Shown: piece by piece, positions 1-64,000 of the stretch
How the letters are laid out: each line of letters opens with the position of its first letter
Position numbering within the stretch: the stretch's first letter is position 1
Origin: an uncultured Rickettsiales bacterium
GTDB lineage: Bacteria > Myxococcota_A > UBA796 > UBA9615 > CAYRNR01
Direction: 5' to 3'
DNA length: 64,000 nt
Assembly: GCA_964639985.1 (NCBI GenBank)
Contig: CAZXHG010000008.1
Span: 2,116-66,115 of the forward strand
Program-made: the position numbers and the translations under genes
Notes under the pieces: model-generated
Database searches by the model: none
The model's input: the letters and a program-made list of their open reading frames with translations, nothing else
What the model was told of the DNA's origin: nothing

Positions 1-2022
<2,022 letters not shown>

Positions 2023-2136
2023 GGCGCTCTCCACTTGGGTTGGAATGCAAATGATAGGTGAAACGCGTGTCAGCCTGGGACCTATGTTGAAACCTGCGCG
2101 CCTTCCGGGCGTTGGTGTGCACGGGAGGTCGGCGCG

Positions 2137-3561
2137 ATGCTGAACGGCGGGCCGCTGTTGATGGCGGCCGTACTACTGTCCGTCACCCCGCAGGACGAGA
2201 GCCGCGAGGCTCGCGCCGACCCCACCGAGATATCCCTCGACGCGAGCCTGCAGGCCTTCGTCGGCGACGACGAGGCCGTCGACCGCCTGCTCACCGCCGT
2301 GGACGACACCGCCCGGGACCTGACTCCCCGGCTCGCCGCTGTCGGCCCGGCAACCGAGGACCAGGTGACGTGGCTGCTACGCGACCGCGTACTGGACAAT
2401 CTGGAGCACAAGCAGGGGCTGGGACAGCAACGTGGCCGCGGGTTCGCCATGGACGAAGACGAGATCCGGCGCACTGTGATCGGGTACGAGGCGTTCAAGA
2501 TCGAGGCCTACGTCACCTCGGGCGTGTTCCCCAAGCGCTACTTCGGCTACGTCGACGGCAAGTGGGACACGGCGATCCACGAGTACACCCTGGCGCAGAC
2601 CACCCACACCGCGGTCGAGGTGATCAACCGCTGGCTGGCCGAGCAGGGGGATCCGCTGCGTATCAACGATCAGGAGGTGGCCGTGACCTGGGTGGCCGAG
2701 GGGGGCGCGCTGCTGCTCGGCGAGGACCAGGACGGGATGAACCAGGTGCACCCGGTGTTCGGCGTGGGCCTGGACGACATCGCCTCGGGCACGGACGAGC
2801 TCGCCGGACTGATGGCCGACCTCGACGAGGCCATGGGCACGGACCTGTCCGGGATCGTGCGCTGGCAGGAGGACGACAGCGGCGACCGGGTGGCCATGCT
2901 GCACCGCTACATGACCTACGAGGAGTCCATCGCAGGCACCGCGCTGATGTGGGTCTGGGAGAAGCGGATCGCCCAGCGGAAGCTGAAGAAGGCCGGGCGC
3001 ACCCTGCTGCACAATCGGCCCCTGGACGAGCAGTTCATCCTCGGCTCGCTGGTCTACAACTCCGGCCTGATCCACGACGAGGGCCGGGAGCTGATGATCC
3101 GGGATCTGCAGTGCGGCCCGTGGCTCAAGGCCAGCTCGGACCGCAACGCGCACCGCCGTAGCGAGCTGAACCTGGTGCGGCCGGCCGACGCGCTGGCCGA
3201 GCTGCTGACCGGACACGGCTACCGGGACCAGTGGACGTCGTGGCTGGCCGTGTACCACGTGACCCAGCGCTACGGCGGTTGGCTCGGGCTGTCGCGCTTC
3301 ACCGACGTGTTCGACGGCGCCGGCAGTTACGACATGGACCGGTGGGCCTCGTGGAAGGAGGGGTGGGATCTGGCTGGCGGCGCGGACGCGGCCCGGGTCG
3401 AGCCGCAGACCCTGGAGGAGCCGGTCCCGGTCGGGTCGTCGGCAGCGATCTGGCCCTGGTTCGGCGGCGGCGTCGCGGCCAGCGCGATCGTGATCGCGGT
3501 GGTCTCCTTGTGGGGGAGGCTGCGACGCGGTCGTCTCAGAAGAGATCTTCGAGCACGATGA
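2137..3561 (+). CDS. Hypothetical protein with an N-terminal signal/anchor and a C-terminal transmembrane segment plus Arg tail; no family recognised.
   Basis: 474-aa ORF with balanced, Trp/Tyr-containing composition and an N-terminal hydrophobic segment. The C-terminus reads AAIWPWFGGGVAASAIVIAVVSLWGRLRRGRLRR. Competing ORFs on other frames are Arg/Pro junk. Confidence 0.55.
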   Translation: MLNGGPLLMAAVLLSVTPQDESREARADPTEISLDASLQAFVGDDEAVDRLLTAVDDTARDLTPRLAAVGPATEDQVTWLLRDRVLDNLEHKQGLGQQRGRGFAMDEDEIRRTVIGYEAFKIEAYVTSGVFPKRYFGYVDGKWDTAIHEYTLAQTTHTAVEVINRWLAEQGDPLRINDQEVAVTWVAEGGALLLGEDQDGMNQVHPVFGVGLDDIASGTDELAGLMADLDEAMGTDLSGIVRWQEDDSGDRVAMLHRYMTYEESIAGTALMWVWEKRIAQRKLKKAGRTLLHNRPLDEQFILGSLVYNSGLIHDEGRELMIRDLQCGPWLKASSDRNAHRRSELNLVRPADALAELLTGHGYRDQWTSWLAVYHVTQRYGGWLGLSRFTDVFDGAGSYDMDRWASWKEGWDLAGGADAARVEPQTLEEPVPVGSSAAIWPWFGGGVAASAIVIAVVSLWGRLRRGRLRRDLRAR

Positions 3562-5041
3562 CACCGACTCCCCTGGCCTCGGCCTCACGTCGGAAGCCGG
3601 CCGTCCCCTCCCGGGACAGTGCCAGGTGGTGCGACGTCCGCCACGTGCCCGCTCCGGATGGGCGGTGGACCTTGCGCAGCACCTGGTCCACCAGGTCGCC
3701 GGATGCGTCCGGATCACGAGCGAGCCACTTGGCCTCGATGATCCGCACCTCCCGGTCGTCCAGCCCCTCGACGACAACGTCGATCTGCGTGGTGCCGGCC
3801 TCCCAGTAGGTACCCACGCGGTACCGCCCGGAGCGTAGACCGAGCTTCTCGAACAGGGCCGGGCTCCGCGCCGACTCGTCGGCCTGGCCGCGCTCGATCA
3901 ACGTGGTCAGCAACAGTTCGAATGCCCGGCCACTGAAGTTCGGGATGTGGTAGCCGGTGCGCGAGCCGAGTACTTCGGCCGGGAACAGCAGTCCACGCTC
4001 GTTGCCCTGGATCCGAGCCTCCAGCGGGGCCAGGACGCGGTAGTAGAGGTTGAGGTAGGGATCGTCCATGTAGAACCGGACTCCTGCGCGGTTCTTCTTC
4101 GAACGACCGAGGGGCTGCCTCTCCTGGATCAGACCGTAGTCCAGCAGCCGGTCCAGGATGCGGTGCGTGGTGTCCTGTGCCAGTCCGGTCCGGCGGACGA
4201 TGCTGGCCTGGGTTGCACCGTCCTGTCCGAGGGAGGCCAGCACGTGCTTGACCCGCGCGCGGGGGCCGATCCGGGTGGTCTCCAGTTTCAGGATCGCGTC
4301 GATCTCCTCCAGGAAGATGGTGTCGCGACAGAACAAGGCGCTGTTGATCGCCCGGATGAAGTTGGGCTCCGGGCGGATCTGCTCCAGGTAGTAGGGCACC
4401 CCTCCGAGCATCATGGCCACGAGGCAGATCTCCTCGTCGGTCCAGTCGGGGAAGTAGTACTCGGCGATCTCCGCCAGGGAGAAGGGCTGGACCCAGATCG
4501 TGGCGTGTGTACGCAAGCCCCTGAGAACGGCCTGCTCGCCGTCGGCGTAGCGGTGGAAGAAGCGGTTGGACGAGCCGGACAGCAGCAGCTTGAAGCGGCC
4601 GGGGCGTTTCCACTCCGACCAGTGCTCCTTCAAGGTTCCGCAGAAGCCGGCCCCGCGGGGTGCGAGCCACTGGACCTCGTCGAGGAGCAGCAGGAAGGGC
4701 GAGGCATCGGTTCTCGTGGCAGCATGGCTGCCGACCTGGCGAAAGATCTCGTCCCAGGTCAACTCCGTGGACCTCAGTCGGGTCAACCAGCGACGTCTCG
4801 TGAACCTGTCCCACTCCGCCGCGAACCTCCGCTGGGAGACGCGGGTGCTCTCGTCGTCGCGGCCCATGAAGTAGAAGCAATTGTCGTGGCCGGCGTGCAC
4901 GCGTCTGAGCAGTTCGGTCTTGCCGATCCGGCGACGGCCGCGGACGTGGGTGAGGCCTGGACCGTCATCGCTGAGGAATGAAGCGACCCGGGCCAGTTCC
5001 TGCTGGCGGCCGTGGAAGACGAACGGCATCGACGAGGGCAT
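3536..5041 (-). CDS. AAA+ ATPase of the archaeal-ATPase / DUF234 family (P-loop NTPase with a C-terminal DUF234 restriction-endonuclease-like domain).
   Basis: Walker A is GRRRIGKTELL and Walker B is LLLLDEVQWL. The C-terminal third resembles DUF234. The ATG at 5041 is preceded by AGGAG with a 6-nt spacer. The track's TTG start at 5092 lies inside the AT-rich region and is less likely. Confidence 0.8.
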   Translation of the reverse strand: MPSSMPFVFHGRQQELARVASFLSDDGPGLTHVRGRRRIGKTELLRRVHAGHDNCFYFMGRDDESTRVSQRRFAAEWDRFTRRRWLTRLRSTELTWDEIFRQVGSHAATRTDASPFLLLLDEVQWLAPRGAGFCGTLKEHWSEWKRPGRFKLLLSGSSNRFFHRYADGEQAVLRGLRTHATIWVQPFSLAEIAEYYFPDWTDEEICLVAMMLGGVPYYLEQIRPEPNFIRAINSALFCRDTIFLEEIDAILKLETTRIGPRARVKHVLASLGQDGATQASIVRRTGLAQDTTHRILDRLLDYGLIQERQPLGRSKKNRAGVRFYMDDPYLNLYYRVLAPLEARIQGNERGLLFPAEVLGSRTGYHIPNFSGRAFELLLTTLIERGQADESARSPALFEKLGLRSGRYRVGTYWEAGTTQIDVVVEGLDDREVRIIEAKWLARDPDASGDLVDQVLRKVHRPSGAGTWRTSHHLALSREGTAGFRREAEARGVGVIVLEDLF

Positions 5042-5061
5042 CGGCAGCTCCTGATGGCCGG

Positions 5062-5215
5062 GGATACAAGAACATGATTTTAACCGACGCAACGATTCAG
5101 ATCATGTTTTTAGTCAAGCGGCTTCAGTGCATTTTGCCGGAACTCTTTGAAATAGTGCTGAAAAATTAAGTAGTTAAAAACATGAATTTTGAGGAGGAGC
5201 AGTTTTAGATCATGT
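5062..5215. repeat. AT-rich (~30% GC) intergenic segment carrying two diverged copies of a composite motif: AACATGA(A)TTTT, a spacer, then AGATCATGTTTTT.
   Basis: The 13-mer AGATCATGTTTTT occurs at 5098-5110 and 5206-5218. AACATGATTTT is at 5071-5081 and AACATGAATTTT at 5180-5191. Each half-site pair is 29 bp apart and the pairs are 108 bp apart, in a ~70% GC genome. Confidence 0.6.
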
Positions 5216-5242
5216 TTTTCCCGGACCGCGGACAGGACCAGC

Positions 5243-5254
5243 CGGTGCTATCCT
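5243..5254 (+). promoter_or_regulatory. Putative extended -10 promoter element CGGTGCTATCCT (TGn + TATCCT) upstream of the acyl-CoA synthetase gene.
   Basis: The same 12-mer occurs at 12411-12422, and the 10-mer GTGCTATCCT also at 9385-9394, each 13-30 nt upstream of a start codon. It matches the TGnTAnnnT pattern. Confidence 0.3.
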
Positions 5255-5282
5255 CCCCAGCCGCACAGCCAGGAGTCCTCCC

Positions 5283-7034
5283 ATGCCCGACGTCCCCCTC
5301 CGCAACGGCGTCCCCCAGTACACCCTGGAGCACTTCGAGCAGGACTTCGCCGACCGCCACCTTCTGCACGGCGTCCTCGGCAAGTGGGCCCAGGAGCGGC
5401 CCGAGGCGATCGCGATCACCAACGCCGACACGGGCGACCACATCTCGTGGGACCGGCTGGACCGCACCACCACCGCGTTCGCCCTGGCGTTGCTCGATCT
5501 GGGATTCCGCAAGGGGGACGTGTTCGTCACCTCGCTGCCGTTCCTCTCCGAGCACGTGTACCTGGCCTACGCCTGCTTCAAGATCGGCGTGGTGCTCGCC
5601 CCGCTGGACCTGCGGCTCAAGGGCCCGGAGGTGATCCGGTCGATCGAGCTGGTCGAGGCCAGGGGCTACGCCTTCCTCGGCCAGACCGAGCACGCGGACT
5701 TCCGCGAGCTGGGCCGGGCCGTCAAGAAGAACTGCCCGTCGGTCGAGCACTTCATCCAGTTCTCGCCCCCGGACCAGACCGTGATCCACGGCGCCATGTC
5801 GGCCAGCCGGTTCGCGGCGGGGGCCATCGAGCTGGGGACCGCGGCCATGACCACGCCCGGGACCTCGGACCTGGCCAAGCTGTTCCTCTTCGCCACCACG
5901 GCGGTGGAGGAGACCGACGGTGCGCTGGTGATCTTCACCACCGGCTCCACCGGCTACCCCAAGCCCGCGCTGCTGAGTCACCGGGCCATCACCTGCCAGA
6001 ACATGTGCCTGGGCGCGGCCTTTGGCATGGACGCGGACGGGGACCGCATGCTGGTCAACCTGCCGCCGTCCCACGTGGGGGGCATGACCGAGCAGCTGAT
6101 GACGCCGCTGTTCTGGGGCACACGCGCGGTGCTGCTGCACATCTTCGACCCGGAGAAGACCTTGCGCGCCATCGAGCAGCACCGGGTGACCTCGTTCGGC
6201 CAGATCCCGGCCCTGTTCGCCATGGAGTGGCGGCTGCCGGACTACGGGGATTTCGACCTGTCCAGCCTCAACTTCGCCCTGTACGGCGGCCAGCAGGTGA
6301 GCCGTCAGTTCCTCGACCAGCTCGCCGCCATGGCGCCGGGGTTCGGCACCGGGCTGGGCCTGACCGAGGCGGCCGGGTTCTGCACCTACACGCCGCTGGA
6401 CGGCAGCGTGGACGACATCCTCGCGGGCGTGGGCTTCGACATGCCCGTGTACCCGATGACGATCCGCGCGCCCATGAAGGGCGACGGTGGCGCGGGCGAC
6501 GTGCTGGCCGCCGGCGAGGTGGGCGACATCTGCTTCGAGGGGCCGCAGAACTTCCTGGGGTACGTCAACGACCCGGAGGCCACGGCCCGCGCCCTGTCCT
6601 CCGACGGCGTGCTGTACACCGGGGACATGGGCTACGTGGACGGCCAGGGGCTGCACTTCTCCGGCCGGGGCAAGCTGGTGATCAAGCCCAAGGGCTACCA
6701 GGTGTTCCCCGCCCAGGTGGAGGAACACTTCTGCGATCTGAGCGAGTCCGTGGCCGCCTGCGCGGTGGTCGGCGTGCAGCACGAGGTGTTCAGCGAGGCC
6801 ATCGTGGCCTACGTGGAGCCGAAGCCCGGCGCGTCGCCGGATCTGGCCGCGATGGCCGCGCACGCCCGCGGGCTGGCCGCGTACATGCGACCCTCCCACT
6901 ACGTGCTGCTGGAGCCGGCGGGCATGCCGCTCAACCGGGTGGCCAAGACCGATTACGTGGAACTGGGTAAGATGGCCCGGGCCGAGGTGGACCGGCTGCG
7001 CGAGCAGGGCGGCTGGGACCGCGGCCAGGAGTGA
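5283..7034 (+). CDS. AMP-dependent synthetase/ligase (acyl-CoA synthetase family).
   Basis: AMP-binding signature FTTGSTGYPK, 583 aa. An AGGAG RBS sits 8 nt upstream of the ATG. Confidence 0.9.
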   Translation: MPDVPLRNGVPQYTLEHFEQDFADRHLLHGVLGKWAQERPEAIAITNADTGDHISWDRLDRTTTAFALALLDLGFRKGDVFVTSLPFLSEHVYLAYACFKIGVVLAPLDLRLKGPEVIRSIELVEARGYAFLGQTEHADFRELGRAVKKNCPSVEHFIQFSPPDQTVIHGAMSASRFAAGAIELGTAAMTTPGTSDLAKLFLFATTAVEETDGALVIFTTGSTGYPKPALLSHRAITCQNMCLGAAFGMDADGDRMLVNLPPSHVGGMTEQLMTPLFWGTRAVLLHIFDPEKTLRAIEQHRVTSFGQIPALFAMEWRLPDYGDFDLSSLNFALYGGQQVSRQFLDQLAAMAPGFGTGLGLTEAAGFCTYTPLDGSVDDILAGVGFDMPVYPMTIRAPMKGDGGAGDVLAAGEVGDICFEGPQNFLGYVNDPEATARALSSDGVLYTGDMGYVDGQGLHFSGRGKLVIKPKGYQVFPAQVEEHFCDLSESVAACAVVGVQHEVFSEAIVAYVEPKPGASPDLAAMAAHARGLAAYMRPSHYVLLEPAGMPLNRVAKTDYVELGKMARAEVDRLREQGGWDRGQE

Positions 7035-7921
7035 CCATGGCACTGCCCAAGATCGAGTCCAAGGTCGTCGGGAGGGAGTTCTCGCCCCACGACCGCGAGG
7101 TGACCTGGCGCGAGATCACCAACTACGCGGCCGCCGTGGGCGACGACAACCCCCGCTACCTCGACGACTCCCGCGCCGGTGGGATCGTGGCCCCACCCAT
7201 GTTCGCCGCGGCCGTGACCTGGCCGGTGATGCACCAGTTCAACCACCGGCTCGGCGGCGCGGTGCCGCCCCAGGTGATGCCCACGCTGGTGCACTCCAGC
7301 GAGCACCTGGTGTTCCACCGGCCGCTGCGGCCCGGGGACAGCTTGCGCATCGGCGGCGAGGCCATGGCCGTGTACCCGGGCAACTCCGGGACCCGCTTCG
7401 TGATGCGCCTGGACGCGGCCGACTTCAGCGGCGGGCCGGTGTTCTCCGAGTACGTGGGCGGCGTGTTCCGCGGTGTGGACTGCGCGGACGAGGGCGAGGG
7501 CAAGGCCAAGGTGCCGGGCTGGCCCAGGTGGCTGGACACGGAGACGCCCCAGTGGTCCGTGGAGATCGCGATCCCACGGCAGCTGCCCTACCTGTACGAC
7601 GGGTGCACGGACATCGTGTTCCCGATCCACACCTCGGTGTCGTTCGCCCGTGGCATGGGCCTGCCCGACATCGTGCTGCAGGGCACGGCCACTTTGGCCA
7701 TCGCCGCGCGCGAGGTGCTCAACCGCGAGGCCGACGGCACGCCCGAGCGGCTGCGCGAGCTGGCCTGCGAGTTCGGCCACATGGTGATCCCCGACTCCAC
7801 GATCCGCGTGGAGCTGACCCGCCGGGAGCACCGGGGCGTGGAGACGCTGGTGGGATTCAGGGTGCTCACCGGGTCGGGCAAGCAGGCGATCCGCCATGGG
7901 TTCGCGCGGTTCGCGGACTGA
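7031..7921 (+). CDS. MaoC-like (R)-specific enoyl-CoA hydratase/dehydratase, double hot-dog fold.
   Basis: N- and C-terminal MaoC-like halves. The GTG start overlaps the upstream stop (GTGA), so it is translationally coupled to the acyl-CoA synthetase. Confidence 0.8.
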   Translation: MTMALPKIESKVVGREFSPHDREVTWREITNYAAAVGDDNPRYLDDSRAGGIVAPPMFAAAVTWPVMHQFNHRLGGAVPPQVMPTLVHSSEHLVFHRPLRPGDSLRIGGEAMAVYPGNSGTRFVMRLDAADFSGGPVFSEYVGGVFRGVDCADEGEGKAKVPGWPRWLDTETPQWSVEIAIPRQLPYLYDGCTDIVFPIHTSVSFARGMGLPDIVLQGTATLAIAAREVLNREADGTPERLRELACEFGHMVIPDSTIRVELTRREHRGVETLVGFRVLTGSGKQAIRHGFARFAD

Positions 7922-7924
7922 GCC

Positions 7925-8833
7925 TCACCGCCGCCGGTCGGTCTTGTACGACTCCAACTCGTCGAGCGTGCGCGGCCAGTCCTTCTTCAGCAGCCGCGAC
8001 AGGGCCCGGTCGGCCAGCAGCTTGCCCCCGGTCTGGCAGGTGGCGCAGTAGTTGGCCTCGTTGTCCGCGTAGCGGATGCGCTGCACGGGCTTGTCGCATG
8101 CGGGGCAGGGCTGGCGGTGCCGACCGTGCACGGCCATGTCCTCGCGGAATGCGGTGACCTTGGAGGGGAACCCGTCCCCGTTCTCGTCGATCAGCCGGTC
8201 GCGCCAGGTGGTCAGCACCTCGACCGTACAGGTGAACAGGTGCGCGATGGTCGGGTCGTCGAGCTTGCCGGTGAGGCGGAACGGCGACAGCCTCGCCGCG
8301 TGCAGGATCTCGTCGGAGTAGGCGTTGCCGATGCCGCTGAACAGGCGGGGATCGGTGAGCGCCCGCTTGAGGGTGTGGTTGCCCCGCCGCAGCGCCTCGC
8401 CGAACTGCCCGGCCGTGGCGTCGAGCACCTCGAGGCCGCCGGGATCGTGCTCGGCGAGCGCGTCTTCGCCGCGCACCAGGTGCAGCGAGGCCCGCTTCTT
8501 CTTGCTGGCCTCGGTCAGCAGCAGGGCGCCGTGATCGAAGTCGAACGCGGCCAGGCCGCGGCCCCGCGGCACGACTGACCCTGGCTTCCGCCACTGCAGT
8601 CGGCCCGAGATCATCAGGTGCAGCACGGCGAACAGGTCGCCGTCGAGGCCGAATACGATGCGCTTGCCCAGCCGGTGCAGGTCGACCACCTCGCGGCCCG
8701 CGGCCTCGGCCAGCGGCGGGTCCACCGAGCGCAGCAGGAAGGGGCTGGCCAGGCGGATCCCGGTCAGGGTGCGGCCCTGGACGCGGGTACGCAGCGCGTG
8801 CAGGTACAGCTCGATGTCGGGCAGTTCGGGCAT
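7925..8833 (-). CDS. mutM: Formamidopyrimidine-DNA glycosylase (Fpg/MutM family; base-excision repair).
   Basis: N-terminus MPELPDIE carries the catalytic Pro2/Glu3. The C-terminal zinc finger is CPACDKPV...YCATCQ. Confidence 0.85.
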   Translation of the reverse strand: MPELPDIELYLHALRTRVQGRTLTGIRLASPFLLRSVDPPLAEAAGREVVDLHRLGKRIVFGLDGDLFAVLHLMISGRLQWRKPGSVVPRGRGLAAFDFDHGALLLTEASKKKRASLHLVRGEDALAEHDPGGLEVLDATAGQFGEALRRGNHTLKRALTDPRLFSGIGNAYSDEILHAARLSPFRLTGKLDDPTIAHLFTCTVEVLTTWRDRLIDENGDGFPSKVTAFREDMAVHGRHRQPCPACDKPVQRIRYADNEANYCATCQTGGKLLADRALSRLLKKDWPRTLDELESYKTDRRR

Positions 8834-9384
8834 CTCCCGGCCAGGGTAGGCGCTGACCTGGCAGCGGACAAGCGCCAGGATTTCCCCTTCTCGTCCAGCG
8901 AGGTTCTACGCACCAGACGAACGGATGCGGCGGAAATGGGGCGGCCGGCGCGGGAAGCGGGGCCCGGGAGAGGGGACGGAACCATGATCATCGAACGATG
9001 TACAGCGCTCTGGGCCGGCGCTCTCGCCGTGGTGTGCGGCGGAACCCCGTGGTCCACCGCACCCCAGTTTACCCTGGATGGCGAGATCGTCCTGTCGGAC
9101 GACTACGAGTACCGGTTCCCCGACGGGGAACTCGACGACGAGTGGTCGGTGCAGGCCACGTTCACCGCCGTCCCACCACCGTCCTCGGGCACGCTGTGGT
9201 ACCTGCTCCGTGGATCGCCGGTGGTGGTCGATCTGACCGCATCGCGCCACACCAACATCATCGACATCTGGGGCAACACCACCGGCCGGCTCCTGGTGCA
9301 CCGACGTGGACGACGGCGACGGCCTCTAGATCCACGGTCACCCGGCCTCGCGCGTTGTGGACGTGACAGGCTGCGCGCACCTGC

Positions 9385-9394
9385 GTGCTATCCT
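9385..9394 (+). promoter_or_regulatory. Putative extended -10 element GTGCTATCCT upstream of the first C25 peptidase paralog.
   Basis: Located 23 nt upstream of the GTG start at 9417. It repeats the motif found at 5245 and 12413. Confidence 0.3.
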
Positions 9395-9416
9395 GCAACG
9401 CGCACCGGAGGCCCCC

Positions 9417-10979
9417 GTGAACCCACGTCTGACCGTGCTCGCCCTGATGATCTCCCTGCTGCTACCCGCGGCCGCCCAGGCCGGGGGCGGACGCTACCTG
9501 ATCATCACCCCCGACCAGTTCGCGGACGAGGTCGCGCCGCTGGCCGACTGGAAGAGCCGCAAGGGCATGCTGGCGCACGTTGCCACCACCTCGGAGGTCG
9601 GCTACTCGACCGTGGAGATCCGCCAGTACATCGAGGAGGCGGTGACGACCTGGGATCTGGCGCCGGAGTACGTGCTGCTCGTGGGCGACATGAACGCCCT
9701 GCCCATGGCCGTGCTCGAGGGGGGGTACTCGGACACCTACTACGGCCAGGCCGACGGCGATCCGTTCATCGAGATCCACCCGGGCCGGCTGCCCGCCACC
9801 AGCGCGGTCCAGGTCGAGACCATGGTGGAGAAGATCATCCAGTACGAGCGCTACCCGACCGACGACGCCTCGTACTACCTCGACGCGATGATGACCATCG
9901 GCGAGGACTGGGACGACGACGACTGGCTGCACTACTACGGCGACTCCAACTGGGTGCAGGGCCTGATGATGAACGTGGGCTACGCCGACGTGCCGATCTA
10001 CACCCGCGGCACCACGGACAACGCCACGGCCACGGCCGAGGCGTTCCTCGAGGCCGGCGCGTCGTACGCCTCGTACCACGGCCAGATCAGCGGCACCATC
10101 GGCTGGTACGGGTTCAACATCACCCCGGCCCAGCTGCACAACGGACCCATGCTGCCGATCATCGTGTCGTTGACCTGCCAGACCATGGGCTACAACGGTG
10201 GCGGCGGGGAGCAGTGGATGCAGGCCGGCTCGCCCGGCGACCTGCGCGGCGGCGTGGGGTTCGTGGGCACCACCATCAGCTGCAGCTACTGCGCCCACTG
10301 GCGCTCTGCCATCCGCCGCGGGTTCTGGGGCCATATCTTCGAGGACACCGCCGACGAGGACGTGGTCACCTTTGGCGAGGCCGTGGAGCAGGGGCGGCTC
10401 AAGTACTACGACGAGTTCCACTCCACCAACCAGTACGTGGCGGTCAACATCTACGGCGACCCCGAACTCAACCTGTGGACTGGCCTGCCGCAGCCCATGG
10501 TGATCAGCCACCCGCCGGCCGTGCCGTGCGGCGAGACCGAGGTGCGGGTCTGCGCCGTGCTCGAAGACGGCTCCCCGCGTCCGGGGATCCGCGTGGGCCT
10601 GTACGGGCCGGACGGCGGCGCGCACGCCTGGGGCATCACCGGCGACGACGGCTGGACGACCATGGACGTGGACACCTCTCACGACGCGGTGCTGTACGTC
10701 ACGGCCACCGGCCGCAACATGATCCCCTACGAGGGGGAGGCCCTGGTGGGCGACGGCTCGGCCGCGCCCGCGGACGACGACGACACGGCGGACGACGACA
10801 CCACGGATGACGACGACGACACCGACGGGGACGACGACGACTCCCTGGTGACCGAGCCCAACGACACGGTCGAGATCGGATCGGGCGAGTGCCAGTGCAC
10901 GGCCGCGGGCGGCGCCGGTCCGCTGGCTGCGGTGCCCGTGCTGCTGGCGGCCGCTGTGGTCCTGAGACGTCGCCGCTGA
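9417..10979 (+). CDS. Peptidase C25 (gingipain-like cysteine protease) paralog 1, secreted, with an acidic linker and a C-terminal MYXO-CTERM-like sorting tail.
   Basis: Signal peptide VNPRLTVLALMISLLLPAAAQA follows a GGAGG RBS and GTG start. The catalytic region carries a His (HGQISGTIGWYG) and a Cys (SLTCQT). The tail is DDDD-rich then ECQCTAAGGAGPLAAVPVLLAAAVVLRRRR. It is 55-65% identical to the next two genes. Confidence 0.85.
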   Translation: MNPRLTVLALMISLLLPAAAQAGGGRYLIITPDQFADEVAPLADWKSRKGMLAHVATTSEVGYSTVEIRQYIEEAVTTWDLAPEYVLLVGDMNALPMAVLEGGYSDTYYGQADGDPFIEIHPGRLPATSAVQVETMVEKIIQYERYPTDDASYYLDAMMTIGEDWDDDDWLHYYGDSNWVQGLMMNVGYADVPIYTRGTTDNATATAEAFLEAGASYASYHGQISGTIGWYGFNITPAQLHNGPMLPIIVSLTCQTMGYNGGGGEQWMQAGSPGDLRGGVGFVGTTISCSYCAHWRSAIRRGFWGHIFEDTADEDVVTFGEAVEQGRLKYYDEFHSTNQYVAVNIYGDPELNLWTGLPQPMVISHPPAVPCGETEVRVCAVLEDGSPRPGIRVGLYGPDGGAHAWGITGDDGWTTMDVDTSHDAVLYVTATGRNMIPYEGEALVGDGSAAPADDDDTADDDTTDDDDDTDGDDDDSLVTEPNDTVEIGSGECQCTAAGGAGPLAAVPVLLAAAVVLRRRR

Positions 10980-10996
10980 GATCCGACCGGCCTCCC

Positions 10997-11005
10997 TGGT
11001 ATCCT
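10997..11005 (+). promoter_or_regulatory. Putative extended -10 element TGGTATCCT upstream of C25 paralog 2.
   Basis: TGn + TATCCT, 18 nt upstream of the GTG start at 11024 (GGGAGG RBS). Confidence 0.25.
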
Positions 11006-11023
11006 GTGCCCAGGGAGGTCGCC

Positions 11024-12388
11024 GTGATCCATCGCCTCACCGTCCTGAGCCTGCTCGGCCTGCTGCTGCTGCCCGGGATCGCCCGCGCCGACGGCGCGGT
11101 CTACCTGGTCATCGCGCCGGACGAGTATGTGGCCGCGCTCGAACCGCTGATCGAGTGGAAGACGCTCAAGGGGGTTCCCGCGATCACGGTCCCCACCAGC
11201 GAGACCGGGTACTCCACCCTCGAGATCCACGACTACATCGCCGACGCAGCCGCGACCTGGGAGCCGGCACCGCAGTACGTGCTGATCGTGGGTGACATGA
11301 ACACCATCCCGATGCCCACCCTGCAGGGGGGGTACAGCGACACCTACTACGGCGACACGGACGGCGACACCTTCATCGAGGTCCACCCGGGCCGGTTCCC
11401 GGCCGAGGACCTGGCGCAGGTGGAGCTGATGGTGGAGAAGACCCTGCGCTACGAGCGGCACCCCACCAACGACGACGCGTACTACCGCTCCGCGCTGCTG
11501 ACCATCGCCGAGGACTGGGACGACGACGACTGGGTGCACTACTACGGGGACGCCAACTGGGAGGCCGGCCTGCTGACGCGGCACGGCTTCGACAACGTGC
11601 AGATCCTCACCGGCGGCACCACCCCCGATCCCACCGGCACGGCCGTGGACGTGCTCGAGGCGGGTGTGGCCTACGCGGGCTTCCATGGTCAGATCGGCGG
11701 CACGGCCGGGTGGCGGTACTTCGAGTTCGCGCCCGCGGACGTGGCCAACGGCCCCATGCTGCCGGTGGTACCCACCTACACCTGCCAGACCATCGCCGGG
11801 GCGTCGTACGGCGGGGAGCAGTGGATGCGGGCCGGCACCGCGGCCGAGCCGCGAGGGGGCGTGGCCTTCGTGGGCCAGACCATCAGCTGCGGCGGCTGCG
11901 CGCACTGGCGGTCCTCGCTGCGGCGGGGGTTCTGGGGGTACCTCCTCGAGGACACCAGCGACACCGAGATCCTCACCCTGGCCGCGGCCGTGGAGGCGGG
12001 CCGGCTGCACTACTACCAGGAGATCCTGTCCACGCAGCAGTACGTGGCCAGCAACCTGCTCGGCGACCCGGAGCTCGAGCTGTGGACCGGCGTGCCCGAG
12101 CGCATCGACGTCAGTCATCCGCCCACGGTCCCGGCGGACATCGTCAGCTTCTCGGTTTTCACCTCGGACGACGGTGTGCCGCGGCCCGACGTGCGGGTCT
12201 GCGTGTCCGGGTTCGTGTCGGAGTATGCGCACGGCACCACGGACGCGGCCGGCCGCGTGACCTTCGAGGTCAACGCCACCGCCGAGACCGTGCTGCGCGT
12301 CGTGGCCACCGGCCGGGACATGGAGCCCTACGAGGGGCAGATCCTGGTCGGGACCGGGGTGCCCGCGGGTTCGTCCCGCCGCCCCTGA
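11024..12388 (+). CDS. Peptidase C25 (gingipain-like) paralog 2. It has a signal peptide but no acidic linker or MYXO-CTERM tail.
   Basis: Signal peptide VIHRLTVLSLLGLLLLPGIARA. His (FHGQIGGTAGW) and Cys (TCQTIAG) motifs are conserved. The ORF ends at ...GTGVPAGSSRRP without a sorting tail. Confidence 0.85.
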   Translation: MIHRLTVLSLLGLLLLPGIARADGAVYLVIAPDEYVAALEPLIEWKTLKGVPAITVPTSETGYSTLEIHDYIADAAATWEPAPQYVLIVGDMNTIPMPTLQGGYSDTYYGDTDGDTFIEVHPGRFPAEDLAQVELMVEKTLRYERHPTNDDAYYRSALLTIAEDWDDDDWVHYYGDANWEAGLLTRHGFDNVQILTGGTTPDPTGTAVDVLEAGVAYAGFHGQIGGTAGWRYFEFAPADVANGPMLPVVPTYTCQTIAGASYGGEQWMRAGTAAEPRGGVAFVGQTISCGGCAHWRSSLRRGFWGYLLEDTSDTEILTLAAAVEAGRLHYYQEILSTQQYVASNLLGDPELELWTGVPERIDVSHPPTVPADIVSFSVFTSDDGVPRPDVRVCVSGFVSEYAHGTTDAAGRVTFEVNATAETVLRVVATGRDMEPYEGQILVGTGVPAGSSRRP

Positions 12389-12410
12389 ACCACCTCGCCA
12401 TCCCCCGAAT

Positions 12411-12422
12411 CGGTGCTATCCT
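12411..12422 (+). promoter_or_regulatory. Putative extended -10 element CGGTGCTATCCT upstream of C25 paralog 3.
   Basis: Exact 12-mer copy of the 5243-5254 element, 13 nt upstream of the ATG at 12436. Confidence 0.3.
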
Positions 12423-12435
12423 GTTCGCCGGGAAG

Positions 12436-14043
12436 ATGGAGGTGTACGTGTCGATCCGCTGGTCTCTGTTCCCCCTGCTCGTGACCCTGGCCCTGCCCGG
12501 CCTCGCCCGGGCCGACGGCGCCCGCTACCTGATCATCGCGCACGACTCGTTCGTGGACGAGCTGGCGCCGCTGGCCGAGTGGAAGACGCGCAAGGGGGTG
12601 CCCGCGCTGGTGGTGCCCCTGTCCGAGGCGGGCTACTCGTCCCTGGAGATCTGGAGCTACATCAACGAGGCGTGGGAGACCTGGGAGCCGCGGCCCGAGT
12701 ACGTGGTGATCGCGGGGGACATGAGCATCGTGCCGATGCCCACCCTGCAGGGGGGGTACACGGACACCTACTACGGGGACATGGACAACAACACGTTCAT
12801 CGACCTGCACCCGGCGCGGTTCCCGGCCGTGAACGAGGAGCAGATGCAGACCATGGTGGACAAGACGCTGCAGTACGAGCGATACCCCACCACGGACGAG
12901 GACTTCTACCGCCGCGCGCTGCTGACCATCGCCGAGGACTGGGACGACGACGACTGGGTCCACTACTACGGGGACGCCAACTGGGAGTCGGGGCTGCTGA
13001 CCTCGTGGGGCTACGACGACATCGAGATCATGACCCGCGGCACCACCCCCGATCCCACGGGCTCGGCCACGGCCATGCTCAACGAGGGGCTGTCGTTCGC
13101 GGCGTTCCACGGCCAGATCAGCGGCACGGTCGGCTGGTGGGGCTTCGACGTGGTGCCCGACAACCTGAGCAACGGGCCCATGCTGCCGGTGCTGCCGATC
13201 TACACCTGCCAGACCATCGCCGGGGCGAGCTACGGCGGCGAGGAGTGGATGCAGGCCGGTGAGCCGGGCGACCTGCGCGGTGCGGTGGCCTACGTGGGCC
13301 AGTCCATCAGCTGCTCGGGGTGCGCCCACTGGCGGTCCTCCCTGCGGCGCGGGTTCTGGGGCCACCTGCTGGAGGACACCCCCATGGACGAGGTGGTGAC
13401 CCTGGGCGCGGCCGTGGAGGCGGGGCGCCAGCAGTACTACCAGGACATCTACTCCACCCAGCAGTACGTGGCGTCGAACATGTTCGGCGATCCCGAGCTG
13501 AACGTGTGGACCCGTGTGCCCGAGGAGATGACGGTCAGCCACCCGCCCTGTGTGACCAGCGGCGAGGGCGTGGAGGTGACCATCCACACGTCCATCGACG
13601 GCGCCTGCCGCGCCGGGGTCAACGTCTGCCTGATGGGTGAGAACGGGGCCTACGCGGTGGGCACCACGGACGACACCGGCTCGGTCACCCTGGCCGTGGA
13701 CACCACGGCGGACGAGCAGCTGTGGGTCACGGCCACGGGCCGCAACGTATTCCCCTACGAGGGCGAGATGGACGTGGTCGGCGAGGCGTCCAGCGACGAC
13801 GACGACGACGACGTGGCGGATGACGACACCGAGGGGGACGACGACACCGAGGGGGATGACGACGACGTCAGCGACGACGACACGTCGGACGACGACACCG
13901 ACAACGTGTACACCGATCCGAGCACCACCGAGGGGGCCGTGATCGAGGGCAACTGCATGTGCACCGCAACGGGCTCCACCGGGGCCGGTCCGCTGACGGC
14001 CCTGTCCCTGCTGGTGATGGTGTTTCTCCGCCGGCGTCCGTGA
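12436..14043 (+). CDS. Peptidase C25 (gingipain-like) paralog 3, with an acidic linker and MYXO-CTERM-like tail.
   Basis: Signal peptide MEVYVSIRWSLFPLLVTLALPGLARA. The His (FHGQISGTVGWWGF) and Cys (IYTCQTIAG) motifs are present. The tail is SSDDDDDDVADDD... then NCMCTATGSTGAGPLTALSLLVMVFLRRRP. Confidence 0.85.
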   Translation: MEVYVSIRWSLFPLLVTLALPGLARADGARYLIIAHDSFVDELAPLAEWKTRKGVPALVVPLSEAGYSSLEIWSYINEAWETWEPRPEYVVIAGDMSIVPMPTLQGGYTDTYYGDMDNNTFIDLHPARFPAVNEEQMQTMVDKTLQYERYPTTDEDFYRRALLTIAEDWDDDDWVHYYGDANWESGLLTSWGYDDIEIMTRGTTPDPTGSATAMLNEGLSFAAFHGQISGTVGWWGFDVVPDNLSNGPMLPVLPIYTCQTIAGASYGGEEWMQAGEPGDLRGAVAYVGQSISCSGCAHWRSSLRRGFWGHLLEDTPMDEVVTLGAAVEAGRQQYYQDIYSTQQYVASNMFGDPELNVWTRVPEEMTVSHPPCVTSGEGVEVTIHTSIDGACRAGVNVCLMGENGAYAVGTTDDTGSVTLAVDTTADEQLWVTATGRNVFPYEGEMDVVGEASSDDDDDDVADDDTEGDDDTEGDDDDVSDDDTSDDDTDNVYTDPSTTEGAVIEGNCMCTATGSTGAGPLTALSLLVMVFLRRRP

Positions 14044-14086
14044 ACGCGGTTCCACCTGTTAGCATGTCCGTCGAAGGGAGCCGTCC

Positions 14087-15106
14087 ATGCGCCCACGTCC
14101 GTCCGTGGTCCTTCCCTTGCCCCTGGCCCTGGCCCTGGCCCTCACCCTGGCCTGGGGCTGCGCCGAGCCCGACGAGTACGACGGCCACCGGACCGTGCAG
14201 CAGCACAGCTCCCCGATCGTCGGGGGCACCACCACCACGGACTGGGACTCGGTGGTCTTCCTGGAGATGTCCGGCTGGATCTGCACCGGCACCCTGATCT
14301 CGCCGGACGTGGTGCTGACCGCCGCCCACTGCCTCGAGGGCGCCCACGGCACGGTCAATGCCTACTGGTGCAACAGCTGCTACTGGCCTAACGACACGTC
14401 GGCCACGCGGTCGTCCAACGACTACCACATGCACCCCAGCTACAACCCCAACCAGATGACCCACGACATCGGGGTGGTGGTACTGAGCCAGGACGGGCCC
14501 ACCGATCCCTACCCGATCAACCGGGACGCGGCCTCCAACAGCTGGCTGGGCAACAGCAACCCGCTGACCTTCGTCGGCTTCGGGGTGACCGCCGCACACC
14601 TCAACGACGAGGGCACCAAGCGCACGGTCGACATCTCCATCGACGACTGGGACAGCAACTACCTGTACCACTACGACCCGCAGCACAACACGTGCGTCGG
14701 CGACTCGGGCGGCCCCAGCCTGACCGATCACTCGGGACAGTGGCGGGTGGCGTCGGTGGTCTCGTGGGGCGACGCGAACTGTTCGCAGGACGGGTACAAC
14801 ACCCGCGCCGACAGCTACCAGACCTGGATCGACGGCTACACCGGCGGCTACGACCCGGACCCGGGCGACGACGACGACGACGACGACGACTTCACGCCCT
14901 CGGACGACGACGACACGGACCCTGTGGGGGACGACGACGACACCACGCCGGTGGACCCCTCCGGCCTGCCCGAGCCCAAGGTCAACGCCGGCTACGGAGC
15001 GCCCGAGGGGGCGTGCGTGGCCCAGGTCGCGCGCGGCGACGGCCCGCGGGCGGCGGCAGTGGTGGCGGTCGTCGCGGCGCTGCTGGCGCTGCGCCGCCGG
15101 GGCTGA
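14087..15106 (+). CDS. Trypsin-like serine protease (S1 family) lipoprotein with an acidic linker and MYXO-CTERM-like tail.
   Basis: Lipobox LTLAWGC. The catalytic triad context is IVGG, TAAHC (His), DIGVV (Asp) and GDSGGP (Ser). The tail is DDDDDDD... then GACVAQVARGDGPRAAAVVAVVAALLALRRRG. Confidence 0.9.
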   Translation: MRPRPSVVLPLPLALALALTLAWGCAEPDEYDGHRTVQQHSSPIVGGTTTTDWDSVVFLEMSGWICTGTLISPDVVLTAAHCLEGAHGTVNAYWCNSCYWPNDTSATRSSNDYHMHPSYNPNQMTHDIGVVVLSQDGPTDPYPINRDAASNSWLGNSNPLTFVGFGVTAAHLNDEGTKRTVDISIDDWDSNYLYHYDPQHNTCVGDSGGPSLTDHSGQWRVASVVSWGDANCSQDGYNTRADSYQTWIDGYTGGYDPDPGDDDDDDDDFTPSDDDDTDPVGDDDDTTPVDPSGLPEPKVNAGYGAPEGACVAQVARGDGPRAAAVVAVVAALLALRRRG

Positions 15107-15880
15107 TCAGGGCGACAGCGCGGCCAGCACGTGCTCGTGCAGCCGCCCGTTGGAGAACACCGCCGACCCGCTGTCAAGGTCCGCGCCCCCGGCCAGGTCC
15201 GTGTACCGTCCCCCGGCCTCGGTGAACAGCACCGGGTAGGGACCCAGGTCCCACGGCTTCACCCCGCATTCGAGGAAGACCTCGGCCTGGCCGTCGAGCA
15301 CCATGCGCGCGCTGGCCACGTCCCCGTAGGCTCGCACGGAGGCGGCCGAGCGGATCAGCGCGGTCGCGCCCGCGCACACCGGGGACGCCATGACCTTGTC
15401 GACCTCGCCGAGGCTGAGCGTGGCCTGATCCCAGCGGTCGACCGTGGACAGGTGGATGGGCTCGCCGTTGCGGTACGCACCCAGGCCCTCGCCAGCCCAG
15501 TACAGCTCCCGCGTCACGGGCAGGTACATGGCCCCGGCGAGCACCTCCTCGCCTCGACGGAGCGCCACCAGCGATCCCCAGAACGCGCCGCCGCGCACGA
15601 ACCCGCGGGTCCCGTCCAGGGGATCGACCAGCCACTCGTACGCGCCGTGGCTGCCGTGTCGACCGCTCTCCTCGGTGAGGAGGCGGTGGCCGGGGTACTC
15701 GTCGCGGATGCGCGCCACGATGGCGTGCTCGGACGCCTCGTCCGCGTCGGTCACCCACGACGCGTCGGCCTTGGTGCGGAAGGGGATGTCCGTGGCGTGG
15801 AAGGCGAGCGCGGCCTCGCCGCCGGCGCGCGCGGCCTCCCGGGCCACGCGCGCGAAGGACGCGGTGTCGGTCATGGTCAT
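15107..15880 (-). CDS. Inositol monophosphatase family protein (IMPase/SuhB/HisN-like).
   Basis: WLVDPLDGT metal-binding motif, 257 aa. Its start overlaps the stop of the upstream lipoprotein gene (ATGA). Confidence 0.85.
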   Translation of the reverse strand: MTMTDTASFARVAREAARAGGEAALAFHATDIPFRTKADASWVTDADEASEHAIVARIRDEYPGHRLLTEESGRHGSHGAYEWLVDPLDGTRGFVRGGAFWGSLVALRRGEEVLAGAMYLPVTRELYWAGEGLGAYRNGEPIHLSTVDRWDQATLSLGEVDKVMASPVCAGATALIRSAASVRAYGDVASARMVLDGQAEVFLECGVKPWDLGPYPVLFTEAGGRYTDLAGGADLDSGSAVFSNGRLHEHVLAALSP

Positions 15881-16380
15881 GTCCCCGTGGTCGGCTTGTC
15901 GCCCGGGTGCTCGGGCAGGCGGGAGTCCAGCATGGTCTGCAGCACGTCCAGCCAGATCTGCACCGGCACGCGCGTGTCGCTGATCGCGGTCTTGCGCAGG
16001 TCGATGGGCACCAGGTTCTCCCCTGCGCCCAGGGTCACCTCCACGAAGTCGAGCTCGTGCTGCTCCGACCAGGCCACGAACATCACGGTCAGGCCCTCGT
16101 GGAACGGGACCTCGTATCCCCCCGGGATCTTGCCGAAGCCGTGGAAGCGGGGCGTGGGCCCGTCGCCGATGAACACGGTCTCGAAGTCGTCGGGCCGGCC
16201 CTGGGCCCAGATGTAGGTCTGGATCGGCTGCAGGGAGCCCATCTCCAGGGGCTCGAACACCACCCAGGCGGGCATGGCCAGCGACGGGTCGGTCACCGGT
16301 GGTCGGGCCGTCAGCGCCGGGCAGCCGACCGTGGTCAGACCGGCGAGCAGCGGCAGCAGCGGCAGCAGCGTGCGTCCCAT
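15877..16380 (-). CDS. Hypothetical lipoprotein.
   Basis: Signal peptide plus lipobox (LLAGLTTVGC). 167 aa with balanced composition. Translationally coupled to the IMPase gene. Confidence 0.6.
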   Translation of the reverse strand: MGRTLLPLLPLLAGLTTVGCPALTARPPVTDPSLAMPAWVVFEPLEMGSLQPIQTYIWAQGRPDDFETVFIGDGPTPRFHGFGKIPGGYEVPFHEGLTVMFVAWSEQHELDFVEVTLGAGENLVPIDLRKTAISDTRVPVQIWLDVLQTMLDSRLPEHPGDKPTTGT

Positions 16381-16487
16381 GGGGAGATTATGGCCCCTTC
16401 TTCCGCTTCTTCACCACCACCGAGCCCTGCAGACGCGTGGTACCGTCGAAGCGCCGGGCGCCGTTCGCGCGCGGCGAGGAGGAGTCG

Positions 16488-16850
16488 ATGGGTCTGCTTC
16501 GTATCCTGATCGTGGCCGTGGTCCTGGGCGCCTGGCTGAGCCCGACGTCCGCCCGGGCGCAGGACGCAACCCTGGCCGAGGCCGCCAGCGCCGTGTACGC
16601 CGCGCAGGCCGAGGCCTTCGCGGCCGGCATGGCCACACCCGAGGACGTGTACACCTGGTCGGTGCGTTGGCTGGCCGCGGTCAAGGGGCAGCAGCCGGAC
16701 GCGGCCCTGGCCGATCACCTCGCCCGCATGGAGGCGTTGGCCGCGCGCGCCGAGGAGCAGGTCGCGGCCGGGATGATCGCGCCGGCCGTACAGGCGGCGT
16801 GTCGCTACTACGTGCTGGAGGCACGGGCGTGGAAGGCGAAGACGGAGTAG
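16488..16850 (+). CDS. Small secreted alpha-helical hypothetical protein.
   Basis: ATG preceded by GAGGAGGAG. Signal peptide MGLLRILIVAVVLGAWLSPTSARA. 120 aa, Ala-rich but with plausible W/Y content. The listed ORF start at 16299 is upstream junk. Confidence 0.5.
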   Translation: MGLLRILIVAVVLGAWLSPTSARAQDATLAEAASAVYAAQAEAFAAGMATPEDVYTWSVRWLAAVKGQQPDAALADHLARMEALAARAEEQVAAGMIAPAVQAACRYYVLEARAWKAKTE

Positions 16851-16956
16851 TCACTCGTCCCGCGCATCACCCGCCTCCTTCGATGAGTTCCAGCTCTTGT
16901 CTGGATCCTGCGCACATCTGTTACCTTGCTGGGAGAAAAAAAGTGGAGGGAGACCG

Positions 16957-19182
16957 ATGAACCAGCGATTCACCTGGCTTGCCGCGCTGCTGTGCGCAGC
17001 CCTGATCACCGCAGGGTGTCCGACCGAGGAGCCCGACGACGACGACATCACCGACGACGACGACGTGGCGGACGACGACTCCGCGAGCGACGACGACGAC
17101 TCGGCCGGCGAGTGCGTGGACACGGCCGGCGGTGAGTTCCCGGCCTCGGCCTCGGAGATCTCCTGGTCGCCCGACGACCCCGAGGCCTCCATGCTGGACT
17201 ACGCGCTGATGCCACTGAACGGGTACGAGGGCACGTACGTCTTCGGCGGCGACGACCGGCTGTGGGAGGCGGTGCGCTTCGACATCGACGTGCCCACCAC
17301 GGTCCACGGCGCGCGCGTGGCGTGGCGCGGCCTGCCCGAGGACGCGCCCGGGGCTATCACCCTGGGGTTCTACGACGACTTCGGATCCAACGGGTTCGAC
17401 TTCTACCAGTGGGAGGCGCTGTTCGAGGGGGACCGCTGCCTGACCGCGGACGACCAGGATGTCTGGATCGACTACGTGCTGCCCGAGCCGATCGAGATCG
17501 ACTTCCAGCACATCCTCTGGGTCGCGCACCTGTACGAGGACGAGTCGTCTCCGGCATTCGCCTTCGCCACCGAGTCACCGGACTGCTCGACCTTCCACGG
17601 CTGCCACAGCGCGGTGAACTTCCCGGACGCGGACCCGAACTACTTCTACAACGGACTGTCAACCTCCTGGCACTACAACTACTCGGTGCGGCTGGTGGCC
17701 GAGGTGCACGACACGATCCCCCCCGAGGACACGTGGTTCCAGGTGGACGAGGCGCTGTCCGGCTCCGGCCAGGTGTCGTGGGGCGACTACGACCACGACG
17801 GTGACGACGACCTGATGACGAACGGGCCGACCCTGTACCGCAACAACGGCGACGGCACGTTCACCGACGTGTCCGAGGAGGCCGGGTTGAATGCCCTGAC
17901 CGGCTCGTCCAGCGCCACCATCTGGGGCGACTACGACAACGACGGCTGCCTGGACTTCTTCGGCGCCAACAGCGGCTACACCAGCCACGACATCCTGGTG
18001 CGCAGCAACTGTGACGGCACGTTCACCGACGTCACCGAGGGCTCGGGCATCGACGACACCCAGGACTCCACGGACTGCGACGGGGACGGTGAGCCCGAGC
18101 ACTCGCCGACCACGGGCGCCGGCTGGTTCGACCTGGACAACGACGGCTTCCTCGACCTGTACCTGGCCAACTACGAGTGCGGCGGGGTGTACGTCAACTA
18201 CCCGGACTTCCTGTTCCACAACAACGGCGACGGCACCTTCTCCGACTGGTCGGATCACGGCGTGTCGGCGTCGTTGCAGGCCGGCCGCGGGGTGAGCCCC
18301 AACGACGTGAACCAGGACGGCCTGATGGACATGTTCGTGTCCAACTACCGCCTCGACATGAACTTCATGTACGAGAACCTGGGCGAGGGCGAGATCTACG
18401 ACCGGGCGCTGGCCTGGGGCCTGGCCGGGCAGTGGAACAGCGGCTCGTACGGCCACACCATCGGGTCGGTGTGGTCGGACTTCGACAACGACGGCGACTG
18501 GGACATCGTGCAGTCGAACCTCGCCCACCCGCGCTACTACAGCTTCTCCAACAAGACCATGATCCTGCGCAACGACGGCGACCAGGCGTTCGAGGACATC
18601 GCGGTCGAGGCGGGCATGCACTACCGCGAGACCCACTCCAACGTGACCAGCCAGGACTTCGACAGCGATGGCGACTGGGACCTGTTCTTCACCTGCGTGT
18701 ACGAGGGCCGCTTCTCGGAGCTGTACTTCAACGACGGCGACAGCACCTTCACCCAGGTCAACTACCCCTCGGGCGCCATCATCACCAACGGCTGGGGCAG
18801 CGCCGCGGCCGACTACGACAACGACGGCGACATGGACCTGCTGGCCTACGACCTGTTCCGCAACGACACGGCGGCCGCGGGCAACCACTGGCTGCAGGTG
18901 CGGGCCCACGGCGGCGTGACCGCCAACTGGTCGGCCCTGGGCGCGCGGGTCGAGGTCGACGCCGGCGGCCAGACCGTGATGAACCAGGTCAGCGGCGGAT
19001 CCGGCACCGGCTGTCAGGACTCGGCCACGCAGCACTTCGGCCTCGGCGCGGCCACGGTGGTCGACGAGGTGCGTGTGATCTACCCCGGCGGCGCCTCCGT
19101 CACCGTGGATGGCCCGATCGACGCGGATCAGCGGGTGTGGGTGTACGAGGACGGCACCGTGACCTACGGCTGGGCGCCCTGA
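16957..19182 (+). CDS. FG-GAP/VCBS repeat lipoprotein with a C-terminal ASPIC/UnbV-like domain (CRTAC1-like architecture).
   Basis: GGAGGGAG RBS, then MNQRFTWLAALLCAALITAGC lipobox, then an acidic DDDD linker. It contains many DxDxDGxxD FG-GAP motifs. The C-terminus resembles UnbV/ASPIC. Confidence 0.85.
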   Translation: MNQRFTWLAALLCAALITAGCPTEEPDDDDITDDDDVADDDSASDDDDSAGECVDTAGGEFPASASEISWSPDDPEASMLDYALMPLNGYEGTYVFGGDDRLWEAVRFDIDVPTTVHGARVAWRGLPEDAPGAITLGFYDDFGSNGFDFYQWEALFEGDRCLTADDQDVWIDYVLPEPIEIDFQHILWVAHLYEDESSPAFAFATESPDCSTFHGCHSAVNFPDADPNYFYNGLSTSWHYNYSVRLVAEVHDTIPPEDTWFQVDEALSGSGQVSWGDYDHDGDDDLMTNGPTLYRNNGDGTFTDVSEEAGLNALTGSSSATIWGDYDNDGCLDFFGANSGYTSHDILVRSNCDGTFTDVTEGSGIDDTQDSTDCDGDGEPEHSPTTGAGWFDLDNDGFLDLYLANYECGGVYVNYPDFLFHNNGDGTFSDWSDHGVSASLQAGRGVSPNDVNQDGLMDMFVSNYRLDMNFMYENLGEGEIYDRALAWGLAGQWNSGSYGHTIGSVWSDFDNDGDWDIVQSNLAHPRYYSFSNKTMILRNDGDQAFEDIAVEAGMHYRETHSNVTSQDFDSDGDWDLFFTCVYEGRFSELYFNDGDSTFTQVNYPSGAIITNGWGSAAADYDNDGDMDLLAYDLFRNDTAAAGNHWLQVRAHGGVTANWSALGARVEVDAGGQTVMNQVSGGSGTGCQDSATQHFGLGAATVVDEVRVIYPGGASVTVDGPIDADQRVWVYEDGTVTYGWAP

Positions 19183-19192
19183 CCGATCCGGC

Positions 19193-19801
19193 TCACCAGG
19201 CGAACCCCACGGTGGCTCCGGCGGTCCGGCTCGCGGGGTCGGCCCAGGGGGTCACGAGCAGACCGTGCGGCTCGCTGCGCAGATGCCGGTGGGCGTAGCG
19301 CAGCAGCGCGATCCCGGCGGGCAGCGCGGCGACACCGAGGCCCCAGCAGATGGCGTACGGCGCGGCCCAGTCGTGCAGCGCCCCCTCACTGCTGGGGGAC
19401 GCCACGGCGGGCAGCAGCCACAGCCACGCCGTGGCCAGGGACAGCGCGCCGGTCCCGACCAGCGTCACGCCGTAGCCGGTGAGGACGCGGCGGCCCACGT
19501 CGCCTGAGCTCCAGCCCTGGCCGGCCTTCAGCCCGATCCCCCCCGCCAGGCCGGTCACCCCCAGCCCGATCAGCGCGGGGACCAGCGGGATCGTCGGGTG
19601 GGAGAGGTCCTGCCGGCCGGGTTCGATCAGGGCAGCCAGCATGACCAGACCGCCGGCCAGGGACACGCCGCCAGACACGCCCAGGGCGTGGGCTGGACCG
19701 TGATCGAGCGGGTCGGGAATCTCGGCTGCTACCGCCGGTCCTCCGAGGAGTACGGCCGCGACCGCCGCGGTCAGCACGGCGCGTATGGCCCGCGTGCTCA
19801 T
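19193..19801 (-). CDS. Hypothetical polytopic membrane protein (signal peptide plus ~4 transmembrane segments), translationally coupled to the upstream GGDEF sensor.
   Basis: Its ATG at 19801 overlaps the TGA of the 19798..22887 gene (ATGA). The translation MSTRAIRAVLTAAVAAVLLGGPAVA... is hydrophobic, Gly/Leu-rich and membrane-like. In the track it appears only as the tail of the artefactual 19193..21181 ORF. Confidence 0.55.
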   Translation of the reverse strand: MSTRAIRAVLTAAVAAVLLGGPAVAAEIPDPLDHGPAHALGVSGGVSLAGGLVMLAALIEPGRQDLSHPTIPLVPALIGLGVTGLAGGIGLKAGQGWSSGDVGRRVLTGYGVTLVGTGALSLATAWLWLLPAVASPSSEGALHDWAAPYAICWGLGVAALPAGIALLRYAHRHLRSEPHGLLVTPWADPASRTAGATVGFAW

Positions 19802-22800
19802 TCCTCGATGGCCAGGTAGTCCTTCTGCAGGGACCAGTCCAGGTCGGCCAGGCCACGCACGATCTGGTCCGGATCCTCGGGGAAGTTGTCGCCCGCGATC
19901 AGGTGCACGCAGCGGTTGCGACCATCGCGCTTGGCCTTGTACAGGCCCAGGTCGGCCACGGTGATCACCTGCTCCATGGTCAGCTCCACGGCCGGGTTGT
20001 TGCTGAACGGGAACGCGGTGTAGCCCACCGAGCAGGTCTTCTTGATCACACCGCCGGCGGGCAGATCGAAGTCCGCCCCGGCAACGGCGCTGCGCAAGCG
20101 CTCGGCGAACTCGTCGAGGAAGTCGGCCCGGGTGTGGGGCAGCACCAGCAGGAACTCCTCCCCCCCCCAGCGCACCACGATGTCCTCCACGCGCACGCAG
20201 TCCCGCAGCAGGTCGGCGAAGTGCCGGAGCACCGCGTCGCCCGCGTCGTGGCCGTGGGTGTCGTTGACCTCCTTGAAGTGGTCGATGTCGACCATGAACA
20301 GGCCGATCACGTCCCAGTCCTTGCGCGCTCGACGGTCCACGCTGCCGCCGCTGGCGCGCGTCCGCTGGCGGGCCAGGTCCTCCATCACCGCGGCCACGGT
20401 CTCGAACAGGAAGCGGCGGTTGCGCAGCCCGGTCAGCGGGTCGCGCAGGGACAGCTCGGTGAGCTCCTCGGTCAGCTTTCTCAGGTCGCGCGTGCGGGAC
20501 TCGACCGCGTGCTCGAGCTCCGTGGCCCGGCGCGTGAGCTGCCGCAGGCGTACACCGACCAGCGATGCCACCAGCCCGGACAGGACGAGCGCGGCCAGCA
20601 CGTAGAACCACGGGGTCTGGTAGACGTGCCGCCGGATACGGAAGGTGAAACCGGCCGGTTCCTGGGCCCAGACGCCGTCGTTGTTGCAGGCCCACAGGCG
20701 GAACGTGTAGTCCCCGTGCGGAATGGATGCGTACATCGCCTCCCGCTGTACCACCTCGTCGGAGGGCTCGGCGTCGGTCGGGACGAGCTGGTACCGGAAC
20801 CGTACCTTTCCGGCCGCGGTCAGGCTCAGCGCCGCGTACTGGATGGAGAGGCGCTTGCGCCCTGGCGGTAGAACCAGCTCGCGGGTGTGGTCCACCAGCC
20901 TGCCGTCGATCAGCACCTCCTCGATGCGTACCGGCGGGGCGAGGGTGTTGCGGGTGATGTTGGCCGGGTCGATGGCCGCGAATCCGGCCACCGTGGGGAA
21001 CCACAGCCGGCCGTCGGAGGTGCGCGTTCCCGAAGGCTGGCCGCCGCCGTTGCACTCGTCGCCGGGCATGCCGTCGCCGCGGCCGTAGGCCGTGTGCTCG
21101 ATCCGGTCGACCCTGCCGGCCACGTAGTCGTCGATGGCCGCCTTGGTCACCTGATACACGCCGCGGTTGCAGCTCAGCCACAGGCTGCCCCGCTCGTCGT
21201 CCACGACCCGGAAGATGGTGTCGTCGAACAGGCCGTGCTCGGTGGTGAAGGCGCGGGTCTCACCGCCCCTGTGTCGAAGCAGGCCGCCCAGGGTGCCGAA
21301 CCACAGGGTGCCGTCGTCGTCCTCGTCGATGGAGTAGACCAGCTTCTGGTTGTTGTTCAGCTCGATCCGGGGGGTGAACGGGATGAACTCGCCGTACTGG
21401 TAGCGGGCCAGCCCGCCGCCGCGCGTGCCGATCCACAGGGCGCCTTCGGCGTCGAAGTGCAGCGCCTTGACGATGTCCGAGGGGAGACCGTCCCGCGTGG
21501 TGTAGGTCGTGAAGGCGCCGTCCACCAGGTGACTCAGGCCGCCCTCGGTGCCGACCCACAGGCTGCCGTCGGGATCGGACACGATGGCGTAGACCTGGTC
21601 GTCGGCCAGGTCGTTGGCCGTGGTCCACGTGGTCCAGCGGCCGTCGTGCAACCGTCGCAGGCCGCCGCCGTACAGGCCGGTCCACAGGATCCCGTCCGGC
21701 TCCTCGTGGATCGCCATCAGGGAGTCGCCGAGCGCCTGGGCACGCCCCGGGAAGTCCACGAACTGCCCTTCCCGCAGCAGGTTGAGCCCCTCCTCCGTGC
21801 CCAGCCACACACCGTCGCGCCCCTGCAGCACGGCCCAGCTGCCGTCGTGGGTCAGGCCCTCCTGGCTGGTGTAGCTGGTGAACTTCGCGTCCCGGAGCCG
21901 GTTGAGCCCGCCGCCGAGGGTGCCCAGCCACAGGCTGCCCTCCGCGTCCTCGTAGATCGCCTTGACGTTGTCGTGCCGCAGGCCCTGGGACATGGTCAGG
22001 CAGTGGAAGTGGTCTCCATCCTTCCGGCAGATGCCGCCGTCGTAGGTACCGACCCACAGGTTGCCGTCGCCGTCCTCGAGGATCGACTCGATGAACATCG
22101 AGCTGAGTCCCTGGTCGAGGCCGTGGCCGGTGAGTTCTCCCTCGTGTGCGGCGTACAGCCCCCCGCCGCGGGTGCCGATCCAGACCGCGCCGTCGCGGGT
22201 CTGGTAGAGCGCCGATATCTGCGGATCGCTCAGCGCGTCGTTGTGCGGATGGGCCGTGAACGAACCGTCACTGTACAGACACACCCCCCCGCCCCGCGTT
22301 CCTATCCAGAGGTTGCCGTCCGCGTCCGCGAGCAGCGACTCCACGTCGTTCTCGGTCAGCCCGTCCGCCACGCCGAAGGAGGTCACCCGGTCGCCGTCGA
22401 TGCGGTCGAGGCCCTCGTCCGTACCGACCCAGATGGCGCCATCCACAGGTCCAGCCAGGGCCTGCACCAGGTCGGACGACAGGCCCTGTTCCCGCGTGAA
22501 CGAGCTGAACTCGCCGCCGGCGAAACGCACGAGCCCGCCGCCGTTGGTGCCGGCCCACAGCGCGTCGGACTCCCCCTCGAGCAGGACGCTGACGTAGTTG
22601 TTGGTGATCGCGGCGGTGTTGCGGTTGTCGTACACCACGAACCGTGCGCCATCGAACCGCACCAGCCCCTCCTGGGTGGCCAGCCAGAGGTACCCGTCCG
22701 CGGTCTGTACGATGGAGTGCACCGACACCTGGGGGAGGCCGTCCTCGGGGAGCCAGTACTCGTGGTGGTACTGCGTGACCGCCTTGGCCGGATCCAGTGC

Positions 22801-22887
22801 GTGGGCCACACCCGGGCCCAGGAAGGCCAGGGCCATGAGCGACGTGGCGACGTGGGGCATCAGCGCCCTGCGGCTGTGGCTGGTCAT
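19798..22887 (-). CDS. Sensor diguanylate cyclase: periplasmic two-component-regulator propeller repeats + Y_Y_Y domain + transmembrane segment + GGDEF domain.
   Basis: Signal peptide, then repeated ...G.W.GT..GL... propeller motifs, then one TM helix (WFYVLAALVLSGLVASLVGV), then a GGDEF domain with RDPLTGLRNRR and a GGEEF active site. Confidence 0.9.
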   Translation of the reverse strand: MTSHSRRALMPHVATSLMALAFLGPGVAHALDPAKAVTQYHHEYWLPEDGLPQVSVHSIVQTADGYLWLATQEGLVRFDGARFVVYDNRNTAAITNNYVSVLLEGESDALWAGTNGGGLVRFAGGEFSSFTREQGLSSDLVQALAGPVDGAIWVGTDEGLDRIDGDRVTSFGVADGLTENDVESLLADADGNLWIGTRGGGVCLYSDGSFTAHPHNDALSDPQISALYQTRDGAVWIGTRGGGLYAAHEGELTGHGLDQGLSSMFIESILEDGDGNLWVGTYDGGICRKDGDHFHCLTMSQGLRHDNVKAIYEDAEGSLWLGTLGGGLNRLRDAKFTSYTSQEGLTHDGSWAVLQGRDGVWLGTEEGLNLLREGQFVDFPGRAQALGDSLMAIHEEPDGILWTGLYGGGLRRLHDGRWTTWTTANDLADDQVYAIVSDPDGSLWVGTEGGLSHLVDGAFTTYTTRDGLPSDIVKALHFDAEGALWIGTRGGGLARYQYGEFIPFTPRIELNNNQKLVYSIDEDDDGTLWFGTLGGLLRHRGGETRAFTTEHGLFDDTIFRVVDDERGSLWLSCNRGVYQVTKAAIDDYVAGRVDRIEHTAYGRGDGMPGDECNGGGQPSGTRTSDGRLWFPTVAGFAAIDPANITRNTLAPPVRIEEVLIDGRLVDHTRELVLPPGRKRLSIQYAALSLTAAGKVRFRYQLVPTDAEPSDEVVQREAMYASIPHGDYTFRLWACNNDGVWAQEPAGFTFRIRRHVYQTPWFYVLAALVLSGLVASLVGVRLRQLTRRATELEHAVESRTRDLRKLTEELTELSLRDPLTGLRNRRFLFETVAAVMEDLARQRTRASGGSVDRRARKDWDVIGLFMVDIDHFKEVNDTHGHDAGDAVLRHFADLLRDCVRVEDIVVRWGGEEFLLVLPHTRADFLDEFAERLRSAVAGADFDLPAGGVIKKTCSVGYTAFPFSNNPAVELTMEQVITVADLGLYKAKRDGRNRCVHLIAGDNFPEDPDQIVRGLADLDWSLQKDYLAIEE

Positions 22888-22927
22888 CGCTCCCCGTCCC
22901 CGCCCCGGTGCGCGCGTCCAGTATACG

Positions 22928-23275
22928 TCAGCAGGTGAGGTGGATGGCCAGCGCGACCACTCGATCTTTCGACAGCTCGGTGAACCGCTGGACCGCGGCG
23001 CCGGACCGCAGCGCGACCAGCGTCACGCCATGGCCCCGCAGGGTGGGTTCCACGTCGCGGGCGACGTTCATCCGGCCGAAGTGGCCGGTGCCGACCACGA
23101 GCACCTCGGGCAGCTCGTCGAGCACGTCCTCGAGGTCCACGAGCTGGAGCCGGTGGCCACGTCGCCGCCACCAGGGCGTGACCACGCGCCCCGGCAGCAC
23201 GATCAGGTCCTCGCGGTGCTCCTCGCCGTCGACGGTCAGCGTGCCGAATGCGTAGCCAGACAGGTCCGCGTTCAT
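22928..23275 (-). CDS. Mth938-like domain protein (DUF498).
   Basis: 115 aa. The pattern YAFGTLTVDGEEHREDLIVLPG...LVVGTGHFGRM...HLTC matches the Mth938-like family. Overlapping ORFs on other frames are low-complexity. Confidence 0.65.
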   Translation of the reverse strand: MNADLSGYAFGTLTVDGEEHREDLIVLPGRVVTPWWRRRGHRLQLVDLEDVLDELPEVLVVGTGHFGRMNVARDVEPTLRGHGVTLVALRSGAAVQRFTELSKDRVVALAIHLTC

Positions 23276-23384
23276 GCCACCTCCGCGCTCCCCGCGATGA
23301 TACCCCCCGCGTTGGCACGAACGTTGCGGTCACCCGGACTCGTGACGCCGGTGGTACCCTACGGGCCGGACGTCCGGCGGAGGG

Positions 23385-23795
23385 ATGACGATGCGTAGTC
23401 GATGGACGATCGTGGTGGTGATGGGTTGCCTGGGTGGCGTTCTGGCCGGCTGCCCCAGCCTCGAGGGGGAGTGGATCGGCGAGTGCGATCTCGGCGAGGT
23501 GGACGGCCACGAGTGGGTCTGGGACCTGGACCTGACCGTGGAGGGGGACAAGGGCGACGCCATCCGTGGCTACGCCTTCATGCAGGACAACACCATCTAC
23601 GAGACCTCGTTCTCGGACATCTACGGCGAGCGGGACTTCGACGCGGCCCATGTCGAGCTGCGCTCGTACCTCACCGGCATCCCGGTGACCATGGACCTCG
23701 ACGGCGTCATCGAGGGTAACCTGCTCACCGGCGACTGCAGCTTCGACTGGGGCGAGGAGTACAGCGTCATCGGCGACCTCGTCCTGACCCGCTGA
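23385..23795 (+). CDS. Small hypothetical lipoprotein.
   Basis: GGAGGGA RBS. Signal plus lipobox VLAGC. 136 aa, acidic. Confidence 0.6.
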   Translation: MTMRSRWTIVVVMGCLGGVLAGCPSLEGEWIGECDLGEVDGHEWVWDLDLTVEGDKGDAIRGYAFMQDNTIYETSFSDIYGERDFDAAHVELRSYLTGIPVTMDLDGVIEGNLLTGDCSFDWGEEYSVIGDLVLTR

Positions 23796-24093
23796 GTCCC
23801 TGGTCCGATGCTTCTGCGTCGGGCCTGCTCGACAGCCCGGCCGCTGTACGCATCCTTGGCCCTGCGCACCGGGACCTTCGCTTCCAGTCCGGGGTGGTTC
23901 GAGCTTCGGGGCCAGGGCAACGCGGCTTTGGGGGTGGTCAGGCTCCGAGTCGGAACCGCTCTTCACGGTCCCGGTGACAGGGCCGACGGATGCTGCGCGG
24001 CCTCCTCCGGTCAGGAACAGGTAGGTCGGCTCGAGCGAAGCGGAGCCGACATCCCCGGCATCCGCCACCCATCCCCGCTCCCGGACCCGCCCG

Positions 24094-25416
24094 TCAGCTC
24101 CCGAACGTCTCCATGAACGCATCCAGCCGCGCCTCGGCCTGGGCCCCCGTGTAGGCGCGCGGATCGGCGTGGTCCGCGTCCAGAACCAGCGCGCGGATCC
24201 CGTCCGCGGCCAGGCGGTCACGCAGCTCCAGCTGCCCCACCGAGTAGGGCTTGCAGGAGCGGTCGGAGTGGAACAGCACGCCGTCGCAGTCGTACTCGTC
24301 GACCATGTCCCGGATCAGCTTCAGGCGGTGGGCCAGGCCCCGGTTGAGGATGACCATCGAGTAGGAGTTGGCCAGCCCCAGCCACGGATCGGTGGTGTCC
24401 ATCAGGTCCGCGGTCTCGGCCCACGCGTTGGTGTACGTGGCCGCCACCATCGCGAACCCGTTCTCGGCCAGGCCCCTGGCCAGACCACGCATCTCGAACC
24501 ACACCGGCAGGTTGTCCCACAGCAGCCGGTGGCGCTCGTCCACGACCCCGCCGATGCCGTCGGCGGCCCGCTGGCGCAGCTCGTCCCGCAGCACCCGGTA
24601 GTAGGCGTTGCACTGCTCGCTGCCGCGCAGGGTCACGATCGGGATCATGTGGATGAAGCCGTCGAACGCGGTCCAGGGCGCGGGCCGGGCCTTGTTGGTC
24701 TCCAGGCACTCGCGCCACAGCAGGCACCCCTGCTGGGCCAGCTCCACGGCGTGCTTGAACGCGTCCTCGTCGAACTTCCTCTCCGCCACCTTCGCGGCAA
24801 CGTCTGCCAGGTTGCGGAGCTGGTCCTGCACGTAGGCCAGGTGGGTTGGGTCCGCCTGGTCCGCGTAGACCTGGGGCGTGTCCACGATCACCAGGGGTAC
24901 GTCGAGGTGCCGCGCCAGCTCCCGGTACCAGTAGAACACCGTCTCGCAGATGTTGGTGCAGGTCACCAGCAGGTCGGGGCGGGGGATGCGGCCGATGGGC
25001 GTGCTGCCCGACAGCAACGAGCCGAAGTCGATGCGCGCGTAACTGCACAGGTCCTGGCTGTAGGCCGCCTCCTCGGCCGTGGCGATGAGCTCGGGCGAGG
25101 TGTGGCCCGCGCCGCAGATGGCGCCGTGGTTCTCCGGGTAGAACAGGTGGTAGCCCAGGGGCCGCAGCACCTCGATCGGCGCGCCGGACGTGACCCACGC
25201 CACCGGTACGGCGCCGTCCGCGTAGCGGCCCGAGAAGTAGTGGGCCGTGCTCATCTCCTTGAGCAGCTTCATGGTCTGCGGTGCCGGTCCCAGCGGGGTG
25301 GGCCGGGGCTTGCGGTTGCGGCGCCGCCACCAGGAGTTCGCCCGGTCGGCCTTGGCCAGGCCCGGCCCGACCAGGCCGCGCATCAGCTCGTACTGCGCCC
25401 TGCGGAACACGCTCAC
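24094..25416 (-). CDS. 2-hydroxyacyl-CoA dehydratase family subunit (HgdB/HadC/BcrB-like, PF06050).
   Basis: Conserved Cys cluster context (LLVTCTNICETVFYWY) and overall similarity to the D-component family. The start overlaps the stop of the next gene, so the two form an operon. Confidence 0.7.
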   Translation of the reverse strand: MSVFRRAQYELMRGLVGPGLAKADRANSWWRRRNRKPRPTPLGPAPQTMKLLKEMSTAHYFSGRYADGAVPVAWVTSGAPIEVLRPLGYHLFYPENHGAICGAGHTSPELIATAEEAAYSQDLCSYARIDFGSLLSGSTPIGRIPRPDLLVTCTNICETVFYWYRELARHLDVPLVIVDTPQVYADQADPTHLAYVQDQLRNLADVAAKVAERKFDEDAFKHAVELAQQGCLLWRECLETNKARPAPWTAFDGFIHMIPIVTLRGSEQCNAYYRVLRDELRQRAADGIGGVVDERHRLLWDNLPVWFEMRGLARGLAENGFAMVAATYTNAWAETADLMDTTDPWLGLANSYSMVILNRGLAHRLKLIRDMVDEYDCDGVLFHSDRSCKPYSVGQLELRDRLAADGIRALVLDADHADPRAYTGAQAEARLDAFMETFGS

Positions 25417-26486
25417 AGCACCATCTCCAGGAACGCCTCGAGGCGGGTGGTGATCGCACCGGGTAGCTCCCGCTCCACCTCGGTGTCGAGGAACAGCGCC
25501 GGGATGCCCTCCTCCTCCATCCGTGCCTTGAGCGCGGGCACGTCGAACAGCTCGGGTTCGCAGAACCGCACGTTGTGCACCAGCAGGCCCGCGGCCTCGC
25601 TGCCGCGGGCGAGCCGGACCAGCTGGTCGGCCCGCCGCTGCTGCTCGGTGTTGGTGGTGGAGCAGGGGGGGCGGGCGGCCATGCGGCGTGCGGTCAGCTC
25701 CAGGGGCGGTGCAGTCACGCCCGGGTCGAGCTGGGTGATGCGACGCCCGACCGCGGCGTAGTCCTCGGCCACGATCACGGCGCCCGCGTCCTCCAGCACG
25801 TCCAGCAGGGCCATGGGCTCGGGCACGATGCCGGACACCAGCAGGCCCGGGCCGGTGCGGGGGGCGCCCTCGCCGCGGCGGGCCAGGGCGGCCTCGAGCT
25901 CGGCCAGGTGCTCGGCCGCGGGCACGAAGCTGTCACGCCGCAGCAGCTCCATCAGCTCCCGCTCGGTCAGGGGCAGCTCGCGTCGGTGGCGTCGCAGCTG
26001 GCGCTGGGCGGCCTCGATGCGCTTGCGCACCTCGATCGCCTCGGCCAGACGATCCTCGTCGGGAGCCCTGTCGAAGGCCTCGGCCAGATCGCGCCACAGC
26101 CGCTCCACCTCGGTGCGCAGGAACGCGTCGCCGTAGGTGTCCGAGCGGGGGAGGTGCAGGTGGAACACGGGCCGGTCCCATTCGCCCATGTCCGGCACCA
26201 TCGAGGCCAGGCCCATCATCGAGTCGCAGGTGTTGGGGAACAGGATCCCGTCCACCCCGTCGAGCCCGCCCGCGTCCACGAATGCCATGGCGTTGCGCAC
26301 CAGCGAGCACACGTACGGCTGGATCCGTTCGCTCGGCCCGTCGGGCAGCGGCCCTGGCGGCCCCCACAGCTCGATGCCGAGGATGTCGAGCGACTCCAGC
26401 ACCTCGCGCGGATAGTGGATCGGGAGGACGGCCAGGGTCGGGAGTCCCTGCCGCCGGTGTGCATCGAGGGCGTCCTGGCGTGTCAT
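25413..26486 (-). CDS. 2-hydroxyacyl-CoA dehydratase family subunit (HgdA/HadB-like partner subunit).
   Basis: Same family signature (ILFPNTCDSMMGLASMV). 357 aa. Translationally coupled with 24094..25416. Confidence 0.65.
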   Translation of the reverse strand: MTRQDALDAHRRQGLPTLAVLPIHYPREVLESLDILGIELWGPPGPLPDGPSERIQPYVCSLVRNAMAFVDAGGLDGVDGILFPNTCDSMMGLASMVPDMGEWDRPVFHLHLPRSDTYGDAFLRTEVERLWRDLAEAFDRAPDEDRLAEAIEVRKRIEAAQRQLRRHRRELPLTERELMELLRRDSFVPAAEHLAELEAALARRGEGAPRTGPGLLVSGIVPEPMALLDVLEDAGAVIVAEDYAAVGRRITQLDPGVTAPPLELTARRMAARPPCSTTNTEQQRRADQLVRLARGSEAAGLLVHNVRFCEPELFDVPALKARMEEEGIPALFLDTEVERELPGAITTRLEAFLEMVL

Positions 26487-26541
26487 CAGGGGGGCATCGT
26501 AGCAGATCGGATCCGGCCGCTGCGTGGCCGCGACGGATGGG

Positions 26542-28866
26542 TCAGCGGAGGCGGTGCTCCAGGACCATCAACGCAGAGCGCGCGGCAGCGCGCACGCGAC
26601 GGGATGGGTGCGTGAGCAGCGCCTCGAGGGCGGCCTGGACCTCGACGTCCCCCACGTACCCGGCCACCCGGGTCACCGCGCCGAGGTAGGCGTCCTGGGC
26701 CTCGGGATCCTGCAGCAACGGTGGCAGGGCGCGTGCCACGTCCTCCTCCGTCCAGCCGCGGATCTCCCGGTGGATCGCTTCGCGGGAAGCCTGCTCCTCG
26801 GCCTCCCACCGTTCGTTGTCCAGCAGAACCAGCGTGATGCGGGCTTCGAGCTGCCGGCGAGCATCGGTTGCGTCCCGGGATTGACGCCCCAGCTCACGAA
26901 CCACGGCGAGCGCACCGTGGCGCGCGAGCGAGTAGGCAGCAGCCGAGCGCACGGCCACGTCCCCGTCAGCCGCGATGCTCGCCTCGAGAGCCTCGTCCAC
27001 GCCTGCGGCTCGGCTCATACCGAGCAGGAAGGCGGCGATGCTGCGCAGCGCGGCACTCGGATGGTCCGACAGCCATGACTCGAGCCGTTCCCGGATGCCG
27101 TTCTCGTCCACCAGTCCGGCAGCGAGACGCGTGGTCACGTCGTTGAACCAGAACTGCTCGATCTCACTACCGTCTCCACGCCGGATGCCGCGGAAGATGC
27201 GTCTCAACAGCAGGTAGTCCTGGAACGTGCGGTGCACGAAGCGGTAGTTGCCCTGGCCGTCCCACTCCAGGAACAGACTGCTGCCCATGGCCTGATCCGG
27301 CCTGCTCGGGCGGTTGCCCACCTCGGCCGCCGAGCTCAGCAGATCGGCGAGCCCGGCCGGAAGCTGGCGGATGTTGATCTGTGGCTGGTCCATCTCCCAG
27401 AGCTGGTAGGCCATCTCCTCCATCAGTCCGATCAGGTCCGCCTTGGGTACACAGAATCGGACCGCCTCCTGTTGCGCCCAACGATCGATGGCCTGGTCCA
27501 GTAACGAGGTCAGGGTCCGGGGCCAGCTGTGGGCCGCGCCGAGGCCGGACAGGAACGGCGTCATCAGCCGCAGTGCCAGCGGGAAGCAGGCGAGGTCCCA
27601 CAGGTCGAGATCGTCGATACGCGCCAGCGTGCCGCGCCAGCCACGTGCGCTGTGGCCGCGGAGGTACGACTCGATACGGTGGCGGTCGAACTCCTCCAGC
27701 CGCGCCACCTTGACCAGGGGCAGCTCCAGCGCACCCTCCTCGACGTCCCAGCGGCCTGGCGGCACGAGCATCTCCGTGATCTCCCGAGCGTCGCGGAAGA
27801 TGCGTGTCCGCGCTGTCATCATGATGCGGCTGCCGCAGTCGAGCAGCCCTGCGATCGCGCGCAGGTTTCGCCGGACGACGAACGGATCCAGGCGCACGGT
27901 CATCTCGTCGAAGCCGTCGAGGATCAGCACGAAGCGGCCCTCGGCCAGCATCCGCTCCAGCGCGCCCACTCCCGAGATGTACGCGCCGTGGCGGAAGTAC
28001 AGCTCCTTGAACACCAGCTGCTTGAGGTCGTTGACGTAAGGGAATTCCCACAGGGGCACCAGCAGCGGGACCGGCTGAATCCCGGGGGACTCCAGGTGCC
28101 GGCGGCCCAGGGTCGCGGCCAGCCGGCGACAGACCGTGGACTTGCCCACGCCCGGTTCTCCGAGCAGCACCAGGTGCGAGATCGAGTCGTTCGTCAACCA
28201 GCGATCCAGGTATTCGTCGAGCGCATGGATCTCGCTCTCGTCCACCGGCCGGCAGGCGGGCTCGACGAAGCGAAGCCCGAGGGCATCCCAGCGGTCGACC
28301 TGCTCCTGGGCGTAGCTTCGCAGGTCGACCAGCTGGTTGAGCAGTTCCTGGCGACGGACGAGGGTCACTCCGCGTCGTTCGGCGTAGTCCTGGACGTCCG
28401 GTCCGGCGAGGACCTCGGTCACCACCATCGCCACGTGGTGATGAGAACGATCGACGAAGTCCTGCACCTGCTGCAGATCCGCGACCACGGCGGCGTTGCG
28501 GCACAGCACCACCACGCGCATCTCCAACGGGCCGGTCCGCAAGCCCGCGACCACGTCGGCCGAGAACGAGTGGCCCAGCGTGTCGCGAACCGATTCGCGA
28601 AGCATCACGTCGTATCCGAGCAGCCGTAGCAGGTCGGCGACCCACGTGGCCATGTCCGACTCCGCTTCCAGGCTGGCCAGGGGAACGTGGAGGGTCCGGG
28701 CCAGCTGTTCCAGTACATCGGGTTTGAGGGTGCGCGCGCCCGATTCGAGTCGGCCCAGCTGTTGCCGCGTGACGCCGATGCCGCCGGCGAGCTGTTCGAG
28801 GCTGAGTCCCTTGCTCTTGCGGATCTCCCGGACCCGTTGACCGATCCGTCGCGAACGCTCGTCCAT
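26542..28866 (-). CDS. STAND-class NACHT NTPase with an N-terminal HTH (XRE/Cro-C1 type), a possible Mrr-like restriction-endonuclease-fold domain, and C-terminal HEAT (PBS-lyase-like) repeats.
   Basis: The HTH is IGQRVREIRKSKGLSLEQLAGGIGVTRQQLGRLESG. The Mrr-like segment is WVADLLRLLGYDVMLRES...VVVLCRN (catalytic Lys not evident). The NACHT P-loop is LVLLGEPGVGKST and Walker B is FVLILDGFDEM. C-terminal HEAT-like repeats include DVAVRSAAAYSLARHG and SRRVRAAARSALMVL. Confidence 0.85.
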   Translation of the reverse strand: MDERSRRIGQRVREIRKSKGLSLEQLAGGIGVTRQQLGRLESGARTLKPDVLEQLARTLHVPLASLEAESDMATWVADLLRLLGYDVMLRESVRDTLGHSFSADVVAGLRTGPLEMRVVVLCRNAAVVADLQQVQDFVDRSHHHVAMVVTEVLAGPDVQDYAERRGVTLVRRQELLNQLVDLRSYAQEQVDRWDALGLRFVEPACRPVDESEIHALDEYLDRWLTNDSISHLVLLGEPGVGKSTVCRRLAATLGRRHLESPGIQPVPLLVPLWEFPYVNDLKQLVFKELYFRHGAYISGVGALERMLAEGRFVLILDGFDEMTVRLDPFVVRRNLRAIAGLLDCGSRIMMTARTRIFRDAREITEMLVPPGRWDVEEGALELPLVKVARLEEFDRHRIESYLRGHSARGWRGTLARIDDLDLWDLACFPLALRLMTPFLSGLGAAHSWPRTLTSLLDQAIDRWAQQEAVRFCVPKADLIGLMEEMAYQLWEMDQPQINIRQLPAGLADLLSSAAEVGNRPSRPDQAMGSSLFLEWDGQGNYRFVHRTFQDYLLLRRIFRGIRRGDGSEIEQFWFNDVTTRLAAGLVDENGIRERLESWLSDHPSAALRSIAAFLLGMSRAAGVDEALEASIAADGDVAVRSAAAYSLARHGALAVVRELGRQSRDATDARRQLEARITLVLLDNERWEAEEQASREAIHREIRGWTEEDVARALPPLLQDPEAQDAYLGAVTRVAGYVGDVEVQAALEALLTHPSRRVRAAARSALMVLEHRLR

Positions 28867-29205
28867 CGCCTTCTCCTGTCAGTGCTCGCCGAGCTTACCA
28901 CGGGAGGCGAGTACCAAAGTGGTGCATATGTCGTCAGCATCTACGCTGAATGACACCAAAACGGCACATATCTGATATTTCTGGTTTTTCGGACTGTCTG
29001 GTCTTTCGCGCTTGGTGCCGGACTGGGGCGGCGATAACTCGTTGAAATACAAGACGTTATCTTGACTCTCCCTTGCCGCTTCAACGGTGTCCAGTCTCGG
29101 CCTGGTGGAGTGTAACCAAAATGGTTCGTTTGGATCTTGACCGGTTGGCCGCGGAGGGTGTAGAGCGGTTCCAGAAACAGCCAGGAAGGGAAACGGGAGG
29201 TCCGG

Positions 29206-31005
29206 ATGGGCAGGGGGCGCCGTGTGGCGGGGGGGGCGGGATTGCTGGGGGTGCGCGCGCTCGGGTCGGTGCATGGGGGTCAGGGCGGCGACGGGGGGGG
29301 AGGTGGTTGCGACTGCCTGTGCGATGGCGCGGGCTCGAGTTGCGATCTCGATGCTGTCGTCGTGTTGAACGAGGTGATGGTGGATCCGGACGGTGCGGAC
29401 GGTGGGCTGGAGTGGGTCGAGCTGTTCAATGCGGCCCCTTCTCCGGCCGATCTCTCCGGCTGGGAGATCCACTGGTTCAAGTCGGATCCGGAGGAGGAGT
29501 CGGGCAAGGTGATCCTGCCCGGAGGCACGGTTCTGCACCCCGGGCGTTTCCTGTTGCTCGGTGGTGAACTGCTCGTGCCGGCGCCCGGAGTGGTCGCGGA
29601 GCTGGCCATCGGCAACGGCGACCGGGGCGACGGGGTCCACCTCTACGACTGCGAGATGGGGCTGGTCGACGCGCTGGTGTACAGCAAGGACACGGATCCC
29701 GTGACCGGCGAGCCGGTGAACATCGACTGCATCATCGACGAGTCGGGGCAGTGCGCGACCTCGGTGGTGCTCAAGCCGGGACAGGGGAGCTCGCTCTCTC
29801 GCGTCGAGGACGGCCTGGACACGGACCGCAGCGGCGACGACTTCTGTGGCTGCGAGTCGCCCACGCCAGGCGCGTCCAACGACACGTGCTGCGTGTCGCC
29901 GCCGACATGTCCGGTGCAGGCCACATTGATGCTGTCGGAGCTGATGCCCGATCCGTTCGCAGACCAGGACGCGACCGAGTACGTGGAGGTCTTCAACGCG
30001 GGAACCGAAGCGGTTCCCATGGCCTGCGTGGTGGTCTACGACTCCGGCGCGGAGGTGGGTGCCGGGCGGATGGCCGAGGAGTGTGGGTGGAGCATCCCGG
30101 TGGACGGCTACGGCTTGTTCTCCGCCGACGCGGACACCCTGGCCGGGCAGGTCGCCGCCGAGGTCTGCCAGCTCTCCCTCGGCCTCACCAATACCGGGGA
30201 GGTCTGGGGCGTCGGTTTCGTCGATGTCGATGGGAACGAATCCATCTCGGAGAGCCTGGACTGCGAGTCGGAGGCGTGTGGGATCGTCCAGGGAGTCGCG
30301 ATCAACCGGGCTGTTGCCGAGCTGGACGAGGGCATCGTCGGCGATGGCACGTGGTGCGACGCCACGTCGGTGTTCCACAGCGACGACGACGGCGACCATC
30401 ACGGGACACCCGGCGCGGTGAACGACGCCTGTCCGGAGATCGAGGAGGTCTGGCTGGACATCGGCGACGCGGTGCTGACCGAGCTGATGCCGCAGCAGCC
30501 TGCCTCGCTGTCCGCCTCGAATGCGGAGTTCGTCGAGGCACTGAACGTGTCCGGCCAGGACATCCCGCTGGCCTGGCTGTCGGTGGTCGACGGCGCCCTG
30601 TCCCGGCAGCTGACCTGCGACGAGGGCGTCGAGACCTGGTTCGACGGCGAGCTGCTGCTGGTGGCGGGCAGCCGTTCGCAAGCCGACAACGGCGGCATCG
30701 ACGTGTCCTGCGAGGCCGGGTTCGCGCTGAACGATGGGGGCGACTCGATCGGCCTGGAGTACGTCAACCCCGACGACTCGACCACCCTGCTGGACAGCGT
30801 CACCTATGACGAGGACGGGTGGTCGTATCGCCCGGGCGTGTCCTTCCAGCTGTCCGCGGTCCACGGATGCGAGTCGATGGAGTCCAACGACGACCCGGGG
30901 TGCTGGTGCGCGTCGTCGATCGGGTACGGCACCCCGGCCGGGGACGACGAGCAGCTCGGCACCCCGGGTGAGCCCAACCTGGTCTGCGAGGGTGGCCCGG
31001 AGTGA
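29206..31005 (+). CDS. Secreted protein with three lamin-tail domains (LTD) and Cys-rich spacers.
   Basis: Three LTD signatures: VVLNEVMVDPDG...EWVELFNAAPSPADLSGWEI, LMLSELMPDPF...EYVEVFNAGTEAVPMA and AVLTELMPQQP...EFVEALNVSGQDIPLAWL. The N-terminal leader is weak, so the start could lie elsewhere. Confidence 0.75.
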   Translation: MGRGRRVAGGAGLLGVRALGSVHGGQGGDGGGGGCDCLCDGAGSSCDLDAVVVLNEVMVDPDGADGGLEWVELFNAAPSPADLSGWEIHWFKSDPEEESGKVILPGGTVLHPGRFLLLGGELLVPAPGVVAELAIGNGDRGDGVHLYDCEMGLVDALVYSKDTDPVTGEPVNIDCIIDESGQCATSVVLKPGQGSSLSRVEDGLDTDRSGDDFCGCESPTPGASNDTCCVSPPTCPVQATLMLSELMPDPFADQDATEYVEVFNAGTEAVPMACVVVYDSGAEVGAGRMAEECGWSIPVDGYGLFSADADTLAGQVAAEVCQLSLGLTNTGEVWGVGFVDVDGNESISESLDCESEACGIVQGVAINRAVAELDEGIVGDGTWCDATSVFHSDDDGDHHGTPGAVNDACPEIEEVWLDIGDAVLTELMPQQPASLSASNAEFVEALNVSGQDIPLAWLSVVDGALSRQLTCDEGVETWFDGELLLVAGSRSQADNGGIDVSCEAGFALNDGGDSIGLEYVNPDDSTTLLDSVTYDEDGWSYRPGVSFQLSAVHGCESMESNDDPGCWCASSIGYGTPAGDDEQLGTPGEPNLVCEGGPE

Positions 31006-32966
31006 TCGGCTGCGCGTCCCGGCCGCCACGATCGGCGTGTCTGCTGCCGCTGGTGGCGCTGGTGCCGCTGCTGACCGCCTTCGACTACGGCACGCCGATC
31101 CACGTGCGCACCGAGGAGGATCTCTACCAGCTCGAGCTCGACGGCGAGATCGACGTCGACCAGCGGGACACGCTGCTGCAGCTGCTGGACGAGCCGCTCG
31201 ACCTGGCTGTGGCCAGCTGGGACGAACTGCAGCTGCTCCCCGGGGTCACCGCGGAGTTCGCCGATGCGGTGATCGCGGCCCGGGAGCGCTCGCCCTTGCT
31301 CCGCGCGTCCGATGTGGAGCCGGTCGTGGGGACCGGTGTGTGGCTCCTGTGCCGTCCTTTGGTGCCCGTGGGCGGGCGGGGCGGACCGGCGGGGGTCGGG
31401 GGGCACGTGGCGCTGCGCGCGCTGGAGCAGCTGCAGGACTCACGCTTCCCGGTGGTCTACCTCAAGGGCCGGACCTGGGTGGGGGACTGGCTGGACGTGG
31501 GTGTGCTGGTGGCCGAGCAGGAGGATCTGGTCGGGGTAGAATATGGCGGCTCCACCGTGATCGCGGACGACTTCCGTCCGCGGGTGGCCCTGGAGCGCGC
31601 CCACGCGCTGGTCGAACGGCGCTCCTGGGCGGTGATCGCAGGGCACTACCAGGCTGGTTTCGGGCAGGGGCTGGTGTTCGACGTCACGGACCGGGTGCGA
31701 CCCCATGGATTCCGCCCTGACCTGCGGCTGAACGAGGACTACGAGGACCGTGACAGCTACAGTGTATCCCGGCGGCTGCTGGGACTGGCCGGCCGCGCCG
31801 TCATCGACCTGCACAACGGCGACCAGCTCGACCTGGTCCTGTTCGGCTCCGTCGCCCCCCACGACCTGTACTTCGGCGACCTCGATCCCAACGACCTCAA
31901 GGTCACCAGCGGGGAGGAGGTCACACACCCGACCTTCCCGGCCGTGTACCGCGAGGATCTCCTGGGGCTCGGCGCGGCCTGGCGCTGGACGAGCCGCAGC
32001 CACGTGGGCGTGACCGGGTGGTTCGGCCGTGCGGTCAAGGCCTACGAGTTCGACTTCACCGGCACGCCCATTCCCAATCGACCGCTCTACGGCGCGATCG
32101 GCGCGGACGTGGCCGTGCAGGTCCGCCAGTCGGACCTGTTCGCCGAGGTGGCCGTGACCGACTCCGGCGGCGTGGGCACGCGCGCGGAGTGGCTGGTCAC
32201 GCCGCCAGGGGCCGAGATCAGCATGGCCGCGCGCTACTACGGTGCGGGGTTCGACAATCCCCACTCCCGGGGCCGCTCCCAGCCGGACGAGTTCGGCCGC
32301 ACCGAGGACGAGGGGGAGGTCCTGCCCGGGGGCAAGCGTGACCGGGACGAGGTCGGACCACAGCTGCGGTTGGTCGCCGCGCCGCTGGCCTGGCTCCACC
32401 TCGTGGGCAAGGGTGACCTGTGGGCCGCGCCCTCGACCGGGATCGTCAACCTGTACGCCGAGGGTCGCGCGGACCTGGATCCACTGCCCTGGCTCGGCGC
32501 CGACCTGTTCGTCAGCACGCGGGACAAGGACCTGACCGAGGGCGGCCGCGAGTTCACCTACTCCGACGGGGACGAGGACACCGAGAAGGGGCACCGCGTA
32601 GCCCTGGGTGCAGGCCTGCGGCTGTCGCCACTGGAGTCGTTCACGTTGCAGACGTTCGTCAAGGATGCCTACGAGGACAGCGACGACCACGACGACGCCT
32701 ACCTGCACACCGTGTACACCTGGACGCGGCTGCGGTGGGCCCCGTTCGAGTGGCTGGCATTGACCGCGCGGTTGAAGGTACTGCAGGAGGATCTCGCGGA
32801 TCCCGACTCCGGCGAGCACTACCTCGACCTGTACGGGCAGGTGGCCCTCCGGCTGCCTGGGCGGGTGCTGCTGCTGGCGCGCTACGACGTGCGGCGGGAC
32901 CTCGGCGAGCCCGCGGAGCCCGAGACGATCCACAAGCTCAAGGCCTGTGCGGAGGTGAGGTTCTGA
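31002..32966 (+). CDS. Putative outer-membrane protein with an N-terminal ComEA-like helix-hairpin-helix DNA-binding motif and a C-terminal beta-barrel-type terminus.
   Basis: The GTG start overlaps the stop of the LTD gene. Signal-like CLLPLVALVPLLTAF. HhH segment WDELQLLPGVTAEFADAVIAARERSPLLRASDVEPVVGTGVWLL. The protein ends ...KACAEVRF (C-terminal Phe, OMP-like). Confidence 0.6.
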   Translation: MIGCASRPPRSACLLPLVALVPLLTAFDYGTPIHVRTEEDLYQLELDGEIDVDQRDTLLQLLDEPLDLAVASWDELQLLPGVTAEFADAVIAARERSPLLRASDVEPVVGTGVWLLCRPLVPVGGRGGPAGVGGHVALRALEQLQDSRFPVVYLKGRTWVGDWLDVGVLVAEQEDLVGVEYGGSTVIADDFRPRVALERAHALVERRSWAVIAGHYQAGFGQGLVFDVTDRVRPHGFRPDLRLNEDYEDRDSYSVSRRLLGLAGRAVIDLHNGDQLDLVLFGSVAPHDLYFGDLDPNDLKVTSGEEVTHPTFPAVYREDLLGLGAAWRWTSRSHVGVTGWFGRAVKAYEFDFTGTPIPNRPLYGAIGADVAVQVRQSDLFAEVAVTDSGGVGTRAEWLVTPPGAEISMAARYYGAGFDNPHSRGRSQPDEFGRTEDEGEVLPGGKRDRDEVGPQLRLVAAPLAWLHLVGKGDLWAAPSTGIVNLYAEGRADLDPLPWLGADLFVSTRDKDLTEGGREFTYSDGDEDTEKGHRVALGAGLRLSPLESFTLQTFVKDAYEDSDDHDDAYLHTVYTWTRLRWAPFEWLALTARLKVLQEDLADPDSGEHYLDLYGQVALRLPGRVLLLARYDVRRDLGEPAEPETIHKLKACAEVRF

Positions 32967-33493
32967 TGAGAGCGAGATTTCGGGTGGGGCGGGTGGCGCC
33001 GCTCCTGGCTGCGTGGTCGGTCGTGGGGTGCATGGACTGCACCCGCGAGGTGGGCGAGCCCTGCCACGACCGCGTGGAGGCCTCCGTCGCCCGCGTGGTG
33101 GACGGCGACACGTTCGACGTGGAGACCCCTGTGGTCCTGGGCGAAGCGGGCGAGATCGAGCGGTTCCGACTGCTCTGTCTGGATACCCCGGAGACCGGCG
33201 AGTGCCACCACGGCGAGGCGACCGAAGCCCTGCGAGAGCGGATCGAGGGGCGGACCGTGACGCTGGCGTTCGCCGAGGAGTGCATCGGCGAATACGGGCG
33301 TGGACTGGTGTACGTGGTCGTGGACGGCAGCGTGGTCAACGTGGACATGGCGCGGGCTGGCCACGGCCGCCTGATCCACGAGCCGTACGACGACCACGCG
33401 TGCTGCGTGGACGTGGATGCCGGCGAGCAGGTCGCCCACGCCGACCAGCTGGGGGGCTGGGGCACGTGTACGGGGTCTCCCTGGTCGCTCTGA
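32966..33493 (+). CDS. Staphylococcal-nuclease-like (thermonuclease/SNase) lipoprotein.
   Basis: ATG overlaps the upstream stop (TGATG) after a GGAGGTGAGG RBS. Lipobox AAWSVVGC. SNase motifs are VVDGDTFDV and RFRLLCLDTPE (Ca-binding and catalytic Asp/Arg/Glu context). Confidence 0.8.
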   Translation: MRARFRVGRVAPLLAAWSVVGCMDCTREVGEPCHDRVEASVARVVDGDTFDVETPVVLGEAGEIERFRLLCLDTPETGECHHGEATEALRERIEGRTVTLAFAEECIGEYGRGLVYVVVDGSVVNVDMARAGHGRLIHEPYDDHACCVDVDAGEQVAHADQLGGWGTCTGSPWSL

Positions 33494-33497
33494 TGCA

Positions 33498-33836
33498 TTG
33501 GCCACGGACGGCCAGCGGATCCACTTCGAGCGGGAGCGCGCCGGCCTGGGCTGCGCCTGCTACAGCCGCCAGCTCGTGGTGTACGAGTTCCACGCCCAGG
33601 ACTCGCCGTTCCGCGACGACGTGCTGCTCGCCCCGCCACCCAACTACAGCCTGTTCCACGTGGACCGCGACCCCGACGGCCACGCCCGCGACTACCGCCT
33701 CGACCTGCGCCGCCTCGCCAGCTTCGCCAACCCGTCCATCTACCGCGGCGGCATCGCCGTGGCCCACGCCCGCTCCCTGGTCGTGGATCGCCTCAGCGGC
33801 CGGATCAACCGGCGCGAGCTACGGGTAGCCCGGTAG
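33498..33836 (+). CDS. Possible small hypothetical protein downstream of the nuclease gene; start uncertain.
   Basis: Reading frame with protein-like composition (...IHFERERAGLGCACYSRQLVVYEFHAQDSPFRDDVLL...IYRGGIAVAHARSLVVDRLSG...). TTG at 33498 is the first start after the nuclease stop. The track ORF 33417..33836 would overlap the nuclease by 77 nt. Confidence 0.3.
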   Translation: MATDGQRIHFERERAGLGCACYSRQLVVYEFHAQDSPFRDDVLLAPPPNYSLFHVDRDPDGHARDYRLDLRRLASFANPSIYRGGIAVAHARSLVVDRLSGRINRRELRVAR

Positions 33837-33953
33837 GTCGGTTCAAGCGACCGCAGCGCCAGCGAAGGCCGCGGAACCGACGATCCCGGCCGGCCTCCCA
33901 CCCCGTTTCCAGGGGCGTCCGAGATGGCCCGGGGTGGGGCGGCGACGACCGGG

Positions 33954-34889
33954 TCAGTACCAGTCCCACCATGGTACGAAGGTGCGCTGGGAAGCCACCA
34001 GGAGTTCGATGGGCCCATCCACGCCATCCACCACGTCTCGTGTGAACCTCCGCAGATACGACATCTCGCACTCCCCGCACGAGGGGATCTGGAACAGCCC
34101 GGTCAGCTCACCCGAGATGGTGATCTCACCGTCGTCCTCGGTCTCGCAGTAGATCGTCGTCAGGTCGACCGACCCGTGCCAGCCTGTAGCAAGGATCACC
34201 TGGATGCGACCAGGACTCGCCGGATCCGCCTCCCACTCGATGGTGTAGTCCTCCCCCGGCTCGAACCCGTGCGCGTTCGGCTGGGACTGCAGGTCCGACA
34301 CCCCCTGCGCGCTCATCGTGAACGCCGGCGTGACGCCACCGGCCGCGGTCACCGACACCTCGTCAGCGGGACCGAACAGGTCTGCCGGGATGTCCCACGA
34401 CATCGGGTACCAGCCGCTGCCGTCCGGCTCCAGCACCTGCTCCTCGGCGATCCCGCTGACCGTGATGGTCCCCGCGGGCGCTACCTCCGGATACGGCACG
34501 CACTCCCCGTCCACGCACAGCTCCCCGGGTTCGCACTCCGGATCGCAGTTGAACGGCTCGGTGCGGTCTCCCTTCAGGACGACACAGTCCCCGGCGGCCG
34601 CGACCTCGACCTGCGTGGTCGGCACCGCCGCAGCCCAGATCTCAGCCGTCACGGTGGCCCCGGACACCGAGTCCTCCCACATGTGCTCGATCACCTGGAT
34701 CCGCCCGGCGAGCTCCGTGGGCAGCGGCGCGTCCCCGCTCCCCGTGTCGTCGTCATCGGCCACGTCGTCGTCATCGTCGTCGGCCACGTCGTCGTCGCCA
34801 ACCACGTCGTCATCGGCCACGTCGTCGTCGTCCGTGGCTGGACAGCCGAGCCACATCACCGCGAGCAGCCACACCAGGGTCGAACGCAT
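33954..34889 (-). CDS. Hypothetical lipoprotein with a poly-Asp linker.
   Basis: ATG at 34889 preceded by GGAGGTGG. MRSTLVWLLAVMWLGC lipobox, then DDDDVADDDVVGDDD..., then a Cys-containing domain (CDPECEPGELCVDGECVP). Confidence 0.65.
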   Translation of the reverse strand: MRSTLVWLLAVMWLGCPATDDDDVADDDVVGDDDVADDDDDDVADDDDTGSGDAPLPTELAGRIQVIEHMWEDSVSGATVTAEIWAAAVPTTQVEVAAAGDCVVLKGDRTEPFNCDPECEPGELCVDGECVPYPEVAPAGTITVSGIAEEQVLEPDGSGWYPMSWDIPADLFGPADEVSVTAAGGVTPAFTMSAQGVSDLQSQPNAHGFEPGEDYTIEWEADPASPGRIQVILATGWHGSVDLTTIYCETEDDGEITISGELTGLFQIPSCGECEMSYLRRFTRDVVDGVDGPIELLVASQRTFVPWWDWY

Positions 34890-34977
34890 CACCACCTCCA
34901 CCGCGAATTGTCTCCAATTCCCGGGCCCGCCGCCAAGGTCCCTTGATGCCCCCTCGCGGGCGTGCCATACATCACCC

Positions 34978-35715
34978 ATGACCGACGTTGCCCCTTCCGT
35001 CCGGGTCCGCCACCTGTCGTTCCACTACGACCCGGACATGCCGCCCGCCCTCGTGGACGTCGACCTCGACCTGCACCCGGGCTGCCGTTGCCTGCTCGTG
35101 GGCGCCAACGGCGCGGGCAAGAGCACCCTGCTGCGGGTGCTGTCCGGACTGCACATGGTCGATCCGGACATCGTCCGCGTCCTCGGCAGGCCCGCATTCC
35201 ACGACCCCTCCCTGTGCAAGGAGGTGGTGATCCTGGGCGACCGCTTCCCGTTCGACCAGGACGTGCCGGTGCACAAGATCCTGGCCGGCGCGATCGAGGC
35301 GGACCCGGATCGACGAGACGAGCTGATCTCCCTGCTGGGCGTGGACACGAACTGGCGCATGCACGCGCTGTCCGACGGCCAGCGGCGCCGGGTCCAGGTG
35401 CTGCTCGGTCTGCTCCGGCAGCCCAAGGTGCTGCTGCTCGACGAGGTCACCACCGATCTGGACGTGATCGCCCGCGAGGACCTGCTGGAGTTCCTCCGCC
35501 GCGACTGCGAGCAGCGCCGCACGACCATCCTGTATGCGACGCACATCTTCGACACGCTCGACGACTGGGCCACGCACATCGCCTACCTGTCCGGCGGCCG
35601 CATGGCCCTGGTCTCCCGCCTCGAGCACGTGCCCGAGCTGAAGGACCTGCGCGCTGCCGGCGTCTCCTCTCCCCTGAACCGGCTGATCACGGGGTGGTTG
35701 AGGAGCGAACGATGA
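34978..35715 (+). CDS. ABC transporter ATP-binding protein.
   Basis: Walker A GANGAGKST, signature LSDGQRRRV, Walker B LLLDEVTTDLD, H-loop ATHIFD. 245 aa. Confidence 0.9.
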   Translation: MTDVAPSVRVRHLSFHYDPDMPPALVDVDLDLHPGCRCLLVGANGAGKSTLLRVLSGLHMVDPDIVRVLGRPAFHDPSLCKEVVILGDRFPFDQDVPVHKILAGAIEADPDRRDELISLLGVDTNWRMHALSDGQRRRVQVLLGLLRQPKVLLLDEVTTDLDVIAREDLLEFLRRDCEQRRTTILYATHIFDTLDDWATHIAYLSGGRMALVSRLEHVPELKDLRAAGVSSPLNRLITGWLRSER

Positions 35716-36839
35716 GGACCGGGTCCTGGCTGGTGCTGGCCCTGGCGCTGGTGGGCTGCCCCGCGGACGAGCTCCTGGACGACGACTCGGCCGCGGGCGA
35801 CGACGACGACATCGACCAGCCCGTGGGCATACCGGTCACGGTGTGGGACGAGCAGTGGGCATGGCCGTCGTACACCCTGTACTCGGGCCGCTACACCGAG
35901 CAGGCCCACCTGCTGGACATGACCGGGGCCGTGGTGCACACGTGGTCCTATCCCCAGGGGCTGACCTGGTGCTACGCCGAGCTGCTGGAGGACGGCACCC
36001 TGGTGGTCATCGTCAAGGAGCAGGAGGACCAGTTCGACGGCATGCTGTTCGAGCTGGACTGGGACTCCAACCTGTTGCGCACGATGACCGTGCCGGCGCA
36101 CCACGACTTCGTGCGGCGGGAGAACGGCAACACCCTCGTCCTGGCCCGCGAGTACGTGACCAACGACGCGATCCGGGCGGGCAGCCTCAAGAGCGACTTC
36201 CTCGTGGAGCTCACGCCGGACGACGAGGTCGTGTGGGAGTGGCACGCCGACGAGCACGTGGACAAGCTGGATCAGCTGGTGGACCTGGAGCTGCCCGCGG
36301 ACGACCGCGACTGGGCGCACACCAACACGGTGGAGGTGCTGCCCGCCTCCCCGGCCGGGGACGCGGACGAGCGGTTCGCCGAGGGCAACGTGATGTTCTC
36401 GATGTGCAACCAGGACACCATCGGCGTGATCGACCCGGACACGGACGAGGTGCTGTGGGCCTGGGGACCGGGCGAGACCGAGGGCCAGCACATGCCCACC
36501 ATGCTCGACAACGGCCACCTGCTGATCTACGACAACGGCTCCACGCGGGAGTGGTCGCGCATCATCGAGCTCGATCCGCTCACCGAGGAGATCGTGTGGT
36601 CCTACCCGGCGGACGGGGAGGGCGACTTCTACTCCCGGATCCACGGCGGCAACCAGCGCCTGCCCAACGGCAACACCTTTGTCTCGGACTCGGACAACGA
36701 TCGGCTGTTCGAGGTCACGCCCATCGGCGACATCGTGTGGGAGTGGGTGACCTGGGAGTGGAACCACGACGACGACGAGATCATGCGGATCTACCGCTCA
36801 CAGAAGCTGGATGCGGAGTGGGTGGAGGCGCGGCTCTGA
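35712..36839 (+). CDS. Hypothetical lipoprotein (putative beta-propeller), translationally coupled to the ABC ATPase.
   Basis: ATGA overlap with the ABC stop. MRTGSWLVLALALVGC lipobox then an acidic linker. Trp-rich repeats (VVWEWHADE, VLWAWGPGE, IVWSYPADG, IVWEWVTWEW) suggest a propeller. Confidence 0.7.
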   Translation: MRTGSWLVLALALVGCPADELLDDDSAAGDDDDIDQPVGIPVTVWDEQWAWPSYTLYSGRYTEQAHLLDMTGAVVHTWSYPQGLTWCYAELLEDGTLVVIVKEQEDQFDGMLFELDWDSNLLRTMTVPAHHDFVRRENGNTLVLAREYVTNDAIRAGSLKSDFLVELTPDDEVVWEWHADEHVDKLDQLVDLELPADDRDWAHTNTVEVLPASPAGDADERFAEGNVMFSMCNQDTIGVIDPDTDEVLWAWGPGETEGQHMPTMLDNGHLLIYDNGSTREWSRIIELDPLTEEIVWSYPADGEGDFYSRIHGGNQRLPNGNTFVSDSDNDRLFEVTPIGDIVWEWVTWEWNHDDDEIMRIYRSQKLDAEWVEARL

Positions 36840-36869
36840 TCCCTGGATGACCGCAGCTGGAGCAAGCCC

Positions 36870-39425
36870 TTGGCCGAACCCGATACCCCCGACCTGATCT
36901 CCCGCCTGCCCGATACCGCCGATCCCGATGAGGTCCTCGAGGCGTTCCTCGACTGGACCATCGACCTGGGCTTCGAGCTGTACGAGGCGCAGGAGGACGC
37001 GGTGCTCGAGCTGGTGGCCGGGCGCCACGTGGTGCTGGCCACGCCGACCGGTTCCGGCAAGTCGCTCGTCGCGGTCGCCATGCACTTCCGAGCCATGGCG
37101 CTGGGGGAGCGCTCGGTGTACACCGCGCCGATCAAGGCGCTGGTCAGCGAGAAGTTCTTCGACCTGTGCCGGGTGTTCGGCGCGGACAACGTGGGCATGC
37201 TCACCGGCGATGCGGCCATCAACCACGACGCGCCCATCATCTGCTGCACCCAGGAGGTGCTGACCAACATGGCGCTGCGGGAGTCGGCGGATGTGCCGTT
37301 CCGCCACGCCGTGCTCGACGAGTTCCACTACTACGCCGACCCGGACCGGGGCATGGCCTGGCAGGTGCCGCTGCTGCAGATGCGCGACGCGACCTTCCTG
37401 CTGATGTCGGCCACCCTGGGGGACACCTCGGAGATCGAGGCCGGGTTGCTCGAGCGCACGGGCCGCGAGGTGGCGTCCGTGACCTCGGTCGAGCGGCCGG
37501 TGCCCCTGGATTTCGAGTACAGCCTGAAGCCCATCCACGAGGCGATCCGGGACCTGATCACGGACGGCAAGGCCCCCATCTACCTGGTCAACTTCAGCCA
37601 GCGCGAGGCTGCCGAGCAGGCGCAGAACCTGATGAGCGTGGACTTCGCGTCCAAGCCGCAGAAGAAGGAGATCGCCGCGGCGCTGCGCGGGTTCCGCTTC
37701 GACAGCCCGTACGGCAAGACCATCGAGCGAACCATCCGCCACGGCATCGGTCTGCACCACGCAGGCCTGCTGCCCAAGTACCGCCTGCTCGTGGAGAAGC
37801 TGGCCCAGCAGGGCATGCTCAAGGTGGTCAGCGGCACCGACACCCTCGGCGTGGGCGTGAACGTGCCGATCCGCACGGTGCTGCTGACCAAGCTGTGCAA
37901 GTTCGACGGCACCAGGGTCCGGCACCTGTCGGTGCGTGAGTTCCAGCAGGTGGCGGGGCGCGCGGGCCGCAAGGGGTTCGACGACCAGGGCTGGGTGGTG
38001 GTGCAGGCGCCCGAGCACGTGATCGAGAACAGGCGGCTGGCCGCCAAGGCCGCGACCACGGGCAAGAAGAAGTACACCAAGCGCAAGGCGCCGACCAAGG
38101 GGTTCATCCCCTGGGACAAGGGCGTGTTCGAGCGGTTGACCACCCAGCCCTGCGAGCCGCTGGAGTCGGTGTTCCGCATCGACCACGGCACCATCCTCAA
38201 CCTGCTGCAGGCCGACGGCGAGGCCCCGGTGGACGGGGGTGGCTACCGGCGGCTGCGGGATCTGATCTCGGCCAGCTTCGAGCCCGCGCGCATGAAGAAG
38301 CACCACCGGCGCCAGGCCGCAAAGCTCTTCCGCGCGCTACGGGACGCCAACCTCGTACAGCTGGTGCCGCGGGACGGTCGCCGCGGGCGCGACATGGTCG
38401 TCAGCCCGGAACTGCAGGCGGACTTCTCCCTGCACCACAGCCTGTCCCTGTACCTGGTGGATGCGGCGGGCCGGCTGGAGCTGTCGTCGGAGACGTATGC
38501 GCTGGACCTGCTGACGCTGGTGGAGGCGATCCTCGAGCACCCGCGGCCCGTGCTGTTCGGCCAGATCAACAAGGCCAAGGGGGAGCTGGTCGCCCGGCTC
38601 AAGGCCGACGGTGTGCCGTACGAGGAGCGCATGGAGGCGCTGGAGGAGGTCACGTACCCCAAGCCGCTGGCCGACTGGATCTACGGCACGTTCGGCCACT
38701 TCGCCAACACCCACCCCTGGGTGGGCGGGGACGACGCGATCCGGCCCAAGTCCGTGGCGCGGGACATGGTCGAGCAGTTCCTGTCGTTCAACGACTTCGT
38801 GCGCGAGTACGGGTTGGAGCGTATGGAGGGCGTGCTGCTGCGGTACCTCAGCCAGGCGTACAAGGGGTTGGTACAGGTGGTGCCGGAGTACTTCAAGAAC
38901 GAGGACGTCGCGGACATCGAGGCCTTCTTGCGCGCCACACTGGCGCGGGTCGACGACTCGCTGCTGGTGGAGTGGGAGAGGATGCTGGAGGTGCCCGAGG
39001 ACCTGGCCGACGAGGTGCAGCTGCCGCAGCGGCCGAAGTTCGACCTCACGCGGGACACCAAGGCGTTCACGGCCCGGGTGCGGGCCGAGCTGCACCAGCT
39101 GGTCAAGGCGCTGGCCGAGGGGGACTGGGACGGCGCGACCCGGTGCGTGCGTCAGGATCCGGACGACCCGTGGACCGCGGAGCGGTTCGAGGGCGCGCTG
39201 GCCGACTTCCGGTCGTCGTACGACCGCATCGTGCTCGACCACCGCGCCCGGCTGGCGGACAAGACCCTGATGAGCAAGGTGGGGCACCGTGCCTGGAGCG
39301 TGACGCAGGTGCTGGTGGATCCGGACGAGGACGGGTTCTGGAGCGTGGACGGCCTGGTCGACCTGTCGGACGAGCCCGAGGTGGACGATTCGCCCCTGGT
39401 GAGGGTGGAGAAGATCGGGCCCTGA
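36870..39425 (+). CDS. DEAD/DEAH-box helicase (Ski2/HelY-like) with a C-terminal DUF3516-type region.
   Basis: Motif I ATPTGSGKS, motif II DEFH, SAT motif, and helicase C-terminal motifs (VVSGTDTLGVGVNVP, QVAGRAGRKG). 851 aa, TTG start. Confidence 0.9.
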   Translation: MAEPDTPDLISRLPDTADPDEVLEAFLDWTIDLGFELYEAQEDAVLELVAGRHVVLATPTGSGKSLVAVAMHFRAMALGERSVYTAPIKALVSEKFFDLCRVFGADNVGMLTGDAAINHDAPIICCTQEVLTNMALRESADVPFRHAVLDEFHYYADPDRGMAWQVPLLQMRDATFLLMSATLGDTSEIEAGLLERTGREVASVTSVERPVPLDFEYSLKPIHEAIRDLITDGKAPIYLVNFSQREAAEQAQNLMSVDFASKPQKKEIAAALRGFRFDSPYGKTIERTIRHGIGLHHAGLLPKYRLLVEKLAQQGMLKVVSGTDTLGVGVNVPIRTVLLTKLCKFDGTRVRHLSVREFQQVAGRAGRKGFDDQGWVVVQAPEHVIENRRLAAKAATTGKKKYTKRKAPTKGFIPWDKGVFERLTTQPCEPLESVFRIDHGTILNLLQADGEAPVDGGGYRRLRDLISASFEPARMKKHHRRQAAKLFRALRDANLVQLVPRDGRRGRDMVVSPELQADFSLHHSLSLYLVDAAGRLELSSETYALDLLTLVEAILEHPRPVLFGQINKAKGELVARLKADGVPYEERMEALEEVTYPKPLADWIYGTFGHFANTHPWVGGDDAIRPKSVARDMVEQFLSFNDFVREYGLERMEGVLLRYLSQAYKGLVQVVPEYFKNEDVADIEAFLRATLARVDDSLLVEWERMLEVPEDLADEVQLPQRPKFDLTRDTKAFTARVRAELHQLVKALAEGDWDGATRCVRQDPDDPWTAERFEGALADFRSSYDRIVLDHRARLADKTLMSKVGHRAWSVTQVLVDPDEDGFWSVDGLVDLSDEPEVDDSPLVRVEKIGP

Positions 39426-39484
39426 CACCCTCCATCCCGCTGTGATAGGACTCCGGCGGGGACCTGTGCCACGGAGAGGGAGTC

Positions 39485-40939
39485 ATGTCGGGTGAACACA
39501 TCGGGGTGCTGATCACGTTCATCGCCTACCTGGTGCTGCTGGTCGTGATCGGCCGCCTCGGGGAGCGCAAGCACACCAGGTCGTACAAGGACTTCGTCAG
39601 CGCCGACCGCTCGCTCGGTGCGCTGGTGACCGCCATCTCCGCCGCGTCCAGCTCGGAGAGCGTGTGGGTGATGCTCGGCCTGTCCGGCCTGGGCTACTGG
39701 AAGGGCATGGCCGCGTTCTGGGCGGCGCTCGGCTGCGTGATCGGCTTCCTGTTCAACGCGCTGTTCGTCACCGTGCAGCTGCGCCGGGAGTCGGAGAAGC
39801 TCGACGCGACCACGGTCTCGGACTTCGTGGCCGCACGCGTGGGCGATCCCAGCGGCCTGATCCGCATCATCTCCGCGGTGATCATCACCTTCTTCATGCT
39901 GGTATACGTGGTGGCCCAGTTCACGGGCGCGGGCGACCTGTTCCACGGCATGGAGCTGCTGGGGCCGGACACGCCGTACTGGCTGGGTGTGGTGGTGGGG
40001 GCATTCATCATCGGCCTGTACATCGTGCTGGGCGGGTACGCCGCGGTCTGCTGGACCGACACGGTGCAGGGGATCCTGATGTTCGGGGTGATGCTGGGCC
40101 TGCCGATCCTGGCGCTGGTCGAGGCCGGTGGATTCGCGGGCATCAGCGAGGTGCTCGGGCCCATGGGCCTGATGTCGCTGTCCCCGGCCGAGACCGCGGG
40201 CTGGGCCGCGGCCGGTTTCGTGGTGGGGCAGCTCGGCATCTCCCTGGGGTACCCGGGCATGCCGCACATGATCGTGCGCTACATGACCGTGCGCGACGAC
40301 AAGGCCGCCCGCAACGCGGCCTGGATCTCCATCGTATGGGCGTCGGTCGTGCTGTTCGGCTCCACACTGCTGGGGCTGGCCGTGCGCGCCATCGCCCCGG
40401 AGCTGGCCGAGTCCCAGAAGGAAGCCGAGCAGCTGGTGATCCCCTTCATCTGCCGGGAGAACCTGCCTCCGCTGGTCACAGGCATCGTGCTATCGGCCGT
40501 GACCGCGGCCATCATGTCCACGGCCGACAGCCAGCTGATGTACGCGGCCACCTCCCTGGTCAACGACTTCTGGCTGAAGCTCGGTGGCAAGAAGGACGTG
40601 GACGCCGCCGTGCTGGTCCGCTGGACCCGCATCGTGCTGGTGGTGATGACGCTGATCGCGATGGGCGTTGCCCTGGCCAAGATCCGGCTGATCTACACCT
40701 TCGTCCTGTTCGCCTGGGGCGCACTCGGCGCGGCATTCACGCCGATCATCGTGCTGGCCCTGTACTGGAAGGGCCTCACCCGCCAGGGCGCGCTCGCCTC
40801 CCTGATCATCGGTCCGATCGTGGTCGTGGCCTGGCACGTGGTGCCGCCGCTGGCCGACATCGTCTACGAGCTGATCCCCGCGTTCACGCTGAGCTTCGTC
40901 GCCGCCATCGTGGTCAGCCTCGCCACCCGGCGGTCCTGA
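39485..40939 (+). CDS. Sodium:solute symporter family (SSF) transporter.
   Basis: 13-14 predicted transmembrane helices, SSF-type pattern. GGAGAGGGAG RBS before the ATG. Confidence 0.9.
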   Translation: MSGEHIGVLITFIAYLVLLVVIGRLGERKHTRSYKDFVSADRSLGALVTAISAASSSESVWVMLGLSGLGYWKGMAAFWAALGCVIGFLFNALFVTVQLRRESEKLDATTVSDFVAARVGDPSGLIRIISAVIITFFMLVYVVAQFTGAGDLFHGMELLGPDTPYWLGVVVGAFIIGLYIVLGGYAAVCWTDTVQGILMFGVMLGLPILALVEAGGFAGISEVLGPMGLMSLSPAETAGWAAAGFVVGQLGISLGYPGMPHMIVRYMTVRDDKAARNAAWISIVWASVVLFGSTLLGLAVRAIAPELAESQKEAEQLVIPFICRENLPPLVTGIVLSAVTAAIMSTADSQLMYAATSLVNDFWLKLGGKKDVDAAVLVRWTRIVLVVMTLIAMGVALAKIRLIYTFVLFAWGALGAAFTPIIVLALYWKGLTRQGALASLIIGPIVVVAWHVVPPLADIVYELIPAFTLSFVAAIVVSLATRRS

Positions 40940-40942
40940 GGA

Positions 40943-42787
<1,845 letters not shown>

Positions 42788-42959
42788 CCTCCGGGGGGCG
42801 CATCAACCTCAGCGTGGACGTGTGCGTGTACTGAACACCCCGTCAAGCCCAGTCTCTCAGACGCTGCCCACGATGACAAGGCCGGTGTTGGCGCGAATTA
42901 CCATCCGTGACCTGTCCGTCCCGGCGAAGACGACCACACAGGGGAAAGGAGGTCGGTCG

Positions 42960-43817
42960 ATGGGCAGCAGAGGAGTTCTCGGGCTTGGGGTGGCCATGTC
43001 ACTCGTGGCTGGTGCGTGCCAGCGTGAGGTGCACGGAGCGCTGGATGACGACATCGCGGCCGACGACGACTCGGTGGAGGCCACGGACGACGACGTCGTG
43101 ACGGACGACGACTCCGTGTTCTCGGACGACGACACCGCAGACGATGACGCGGCAGACGACGACACGCCAGCGAGCCCCTACGTCGGGCGAGACTACCTGC
43201 GGGACCTGGCCAACGCGGACGTCCTCCAGCCACCCGGGATGGCCTCGATGGTGTCGGCCTTCCAGGACGAGATGTTCGTGGTCATGCAACCGGTAGCCAT
43301 CCACCCGGTGGCCGGGACCATCGAGATGATCGCCGCTCCGGTGGAGAAGGAAGACTCCTTCTACGAACAGGACCTGTGCGTGCCCACGTGGTCCCTCGAG
43401 GGAACCTGGACCGGCTCGTCCTTCCAGGTGGGGCCGACGCACGTGGCCTACCGCAGGGACGGCATCGAGGTCACGGTCTACGACTACGAGGCCACCGGGC
43501 TGTTCGCCCCGACAGGCGACGCCATGCTGGACGGCACGACCCACAGCTTGATCGACACGCGCGGGTTGGACGAACTCGTGGATCCGGGCGCAGGTGCGGG
43601 AGCGGTATGCAGCCTGCTGACCGCCATGGGGATCACCTGCCAGTCCTGTCCGTACGGCCAGGGTCCGTATTGCCTGGAGTTCATCGTCGGGATCATCCCC
43701 GCCTTCGAGGTCGATGTCCGCGGCACACACCCACAGACTGGCCAGATCTTCACCAGTCTCACGGAAGTCACCGATACCGACCTGTGGGTGTGGCAGAACG
43801 CCGGACACTGTGATTGA
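42960..43817 (+). CDS. Hypothetical lipoprotein with an acidic linker.
   Basis: GGAAAGGAGG RBS. MGSRGVLGLGVAMSLVAGAC lipobox. DDDxADDD linker. C-terminal CQSCPYGQGPYC and a terminal HCD. Confidence 0.6.
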   Translation: MGSRGVLGLGVAMSLVAGACQREVHGALDDDIAADDDSVEATDDDVVTDDDSVFSDDDTADDDAADDDTPASPYVGRDYLRDLANADVLQPPGMASMVSAFQDEMFVVMQPVAIHPVAGTIEMIAAPVEKEDSFYEQDLCVPTWSLEGTWTGSSFQVGPTHVAYRRDGIEVTVYDYEATGLFAPTGDAMLDGTTHSLIDTRGLDELVDPGAGAGAVCSLLTAMGITCQSCPYGQGPYCLEFIVGIIPAFEVDVRGTHPQTGQIFTSLTEVTDTDLWVWQNAGHCD

Positions 43818-43907
43818 TGGCTCAACCACCCCCCCTCCCGGGGGTGCCAACCAACTACCTCCCGGCGGTGGTGGAGACCCGTGGTAGGGTCGCCGGCGAG
43901 GTGAGCC

Positions 43908-44126
43908 ATGAGGATCGACCTGGACGGGTTCTGCATCCGGTCCTACGCCGAGACCGACGCGGACGACATCGTGCGGCACGGCAACAGCGCGGCCATCACC
44001 GCCCACATGACCCATCGTTTTCCGTACCCGTACACGCACGAGGACGCGCGGCAATGGCTGGACATCGTGCTGAACCAGGAGCGGGATTCGATCCTCGACC
44101 AGTGGCTGTACGTGCGGTTCAGGTGA
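43908..44126 (+). pseudogene. N-terminal fragment (72 aa) of a GNAT-family N-acetyltransferase, a truncated remnant.
   Basis: MRIDLDGFCIRSYAETDADDIVRHGNSAAITAHMTHRFPYPYTHEDARQWLDIVL resembles the first ~70 residues of RimL-type GNAT enzymes (normally ~180 aa). The ORF stops at 44126 with no continuation of GNAT motifs. Confidence 0.5.
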
Positions 44127-44215
44127 GCCCTTCCACGGCGATTTTCCACTGCATCGCTTTCCTTTCCCCCCCTCTTCCGGTAGATCGTGCGCGACCGAAC
44201 CGAAAGGAATCTCCG

Positions 44216-44878
44216 ATGAGGACGTACACCATGCTGGCCCTGTCCCTGATCACCACCCTGGCCCTGGTCCTGATGGGCTGCCCGCCCGCGGACGAGGGTA
44301 CGGCCACCGAGGAAGTGGCCGCCGACGCCGGCGAGGCTGCCGAGGGTGCCGAGGGTGCCGAGGCCGAGGGCGACTGCCCCCACTCCAAGGCCCACCACGG
44401 CGAGGAGGCCGAGGCGGCCCACCCGTGGTCCATCCTCCACTCCGAGGGTGTCGAGCGCACGGCCGAGAACCTGGACAACGGCGTGAAGATCTCCTTCACC
44501 GCCGGCTGCCCTCACCTGCAGGGCAAGCTCCAGGAAGGCGCTGCCGCCAAGGTCGAGCACATGGCCGGCAAGGAAGAGGGGCACCAGTGCGAGTGCGGCA
44601 TGCACGGCGAGGGCGTGACCGTGGTCGCGGAGAACCTCGACAACGGCGTGGCGCTGGTCGTCACCACCGAGACCGCCGACGACGTGGCCAAGCTGCAGGA
44701 GCACGGCGCCAAGATCGCCGCGGGTGAGGGCGGCTGCGGCGGCTGCAAGGGCCATGGCCACCACGATCACGGTGACCACGCCGAGGCCGCGCCCATCGAC
44801 GCGGGCGGCGCCGAGGCCGGCTGCTGCGAGGAGGGCGCGCCGGAAGAGGACTGTGGCTGCGACGAGGAGAAGAAGTAG
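44216..44878 (+). CDS. His/Cys-rich putative metal-binding lipoprotein with an internal duplication.
   Basis: Lipobox LVLMGC. Internal repeats AENLDNGV...KLQE. Metal-ligand-rich patches CPHSKAHHGEE, HQCECGMHGEG, GGCGGCKGHGHHDHGDH and CCEEGAPEEDCGCDEE. Confidence 0.7.
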   Translation: MRTYTMLALSLITTLALVLMGCPPADEGTATEEVAADAGEAAEGAEGAEAEGDCPHSKAHHGEEAEAAHPWSILHSEGVERTAENLDNGVKISFTAGCPHLQGKLQEGAAAKVEHMAGKEEGHQCECGMHGEGVTVVAENLDNGVALVVTTETADDVAKLQEHGAKIAAGEGGCGGCKGHGHHDHGDHAEAAPIDAGGAEAGCCEEGAPEEDCGCDEEKK

Positions 44879-44884
44879 CCGCAG

Positions 44885-45622
44885 CTACATGCCGACGCCC
44901 TCGGGCACGTCGAGCGAGATGTAGCAGTAGCTGGCGGTGAAGTCGCCGCTGGCGTCCCCCGCTGCCTCCCCCTCCTCGTCCGTCAGCGTCGCGTCGAACT
45001 CGACCGCGATCTTCGTGTCGCCCTTGTGGGTCACCGTGGCGGTCCCCCCGTCGGACACGTACAGGTCCGTGGCGTCGAGCAGCGCACCGTAGGTGTCCCC
45101 GATGCAGATCCCGTCCGTGACCACGAAGTTCTCGGCGATCACGTCGTAGTAGTCGTCGTTGTAGCGCGTCAGGCTGAGGTCGAAGCGGTCCACGGCCTCG
45201 TGGTCGCCCGCGTACTCCCCGTCCGACGGCTCCGTGGCGAACGCCTCGTCGTCGGAGAAGTACAGCGTCATCATGGTGTTGCCGTCGTTGGTGAACTTGC
45301 CCAGGTAGTCCGACAGGGCGGCGTAGGCGCTCTGCCACGCCTCGCACTGGGCGTCGCCGTCCTCGGCATCGGCGAGATCCTGCAGCCGGGCCTCGTACTC
45401 CTCGTAGGCGTTCTCGTAGGCCCGGCACAGCCCGGGCGTGGGGCTGAGCACGAAGGCCTGGTAGTTGAACTCGTACGCGCCGCTGGTCATGTCCTGTTCC
45501 ATCCAGACCGCGCTGCTGACGTTGCCGAACTTCTCCAGGTCGGTGAACGACACCGAACCGGGGCAGCCCATCCACAGGGTGCAGGCGCCCATCAGGGCGA
45601 GGGTGCAGGCAAACCGGGTCAT
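44885..45622 (-). CDS. Hypothetical lipoprotein.
   Basis: ATG at 45622 preceded by GGAGGGAAG. MTRFACTLALMGAC lipobox. 245 aa with balanced composition. The rest of track ORF 44885..47416 is antisense junk of the next gene. Confidence 0.65.
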   Translation of the reverse strand: MTRFACTLALMGACTLWMGCPGSVSFTDLEKFGNVSSAVWMEQDMTSGAYEFNYQAFVLSPTPGLCRAYENAYEEYEARLQDLADAEDGDAQCEAWQSAYAALSDYLGKFTNDGNTMMTLYFSDDEAFATEPSDGEYAGDHEAVDRFDLSLTRYNDDYYDVIAENFVVTDGICIGDTYGALLDATDLYVSDGGTATVTHKGDTKIAVEFDATLTDEEGEAAGDASGDFTASYCYISLDVPEGVGM

Positions 45623-45679
45623 CTTCCCTCCATCGGGCCCGTCCATGTCGGCCCGCCGCCAGTATAATCCAGCACCACC

Positions 45680-47458
45680 ATGGCGAACCTCATCGAAGCA
45701 CGATCCCAGGGGCTGGCCGACGAGGCGCTGGACAACCTCGTCCACCAGTTCGCCCGCCCTCTCGATTTCCTGCGCGAGCTGGTCCAGAACGCCATCGACG
45801 CGGGCACCCCGCGGGTGGAGGTCTGGACCCGCTTCGAATCCCCGCCCCCCGGCGAGTCCCTGGGGGTGCTCGAGATCCACGTCGACGACTTCGGCGAGGG
45901 CATGGACGAGGCGATCATCGACAGCCAGCTGACGCGGCTGTTCTCCTCCACCAAGGAGGACGACCTCACCAAGATCGGCAAGTTCGGCATCGGCTTCACC
46001 TCGATCTTCGCCATCGAGCCGGACGCGATCCTGCTGCGCACCGGTCGCCACGGCGAGGCCTGGGAGCTGCTGTTCCACGCGGACCGCAGCTTCGACAAGG
46101 TGCGCGCGGACGCGGCCCTGGTGGGTACGCAGATCACGCTGTACAAGCGCATGGCGCCCGGGGACCTGGCCGGGTTCGTGCGCGAGGCGCGGTGGGTACT
46201 GTCCTACTGGTGCGAGCACTCGAATACGCCGGTGCTGTTCGGTGACCGTAGCGGCGACGTGGAGCAGACCGTGGCCGACGGAGACGACCCGTTCGCCGCG
46301 TTCGCCGTGGAGCCCGCCGCGGCCGCCAGCGAGCTGAAGCCCGTGACCTCGCCCATGGACATCGACGCGACCCTGGTCGTGCGGCACGAGCGGGACGGCG
46401 TCCGGGTCGTGATCGGTCACGCGGACGAACCCCACTACGGGTTCTACAACGGCGGCCTGACCCTGCTGTCCACGGACAACGCCGATGCGCTCGGTTCGCG
46501 GGCGTCGGCGCTGTCGCACCTCGCCTTCAAGGTGAAGTACGACCGGCTGGAGCACACCCTGACCCGCGACAACGTGCTGCAGGACCGCAACTGGGACAAG
46601 GCGGTGGACGTGCTGTTCGAGGCGGCCGCTCAGCTCCGCGAGCTGCTGATGGTCCGCGCCGTGGACGCGGCCTCCCGGAGGGAGGACATGACCTGCTGGC
46701 ACGGGTGGCTGGCCGACGAGTGCGTCACCTGCTGCCTGCACGAGGGGGAGGAGCTGGACGGGCTGTCGGTCTTCCTCGACCGCCACGGACAGCCGCTGCG
46801 GCTGATCGACATCGAGCGCCAGGAGGATCGCCTGGGTGCGGTCCTGATCGACCCGGGCGAAGGCCCGCTGGCCGACGCGCTGGAGCGGTCGGGTGTTCGC
46901 CTGCTTCCCGAGAACGAGGCCACGTGGCGGTTGCTGTCCGTGAGCGTCAAGCCGCCCCTGCTGTGGTTCATCCAGCGGACCCGGACCGTCGTGCGGGCCG
47001 ACGAGCTGTACCTGCTGCCCGGGGTCGTGGGTGACGACCAGCTGGACGTGCGGGAGCGCCGCCTGCTGGCCTCGACCGAGGAGCTGGTGGGCGAGGCGCT
47101 GGGCCGACGGCACCGGCTGCGCATGGGAGACTTCGGGGGCGTGGACGCCGCGGGCGAGCTGCCCCTGGCCATGGAGAGCCCGGACGGAGGCGAGGTCTGC
47201 CGTCACTCGGATCGTCCGGAGCTGCGCGGACTGCAGGTTCGCCGCCGGACCCTGGTGCTCAACCGGCACCACGCCGCGCTGGCCGGGCACCTGTCGGCGG
47301 CCGAGCACGACCTCGAACTGGCCTCCTTCGGCCTGGCGCAGGCGTTGCTCGTGGTCACCGGCGTGGAGGGCAAGAGGCGCTACCGCAGGTTGCTCGCAGA
47401 AGCGATCGCACGCCACGACGCCGCGGTCGAGCAGGAGTTCGAGGGAGGGCAGCCATGA
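45680..47458 (+). CDS. GHKL-superfamily (Hsp90/MutL/MORC-like) ATPase-domain protein, 592 aa, with an uncharacterised C-terminal region.
   Basis: Bergerat-fold motifs: N box LRELVQNAIDAG, G1 box VDDFGEGM, G2 box GKFGIGFTS (compare Hsp90 GQFGVGFYS). No histidine-kinase dimerisation or H-box, so it is not a sensor kinase. Confidence 0.8.
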   Translation: MANLIEARSQGLADEALDNLVHQFARPLDFLRELVQNAIDAGTPRVEVWTRFESPPPGESLGVLEIHVDDFGEGMDEAIIDSQLTRLFSSTKEDDLTKIGKFGIGFTSIFAIEPDAILLRTGRHGEAWELLFHADRSFDKVRADAALVGTQITLYKRMAPGDLAGFVREARWVLSYWCEHSNTPVLFGDRSGDVEQTVADGDDPFAAFAVEPAAAASELKPVTSPMDIDATLVVRHERDGVRVVIGHADEPHYGFYNGGLTLLSTDNADALGSRASALSHLAFKVKYDRLEHTLTRDNVLQDRNWDKAVDVLFEAAAQLRELLMVRAVDAASRREDMTCWHGWLADECVTCCLHEGEELDGLSVFLDRHGQPLRLIDIERQEDRLGAVLIDPGEGPLADALERSGVRLLPENEATWRLLSVSVKPPLLWFIQRTRTVVRADELYLLPGVVGDDQLDVRERRLLASTEELVGEALGRRHRLRMGDFGGVDAAGELPLAMESPDGGEVCRHSDRPELRGLQVRRRTLVLNRHHAALAGHLSAAEHDLELASFGLAQALLVVTGVEGKRRYRRLLAEAIARHDAAVEQEFEGGQP

Positions 47459-50400
47459 GCCAGCTCGACGACGTGCTCGCCCGCAGCCGTGCTCCCGGGG
47501 CCTTCGTGGAGCGCAAGCGGTTCTCCCTGTCGCGGGACAAGGCGATCGACAAGCTGCGCGAGTTCTCGCTACGCAATCCGCGACAGTACGTGCTCGAGCT
47601 GATCCAGTCGGCCGTGTTCAGCGGGGCCAGCTACATCGCCGTGGACGTGGACCGGGAGCAGTGCACCGTGGCCTGGGTCGGTGGCCAGCCTTTTCATGAA
47701 GGCGACCTGGTCTCGGTCTTCGACAACCTGTTCCGCGACCGCTCCGACCTGGAACACCGGCCGATGATCCAGCTCGCCGTGGCGCTCAACGCCATGCTCC
47801 AGCGCAGGCCCCGCGCCCTGCGGGTGGAGAGCGGCGACGGCTCGGCCGAGGGCACGGTGCGCCTGGACCTCGACCGCAAGGGCAATGGCGTGCTCGGCAT
47901 CCCGGACATGGGCCTGGCCGGGACGTACGTGATGGCGGACTTCGGCAGCGACTGGTTCGGGCGGTTCTCCGGGGACACCTCCACACCCGAGGAGCGGCTG
48001 GTTGAAGAGCGCTGCCGGTTCTCGCCCGTGCCGATCCTGCTCAACGGCCGCGCACCCTTCGGCTACCGGGCCAGCCGCTCGCTGGCCATGCCCGGCTGCC
48101 CCATGTACCTGCCGTTCGACGACGGTGAGCGCTACGGCGTGCTGGCCGCGCCGCCGCGCGTCGGCCGCGTGGAGGGGGTCGCCCTGGTGGTGGGCGGGGT
48201 GCGCGTCACCACGAAGCTGCTGCTCGAGCTGGGCGTGCTGCCCGCGGGGGTGGTGCACCCGGCCGCGACAACGCCCCTGACCGGCGTGATCGCCGACGAC
48301 CGGCTGCGCAAGACCGCGGACCACTCCGACATCGTACGCGAGCGTCGCTTCGCCGAGATGCTGCACGCAGTGCAGCCCCACGCCACCGAGCTGATCCGCC
48401 AGCTGTCCGGCGACCGCTACGAGCCCCCGGCGCTGCCGCGGCTGGTGGGCGGCGCCAAGGTGGTCGAGGACCTGCCCGAGATCGTGCCCCAGATCCCGCC
48501 GCGGCCGGACCTGCCCCGCGACGCCCTCCGGCGGATTCCCGAGGGCGCCCCGGTCTTCAGGGTTCGGCCCACGGACGCCGACGCCCTGGCCGACGCGGTG
48601 CGGCCCGACCGGTTCCCGCACCCGGTGCTGGTCGTGCCCGACACGCAGGTCGCGTACATGGAGGACGTGGCGCCGCACCTGGCCGTGCACTGCCTCAACA
48701 GCGCCGACGAGGTGGCGTTCGTCGACCGCATGCTCGAACGTCGCGTGCGCGAGCGAACGGCCACGGTCCCGTTCCAGGATCCGGTGACCCCCGCCGTGCG
48801 CGGTAGCCTGGAGCTCACCCTGCACCTCGAGGGACCCCGGCCGCTGCTGCACGATCCGGCCGACGGGGACGTGTCCGTGCTCGTGTCCTCGGGTGCGCGC
48901 ATGCTGCGCCACGTGCCCACCCAGCTGGGACTGACCGGTGTCCGCGCTCACCTCGTGCTCGACCCGGGGGCCAACCTGCTGCCCGACGAACCCCTGCACG
49001 GCGTGGACCAGGCGATCCTGGACGGTGCGTGGGCCCTGGTGGGCGAGGAGACCGACGACCTGCTGGTGACCCTGCTCGCGGCGCACATGCAGCCCCACTT
49101 CGTGATCGAGGATGCACGCACCGCCCTGCAGGTGGGGTTCCCCGAGGTCGAGGACGCGGACCTGCACGCCCTGCGGGCCCGGCCCCTGGTGCAGACCGAG
49201 GAGGGGCCGTTGAGCCTGGACGGGCTGGTGGCCCTGATGGGCACGGACCGTGTCCTGCAGGTCGAGCACGACGAGGCGCTGGCGCGGGTGGCGCCGCTGG
49301 AGGAGCGGCTGGGCATGGGCCACCTGGCCAGCCCGTCGGTGGCCCGGACCGCCATCTGCGCGGTGGGTCGCGGCAGCTTCGGCTGGTTCGCGCTCACGCC
49401 GGGGCAGGCCCTGCCCGAGGGGCTGACCCAGATGATGTGGGTCGGCCGCAGCCTGCAGCCGAGGCTCCGACACCCGGACTGGGTGCCCGTGGACACCGAC
49501 CTGCCCGGCGTGGGAGCGGCGCGCCGGCCGGATCACGAGCCCGTGGCCCGGGACTGGGAGCAGGGCACGGCCGAACTGTATCGCACCCTGCGGACGCGAC
49601 TGCGGTTCGACGCCCCGGACGACGGCGTGGACATGAGTGATCCCCGGTCCCGCGGCATGGCCCGCCTGGCCGTGTTGCACCTGGGCCGCAAGCTCGGCCG
49701 GCTGGGCGACGATCCCCTGCTGCAGGCCCTCGGCAGCGCGGGGCCGGTGTCGCTGGACCAAGCCTGCACCGCGCCCGGGTTCGCGGCCTGGCCGCGATTC
49801 GGCCCGGCCGTGCTGGAGGACGGCGTGCTGCAGCTGTCCCTGGACGAGCTGAGCGTGCTGCAGTCCTGCTGCGAGATCCCCGTGCGGTTCGACGACCCGC
49901 CCAGCCTCTGGGACTCGCTCGCGGACCGGGGGGCGAGCGGCTGGCTGGTGCGCACCGAGGTCACCGTGCCGGGCATGCGCGGCTGGCTGGGGCTGCGCAA
50001 CCCCTTCGACGCCACCAGTGGCGTGTTCCTGCAGGCCGATGGGATCCGCGTGGCCGTGCCGGACGTGGACGCCCGCGTGCCCTGTCACGGGTTGCTGCGC
50101 AAGCTGGGCAGCTACTCGGAGGTGAGCAGCAGCCAGATGCAGCTGCTGCGGCTGGCACGCGAGCGGCTGTACCGCGAGGTGGGAGATCTGGCCGACGACC
50201 GCTCGATCGATCCGGCGCTGCGGGAGACAGCCCGGCAGTACCGCACCTGCCACGAGCAGGCCCGCCGGCCCGACGAGGAGGTGGACGAGGGCAAGCCCCG
50301 GGTCGCCAGCCGGGGCTCGAAGGCCCTCGATGAGCTCGCCCGCCGGCTGGCCGAGGCCAGCGGGGGGGTGCTGGACGAGGAGACCCTGTACGTGCGCCCG

Positions 50401-50640
50401 GCCGACGACGGCCCCCGCGATCCGCCCGTGGACCTGATCCAGCGCAAGGCCATGGTCAGCGTGCTGATCAACCGCTCCCACCCCCTGGCCGAGGAGGCGC
50501 TGTCGCGCCCGGGGCGGGCCCGCGAGCTGATCCTGATGGAGGCCCTGCGCCAGGTGGCGTCGTGGGGCGCGATGCACGGACGGGGCTTCGACCTGCTGGA
50601 CGCACAGCAGGTGCTCGTGGCGCAGCGGCTGGGACTGTGA
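47455..50640 (+). CDS. Large (1061 aa) partner protein, translationally coupled to the GHKL ATPase, with a degenerate GHKL-like N-terminus.
   Basis: ATG overlaps the upstream TGA (ATGA). The N-terminus YVLELIQSAVFSGASYIAVDVD parallels the N box but with Asn/Asp replaced, and the G1-equivalent DLVSVFDNLF is degenerate, so the fold is likely ATP-inactive. The remainder has no recognised domains. Confidence 0.75.
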   Translation: MSQLDDVLARSRAPGAFVERKRFSLSRDKAIDKLREFSLRNPRQYVLELIQSAVFSGASYIAVDVDREQCTVAWVGGQPFHEGDLVSVFDNLFRDRSDLEHRPMIQLAVALNAMLQRRPRALRVESGDGSAEGTVRLDLDRKGNGVLGIPDMGLAGTYVMADFGSDWFGRFSGDTSTPEERLVEERCRFSPVPILLNGRAPFGYRASRSLAMPGCPMYLPFDDGERYGVLAAPPRVGRVEGVALVVGGVRVTTKLLLELGVLPAGVVHPAATTPLTGVIADDRLRKTADHSDIVRERRFAEMLHAVQPHATELIRQLSGDRYEPPALPRLVGGAKVVEDLPEIVPQIPPRPDLPRDALRRIPEGAPVFRVRPTDADALADAVRPDRFPHPVLVVPDTQVAYMEDVAPHLAVHCLNSADEVAFVDRMLERRVRERTATVPFQDPVTPAVRGSLELTLHLEGPRPLLHDPADGDVSVLVSSGARMLRHVPTQLGLTGVRAHLVLDPGANLLPDEPLHGVDQAILDGAWALVGEETDDLLVTLLAAHMQPHFVIEDARTALQVGFPEVEDADLHALRARPLVQTEEGPLSLDGLVALMGTDRVLQVEHDEALARVAPLEERLGMGHLASPSVARTAICAVGRGSFGWFALTPGQALPEGLTQMMWVGRSLQPRLRHPDWVPVDTDLPGVGAARRPDHEPVARDWEQGTAELYRTLRTRLRFDAPDDGVDMSDPRSRGMARLAVLHLGRKLGRLGDDPLLQALGSAGPVSLDQACTAPGFAAWPRFGPAVLEDGVLQLSLDELSVLQSCCEIPVRFDDPPSLWDSLADRGASGWLVRTEVTVPGMRGWLGLRNPFDATSGVFLQADGIRVAVPDVDARVPCHGLLRKLGSYSEVSSSQMQLLRLARERLYREVGDLADDRSIDPALRETARQYRTCHEQARRPDEEVDEGKPRVASRGSKALDELARRLAEASGGVLDEETLYVRPADDGPRDPPVDLIQRKAMVSVLINRSHPLAEEALSRPGRARELILMEALRQVASWGAMHGRGFDLLDAQQVLVAQRLGL

Positions 50641-50780
50641 CCGGTAGATGTTGGGGGGCTCGCGGCGACGCCCCGACCCCGAGAGCGAGGAGGGGTGACA
50701 GGAGCGCCGCCGCGAGCAGCGAGTGAGGTCTCATCAGGGGCGCAGAACGCGCGAGTGCGGTCGATTGTTCCGTGGTCGGC

Positions 50781-51398
50781 TCAGATGGGATCGATGGTGA
50801 CGTGCGTCTCGTGCATGGCCGCGGCGTCGCCCACGTCGGTCAGGTCGGCCACGCGGAGCTGGTTCACGCCCTGGAGGTCGCCGCGCCAGGCCGAAGGATT
50901 GAACAGCTCCCCGCGCGCCGGGCCTCGGCCACGAAGCGCATGGCAGCCGCTGCCGCCCAGGTCCATGTGCTGGGCCGCGTGGATCGCCTCCACGCTCATG
51001 CCGCCGAGGGTGTGGGTGGCGCCGCCGAACCAGGCCCAGAACCGGCGGCCGAGGGTGCGGGCGACCAGGCCGTGGATCCCGGAGTAGCTGACGTGGGCGA
51101 TGGACGTCGGTCCGAGCGTGTCGCGGACGTGGAGCAGGCGCTCGGCTGCGAGGTCGAGCGCGTCGTCCCACGAAAGACGCTGCCAGCCGTGGTCGGTCCT
51201 GCGCATGGGGTGCAGCACGCGGTCCGGGCTGTAGAAGCGTTCCAGGTAGCGGTTGCCCCGCTGGCACAGGAAGCCCCGGGTGATGCCGTGGTCGGGATCG
51301 CCGACGTGCTCCACCACGCGGCCGCCTGCCACGGTGGCCAGCACGGCGCAGGAGTCGGGGCAGTCGCGATTGCAGATCGTGCGGGTGGTGTGGGTCAT
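50781..51398 (-). pseudogene. N-terminal ~205-aa fragment of a molybdopterin (bis-MGD) oxidoreductase, truncated remnant.
   Basis: MTHTTRTICNRDCPDSCAVLATVAGGRVVEHVGDPDHGITRGFLCQRGN... carries the 4Cys [4Fe-4S] Mo-bisPGD N-domain and the start of the molybdopterin domain. It ends at ~205 aa, whereas full-length family members are ~700-800 aa. Confidence 0.55.
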
Positions 51399-51516
51399 GG
51401 GGGGATCATGCCCGACCGGGCTGGTACTCGGACAGCCAGGCAGGTGTTCAGGGATGGCGCAGGCCTGCGCGCCACTATGGCGCACGACGTCCGCTGGATC
51501 GGTGCCGACGGACGGT

Positions 51517-52977
51517 TCACCTGCTGTCGAGCTTGCGCAACAGGGTGTTGCGCGCGATGCCGAGCACACGTGCGGTCGCGCTCCGGTTGCCGTGGTTGGC
51601 CTCCAGCACATGCCGGATGTAGGCGTCCTCCACGTCCCGGAGCGTGCCGATCTCGGTGAAGAACGTGCCCTCGCGATGGGAGCCAGCCGCGCCGCAGATG
51701 AAGGAGGAGCTGATGGAGAGGTGCTCGGGTGCGATGCATGCCTCGGGCGTGATCACCACGGCCGACTCGATGCAGTGCTCGAGTTCGCGCACGTTGCCGG
51801 GCCAGTCGTGGGCGTGGAGCACGGCGCGTGCCGCGGGTGCCAGCTCGAGGTCATCGCGGCCGTGGCGGAGGCACTTGTCCACGAGGAAGTGGTCGATCAG
51901 CCGGTCGAGGTCGCCGTGGCCGCGTTCGCGCAGCGGGGGCACGTAGATCTCCACGACCTTCATCCGGTAGTAGAGGTCCTGCCGGAAGTCCTCCTCGAGC
52001 ACGGCCTGTTCCAGATCGCGGTGGGTCGCGCACACGAAGCGTACGTCTGCGCTGAGGGCGCGGGTTCCCCCCACCCTCAGGAAGGCCCGTTCCTGCAACA
52101 GCCGCAGCAGCTTGCCCTGGGTGGTGGGGCTCAGCTCGGCGACCTCGTCGAGGAACAAGGTGCCGCCCTCGGCCGCGTCGAGCTTGCCTCTGGCCTGGGC
52201 GTCGGCCCCGGTGTACGCGCCGCGTTCGTGGCCGAACAGCTCGTTCTCGATCAGCTGTTCGGGCAGGGCGGCGCAGTCGACCTTGACGAACGGCTTGCTG
52301 CTGCGAGCGGAGTTGTCGTGTACGGCGCGGGCGAACAGTTCCTTGCCCGTGCCGCTCGCACCGCGGATCAGCACCGTGGCTTCGGTGGTCGCAGCGCGGG
52401 ACACGAGGTTGTACACGCCCTGCATGGCTGCGGATTCGCCCACGATGTTGTTGAAGCGGAACGCCAGCGGCTGGCGGGCGCCGGGAACCAGCTGTGTGCG
52501 CAGGCTCGAGGTCAGCAGCGCCCCTGTCACGCGCTCGGCGATGCGTGTCAGCCGGGTGAGATCCTTGTCGTCGAACTCGCCTTCACGCTTGTTGAGCAGT
52601 TCCAATACGGCCAGTACATGACCATCGGGATCGCGCAGCGGTGTCGCGATCACGCTGTGGGTGCTGTAGCCCGTGAGCACGTCCACGTGGCGGGCGAGCT
52701 TGGACTGACGGCCGCCGCGGACCTCCAGCCGGGGCTCGCCGGCTCGCGCCACCCAGCCGGCGACCCCGTCGCCGACGCGCAACCGGATCTCGGCGATCTC
52801 GGGCAGGTGGGCGGCGCGGCTGACGAGCATGTTGCTGGCGTGGTCGACGATGTAGAGCGTGCCGCGATCCGCGTCCAGCTGCTCGGTGACCTGGTCGACG
52901 ATATGGTGCAGGGCCACGTCCAGGTCGACCAGCCGACCGCTCAGCATCTCCCTGAGTTCAGCGATCCAGTCGCTCAA
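51517..52977 (-). CDS. Sigma-54-dependent transcriptional activator (GAF sensor + AAA+ sigma-54 interaction domain + Fis-type HTH).
   Basis: GAF-like N-domain. GESAAM, GASGTGKE Walker A, the GAFTGA-equivalent ENELFGHERGAYTGA, and a C-terminal HTH (GNRSATARVLGIARNTLLRKL). TTG start at 52977 preceded by AGGAGGAGGTG; the start is uncertain. Confidence 0.9.
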   Translation of the reverse strand: MSDWIAELREMLSGRLVDLDVALHHIVDQVTEQLDADRGTLYIVDHASNMLVSRAAHLPEIAEIRLRVGDGVAGWVARAGEPRLEVRGGRQSKLARHVDVLTGYSTHSVIATPLRDPDGHVLAVLELLNKREGEFDDKDLTRLTRIAERVTGALLTSSLRTQLVPGARQPLAFRFNNIVGESAAMQGVYNLVSRAATTEATVLIRGASGTGKELFARAVHDNSARSSKPFVKVDCAALPEQLIENELFGHERGAYTGADAQARGKLDAAEGGTLFLDEVAELSPTTQGKLLRLLQERAFLRVGGTRALSADVRFVCATHRDLEQAVLEEDFRQDLYYRMKVVEIYVPPLRERGHGDLDRLIDHFLVDKCLRHGRDDLELAPAARAVLHAHDWPGNVRELEHCIESAVVITPEACIAPEHLSISSSFICGAAGSHREGTFFTEIGTLRDVEDAYIRHVLEANHGNRSATARVLGIARNTLLRKLDSR

Positions 52978-53101
52978 TGCCCACCTCCTCCTGGGTCCGG
53001 GATCGGGGCGTGAGTATAACCGTCCTGGAGGCGTGGCTCCTCCTCCATCCGTTCGCCCGCTGCCCCGGACGTCGCCATGATGTCTGCAACTACGGTGCCA
53101 A

Positions 53102-55402
53102 ATGAAAAGCGCGCGCCGGTACAATGCAGGCGAGTTCGAGGCCGACCCGCGCAATCCACGGGACGATCTGGATGGTCAGCGCGTGACGAACGAAATCCGC
53201 CGTTCCCGTTCCTTCTGGGCCGGTCCGCAGCCCTCCCTCTCCGCCGGCGCACTGGTGATCCTGGTGTTCACCCTGATGGCGGTGGTGGGTGATCGGCACG
53301 GATACCTGCTGCGGTTCGTCGAGCGCGCGGAGTATGCGCTGCTCGACGCGGGGTACCGGGCTCGCGGCGCACTGGAACCCAGCGAGCAGGTCGCGCTGGT
53401 CATGATCGACCAGCCGACCATCGAGCGGTACGGCCGCTTCCCGCTGCCCCGCGGGGTGATCGGCGAGGCCCTGGCAGCCCTGGCCCGGGCCGGGGCCCGC
53501 CAGGTGGTCGTGGACATGGTGTTCTGCGAGCCGGCCAGCGAGCAGGAGGACGCTGCCCTGACAAACGCGCTGGCGGAGGCCGGGCTGCCGGTCTACCTGG
53601 GCCACTTCTTCTACACCGGACCTTCCGAGGTCACCCCGAGCCTCCCCCTGGAGCGGCGTGATGCGTTCGTCCGCCTCACCGAGGACCTGCCAACGAGCCT
53701 CGGCGCGGACCACCACCTGCTGTCGGCCCACGCGTTCCACCCGTCGCTGCCGGTGTTGCAGCGGCACGCTGCGGGAGCCGGTTTCCTCAACGTGCGCGTG
53801 GACGAGGGCGGGATCGTGAGGCGAGCCCAGCTGGTCATCGCGCACGATGGCCGGATCTACCCGTCGATCGAGGTCCTGGCGGCCGCGGATCGGCTGATCG
53901 GGCCGGGAGGGAGCGGGAGCACCCTGTTTCTCGGCGGGGGTGCGCGAGCGCCCGTCCTGCACCTGGGCGACCGCGAATTCGCCCTGGACCCGAGCGGGGC
54001 CGCGGTGCTGGACTACGTCGGCCCAGCGGGCACCTTCCCGACCGTATCCTTGCTGGACGTCCTGGATGGTGGTGACGGTGCAGCGTCGGCGGAGGTGGTG
54101 GAGGCCGTCCACGATCGCACCGTGCTGCTGGGCACGTCGGCCGTGGGGGTGTGGGACCGGCGGGACACGCCGTTCACCGCGTCCGTGCCGAGCGTGGAGA
54201 TCCACGCGGCCATCATCGACAACATCCTGGAGCAGCGTTTCATCCAGCGCCCTCCCTGGATCCAGGTTGCCGAATGGCTGGTCATGCTGGTCGTGGGTCT
54301 GTTGCTGACCCTGGCGACGACCTGGGCGCCGGTGCGCTGGTGCGCGGCTGCGCTGGTCGGCCTGGTCGTCGGCCTGATCGCCCTCGACCTGGGTGTGCTG
54401 TTCCGCGCCGGTATCTGGTTCAAGCCGATCTGGATCGCGGCCGAACTGATCGCCGTGTTCGGCGCCGTGCTGCCGCTGCGGTCCTACGCCCAGACCCTGC
54501 TCAACCGCCGTGAACGCGAGCAGCGGCAACACCTGCTGCAGCTGTTCGGCAAGTACGTGTCGCCCGCCGTGATCGACCAGATGCTCGCCGATCCGTCCCT
54601 GGTCCGGCTGGGCGGCGAGCGCCGAGACGTGTCGTTGATGTTCTCGGACCTGCGCGGGTTCACCTCGCTGTCGGAGCACCTGGCGCCGCAGGCCCTGTCC
54701 GCGCTGCTCAACGACTACTTCGGGGCCATGACCGAGGCGATCCTGGAGCAGGGGGGCATGCTCGACAAGTTCATGGGTGACGGCATCATGGCCCTGTTCG
54801 GTGCGCCCCTGTCGTGCGACGACCACGCCGCGCGCGCCTGTCGGGCCGCCCTGGACAAGGTGCGGGCCCTGCAGCTGCTCAACGAACGCCTGTCCGCGAC
54901 CGCGACACTGGACGCCCCGCTCCGGATCGGCATCGGCATCAACAGCGGCGGTGCCGTGGTGGGCAACATGGGCTCGGTGCAGCGGTTCGAGTACACGGCC
55001 ATCGGCGACGAGGTCAACCTGGCGTCGCGGCTGGAAGGGGTGACCAAGCAGTACGGGGTCTGCTGTGTCGTCTCCGATTCCACGCGGGCAGCTGCAGGGG
55101 CCGACTTCGTGTTCCGCGAACTCGACCTCGTGCGCGTGTTGGGGCGCCAGGAGCCGGTGCGGGTGCACGAACTGGTGGGGTACGCGGACGAGCGCGAGCG
55201 CCCGTGGGTGGCCGTGTACGAGCGCGCCCTTGCGCGCTTCCGCGACCGGTGTTGGGATGAGGCCCGGACCCTGTGTGGGGAGGTGTCCACCCTGCGTCCC
55301 GGGGACGGGCCGGCGCGATTGCTCGCCGAGCGCGCCCACAGGTACGCCGAGCACCCCCCCGGCGAGGACTGGGATGGGTGTCACATACTGTCGAGCAAGT
55401 AG
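53102..55402 (+). CDS. CHASE2-sensor class III adenylate/guanylate cyclase.
   Basis: N-terminal CHASE2 domain, transmembrane helices (WLVMLVVGLLLTLATTWAP...), and a cyclase domain with FSDLRGFTSL and KFMGDGIMALFGAP motifs. Confidence 0.9.
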   Translation: MKSARRYNAGEFEADPRNPRDDLDGQRVTNEIRRSRSFWAGPQPSLSAGALVILVFTLMAVVGDRHGYLLRFVERAEYALLDAGYRARGALEPSEQVALVMIDQPTIERYGRFPLPRGVIGEALAALARAGARQVVVDMVFCEPASEQEDAALTNALAEAGLPVYLGHFFYTGPSEVTPSLPLERRDAFVRLTEDLPTSLGADHHLLSAHAFHPSLPVLQRHAAGAGFLNVRVDEGGIVRRAQLVIAHDGRIYPSIEVLAAADRLIGPGGSGSTLFLGGGARAPVLHLGDREFALDPSGAAVLDYVGPAGTFPTVSLLDVLDGGDGAASAEVVEAVHDRTVLLGTSAVGVWDRRDTPFTASVPSVEIHAAIIDNILEQRFIQRPPWIQVAEWLVMLVVGLLLTLATTWAPVRWCAAALVGLVVGLIALDLGVLFRAGIWFKPIWIAAELIAVFGAVLPLRSYAQTLLNRREREQRQHLLQLFGKYVSPAVIDQMLADPSLVRLGGERRDVSLMFSDLRGFTSLSEHLAPQALSALLNDYFGAMTEAILEQGGMLDKFMGDGIMALFGAPLSCDDHAARACRAALDKVRALQLLNERLSATATLDAPLRIGIGINSGGAVVGNMGSVQRFEYTAIGDEVNLASRLEGVTKQYGVCCVVSDSTRAAAGADFVFRELDLVRVLGRQEPVRVHELVGYADERERPWVAVYERALARFRDRCWDEARTLCGEVSTLRPGDGPARLLAERAHRYAEHPPGEDWDGCHILSSK

Positions 55403-57122
55403 CCTGCTGCTGTTGTTGATGGCGCTCGTGGCCCGCGAGGCGTGCGCGGCTCCGCCCGCAATGGACCTCCAGCACTACCAGCCGCTCGGCGGGGACTGGG
55501 ACTGGTTCGCCACCCAAGGGACGGTTCCGCTGGACACGGGCCAGCTCGCGTTCGGATTGTGCTGGAGCCACGCCCGCGATCCGTTGCTGCAGGAGCAGAC
55601 CGATGGTTCGAACCGGAGGATCGTCGGTGACCTGTCCACCCTGTACCTGCAAGGCGCGGTGGGCCTGGGCGTCGCGGACGTCTCCCTGACCTTCCCCCTC
55701 CACCTGGCGGTCCTGGGCGAGGGACACCTCGGATGGGGCGACCTCGCACCCGGACCCGCGCCGGGCGACCTGGCGCTCACGCCCCGGGTGCGGCTGCTCG
55801 ATCCGGAACGGTACCCGGTCGGGCTGGCCGTTGCCGTCCGGCTCGGACTGCCCACCGGCGACGAGACCCGCTACGTGGGCCTCCGGACCGTCGAGGCCGC
55901 TCCGCTGGTGGCCCTCGATGGACGCCTGGGGCGGGTTCACCTGGGACTCAACGTGGGTGCACGCCTGCGCGGGATCGAGGACGTGGCCGATCTGCGCGTG
56001 GGCAGCGCGTTGCTCCTGCGTGGTGCAGTCGGCCTGGGGATTCACCAGCGGGTCTCCCTGGGGGCGGAGGTGTACGGTGACGTCGGCAGTTCGCCCGAGG
56101 TCAGCCCGTTCGAGTGGCTGGCTGGCGTCTCGGTCGCGCCCGCGGAGCCGTTGACCGTGCGGTTCGCGGGCGGGACCGCGCTGGGGCCCGGGCTGGGCGC
56201 ACCCCGCTGGCGGCTCGTCGCAGGCGTGGTCATCTCGCCCCGCCGCCGCGCGCGGAGCGTGGACGTGGCCGAGGTCCAGACCCTCGAGGCGTCTGTGGAC
56301 GCCTCCCGGCGCTCCGTGGACGTGCACGTGGTGCCCGGGGGCTGGGTCGACGTGTGCGAACCGGGGTGCCACCGGTTCGACGTGGAGGGCGAACGATCGA
56401 GCCTGTCGTTGCCCGCGGACACGGACAGCATCGTGGTCGGTGCCGACGGGTACGAGCCGGTGCGGCTCGACCTGGCCGGCGTACCCTCGGGCGAGGACCT
56501 CCCACCGGTCGAGCTGCAGCCCGCCCACGCGCAGGGCTGGTTGACCGTGACCGTGTCGGATGGTGCCGGTCTGGCTGACAGTGCGATCCTCGACCTCGGC
56601 GATGGCGCCTCCGTCGAGGTCTCGCCTGGCCGCACCTCCGTGGCGCTGGAGCCCGGAGAGCGGACCGTGACCGTCCAGAGGGTGGGCAGCGCTCCGGCGT
56701 CCGTGTCGGTGACCATCCGCCCCGGAGTGCGCACATTTGCCCGCGCCGCGCTCGAGCCGGTCGCTGCCTCCTTCCCGGAGATCATCCTGTTCGGCAGCAA
56801 CAGCCACGAACTGTCGCCCGAGGCCCAGGAGATGCTGCGAGACGTGGCCGGCCGGCTCGGAGAATGCGGCGGCGGTCACCTGTCGATCGTGGGGCACGCG
56901 GATCCCAAGGGCGATCCCGACCGCAACCTGCGGCTCTGCCGGCAGCGAGCCGACGTGGTGGTGCGGTACCTGGTGGAGCTCGGTGTGGACCCGGACCAGC
57001 TGGCCGTTCGGGCCGAGCGGCACGGCATCGCCACCGATCCTGGCGAGCTGGCGGCGCTGCGGCGGGTGGACTTCGCCTGGCATCCGGTCGCCGCGACCGG
57101 GCCTGCCGACGCACCCAGGTGA
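55374..57122 (+). CDS. OmpA-family outer-membrane/peptidoglycan-associated protein.
   Basis: Signal peptide SSLLLLLMALVAREACA. C-terminal OmpA_C-like domain (ILFGSNSHELSPEAQEMLRDVA...SIVGHADPKGDPDRNLRLCRQRADVV). Its start overlaps the cyclase gene end by 29 nt. Confidence 0.75.
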   Translation: MGVTYCRASSLLLLLMALVAREACAAPPAMDLQHYQPLGGDWDWFATQGTVPLDTGQLAFGLCWSHARDPLLQEQTDGSNRRIVGDLSTLYLQGAVGLGVADVSLTFPLHLAVLGEGHLGWGDLAPGPAPGDLALTPRVRLLDPERYPVGLAVAVRLGLPTGDETRYVGLRTVEAAPLVALDGRLGRVHLGLNVGARLRGIEDVADLRVGSALLLRGAVGLGIHQRVSLGAEVYGDVGSSPEVSPFEWLAGVSVAPAEPLTVRFAGGTALGPGLGAPRWRLVAGVVISPRRRARSVDVAEVQTLEASVDASRRSVDVHVVPGGWVDVCEPGCHRFDVEGERSSLSLPADTDSIVVGADGYEPVRLDLAGVPSGEDLPPVELQPAHAQGWLTVTVSDGAGLADSAILDLGDGASVEVSPGRTSVALEPGERTVTVQRVGSAPASVSVTIRPGVRTFARAALEPVAASFPEIILFGSNSHELSPEAQEMLRDVAGRLGECGGGHLSIVGHADPKGDPDRNLRLCRQRADVVVRYLVELGVDPDQLAVRAERHGIATDPGELAALRRVDFAWHPVAATGPADAPR

Positions 57123-57196
57123 GGAGAGCTGCGGTGACGGCCCGCGGAGTCAGGGCACGCGTCTTGCATGACCAGAGGGCACCTGGGAGAAACAAG

Positions 57197-58276
57197 GTGC
57201 ACCTCGTTCGTGTCCTGGTCGGTCTGTGTTCCCTGCCCCTGTGCTACCTGCTGTGGCCGACACCGGCCCTGGCCGGGGACGATGTCCTGGTCGTCGTGCA
57301 CCAGGACGACGACCTCGAGGAGCTCGTGACCCGGCTCACCGGCGACCAGCGCTCCCTGACACCGATCCTCGAATCCAACGGCTTCACCCGTCGCGAGGCC
57401 GTGCCGCCTGGAGCGGTCCTGCGCATCCCGGCGGACCGTCTCGTGGCGCTGCAGCACAGCCACGCCGAGCTGTTGTTCGTCAGGGCACCCCTGGAGATCA
57501 CCTCGGCCGACGGCAGGTCCCTGCCCGTGGGAGTGGGCGCGCGTCTGGTCGCCGGAGACGTCCTGCAGACCGGCCCTGGAGGAGCGGCGAACCTGAGGCT
57601 GGTGGGGTACGAACAGAGCCTGGAGCACGACCACCTGTTCGTGACCGCGGACTCGAAGGTCGAGATTGGCCAGATCCTGACCGTGCGGGGGGGAAGCGAG
57701 CGCCACGTGCTGCTGCGGCTGCTGCAGGGGGCCATCGAGGTCGTGACGTCTCACAGCGGCGAGACCCGGCTGTCGATCGAGGTGGAGACACCCACGGCCA
57801 TCGGTGGCGTGCGCGGTACCTCCTTCCGTACGGTGGTCGAGGAGGGGGCCGAACAGGTGACGAGCCGCTGGGAGACCCTCGACGGTGCCGTGGCCACGGC
57901 TGCTGCCGGTGACGAGGTGACCGTACCGGCGCGCTTCGGCACCCGCGTCGAACAAGGGGGGGCGTTCGCGGGGCTGCACCCGCTCCCCCCGCCTCCGCAC
58001 CTGGACCGGCCACTGGACGGTGTGGCGATCGAGGAATTCACCTTCGGCTGGCAGCCGGTCCCGGCTGCTGCGGCCTACGTCCTGGAGATCGCCGAGGATC
58101 CCGGATTCCACCGCCGGTTCCTCGTCGCCGCGGTGGACGAGCCCATGTACGCTCCCACAGTCGCCTCCCTGCCGGTGCGGGACGAGCCCTACTTCTGGCG
58201 CGTGTCGACCATCGACGGAGACGGGTACCAGGGCTGGTGTTCGCCCGCGCGTTCCTTCGCGGTCTCGATCCCCTGA
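57197..58276 (+). CDS. LysM-like + FecR-domain periplasmic protein.
   Basis: GTG start with signal peptide VHLVRVLVGLCSLPLCYLLWPTPALA. LysM-like LEELVTRLTGDQRSLTPILESNGF. FecR-like GDVLQTGPGGAANLRL...DSKVEIGQ. Confidence 0.6.
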   Translation: MHLVRVLVGLCSLPLCYLLWPTPALAGDDVLVVVHQDDDLEELVTRLTGDQRSLTPILESNGFTRREAVPPGAVLRIPADRLVALQHSHAELLFVRAPLEITSADGRSLPVGVGARLVAGDVLQTGPGGAANLRLVGYEQSLEHDHLFVTADSKVEIGQILTVRGGSERHVLLRLLQGAIEVVTSHSGETRLSIEVETPTAIGGVRGTSFRTVVEEGAEQVTSRWETLDGAVATAAAGDEVTVPARFGTRVEQGGAFAGLHPLPPPPHLDRPLDGVAIEEFTFGWQPVPAAAAYVLEIAEDPGFHRRFLVAAVDEPMYAPTVASLPVRDEPYFWRVSTIDGDGYQGWCSPARSFAVSIP

Positions 58277-58508
58277 GCCCCCCCCCGGGACGTCCGCTGA
58301 CACGACCCGACGTTGCGCAGAAACGGCGCATCCGTGTGGCAACGTCCTTGCGCAGGACCTCCGGGGAACGCGCTCTCTCCCGGCACCACGGGGTCGCCAT
58401 CGGCCCCCGGGCGGTCCGCCGCGAGATTGGCAACCGAATTGCATCAGGCACGCGGCAACGGCGGCTCGAGGTCCGCCCGACCATCCATCCCGACCTCGAT
58501 CGGAGTCC

Positions 58509-59972
58509 ATGATGAGGTATCGCCTGTCACTGTTCGCCGCCCTGTTCGTCCTGTCCGCCAGCGGCGCGGCCACCGCCCTCCCCGAGGACGCGGGCTTCCG
58601 CATCGGGCTCTACGGTGGCGTGCTGATCGCCGACCCGGACGAGACCATCACCACGGGCCCCACCGCGGGCCTGCGCCTGGGCTGGCAGTTCGACCGCGTG
58701 TTCGCCCTGGAAGGCAACCTGGGCTACTCCCAGTCCCTGACCAGCTCGAACGCCCAGCGGCTGGCGCGCGTGCTCACGCCGCGGCTGGACCTGCTGATCC
58801 ACATCCCCACCGACACGGTGTTCACCCCCTTCTTCGTGGTGGGCCCGGGGCTGATCTGGAAGCGGGTCAACCGGGACGCGTCCGTGCAGGAGGGCAGTAC
58901 CAACGGCGACGGGTACGGCCTGTTCAAGAACCCGGACACCGACTTCCTGTGGAACATCGGAGGCGGTGCCCTGGTGCAGCTGGGCGAGCTGCCCTTGTTC
59001 GTACGCGTCGACCTGCGCTACCTGGGCAATGTCGGCAACGAGCCCCACGGCGGCCGGGACGGTGACTACTTCAACTACGCGGAGATCACTGGCAGCCTGA
59101 CCGGCCGCTTCGGCGAGGGGGGACCGCGGGACACGGACGGGGACGGGTACTCCGACCGCGAGGACCTGTGTCCCGAGGACCCGGAGGACTTCGACGGATT
59201 CGTCGACGGTGACGGGTGCGAGGATCCGGACAACGACGAGGATGGCATCGAGGACGACTTCGACGAGTGCCCGGACACCCCCGAGGACACGGACGGCTGG
59301 GAGGACCGCGACGGGTGTCCGGACCCGGACAACGACGGCGACGGTTTCTCCGACCGCGAGGACGAATGCCCGGACCACGCCGAGGACGTCGACGATTTCG
59401 AGGACGGGGACGGCTGCCCCGACCTGGACAACGACGAGGACGGGACCATGGACGAGGAGGACGAGTGCCCCGTGGTGCCCGGACCGGTGGCCTCCTTCGG
59501 CTGCCCGGACGGTGACAACGACCGGGTGCCCGACCACCGGGACGACTGCCCGGACCGCAAGTGCGACGAGCGCGCCGACCCGAAGCGCTCCGACGGCTGC
59601 CCGTCCCAGGTCGTGGTGACGCGCGAGGAGGTCGTGATCCTCGACAAGGTCCACTTCGAGTACAACAAGGCGGTCATCCGGTCGGTGTCCCACGACATCC
59701 TCGACCAGGTCGCATCCGTGCTGGCGAGGTACCCCGACATCCGCCGGGTCGAGGTCCAGGGGCACACCGACTCGGACGGCAGCGAGGAGGCCAACCTCGA
59801 CCTGTCCCAGCGGAGAGCCGAGGCGGTCGTGGAGTACCTGGTCGAGCAGGGTATCGACCGCTCGCGCCTCACCCCGATCGGGTACGGCGAGGCCGAGCCC
59901 ATCGACACCAACGACACCCGGTCCGGCCGAGCCAACAACCGGCGCGTGCAGTTCGTGATCCTCGAGCAATGA
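58509..59972 (+). CDS. OmpA-family outer-membrane protein with thrombospondin type-3 (TSP3) Ca-binding repeats.
   Basis: Signal peptide MMRYRLSLFAALFVLSASGAATA. N-terminal beta-barrel-like region. About 8 DxDxDGxxDxxDxCP TSP3 repeats. C-terminal OmpA_C (VQGHTDSDGSEEANLDLSQRRAEAVVEYLV...RRVQFVIL). Confidence 0.85.
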   Translation: MMRYRLSLFAALFVLSASGAATALPEDAGFRIGLYGGVLIADPDETITTGPTAGLRLGWQFDRVFALEGNLGYSQSLTSSNAQRLARVLTPRLDLLIHIPTDTVFTPFFVVGPGLIWKRVNRDASVQEGSTNGDGYGLFKNPDTDFLWNIGGGALVQLGELPLFVRVDLRYLGNVGNEPHGGRDGDYFNYAEITGSLTGRFGEGGPRDTDGDGYSDREDLCPEDPEDFDGFVDGDGCEDPDNDEDGIEDDFDECPDTPEDTDGWEDRDGCPDPDNDGDGFSDREDECPDHAEDVDDFEDGDGCPDLDNDEDGTMDEEDECPVVPGPVASFGCPDGDNDRVPDHRDDCPDRKCDERADPKRSDGCPSQVVVTREEVVILDKVHFEYNKAVIRSVSHDILDQVASVLARYPDIRRVEVQGHTDSDGSEEANLDLSQRRAEAVVEYLVEQGIDRSRLTPIGYGEAEPIDTNDTRSGRANNRRVQFVILEQ

Positions 59973-60033
59973 CGCCACGCTAGGAACCGACGCGGACCTG
60001 CTATCATCGCGGTATCTCTCAGGGGCGAGGGGT

Positions 60034-61320
60034 GTGAGGGGCGTGAACGTGTGGCGTGCCGTGCTCGAGCCGGCAGGGCCCGTGGCGAGTGATGCGGAGC
60101 GGCGGCGAGCCCGGATCATCGCCGGCCTCAGCCTGCCCCTGATCCTGTTCGCCGGGATCGAGACCTGCCGGGCGGACTCGCCGTCGCGGTGGTTCTTCCT
60201 CGCGGTGCTCCTGCAGGCCCTGGCCGCGTACGGCTCGGCTCGCACACGGTTGGTGCGCGCCGCCGGGATCCTGCTGGTCGTCGCCTACACGACCCTGCCC
60301 TACATCGGCATCGGGTCTGCCGCGCCCACGACCTCGTCCACGGTCGAGGTGATGTTCGTGCTGCTGGCCGTGCTCGTGGCCGGGCTGACCCTGCCGCTGC
60401 GTACCTACGTGGTCGTGGCCTCGTTCAACGAGGTGATCCTGCTGTGGCTGGTGGCCGCCAACCCGGAGATCCCGCCGCGGTCGGGACTGGAATTCCTCGC
60501 TCTGGTGCTGATGGTCTCCCTGGTCACCGGGATCTACGCGGTGATCCAGGCGGTCAACGAACGGGAGATCGCACGCGTCGAGGAGCTGCAGGCCCTCAAC
60601 CAGCGTCTCACCGAGACCCGCGAACAGCTGGTGCAGGCGGCCAAGCTGGCCGCGGTCGGCGAGCTGGCCGCTGGCGTGGCCCACGAGCTGAACAATCCCC
60701 TGACCGCGGCCATGGCCAGCGCCGAGCTGCTGAGCTCGAAGGTCGAGGCCCTGGGACCGGGTGCCGGTCACCTCCAGCCGTGGATCACGCGAATGCTCGA
60801 GGCCACGGAGCGTTGCCGGGTGATCTGCGAGCGCCTGCTCAGCTTCGCCCGTCAGACAGGTGGCGAACGGGAGGACGTGGCCCTGTGGGAGGTGGTGGAG
60901 TCCACGGTCGAGCTGCTGGACTACCCGCTGCGCAAGCACCAGGCCCACGTGACCGTCGACCTGGAGGCACCGCTGGTGGTGAACGGCGTGCGGGGGCAGC
61001 TGGAGCAGGTGTTGACCAACCTGGTGCTCAACGCCTGCCAGGCGGGTGCACGCGACATCGAGATCAGGGGCCGTCGCTCGGATGGCCAGATCCGCCTGAC
61101 CGTGGCCGACGACGGTCCGGGCATCGCCGCGGACGCGGTGGACCGCGTGTTCCAGCCCTTCTTCACCACCAAGCCGCCGGGAAGCGGGACAGGTCTGGGA
61201 CTGTCCGTGAGCGCGGGGATCGTGCGGGAACACGGAGGCCGTATCGAGGTGGAGAGCTCGCTGGAGGAGGGGGCCACGTTCACCGTGATCCTGCCGGACG
61301 TGGCCCCGGTGGTGGGCTGA
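60034..61320 (+). CDS. Membrane-bound sensor histidine kinase (HisKA + HATPase_c).
   Basis: Multiple transmembrane helices. H-box LAAGVAHELNNPL. N/G boxes (LVLNACQAG, DDGPGI, GTGLGLS). GTG start. Confidence 0.9.
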   Translation: MRGVNVWRAVLEPAGPVASDAERRRARIIAGLSLPLILFAGIETCRADSPSRWFFLAVLLQALAAYGSARTRLVRAAGILLVVAYTTLPYIGIGSAAPTTSSTVEVMFVLLAVLVAGLTLPLRTYVVVASFNEVILLWLVAANPEIPPRSGLEFLALVLMVSLVTGIYAVIQAVNEREIARVEELQALNQRLTETREQLVQAAKLAAVGELAAGVAHELNNPLTAAMASAELLSSKVEALGPGAGHLQPWITRMLEATERCRVICERLLSFARQTGGEREDVALWEVVESTVELLDYPLRKHQAHVTVDLEAPLVVNGVRGQLEQVLTNLVLNACQAGARDIEIRGRRSDGQIRLTVADDGPGIAADAVDRVFQPFFTTKPPGSGTGLGLSVSAGIVREHGGRIEVESSLEEGATFTVILPDVAPVVG

Positions 61321-61336
61321 GCCCGCGGCGCCGGGC

Positions 61337-62044
61337 TCAGCGGCCGTCCTCGTCCCGGGCGACCTCCCGGTAGAGCAGCGCCCCGACCACGCCTCCCAGC
61401 AGCGGGGCAGCCCAGAACAACCACAGCTGGCCCAGGGCCCAGCCGCCGACCACGATCGCCGGGCCGGTGCTGCGCGCCGGGTTGACCGACAGGTTGGTCA
61501 CCGGGATCCCCACCAGGTGGATCAGCACCAGGGCCATGCCGATGGCCAGGGGCGCCAGCCCGGCGGGCGCGCGGCTGTCGGTCGCGCCCATGATCACGAA
61601 CAGGAAGATCGCGGTCAGCAGCACCTCGGCCACGAACGCGGACGCCATCGAGTAGCCGCCCGGGGAGTGGTCGCCGTATCCGTTGGCAGCCAGCCCGGCC
61701 GCCAGGTCGTAGCCCCCGGGAGCCCCGCTCGCCACGAAGTACAGCACCACCGCGGCCAGCGTGGCCCCGCCCAGCTGCGCGAGCACGTAGCCGGGCACCT
61801 CGCGGATGTCGATCCTCCCGCCGGTGCACAGCCCGAGGGTGACCGCGGGATTGAGGTGGCAGCCGGACACGTGCCCGATGGCGTACGCCATGGTCAGCAC
61901 GGACAGGCCGAAGGCCAGCGAGACCCCGAGCAGGCCGATGCCCACGCCGGGGAATGCGGCGGCCAGTACGGCCGCTCCACAGCCGCCGAACACCAGCCAG
62001 AACGTGCCGACGAACTCCGCGCTCATCTTCCTTGCCAGGGACAT
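61337..62044 (-). CDS. aqpZ: Aquaporin Z (MIP family water channel).
   Basis: Two NPA motifs (HLNPAVT, NPARS). 6 TM plus half-helices. 235 aa. Confidence 0.9.
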
Positions 62045-62089
62045 GCTCTCGACCTCCAGTGAAAGGGTGTGCGTCCGGGCCAGACGTCG

Positions 62090-63070
62090 TCAGCGGACGA
62101 CCACCTGGTTGCGGCCGTTGCGCTTGGCCTCGTACAGGGCCATGTCGGCCTGCTCCAGCAGGATGTGACCGTGCAGCTCGTCGTGGTCCTCGTCACCCTC
62201 GGTGTCCATGGTGACCAGGATCACGGCCTCCTCGGCGTCCAGGCAGGTGCCGCCGATGCTGGCGGTGAGGCGGACAGGACCCTGGTCCGTGGGCACCGCC
62301 AGGTACTCCAGGCCCACGCGGATCCGTTCTGCCGCGATGTCGAGGCCTCCACGGGTCACCCCGCGCAGCAGGATGCAGAACTCCTCGCCCCCGTAGCGGT
62401 AGACCGAGTCCTCGTCCCGCACCGATTCCTTGAGCACGCGCGCCACCTCGGCCAGCACCCGGTCTCCGACCGCGTGACCGTGGCGGTCGTTGACCTGCTT
62501 GAAGTGGTCGATGTCGGCCATCAGGATGCCGAACGGCGTGCCGTGGCGCAGGGTGTAGCTCATCTCTTCGCGCAGCCGCTGCTTGAGCAGCCGGCGGTTG
62601 CCCGTGCGGGTCAGCGCGTCGGTGAACATCTGCTCCTGGATCGTGCGCACGGACCGGGCGCCGGCCTCGTCCACGACCGTGGCCTGCAAGGTGGTGTAGC
62701 CGCCCAGCCGGATGCGGCAGCCGTCGCGCAGCTGCACCCTGCCTTCCACCCAGCGGCAGTCGACGGTCGTGCCGTTGGAGCTGCCCAACTCCTCGATGGT
62801 GAACACGCCATCCACGACCGCTACACGCGCGTGCTCGCGCGAGATCGTGGGGTCCAGGAGCTGCACCTCGGCCGCGTGGTGCCGGCCGATGACGCCGCCC
62901 GAGCCGTCGAGCAGGAACACCGGCGCGCTGGCGTCCCCCTGCAGCACGGTCAAGGTGATGCCCACCGGCGCTCCGGTCTCGGGCGGCGGGTCGACCAAGC
63001 CGTGGGTCGAGGCCGTGATCTCCGCGTCGTCGTGGTCGTCGGGGCGTGCCCAACGGTGCTTTCGGGTCAT
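62090..63070 (-). CDS. FHA-domain diguanylate cyclase (FHA + GGDEF).
   Basis: ATG at 63070. The FHA core is VIGRHHAAEVQLLDPTISREHARV...GSSNGTTV. The GGDEF domain has a GGEEF site (RYGGEEFCILL). The upstream part of track ORF 62090..63523 is Ser-rich junk. Confidence 0.85.
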   Translation of the reverse strand: MTRKHRWARPDDHDDAEITASTHGLVDPPPETGAPVGITLTVLQGDASAPVFLLDGSGGVIGRHHAAEVQLLDPTISREHARVAVVDGVFTIEELGSSNGTTVDCRWVEGRVQLRDGCRIRLGGYTTLQATVVDEAGARSVRTIQEQMFTDALTRTGNRRLLKQRLREEMSYTLRHGTPFGILMADIDHFKQVNDRHGHAVGDRVLAEVARVLKESVRDEDSVYRYGGEEFCILLRGVTRGGLDIAAERIRVGLEYLAVPTDQGPVRLTASIGGTCLDAEEAVILVTMDTEGDEDHDELHGHILLEQADMALYEAKRNGRNQVVVR

Positions 63071-63293
63071 CTCGGTCGGTTCCTTCGGTCTGCCTGGCCG
63101 CCATCCTCCTCGTCGCTGCCCACCGCCCGGCCTTCGTGCAAGACCCGGGCCAATCCGGATCGGCGTCCGTGGACCCGCGTCGGCCGGGAACTGCGCAGGA
63201 TCGGCGCGACAGGGAGGTACGGGATGGAGCAGGGATGGTGGGGCTCGTGACCGGCTGGCAGGTGATACGCTGATGCCCCATGGAGGAGAGTGG

Positions 63294-64000
63294 ATGACGC
63301 GCGCACACCGGTGGTTGGTCCTGGGGCTGGTCCTCGCGGTCGGTTGCCCACCTGCCGAGGACGACGACGATGACGACGTCGTGGCGGACGATGACGTGGC
63401 GGACGACGACGCCACGGCCGACGACGACGTGGCCGACGACGACGTGGCTGACGACGACTCGGACGACTCGTCCTGTCCGGGGGTGGAGGACCCCACGGAC
63501 ATCAGCGGGTACACGTACTCCACGATCCAGATCGGGGGTCAGTGCTGGATGGGGGAGAACCTCAAGACCGGCGAGACCATCGACGGCGACATGACTGACA
63601 ACGGGGTGGTCGAGCGGTGGTGCTACGACGCGGCCGAGACGTACTGCGAGGGACGCTGTGGCGGGCTGTACACCTGGAACGAGGTGATGGCCTGGGACGA
63701 CGATTCCCAGGGCATCTGCCCGGGGGGCTGGCGCGTGCCGTCGCTGACAGACTGGAACCAGCTGCTGGGCCAGTTCAGCGGCGACGAGATCGAGCTGATG
63801 GCCGTGCTGGGCAGCTCCGGGTTCGACGCGTGGTACTGCGGCCGGATTTCGGACGGGGCCCACAACCCCGACTACGACGGCGAGTTCGGCTGGTACTGGA
63901 CCTCCACCGACTACAGTGGCATCGAGACCTGGGTGGCCAAGTTCACGCGCGAGGACGAGACCGCCGAGACCCTGCACAACAACATCGAGTTCGGGTACTC
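63294..64000 (+). CDS. Lipoprotein with a poly-Asp linker and a Fibrobacter-succinogenes-major-paralogous (FISUMP) domain; 3' end outside the window.
   Basis: GGAGGAGAG RBS. MTRAHRWLVLGLVLAVGC lipobox. DDDDDDVVADDDVADDD linker. FISUMP signature GQCWMGENL...CPGGWRVPSLTDWNQL. No stop before 64000, so it is absent from the ORF track. Confidence 0.75.
   Translation, partial: MTRAHRWLVLGLVLAVGCPPAEDDDDDDVVADDDVADDDATADDDVADDDVADDDSDDSSCPGVEDPTDISGYTYSTIQIGGQCWMGENLKTGETIDGDMTDNGVVERWCYDAAETYCEGRCGGLYTWNEVMAWDDDSQGICPGGWRVPSLTDWNQLLGQFSGDEIELMAVLGSSGFDAWYCGRISDGAHNPDYDGEFGWYWTSTDYSGIETWVAKFTREDETAETLHNNIEFGY

Follow-up and report, generated by a model that had tools for sequence, protein, structure and literature searches.

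STAND NTPases fused to both a DNA-binding domain and a repeat sensor, and with sites upstream of a target promoter, are represented by MalT of Escherichia coli, GutR of Bacillus subtilis, and AfsR/SARP-NB-ARC-TPR proteins of Streptomyces; their NTPases fall into the MalT/MNS or the NB-ARC (AP-ATPase) clade, with DNA-binding domains of the LuxR or SARP/OmpR type. Among the targets of MalT are an outer-membrane channel and a periplasmic enzyme that degrades a polymer. CIITA makes no direct contact with DNA and works through an enhanceosome. Together with NLRC5, it represents the vertebrate NACHT-clade proteins with a transcriptional output rather than cell death, and CIITA is cited as such by Kibby et al. 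(bioRxiv 10.1101/2022.07.19.500537). A published description of AfsR presents it as a transcription factor of the NLR type whose activation relies on a His-Asp switch (bioRxiv 10.64898/2026.09.02.748808); STAND transcription factors are known, and defense and non-defense clades interleave in the STAND tree (PMC13581612; bioRxiv 10.64898/2026.09.02.748808). An immune-sensor role is nowadays assigned to STAND/NLR proteins almost automatically; among these proteins, bNACHT25, with an Mrr-like REase joined to NACHT, protects E. coli from phage (bioRxiv 10.1101/2022.07.19.500537).

In the window, the whole 64,000-nucleotide stretch of DNA analyzed here, an ATG-to-stop ORF on the minus strand (26542 to 28866) encodes a 774-aa protein that likewise combines DNA-binding, STAND NTPase, and repeat-sensor domains in a single chain, and we propose that it is a STAND transcription factor. 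The ORF is preceded by a GGAG-type ribosome-binding site, and its codon bias (GC3, 0.86) is typical for genes of this ~70% GC window. The order of domains given in the initial annotation, XRE helix-turn-helix (HTH), Mrr-like segment, NACHT, and HEAT repeats, was borne out by Pfam matches to HTH_3, Mrr_cat, NACHT, and HEAT_2.

The XRE/Cro-type HTH occupies residues 8 to 66 (28669 to 28845, minus strand; HTH_3, 53.4 bits over residues 12 to 64), and its recognition helix, GVTRQQxGRLExGxRTLKPD, is nearly invariant throughout the family (alignment A1). PDB profiles of the 434 repressor, C.AhdI, and SinR matched this domain. When the AlphaFold model was searched with Foldseek, the closest structures were the controller proteins of restriction-modification systems, C.AhdI and C.BclI (rmsd of 0.9 Å, 27 to 38% identity, the upper value for C.AhdI). 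Both the controller proteins and the window regulator are associated with short palindromic operators at their own promoters. Controller proteins, however, are of ~70 to 80 aa and control an endonuclease gene from adjacent twin operators, whereas the HTH of the window family is one domain of a 774-aa ATPase and its two candidate operators lie 91 to 202 bp apart. The NCBIfam matches of the protein included antitoxin/repressor models, which covered the HTH only.

The central domain (residues 232 to 403; 27658 to 28173, minus strand) matched NACHT (PF05729) at 39.9 bits against a gathering cutoff of 26.7. Its Walker motifs are intact, as had been read from the sequence before, and invariant among the homologues in A1, Walker A being GEPGVGKS (residues 236 to 243) and Walker B, with the NACHT signature, LILDGFDE (residues 314 to 321). 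The D[GAS]hDE-type motif was present in 159 of 160 aligned relatives, and the remaining one carries LDGFNE. Downstream of the NACHT core, a winged-helix histidine, H545 (nt 27232 to 27234), lies in RFVHRTFQDYL and is also invariant in A1; we infer that it is equivalent to H443 of NLRC4. The C-terminal HEAT-repeat solenoid spans residues ~576 to 773 (26548 to 27141, minus strand), with HEAT_2 at residues 594 to 679 (31.1 bits, cutoff 27.7), alphaRep/HEAT PDB profile matches down to 1e-13, and helical repeats in the AF2 model at a pLDDT mostly above 85; it is presumably the ligand-sensing or autoinhibitory domain. The AlphaFold model of the whole protein (pLDDT 78) has an NBD-HD-WHD fold resembling NLR structures; its top PDB matches were NLRP2 (9l4l) and NAIP5 (7rav), and Foldseek also retrieved C.AhdI/SinR-type HTH domains and HEAT/alphaRep repeats. 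Thus, by profile, motif, and structure, the NTPase belongs to the NACHT clade. Membership in the MalT/MNS or NB-ARC NTPases was considered and rejected, and the protein resembles MalT and AfsR in mechanism without being of their family; the window protein further differs from MalT, GutR, and AfsR in its N-terminal XRE/Cro-type HTH and its vestigial nuclease domain. With CIITA and NLRC5 it shares no homology outside the NACHT module, which leaves these proteins as an analogy only.

Between the HTH and the NTPase lies the segment in which a nuclease fold had been suspected (residues 71 to 177; 28336 to 28656, minus strand). A profile search found Mrr_cat (PF04471) here when residues 66 to 231 were scanned alone (29.9 bits versus a cutoff of 21, E = 6.4e-7, profile positions 8 to 113 of 115), and in the whole-protein Pfam scan Mrr_cat was not among the best 25 of 30 families. 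By its profile, the domain has the Mrr/PD-(D/E)xK fold; the catalytic D...(E/Q)xK triad is incomplete. D104 is kept, and the (E/Q)xK position reads L121-C122-R123, in agreement with the initial annotation, which could not identify the catalytic Lys. In BLASTP, VVVLCRN of the window protein aligned with VAVECKA of P0011, a relative without the HTH. The catalytic E and K are absent from all 16 family clusters, and D104 is also missing in P0016. In comparison, a D..ExK motif is present in 57 of the 144 relatives outside these clusters, versus none of the 16 family clusters and none of the three sister HTH-bearing proteins. The Mrr-like domain is therefore probably inactive as a nuclease, as had been surmised, and the degeneration extends to every family member. 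Since most members carry Arg in place of the catalytic Lys, a residual or altered nuclease chemistry is possible.

The family is small. A search of 5.8 billion clusters returned 10 full-length homologues at 38 to 100% identity, an exhaustive search returned eight 50%-identity clusters, and the full architecture is restricted to ~16 clusters. Beyond these there is a gap from E = 1e-75 to 1e-43, followed by a large REase-NACHT superfamily with 1333 matches at E < 1e-10. The bNACHT25-type relatives were recovered at E = 1e-43 and weaker, bNACHT25 itself being compared by description. They share with the window family an Mrr-like domain directly before NACHT, D[GAS]hDE, the winged-helix His, and a repeat-type C terminus, which upholds the kinship with the lineage of this antiphage protein (bioRxiv 10.1101/2022.07.19.500537) that had been proposed. 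In contrast to them, the window family has an extra N-terminal XRE HTH, has lost the E and K, is accompanied by conserved candidate operators, and lies outside defense islands, in synteny with genes for exported DNA-handling proteins. As judged from sequence, motifs, and genomic context, these comparisons show a family descended from an antiphage REase-NACHT lineage by gain of the XRE HTH and loss of the nuclease active site. The switch of this NACHT family into gene regulation would then be recent, with the gain of the HTH matched by the loss of the nuclease site and by the acquisition of operators at a target operon, and the family offers a compact system for asking how NLR switches rewire and what ligand a bacterial HEAT-repeat NACHT protein senses.

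Divergent from the regulator gene lies an operon on the plus strand. Its first gene (29206 to 31005) encodes a 599-aa protein with lamin-tail domain(s) (LTD, 72 bits). A lipobox is clear in six of seven LTD orthologues and atypical in that of locus L013; the window protein has an atypical, Gly-rich, RR-containing N terminus with no convincing signal peptide. The second gene (31002 to 32966) encodes a 654-aa protein in which a signal peptide is combined with a ComEA-like helix-hairpin-helix (HhH) and an outer-membrane beta-barrel that terminates in -RF. The HHH_3 match is weak for the window copy, reaches 24.6 bits in the L007 orthologue, and is precomputed for most homologues. The AF2 model (pLDDT 79, pTM 0.77) contains ~24 strands, and its top Foldseek matches were FimD/PapC ushers, the Mtr complex, TonB-dependent receptors, AlgE, and porins, such that the protein is modeled as a large outer-membrane barrel. 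The third gene (32966 to 33493) encodes a 175-aa lipoprotein (lipobox VVGC) of the staphylococcal-nuclease (thermonuclease-like) fold; the precomputed Pfam SNase annotation is weak for the window copy and stronger for orthologues, and the NCBIfam matches, thermonuclease NucI at 37 bits and EcnA at 34 bits, are both below cutoffs. The operon ends with a 112-aa ORF (33498 to 33836) that matched no family and was not seen at the other regulator loci examined; its membership in the system is uncertain. At other loci its position is often held by a ComEC-like metallo-beta-lactamase (MBL) hydrolase, which scored 111.6 bits against the ComEC C-terminal domain and 58.9 bits against the Avs1a model, whose cutoff is 420. 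The operon of relatives additionally includes a gene for an MBL hydrolase of the ComEC type, an EEP nuclease, or a nuclease of the EndA type, and signal peptides or lipoboxes are predicted for the partner proteins.

The nearest described counterparts of this operon are ExeM/NucH/Xds and the DNA-foraging gene sets of marine bacteria, which likewise bring LTD domains and secreted nucleases together; examples are ExeM from Shewanella (PMC6085458) and, in sediment bacteria that degrade DNA, the extracellular nucleases associated with LTD domains (PMC8289736). In the target operon, by contrast, the LTD, the nuclease, and the HhH-bearing barrel are separate proteins that form a conserved LTD-SNase-barrel triad; the literature searched yielded no account of the triad, nor of any STAND regulator controlling it. 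The module is widespread and apparently uncharacterized. In uncultured bacteria of the sea and of sediments, it is a candidate route of extracellular-DNA foraging, an activity that matters for the cycling of phosphorus and nitrogen (PMC8289736).

The regulator gene is flanked, usually twice, by a 15-bp palindrome, G(A/C/T)(A/G)CCA-N3-TGG(T/C)N(C/A), of the GAACCA-N3-TGGTTC type. In the window, the first candidate operator (29113 to 29127, unstranded) reads TAACCAAAATGGTTC (GAACCATTTTGGTTA on the minus strand) and ends 9 nt upstream of the -35 of the divergent LTD operon. The second (28911 to 28925, unstranded; GCACCACTTTGGTAC read on the minus strand) lies at the regulator's own promoter and ends 10 nt upstream of a conserved extended -10 element of the TGnTAnnnT type, TGGTAAGCT (28892 to 28900, minus strand). 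Reading by eye found TGnTAnnnT upstream of the regulator in seven of nine intergenic sequences (the window, L005, L014, L007, L008, L013, and L010). The LTD operon is preceded by a conserved promoter-like element (29137 to 29164, plus strand), consisting of TTGACC, 16 nt, and TGTAGA, followed by a GGAGG ribosome-binding site and the ATG at 29206. Its putative -10, TGTAGA, is noncanonical, and a consensus sigma-70 scan did not report the element. A TTGCCG...TGTAGA element also occurs at L034, a locus without the regulator.

In alignment A2, the palindrome is conserved in nine loci with CCA..TGG invariant, and so is its register to the -35, the -10, and the ribosome-binding site. The operon-side copy lies 7 to 9 or 18 to 19 nt upstream of the -35 of the adjacent operon, and the regulator-side copy overlaps or follows the regulator's own promoter; a site adjoining the regulator start is found at eight of the nine loci analyzed, L014 carrying the operon-side copy only. 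L033, the most distant member, keeps the half-sites GAACCA/TGGCAC with a longer spacer. Across the nine loci, from which the pattern itself was derived, 17 palindromes fall in 2497 bp of regulator-flanking intergenic DNA versus 4 in 159,361 bp elsewhere, a 271-fold enrichment in which the 17 sites are not independent events because the loci are phylogenetically related. A pattern search of the window gave 11 strand-wise matches, the two intergenic sites included, versus 1.5 expected. The palindrome was absent near the module start at all 40 module loci without the regulator, controls that come mostly from more distant lineages. We infer from this co-occurrence alone, established computationally between the regulator and sites at the target promoter, that the protein binds the palindrome.

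Gene order points to the same partners. At all 11 regulator loci (30 to 100% identity), the LTD gene adjoins the regulator, divergently except at one locus where regulator and operon are codirectional, and an SNase and/or a ComEC-like MBL is present at every one except the short contig L033. The LTD-SNase-barrel module itself was found at 78 loci, almost always without such a STAND sensor.

We therefore regard the protein as most likely a regulator rather than a phage sensor, and probably as a MalT/AfsR-like STAND transcription factor of the NACHT clade, autoregulated and controlling a module for capture and degradation of extracellular DNA. According to this model, dimers would bind the palindromes via the HTH; autoinhibition would be lifted once the HEAT repeats, perhaps together with the dead REase domain, sense a ligand; and ATP binding at the intact NACHT site would lead to oligomerization. 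The oligomer upstream of the -35 would activate the DNA-capture, DNase, and outer-membrane channel module, which may scavenge or take up extracellular DNA, and binding at the regulator's own promoter would autoregulate the regulator gene. An activator, and not a repressor, is proposed solely because the site lies upstream of the -35. By analogy with maltotriose for MalT, the inducer might be a DNA breakdown product. The HTH had earlier been suggested to confer autoregulation, an idea with which a candidate operator at the gene's own promoter agrees and to which the other, at the divergent operon, adds a target. A more far-reaching version is possible but doubtful: an antiphage-type NLR would have been domesticated into a sequence-specific transcription factor whose dead REase serves as a DNA or oligonucleotide sensor, and which turns on an outer-membrane machine not described before (LTD lipoprotein, SNase, and HhH-gated beta-barrel) for capture, cutting, and import of extracellular DNA. 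If true, it would represent an immune-to-metabolic switch in STAND proteins, a "DNA utilization locus" analogous to the mal regulon, and a bacterial counterpart of CIITA/NLRC5.

The operators and the synteny also support a transcriptional output of an immune-type sensor, in which NACHT/HEAT would detect a phage or stress cue and turn on the exported nucleases against the DNA of lysed kin or incoming foreign DNA in the periplasm, or for remodeling of an extracellular-DNA matrix. The MBL partners are weakly similar to the Avs1a and LmuA MBL models, and PADLOC has a candidate model, described as "SNc+LTD," to which the SNase shows a weak match. Avs/AVAST systems (Gao et al.) indeed share a STAND NTPase and a repeat sensor with the window protein; some Avs carry Mrr-like nucleases, and Avs1 has an MBL partner. 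However, the window NTPase is of the NACHT and not the Avs type, and the MBL partner of the family is predicted to be exported and fits ComEC better than Avs1a by the scores given above. The predicted export of the products would also keep them from reaching replicating phage DNA. Furthermore, the target module is widespread and nearly always lacks the sensor, suggestive of a housekeeping or nutritional role, and there is no association with defense islands: the annotated neighbors at the 11 loci include no recognizable defense systems. We thus consider an immune cue unlikely.

Parts of the competence machinery, namely, the ComEA-type HHH_3 on the barrel and the similarity of the MBL to the ComEC C-terminal domain, raise the question of whether the protein regulates natural competence, the HhH-barrel serving as an outer-membrane entry port for DNA that the ComEC-like MBL and the SNase process. 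Yet no genes for a pilus, secretin, full-length ComEC, DprA, or ComF were seen in the regulator loci, and the two to three predicted exported nucleases per locus (the SNase with the MBL, plus an EEP in two loci or an adjacent EndA-type nuclease in one) would degrade DNA rather than preserve it. The LTD-bearing proteins that have been studied experimentally are degradative extracellular nucleases, e.g., ExeM (PMC6085458). A role in competence accordingly has a low probability.

The initial annotation took the protein for a candidate antiphage sensor of the bNACHT/Avs type. In a self-contained system of this kind, the HEAT repeats would see a phage protein, NACHT would oligomerize, and the Mrr-like nuclease would destroy DNA in abortive infection, with the HTH only autoregulating. 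The protein is a true homologue of REase-NACHT proteins, many with an intact D..ExK, and the REase-NACHT protein bNACHT25 defends against phage; the ATPase motifs of the window protein are intact, its C-terminal sensor is of the repeat type, and the candidate operator at its own promoter is compatible with autoregulation. Against this stand the catalytic E and K missing from the whole family and the other candidate operator, at the promoter of a conserved exported-nuclease operon, which a self-contained sensor leaves unexplained. In PADLOC, with which comparison had been recommended, no NACHT or Avs model matched; the matches outside the HTH were short, covering the P-loop only (mad8, PtuA, PDC-M51B, and VakA) or consisting of a weak LeoA match at residues 589 to 708. 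The sole NCBIfam match to an antiphage NACHT/Avs-type model was EruA, over the P-loop only and at 34 bits versus a cutoff of 1000, and no Avs model was among the PADLOC and NCBIfam matches of the 774-aa protein at E <= 1. A PADLOC scan of the window neighbors was negative beyond generic SNase/MBL similarity, and the window neighborhood contains no defense genes, tRNA, integrase, or mobile-element marks. The N-terminal region does have nuclease-fold similarity, but the conserved synteny, with exported DNases, LTD proteins, and an outer-membrane protein, is unrelated to defense. The nuclease-effector claim is thus not sustained, and we judge an antiphage sensor very unlikely; the "nuclease-NACHT-repeat" architecture alone overpredicts defense function.

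That the palindromes are bound by another factor or are promoter elements, with the NACHT protein an orphan STAND ATPase carrying a generic HTH and nearby by chance, is highly improbable: binding by the regulator is assigned indirectly, and the substrings TGGCAC and GGAAC superficially resemble sigma-54 -24 and ECF -35 elements, but no TTGC occurs at sigma-54 spacing, the perfect dyad symmetry with covarying half-sites (GAACCA/TGGTTC, GTGCCA/TGGCAC, and GCGCCA/TGGCGC) fits a dimeric HTH protein and not a sigma element, the invariant recognition helix parallels the invariant CCA/TGG core, and the sites are absent at all 40 loci without the regulator and stay with it through the gene-order rearrangement at L010.

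On the other side of the regulator, the 55-bp gap to the same-strand gene downstream, which encodes a 2-hydroxyacyl-CoA dehydratase-family (HGD-D) protein, is real as noted before; the dehydratase genes are not conserved partners and stand beside the regulator in the window genome only. At L007, one transposase lies ~7 kb from the regulator.

The gene at 26542-28866 (minus strand), which the initial annotation had called a candidate antiphage bNACHT/Avs-like sensor, is best described as encoding a NACHT-clade STAND transcription factor (the regulator) that comes from an antiphage-type REase-NACHT lineage and would control a module for processing extracellular DNA. The gene is a single ORF of 774 aa from ATG to stop, preceded by a purine-rich ribosome-binding site, and its GC3 of 0.86 is what genuine genes in this window of ~70% GC usually show. 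Pfam searches placed HTH_3 at residues 12-64 (53 bits), NACHT at 232-403 (39.9 bits versus a cutoff of 26.7) and HEAT_2 at 594-679 (31.1 bits versus 27.7). When residues 66-231 were scanned alone, Mrr_cat was matched at 71-177 with near-full profile coverage (29.9 bits versus 21, E = 6.4e-7), a match absent from the whole-protein listing, which shows 25 of 30 families; nuclease-fold similarity is therefore present. The Walker A motif GEPGVGKS and the NACHT-type Walker B motif LILDGFDE (D-G-h-D-E) are invariant across the family, that is, the proteins sharing this full architecture. An AlphaFold2 model built with ten homologues (mean pLDDT 78) gave NLRP2 and NAIP5 as its best PDB matches; its HTH superposes at 0.9 Å on the restriction-modification controller protein C.AhdI, and its C terminus matches HEAT/alphaRep repeats. 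Thus, Pfam, the motifs and the model together bore out every particular of the earlier description, an HTH, an Mrr-like segment, a NACHT with intact Walker A/B motifs and HEAT repeats. The recognition helix, GVTRQQxGRLExGxRTLKPD, is nearly invariant among family members of 38% to 100% overall identity.

In an exhaustive HMMER search, only eight 50%-identity clusters had the full-length architecture (E down to 1e-75), followed by a gap in E-value until 1e-43, where a large superfamily starts (1333 proteins at E < 1e-10). Many superfamily matches begin near query residue 66-80, so that the Mrr-like domain and NACHT are shared and the HTH is not. We aligned the 160 available sequences to the family profile, comprising 16 family clusters and 144 others. 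The canonical D...E-x-K motif ("hhhECK") was found in 57 of the 144 outside proteins, and neither E nor K stands at the catalytic columns in any of the 16 family clusters, where the columns read L/I/T/A/R/Q/M-x-R/H/T/L; one of them additionally lacks the Asp of the triad. The failure to find a catalytic Lys in the initial annotation was therefore correct, and it holds for the family without exception. Among the aligned relatives, an XRE HTH occurs outside the family clusters in four proteins only; the REase region can be aligned in three of them, and all three lack the nuclease triad. Thus, HTH gain and loss of the nuclease active site go together. The homologous proteins P0064, P0107 and P0147 form a sister HTH, degenerate-REase, NACHT and HEAT set (27-29% identity over the full length, nuclease triad absent) and may regulate other operons. 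Judging from the alignment, the nuclease domain of the regulator appears to be a fossil, and with Arg common at the former Lys position in the family, some altered activity is possible. A reference-genome scan with the family alignment yielded no true family member, only Walker-A-level NACHT matches (Chloroflexota, cyanobacteria and others). The MAGs bearing homologues are labelled Pseudomonadota or Deltaproteobacteria, and the host is an uncultured high-GC diderm represented in metagenomes only.

These data bear directly on the antiphage reading, of which the architecture and the ancestry stand and the function is probably wrong, in view of the lost nuclease triad, the profile searches and the synteny with exported DNases. 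In bNACHT25, the Mrr-like REase effector is required for toxicity, and D48A rescues a hyperactive His allele (Kibby et al., bioRxiv 10.1101/2022.07.19.500537); by that yardstick, the family would be without a working effector. Comparison with PADLOC and NCBIfam profiles gave no support for membership of the regulator in NACHT, Avs or bNACHT defence systems. Its PADLOC matches cover the HTH (HTH_VI, RmrA, CapH and controller proteins) or a few P-loop residues only, plus a weak LeoA match in the HEAT region (E = 0.0044), and the NCBIfam antiphage NACHT model EruA scored 34 bits against a cutoff of 1000. Among the window neighbours, PADLOC found no defence match except a generic similarity of the staphylococcal-nuclease-fold (SNase) protein to a candidate model; the generic metallo-beta-lactamase (MBL) defence-model matches came from a partner protein of L007, another metagenomic locus, that was scanned with them. 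No tRNA was found in the window, and the regulator is surrounded by ordinary chromosomal genes (a GGDEF sensor, FG-GAP/ASPIC, an arylsulfotransferase, an ABC ATPase and a DEAD/DUF3516 helicase).

Gene contexts were compared for ten family members (30-100% identity) and one locus reached via a partner protein. An adjacent operon, usually divergent from the regulator, encodes a lamin-tail-domain (LTD) protein in all 11 loci, together with a ~175-aa SNase protein in 8, a ~310-370-aa MBL-fold protein in 7 and a ~650-aa helix-hairpin-helix (HhH) protein in 6. An Exo_endo_phos (EEP) nuclease is found in two related loci (L013 and a contig found through the homologous protein P0186) and Endonuclease_1 in one. 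The association is kept even at L010, where a rearranged gene order has regulator and operon running in the same direction. The window operon lies on the plus strand and comprises the LTD gene (29206-31005), the HhH gene (31002-32966), the SNase gene (32966-33493) and a 112-aa ORF (33498-33836). On the other side, a 55-bp gap separates the regulator from a 2-hydroxyglutaryl-CoA dehydratase D-component (HGD-D) family gene, as previously noted; this gene (25413-26486) adjoins a second one (24094-25416), the two spanning 24094-26486 on the minus strand. We dropped them as partners of the regulator, since they lie beside it in the window genome only and are missing from all the other loci. A terminator search of the 55-bp gap found none, and read-through from the regulator is possible in this genome; over the 20 kb surrounding the regulator, the precomputed annotation contains no BcrAD/HgdC-type activator ATPase. 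Beyond the HGD-D genes, ~3.7 kb downstream of the regulator, a 1029-aa protein with a Reg_prop beta-propeller, Y_Y_Y and a GGDEF diguanylate cyclase is encoded at 19798-22887 (minus strand); the other loci do not share it.

The intergenic DNA beside the regulator carries a 15-bp dyad of the GAACCA-N3-TGGTTC type, a predicted operator whose half-sites co-vary in the variants GTGCCA/TGGCAC and GCGCCA/TGGCGC. Counted as GNRCCANNNTGGYNM, it occurs 17 times in the intergenic DNA that flanks the regulator at nine loci (2497 bp) versus 4 times in the other 159,361 bp, a 271-fold enrichment for a pattern defined on the same, related loci as it was counted on. The window holds 11 strand-wise matches versus 1.5 expected, including those on the regulator side (28911-28925) and the operon side (29113-29127). 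In the alignment, the order on the operon side is fixed: operator, T-tract, TTGACC, 16-18 nt, TGTAGA (TATCGA in L011 and L004), GGAGG in most loci, and ATG. In five loci, the operator stands 7-9 nt ahead of the -35, and in the other four 18-19 nt ahead of it. The two classes are one helical turn apart, a spacing compatible with an activator that binds upstream of the promoter and depends on the face of the helix. In the window clade, the second site overlaps the -35 region that goes with the regulator's conserved extended -10 (TGnTAnnnT), and in the 50-53% clade it lies just downstream of that -10. Either position of this predicted operator implies that the regulator would control its own gene, in line with the autoregulation by the HTH that had been suggested. 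At L033, the locus of the most distant member (30% identity), the intergenic region contains two pairs of these half-sites, with spacers of 5-6 nt. Readings of the motif as sigma-54 (TGGCAC) or ECF (GGAAC) elements were rejected because the motif is a dyad, its half-sites co-vary and no second promoter element accompanies it.

The imperfect palindromes of the window escaped an inverted-repeat search with a seed of 6, and a consensus sigma-70 scan gave a sole, non-conserved match (ATGACA-18-GATATT, 28950-28979). That scan did not report the conserved TTGACC/TGTAGA and TGnTAnnnT elements, which we identified in alignments; TGTAGA is non-canonical as a -10. The promoter-like element ahead of the module (TTGACC/TTGCCG, 16-17 nt, TGTAGA; 29137-29164 in the window and ~6250-6280 in L034) is non-canonical but conserved even in regulator-less loci, which suggests a lineage-specific or alternative-sigma promoter.

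The partner proteins are exported: lipoprotein-type signals are found in almost every orthologue of the LTD, SNase, EEP and EndA-type proteins, and signal peptides are present on the MBL and HhH proteins. The C-terminal residues of the HhH protein are -RF or -KF. In its model (pLDDT 79, pTM 0.77), a helical HhH domain at the N terminus precedes about 24 beta-strands, and the PDB structures that match best are without exception outer-membrane barrels (FimD/PapC ushers, the Mtr complex, TonB-dependent receptors, AlgE and porins). The MBL partner matches the C-terminal MBL domain of ComEC/Rec2 at 111.6 bits, far above its match to the defence-associated Avs1a (58.9 bits, cutoff 420). LTD domains accompany extracellular nucleases such as ExeM (PMC6085458) and nucleases of DNA-foraging marine bacteria (PMC8289736). 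The simplest role would be the capture, cleavage and outer-membrane passage of extracellular DNA or its fragments. Being exported, the DNases cannot serve as abortive-infection effectors on intracellular phage DNA. The window LTD protein has a Gly-rich, RR-containing N terminus (MGRGRRVAGGAGLLGVRALG...GGGGGC) with no clear lipoprotein signal, much less hydrophobic than the signals of most orthologues, and the 5' end of its gene (29206-29330) contains two G8 homopolymer runs. A frameshift hiding a signal peptide was rejected, as no reading frame supplies one; a Tat-like signal, phase variation or an assembly error is possible.

A metagenome scan with the HhH-barrel alignment recovered 78 loci (L035-L112), in which the triad of LTD, then SNase (in many loci), then HhH-barrel is widespread at 25-50% identity. 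The NACHT regulator and operators were present in one of the 78, on the same contig as L007. Among 40 non-redundant, mostly more distant regulator-less loci with at least 400 bp upstream, none had the operator pattern from -500 to +150 of the module (26 kb scanned), and the well-resolved regulator-less locus L034 keeps the TTGCCG...TGTAGA promoter and has no palindrome. These data indicated that the operator accompanies the regulator rather than the module; the module is common and evidently non-defence, and the regulator is a lineage-specific addition to it. We found no description of an LTD/SNase/HhH-barrel module in the searchable literature, and the triad may by itself form an outer-membrane system, so far uncharacterised, that captures and takes up DNA.

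From the observed domain set, ATPase motifs, dead nuclease motif, exported targets and co-occurring predicted operators, we infer binding, switching and activation as follows. A regulator dimer would bind the dyads via its HTH and be kept inactive in a closed, ADP-bound state, with which the invariant winged-helix His545 is consistent. The HEAT repeats, and perhaps the vestigial REase domain as well, would sense a ligand that triggers ATP-dependent oligomerisation; the oligomer would activate the LTD/HhH-barrel/SNase operon from the upstream site and limit its own synthesis from the second site. The regulator would follow, in the NACHT clade, the logic of MalT, a STAND activator of an outer-membrane channel and polymer-degrading exported enzymes with a breakdown product as inducer; AfsR and GutR are further precedents for STAND transcription factors. 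Transcription-regulatory and DNA-binding (wHTH) N-terminal domains have been catalogued on bacterial NACHT proteins, and a transcriptional response was speculated for wHTH-NACHT proteins, none of them characterised (Kibby et al., bioRxiv 10.1101/2022.07.19.500537). Defence and non-defence clades interleave in a STAND survey of 2026 (PMC13581612; bioRxiv 10.64898/2026.09.02.748808).

Two operator-type palindromes, both perfect and GC-rich (GCGCCACACTGGCGC and GCGCCACTATGGCGC), lie away from the regulator at 38932-38946 and 51469-51483. They resemble the GCGCCA/TGGCGC variants of L011 and L004 and, as sequence matches, could be chance occurrences or extra binding sites. The first is inside the predicted ORF of the DEAD/Suv3-like helicase with DUF3516 (~36840-39425, plus strand), ~8 kb from the regulator. 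At L033, such a helicase (4641-6239, minus strand) is beside the regulator with one 160-aa gene between them, and its proximity in both loci may reflect shared neighbourhood ancestry or a functional link.
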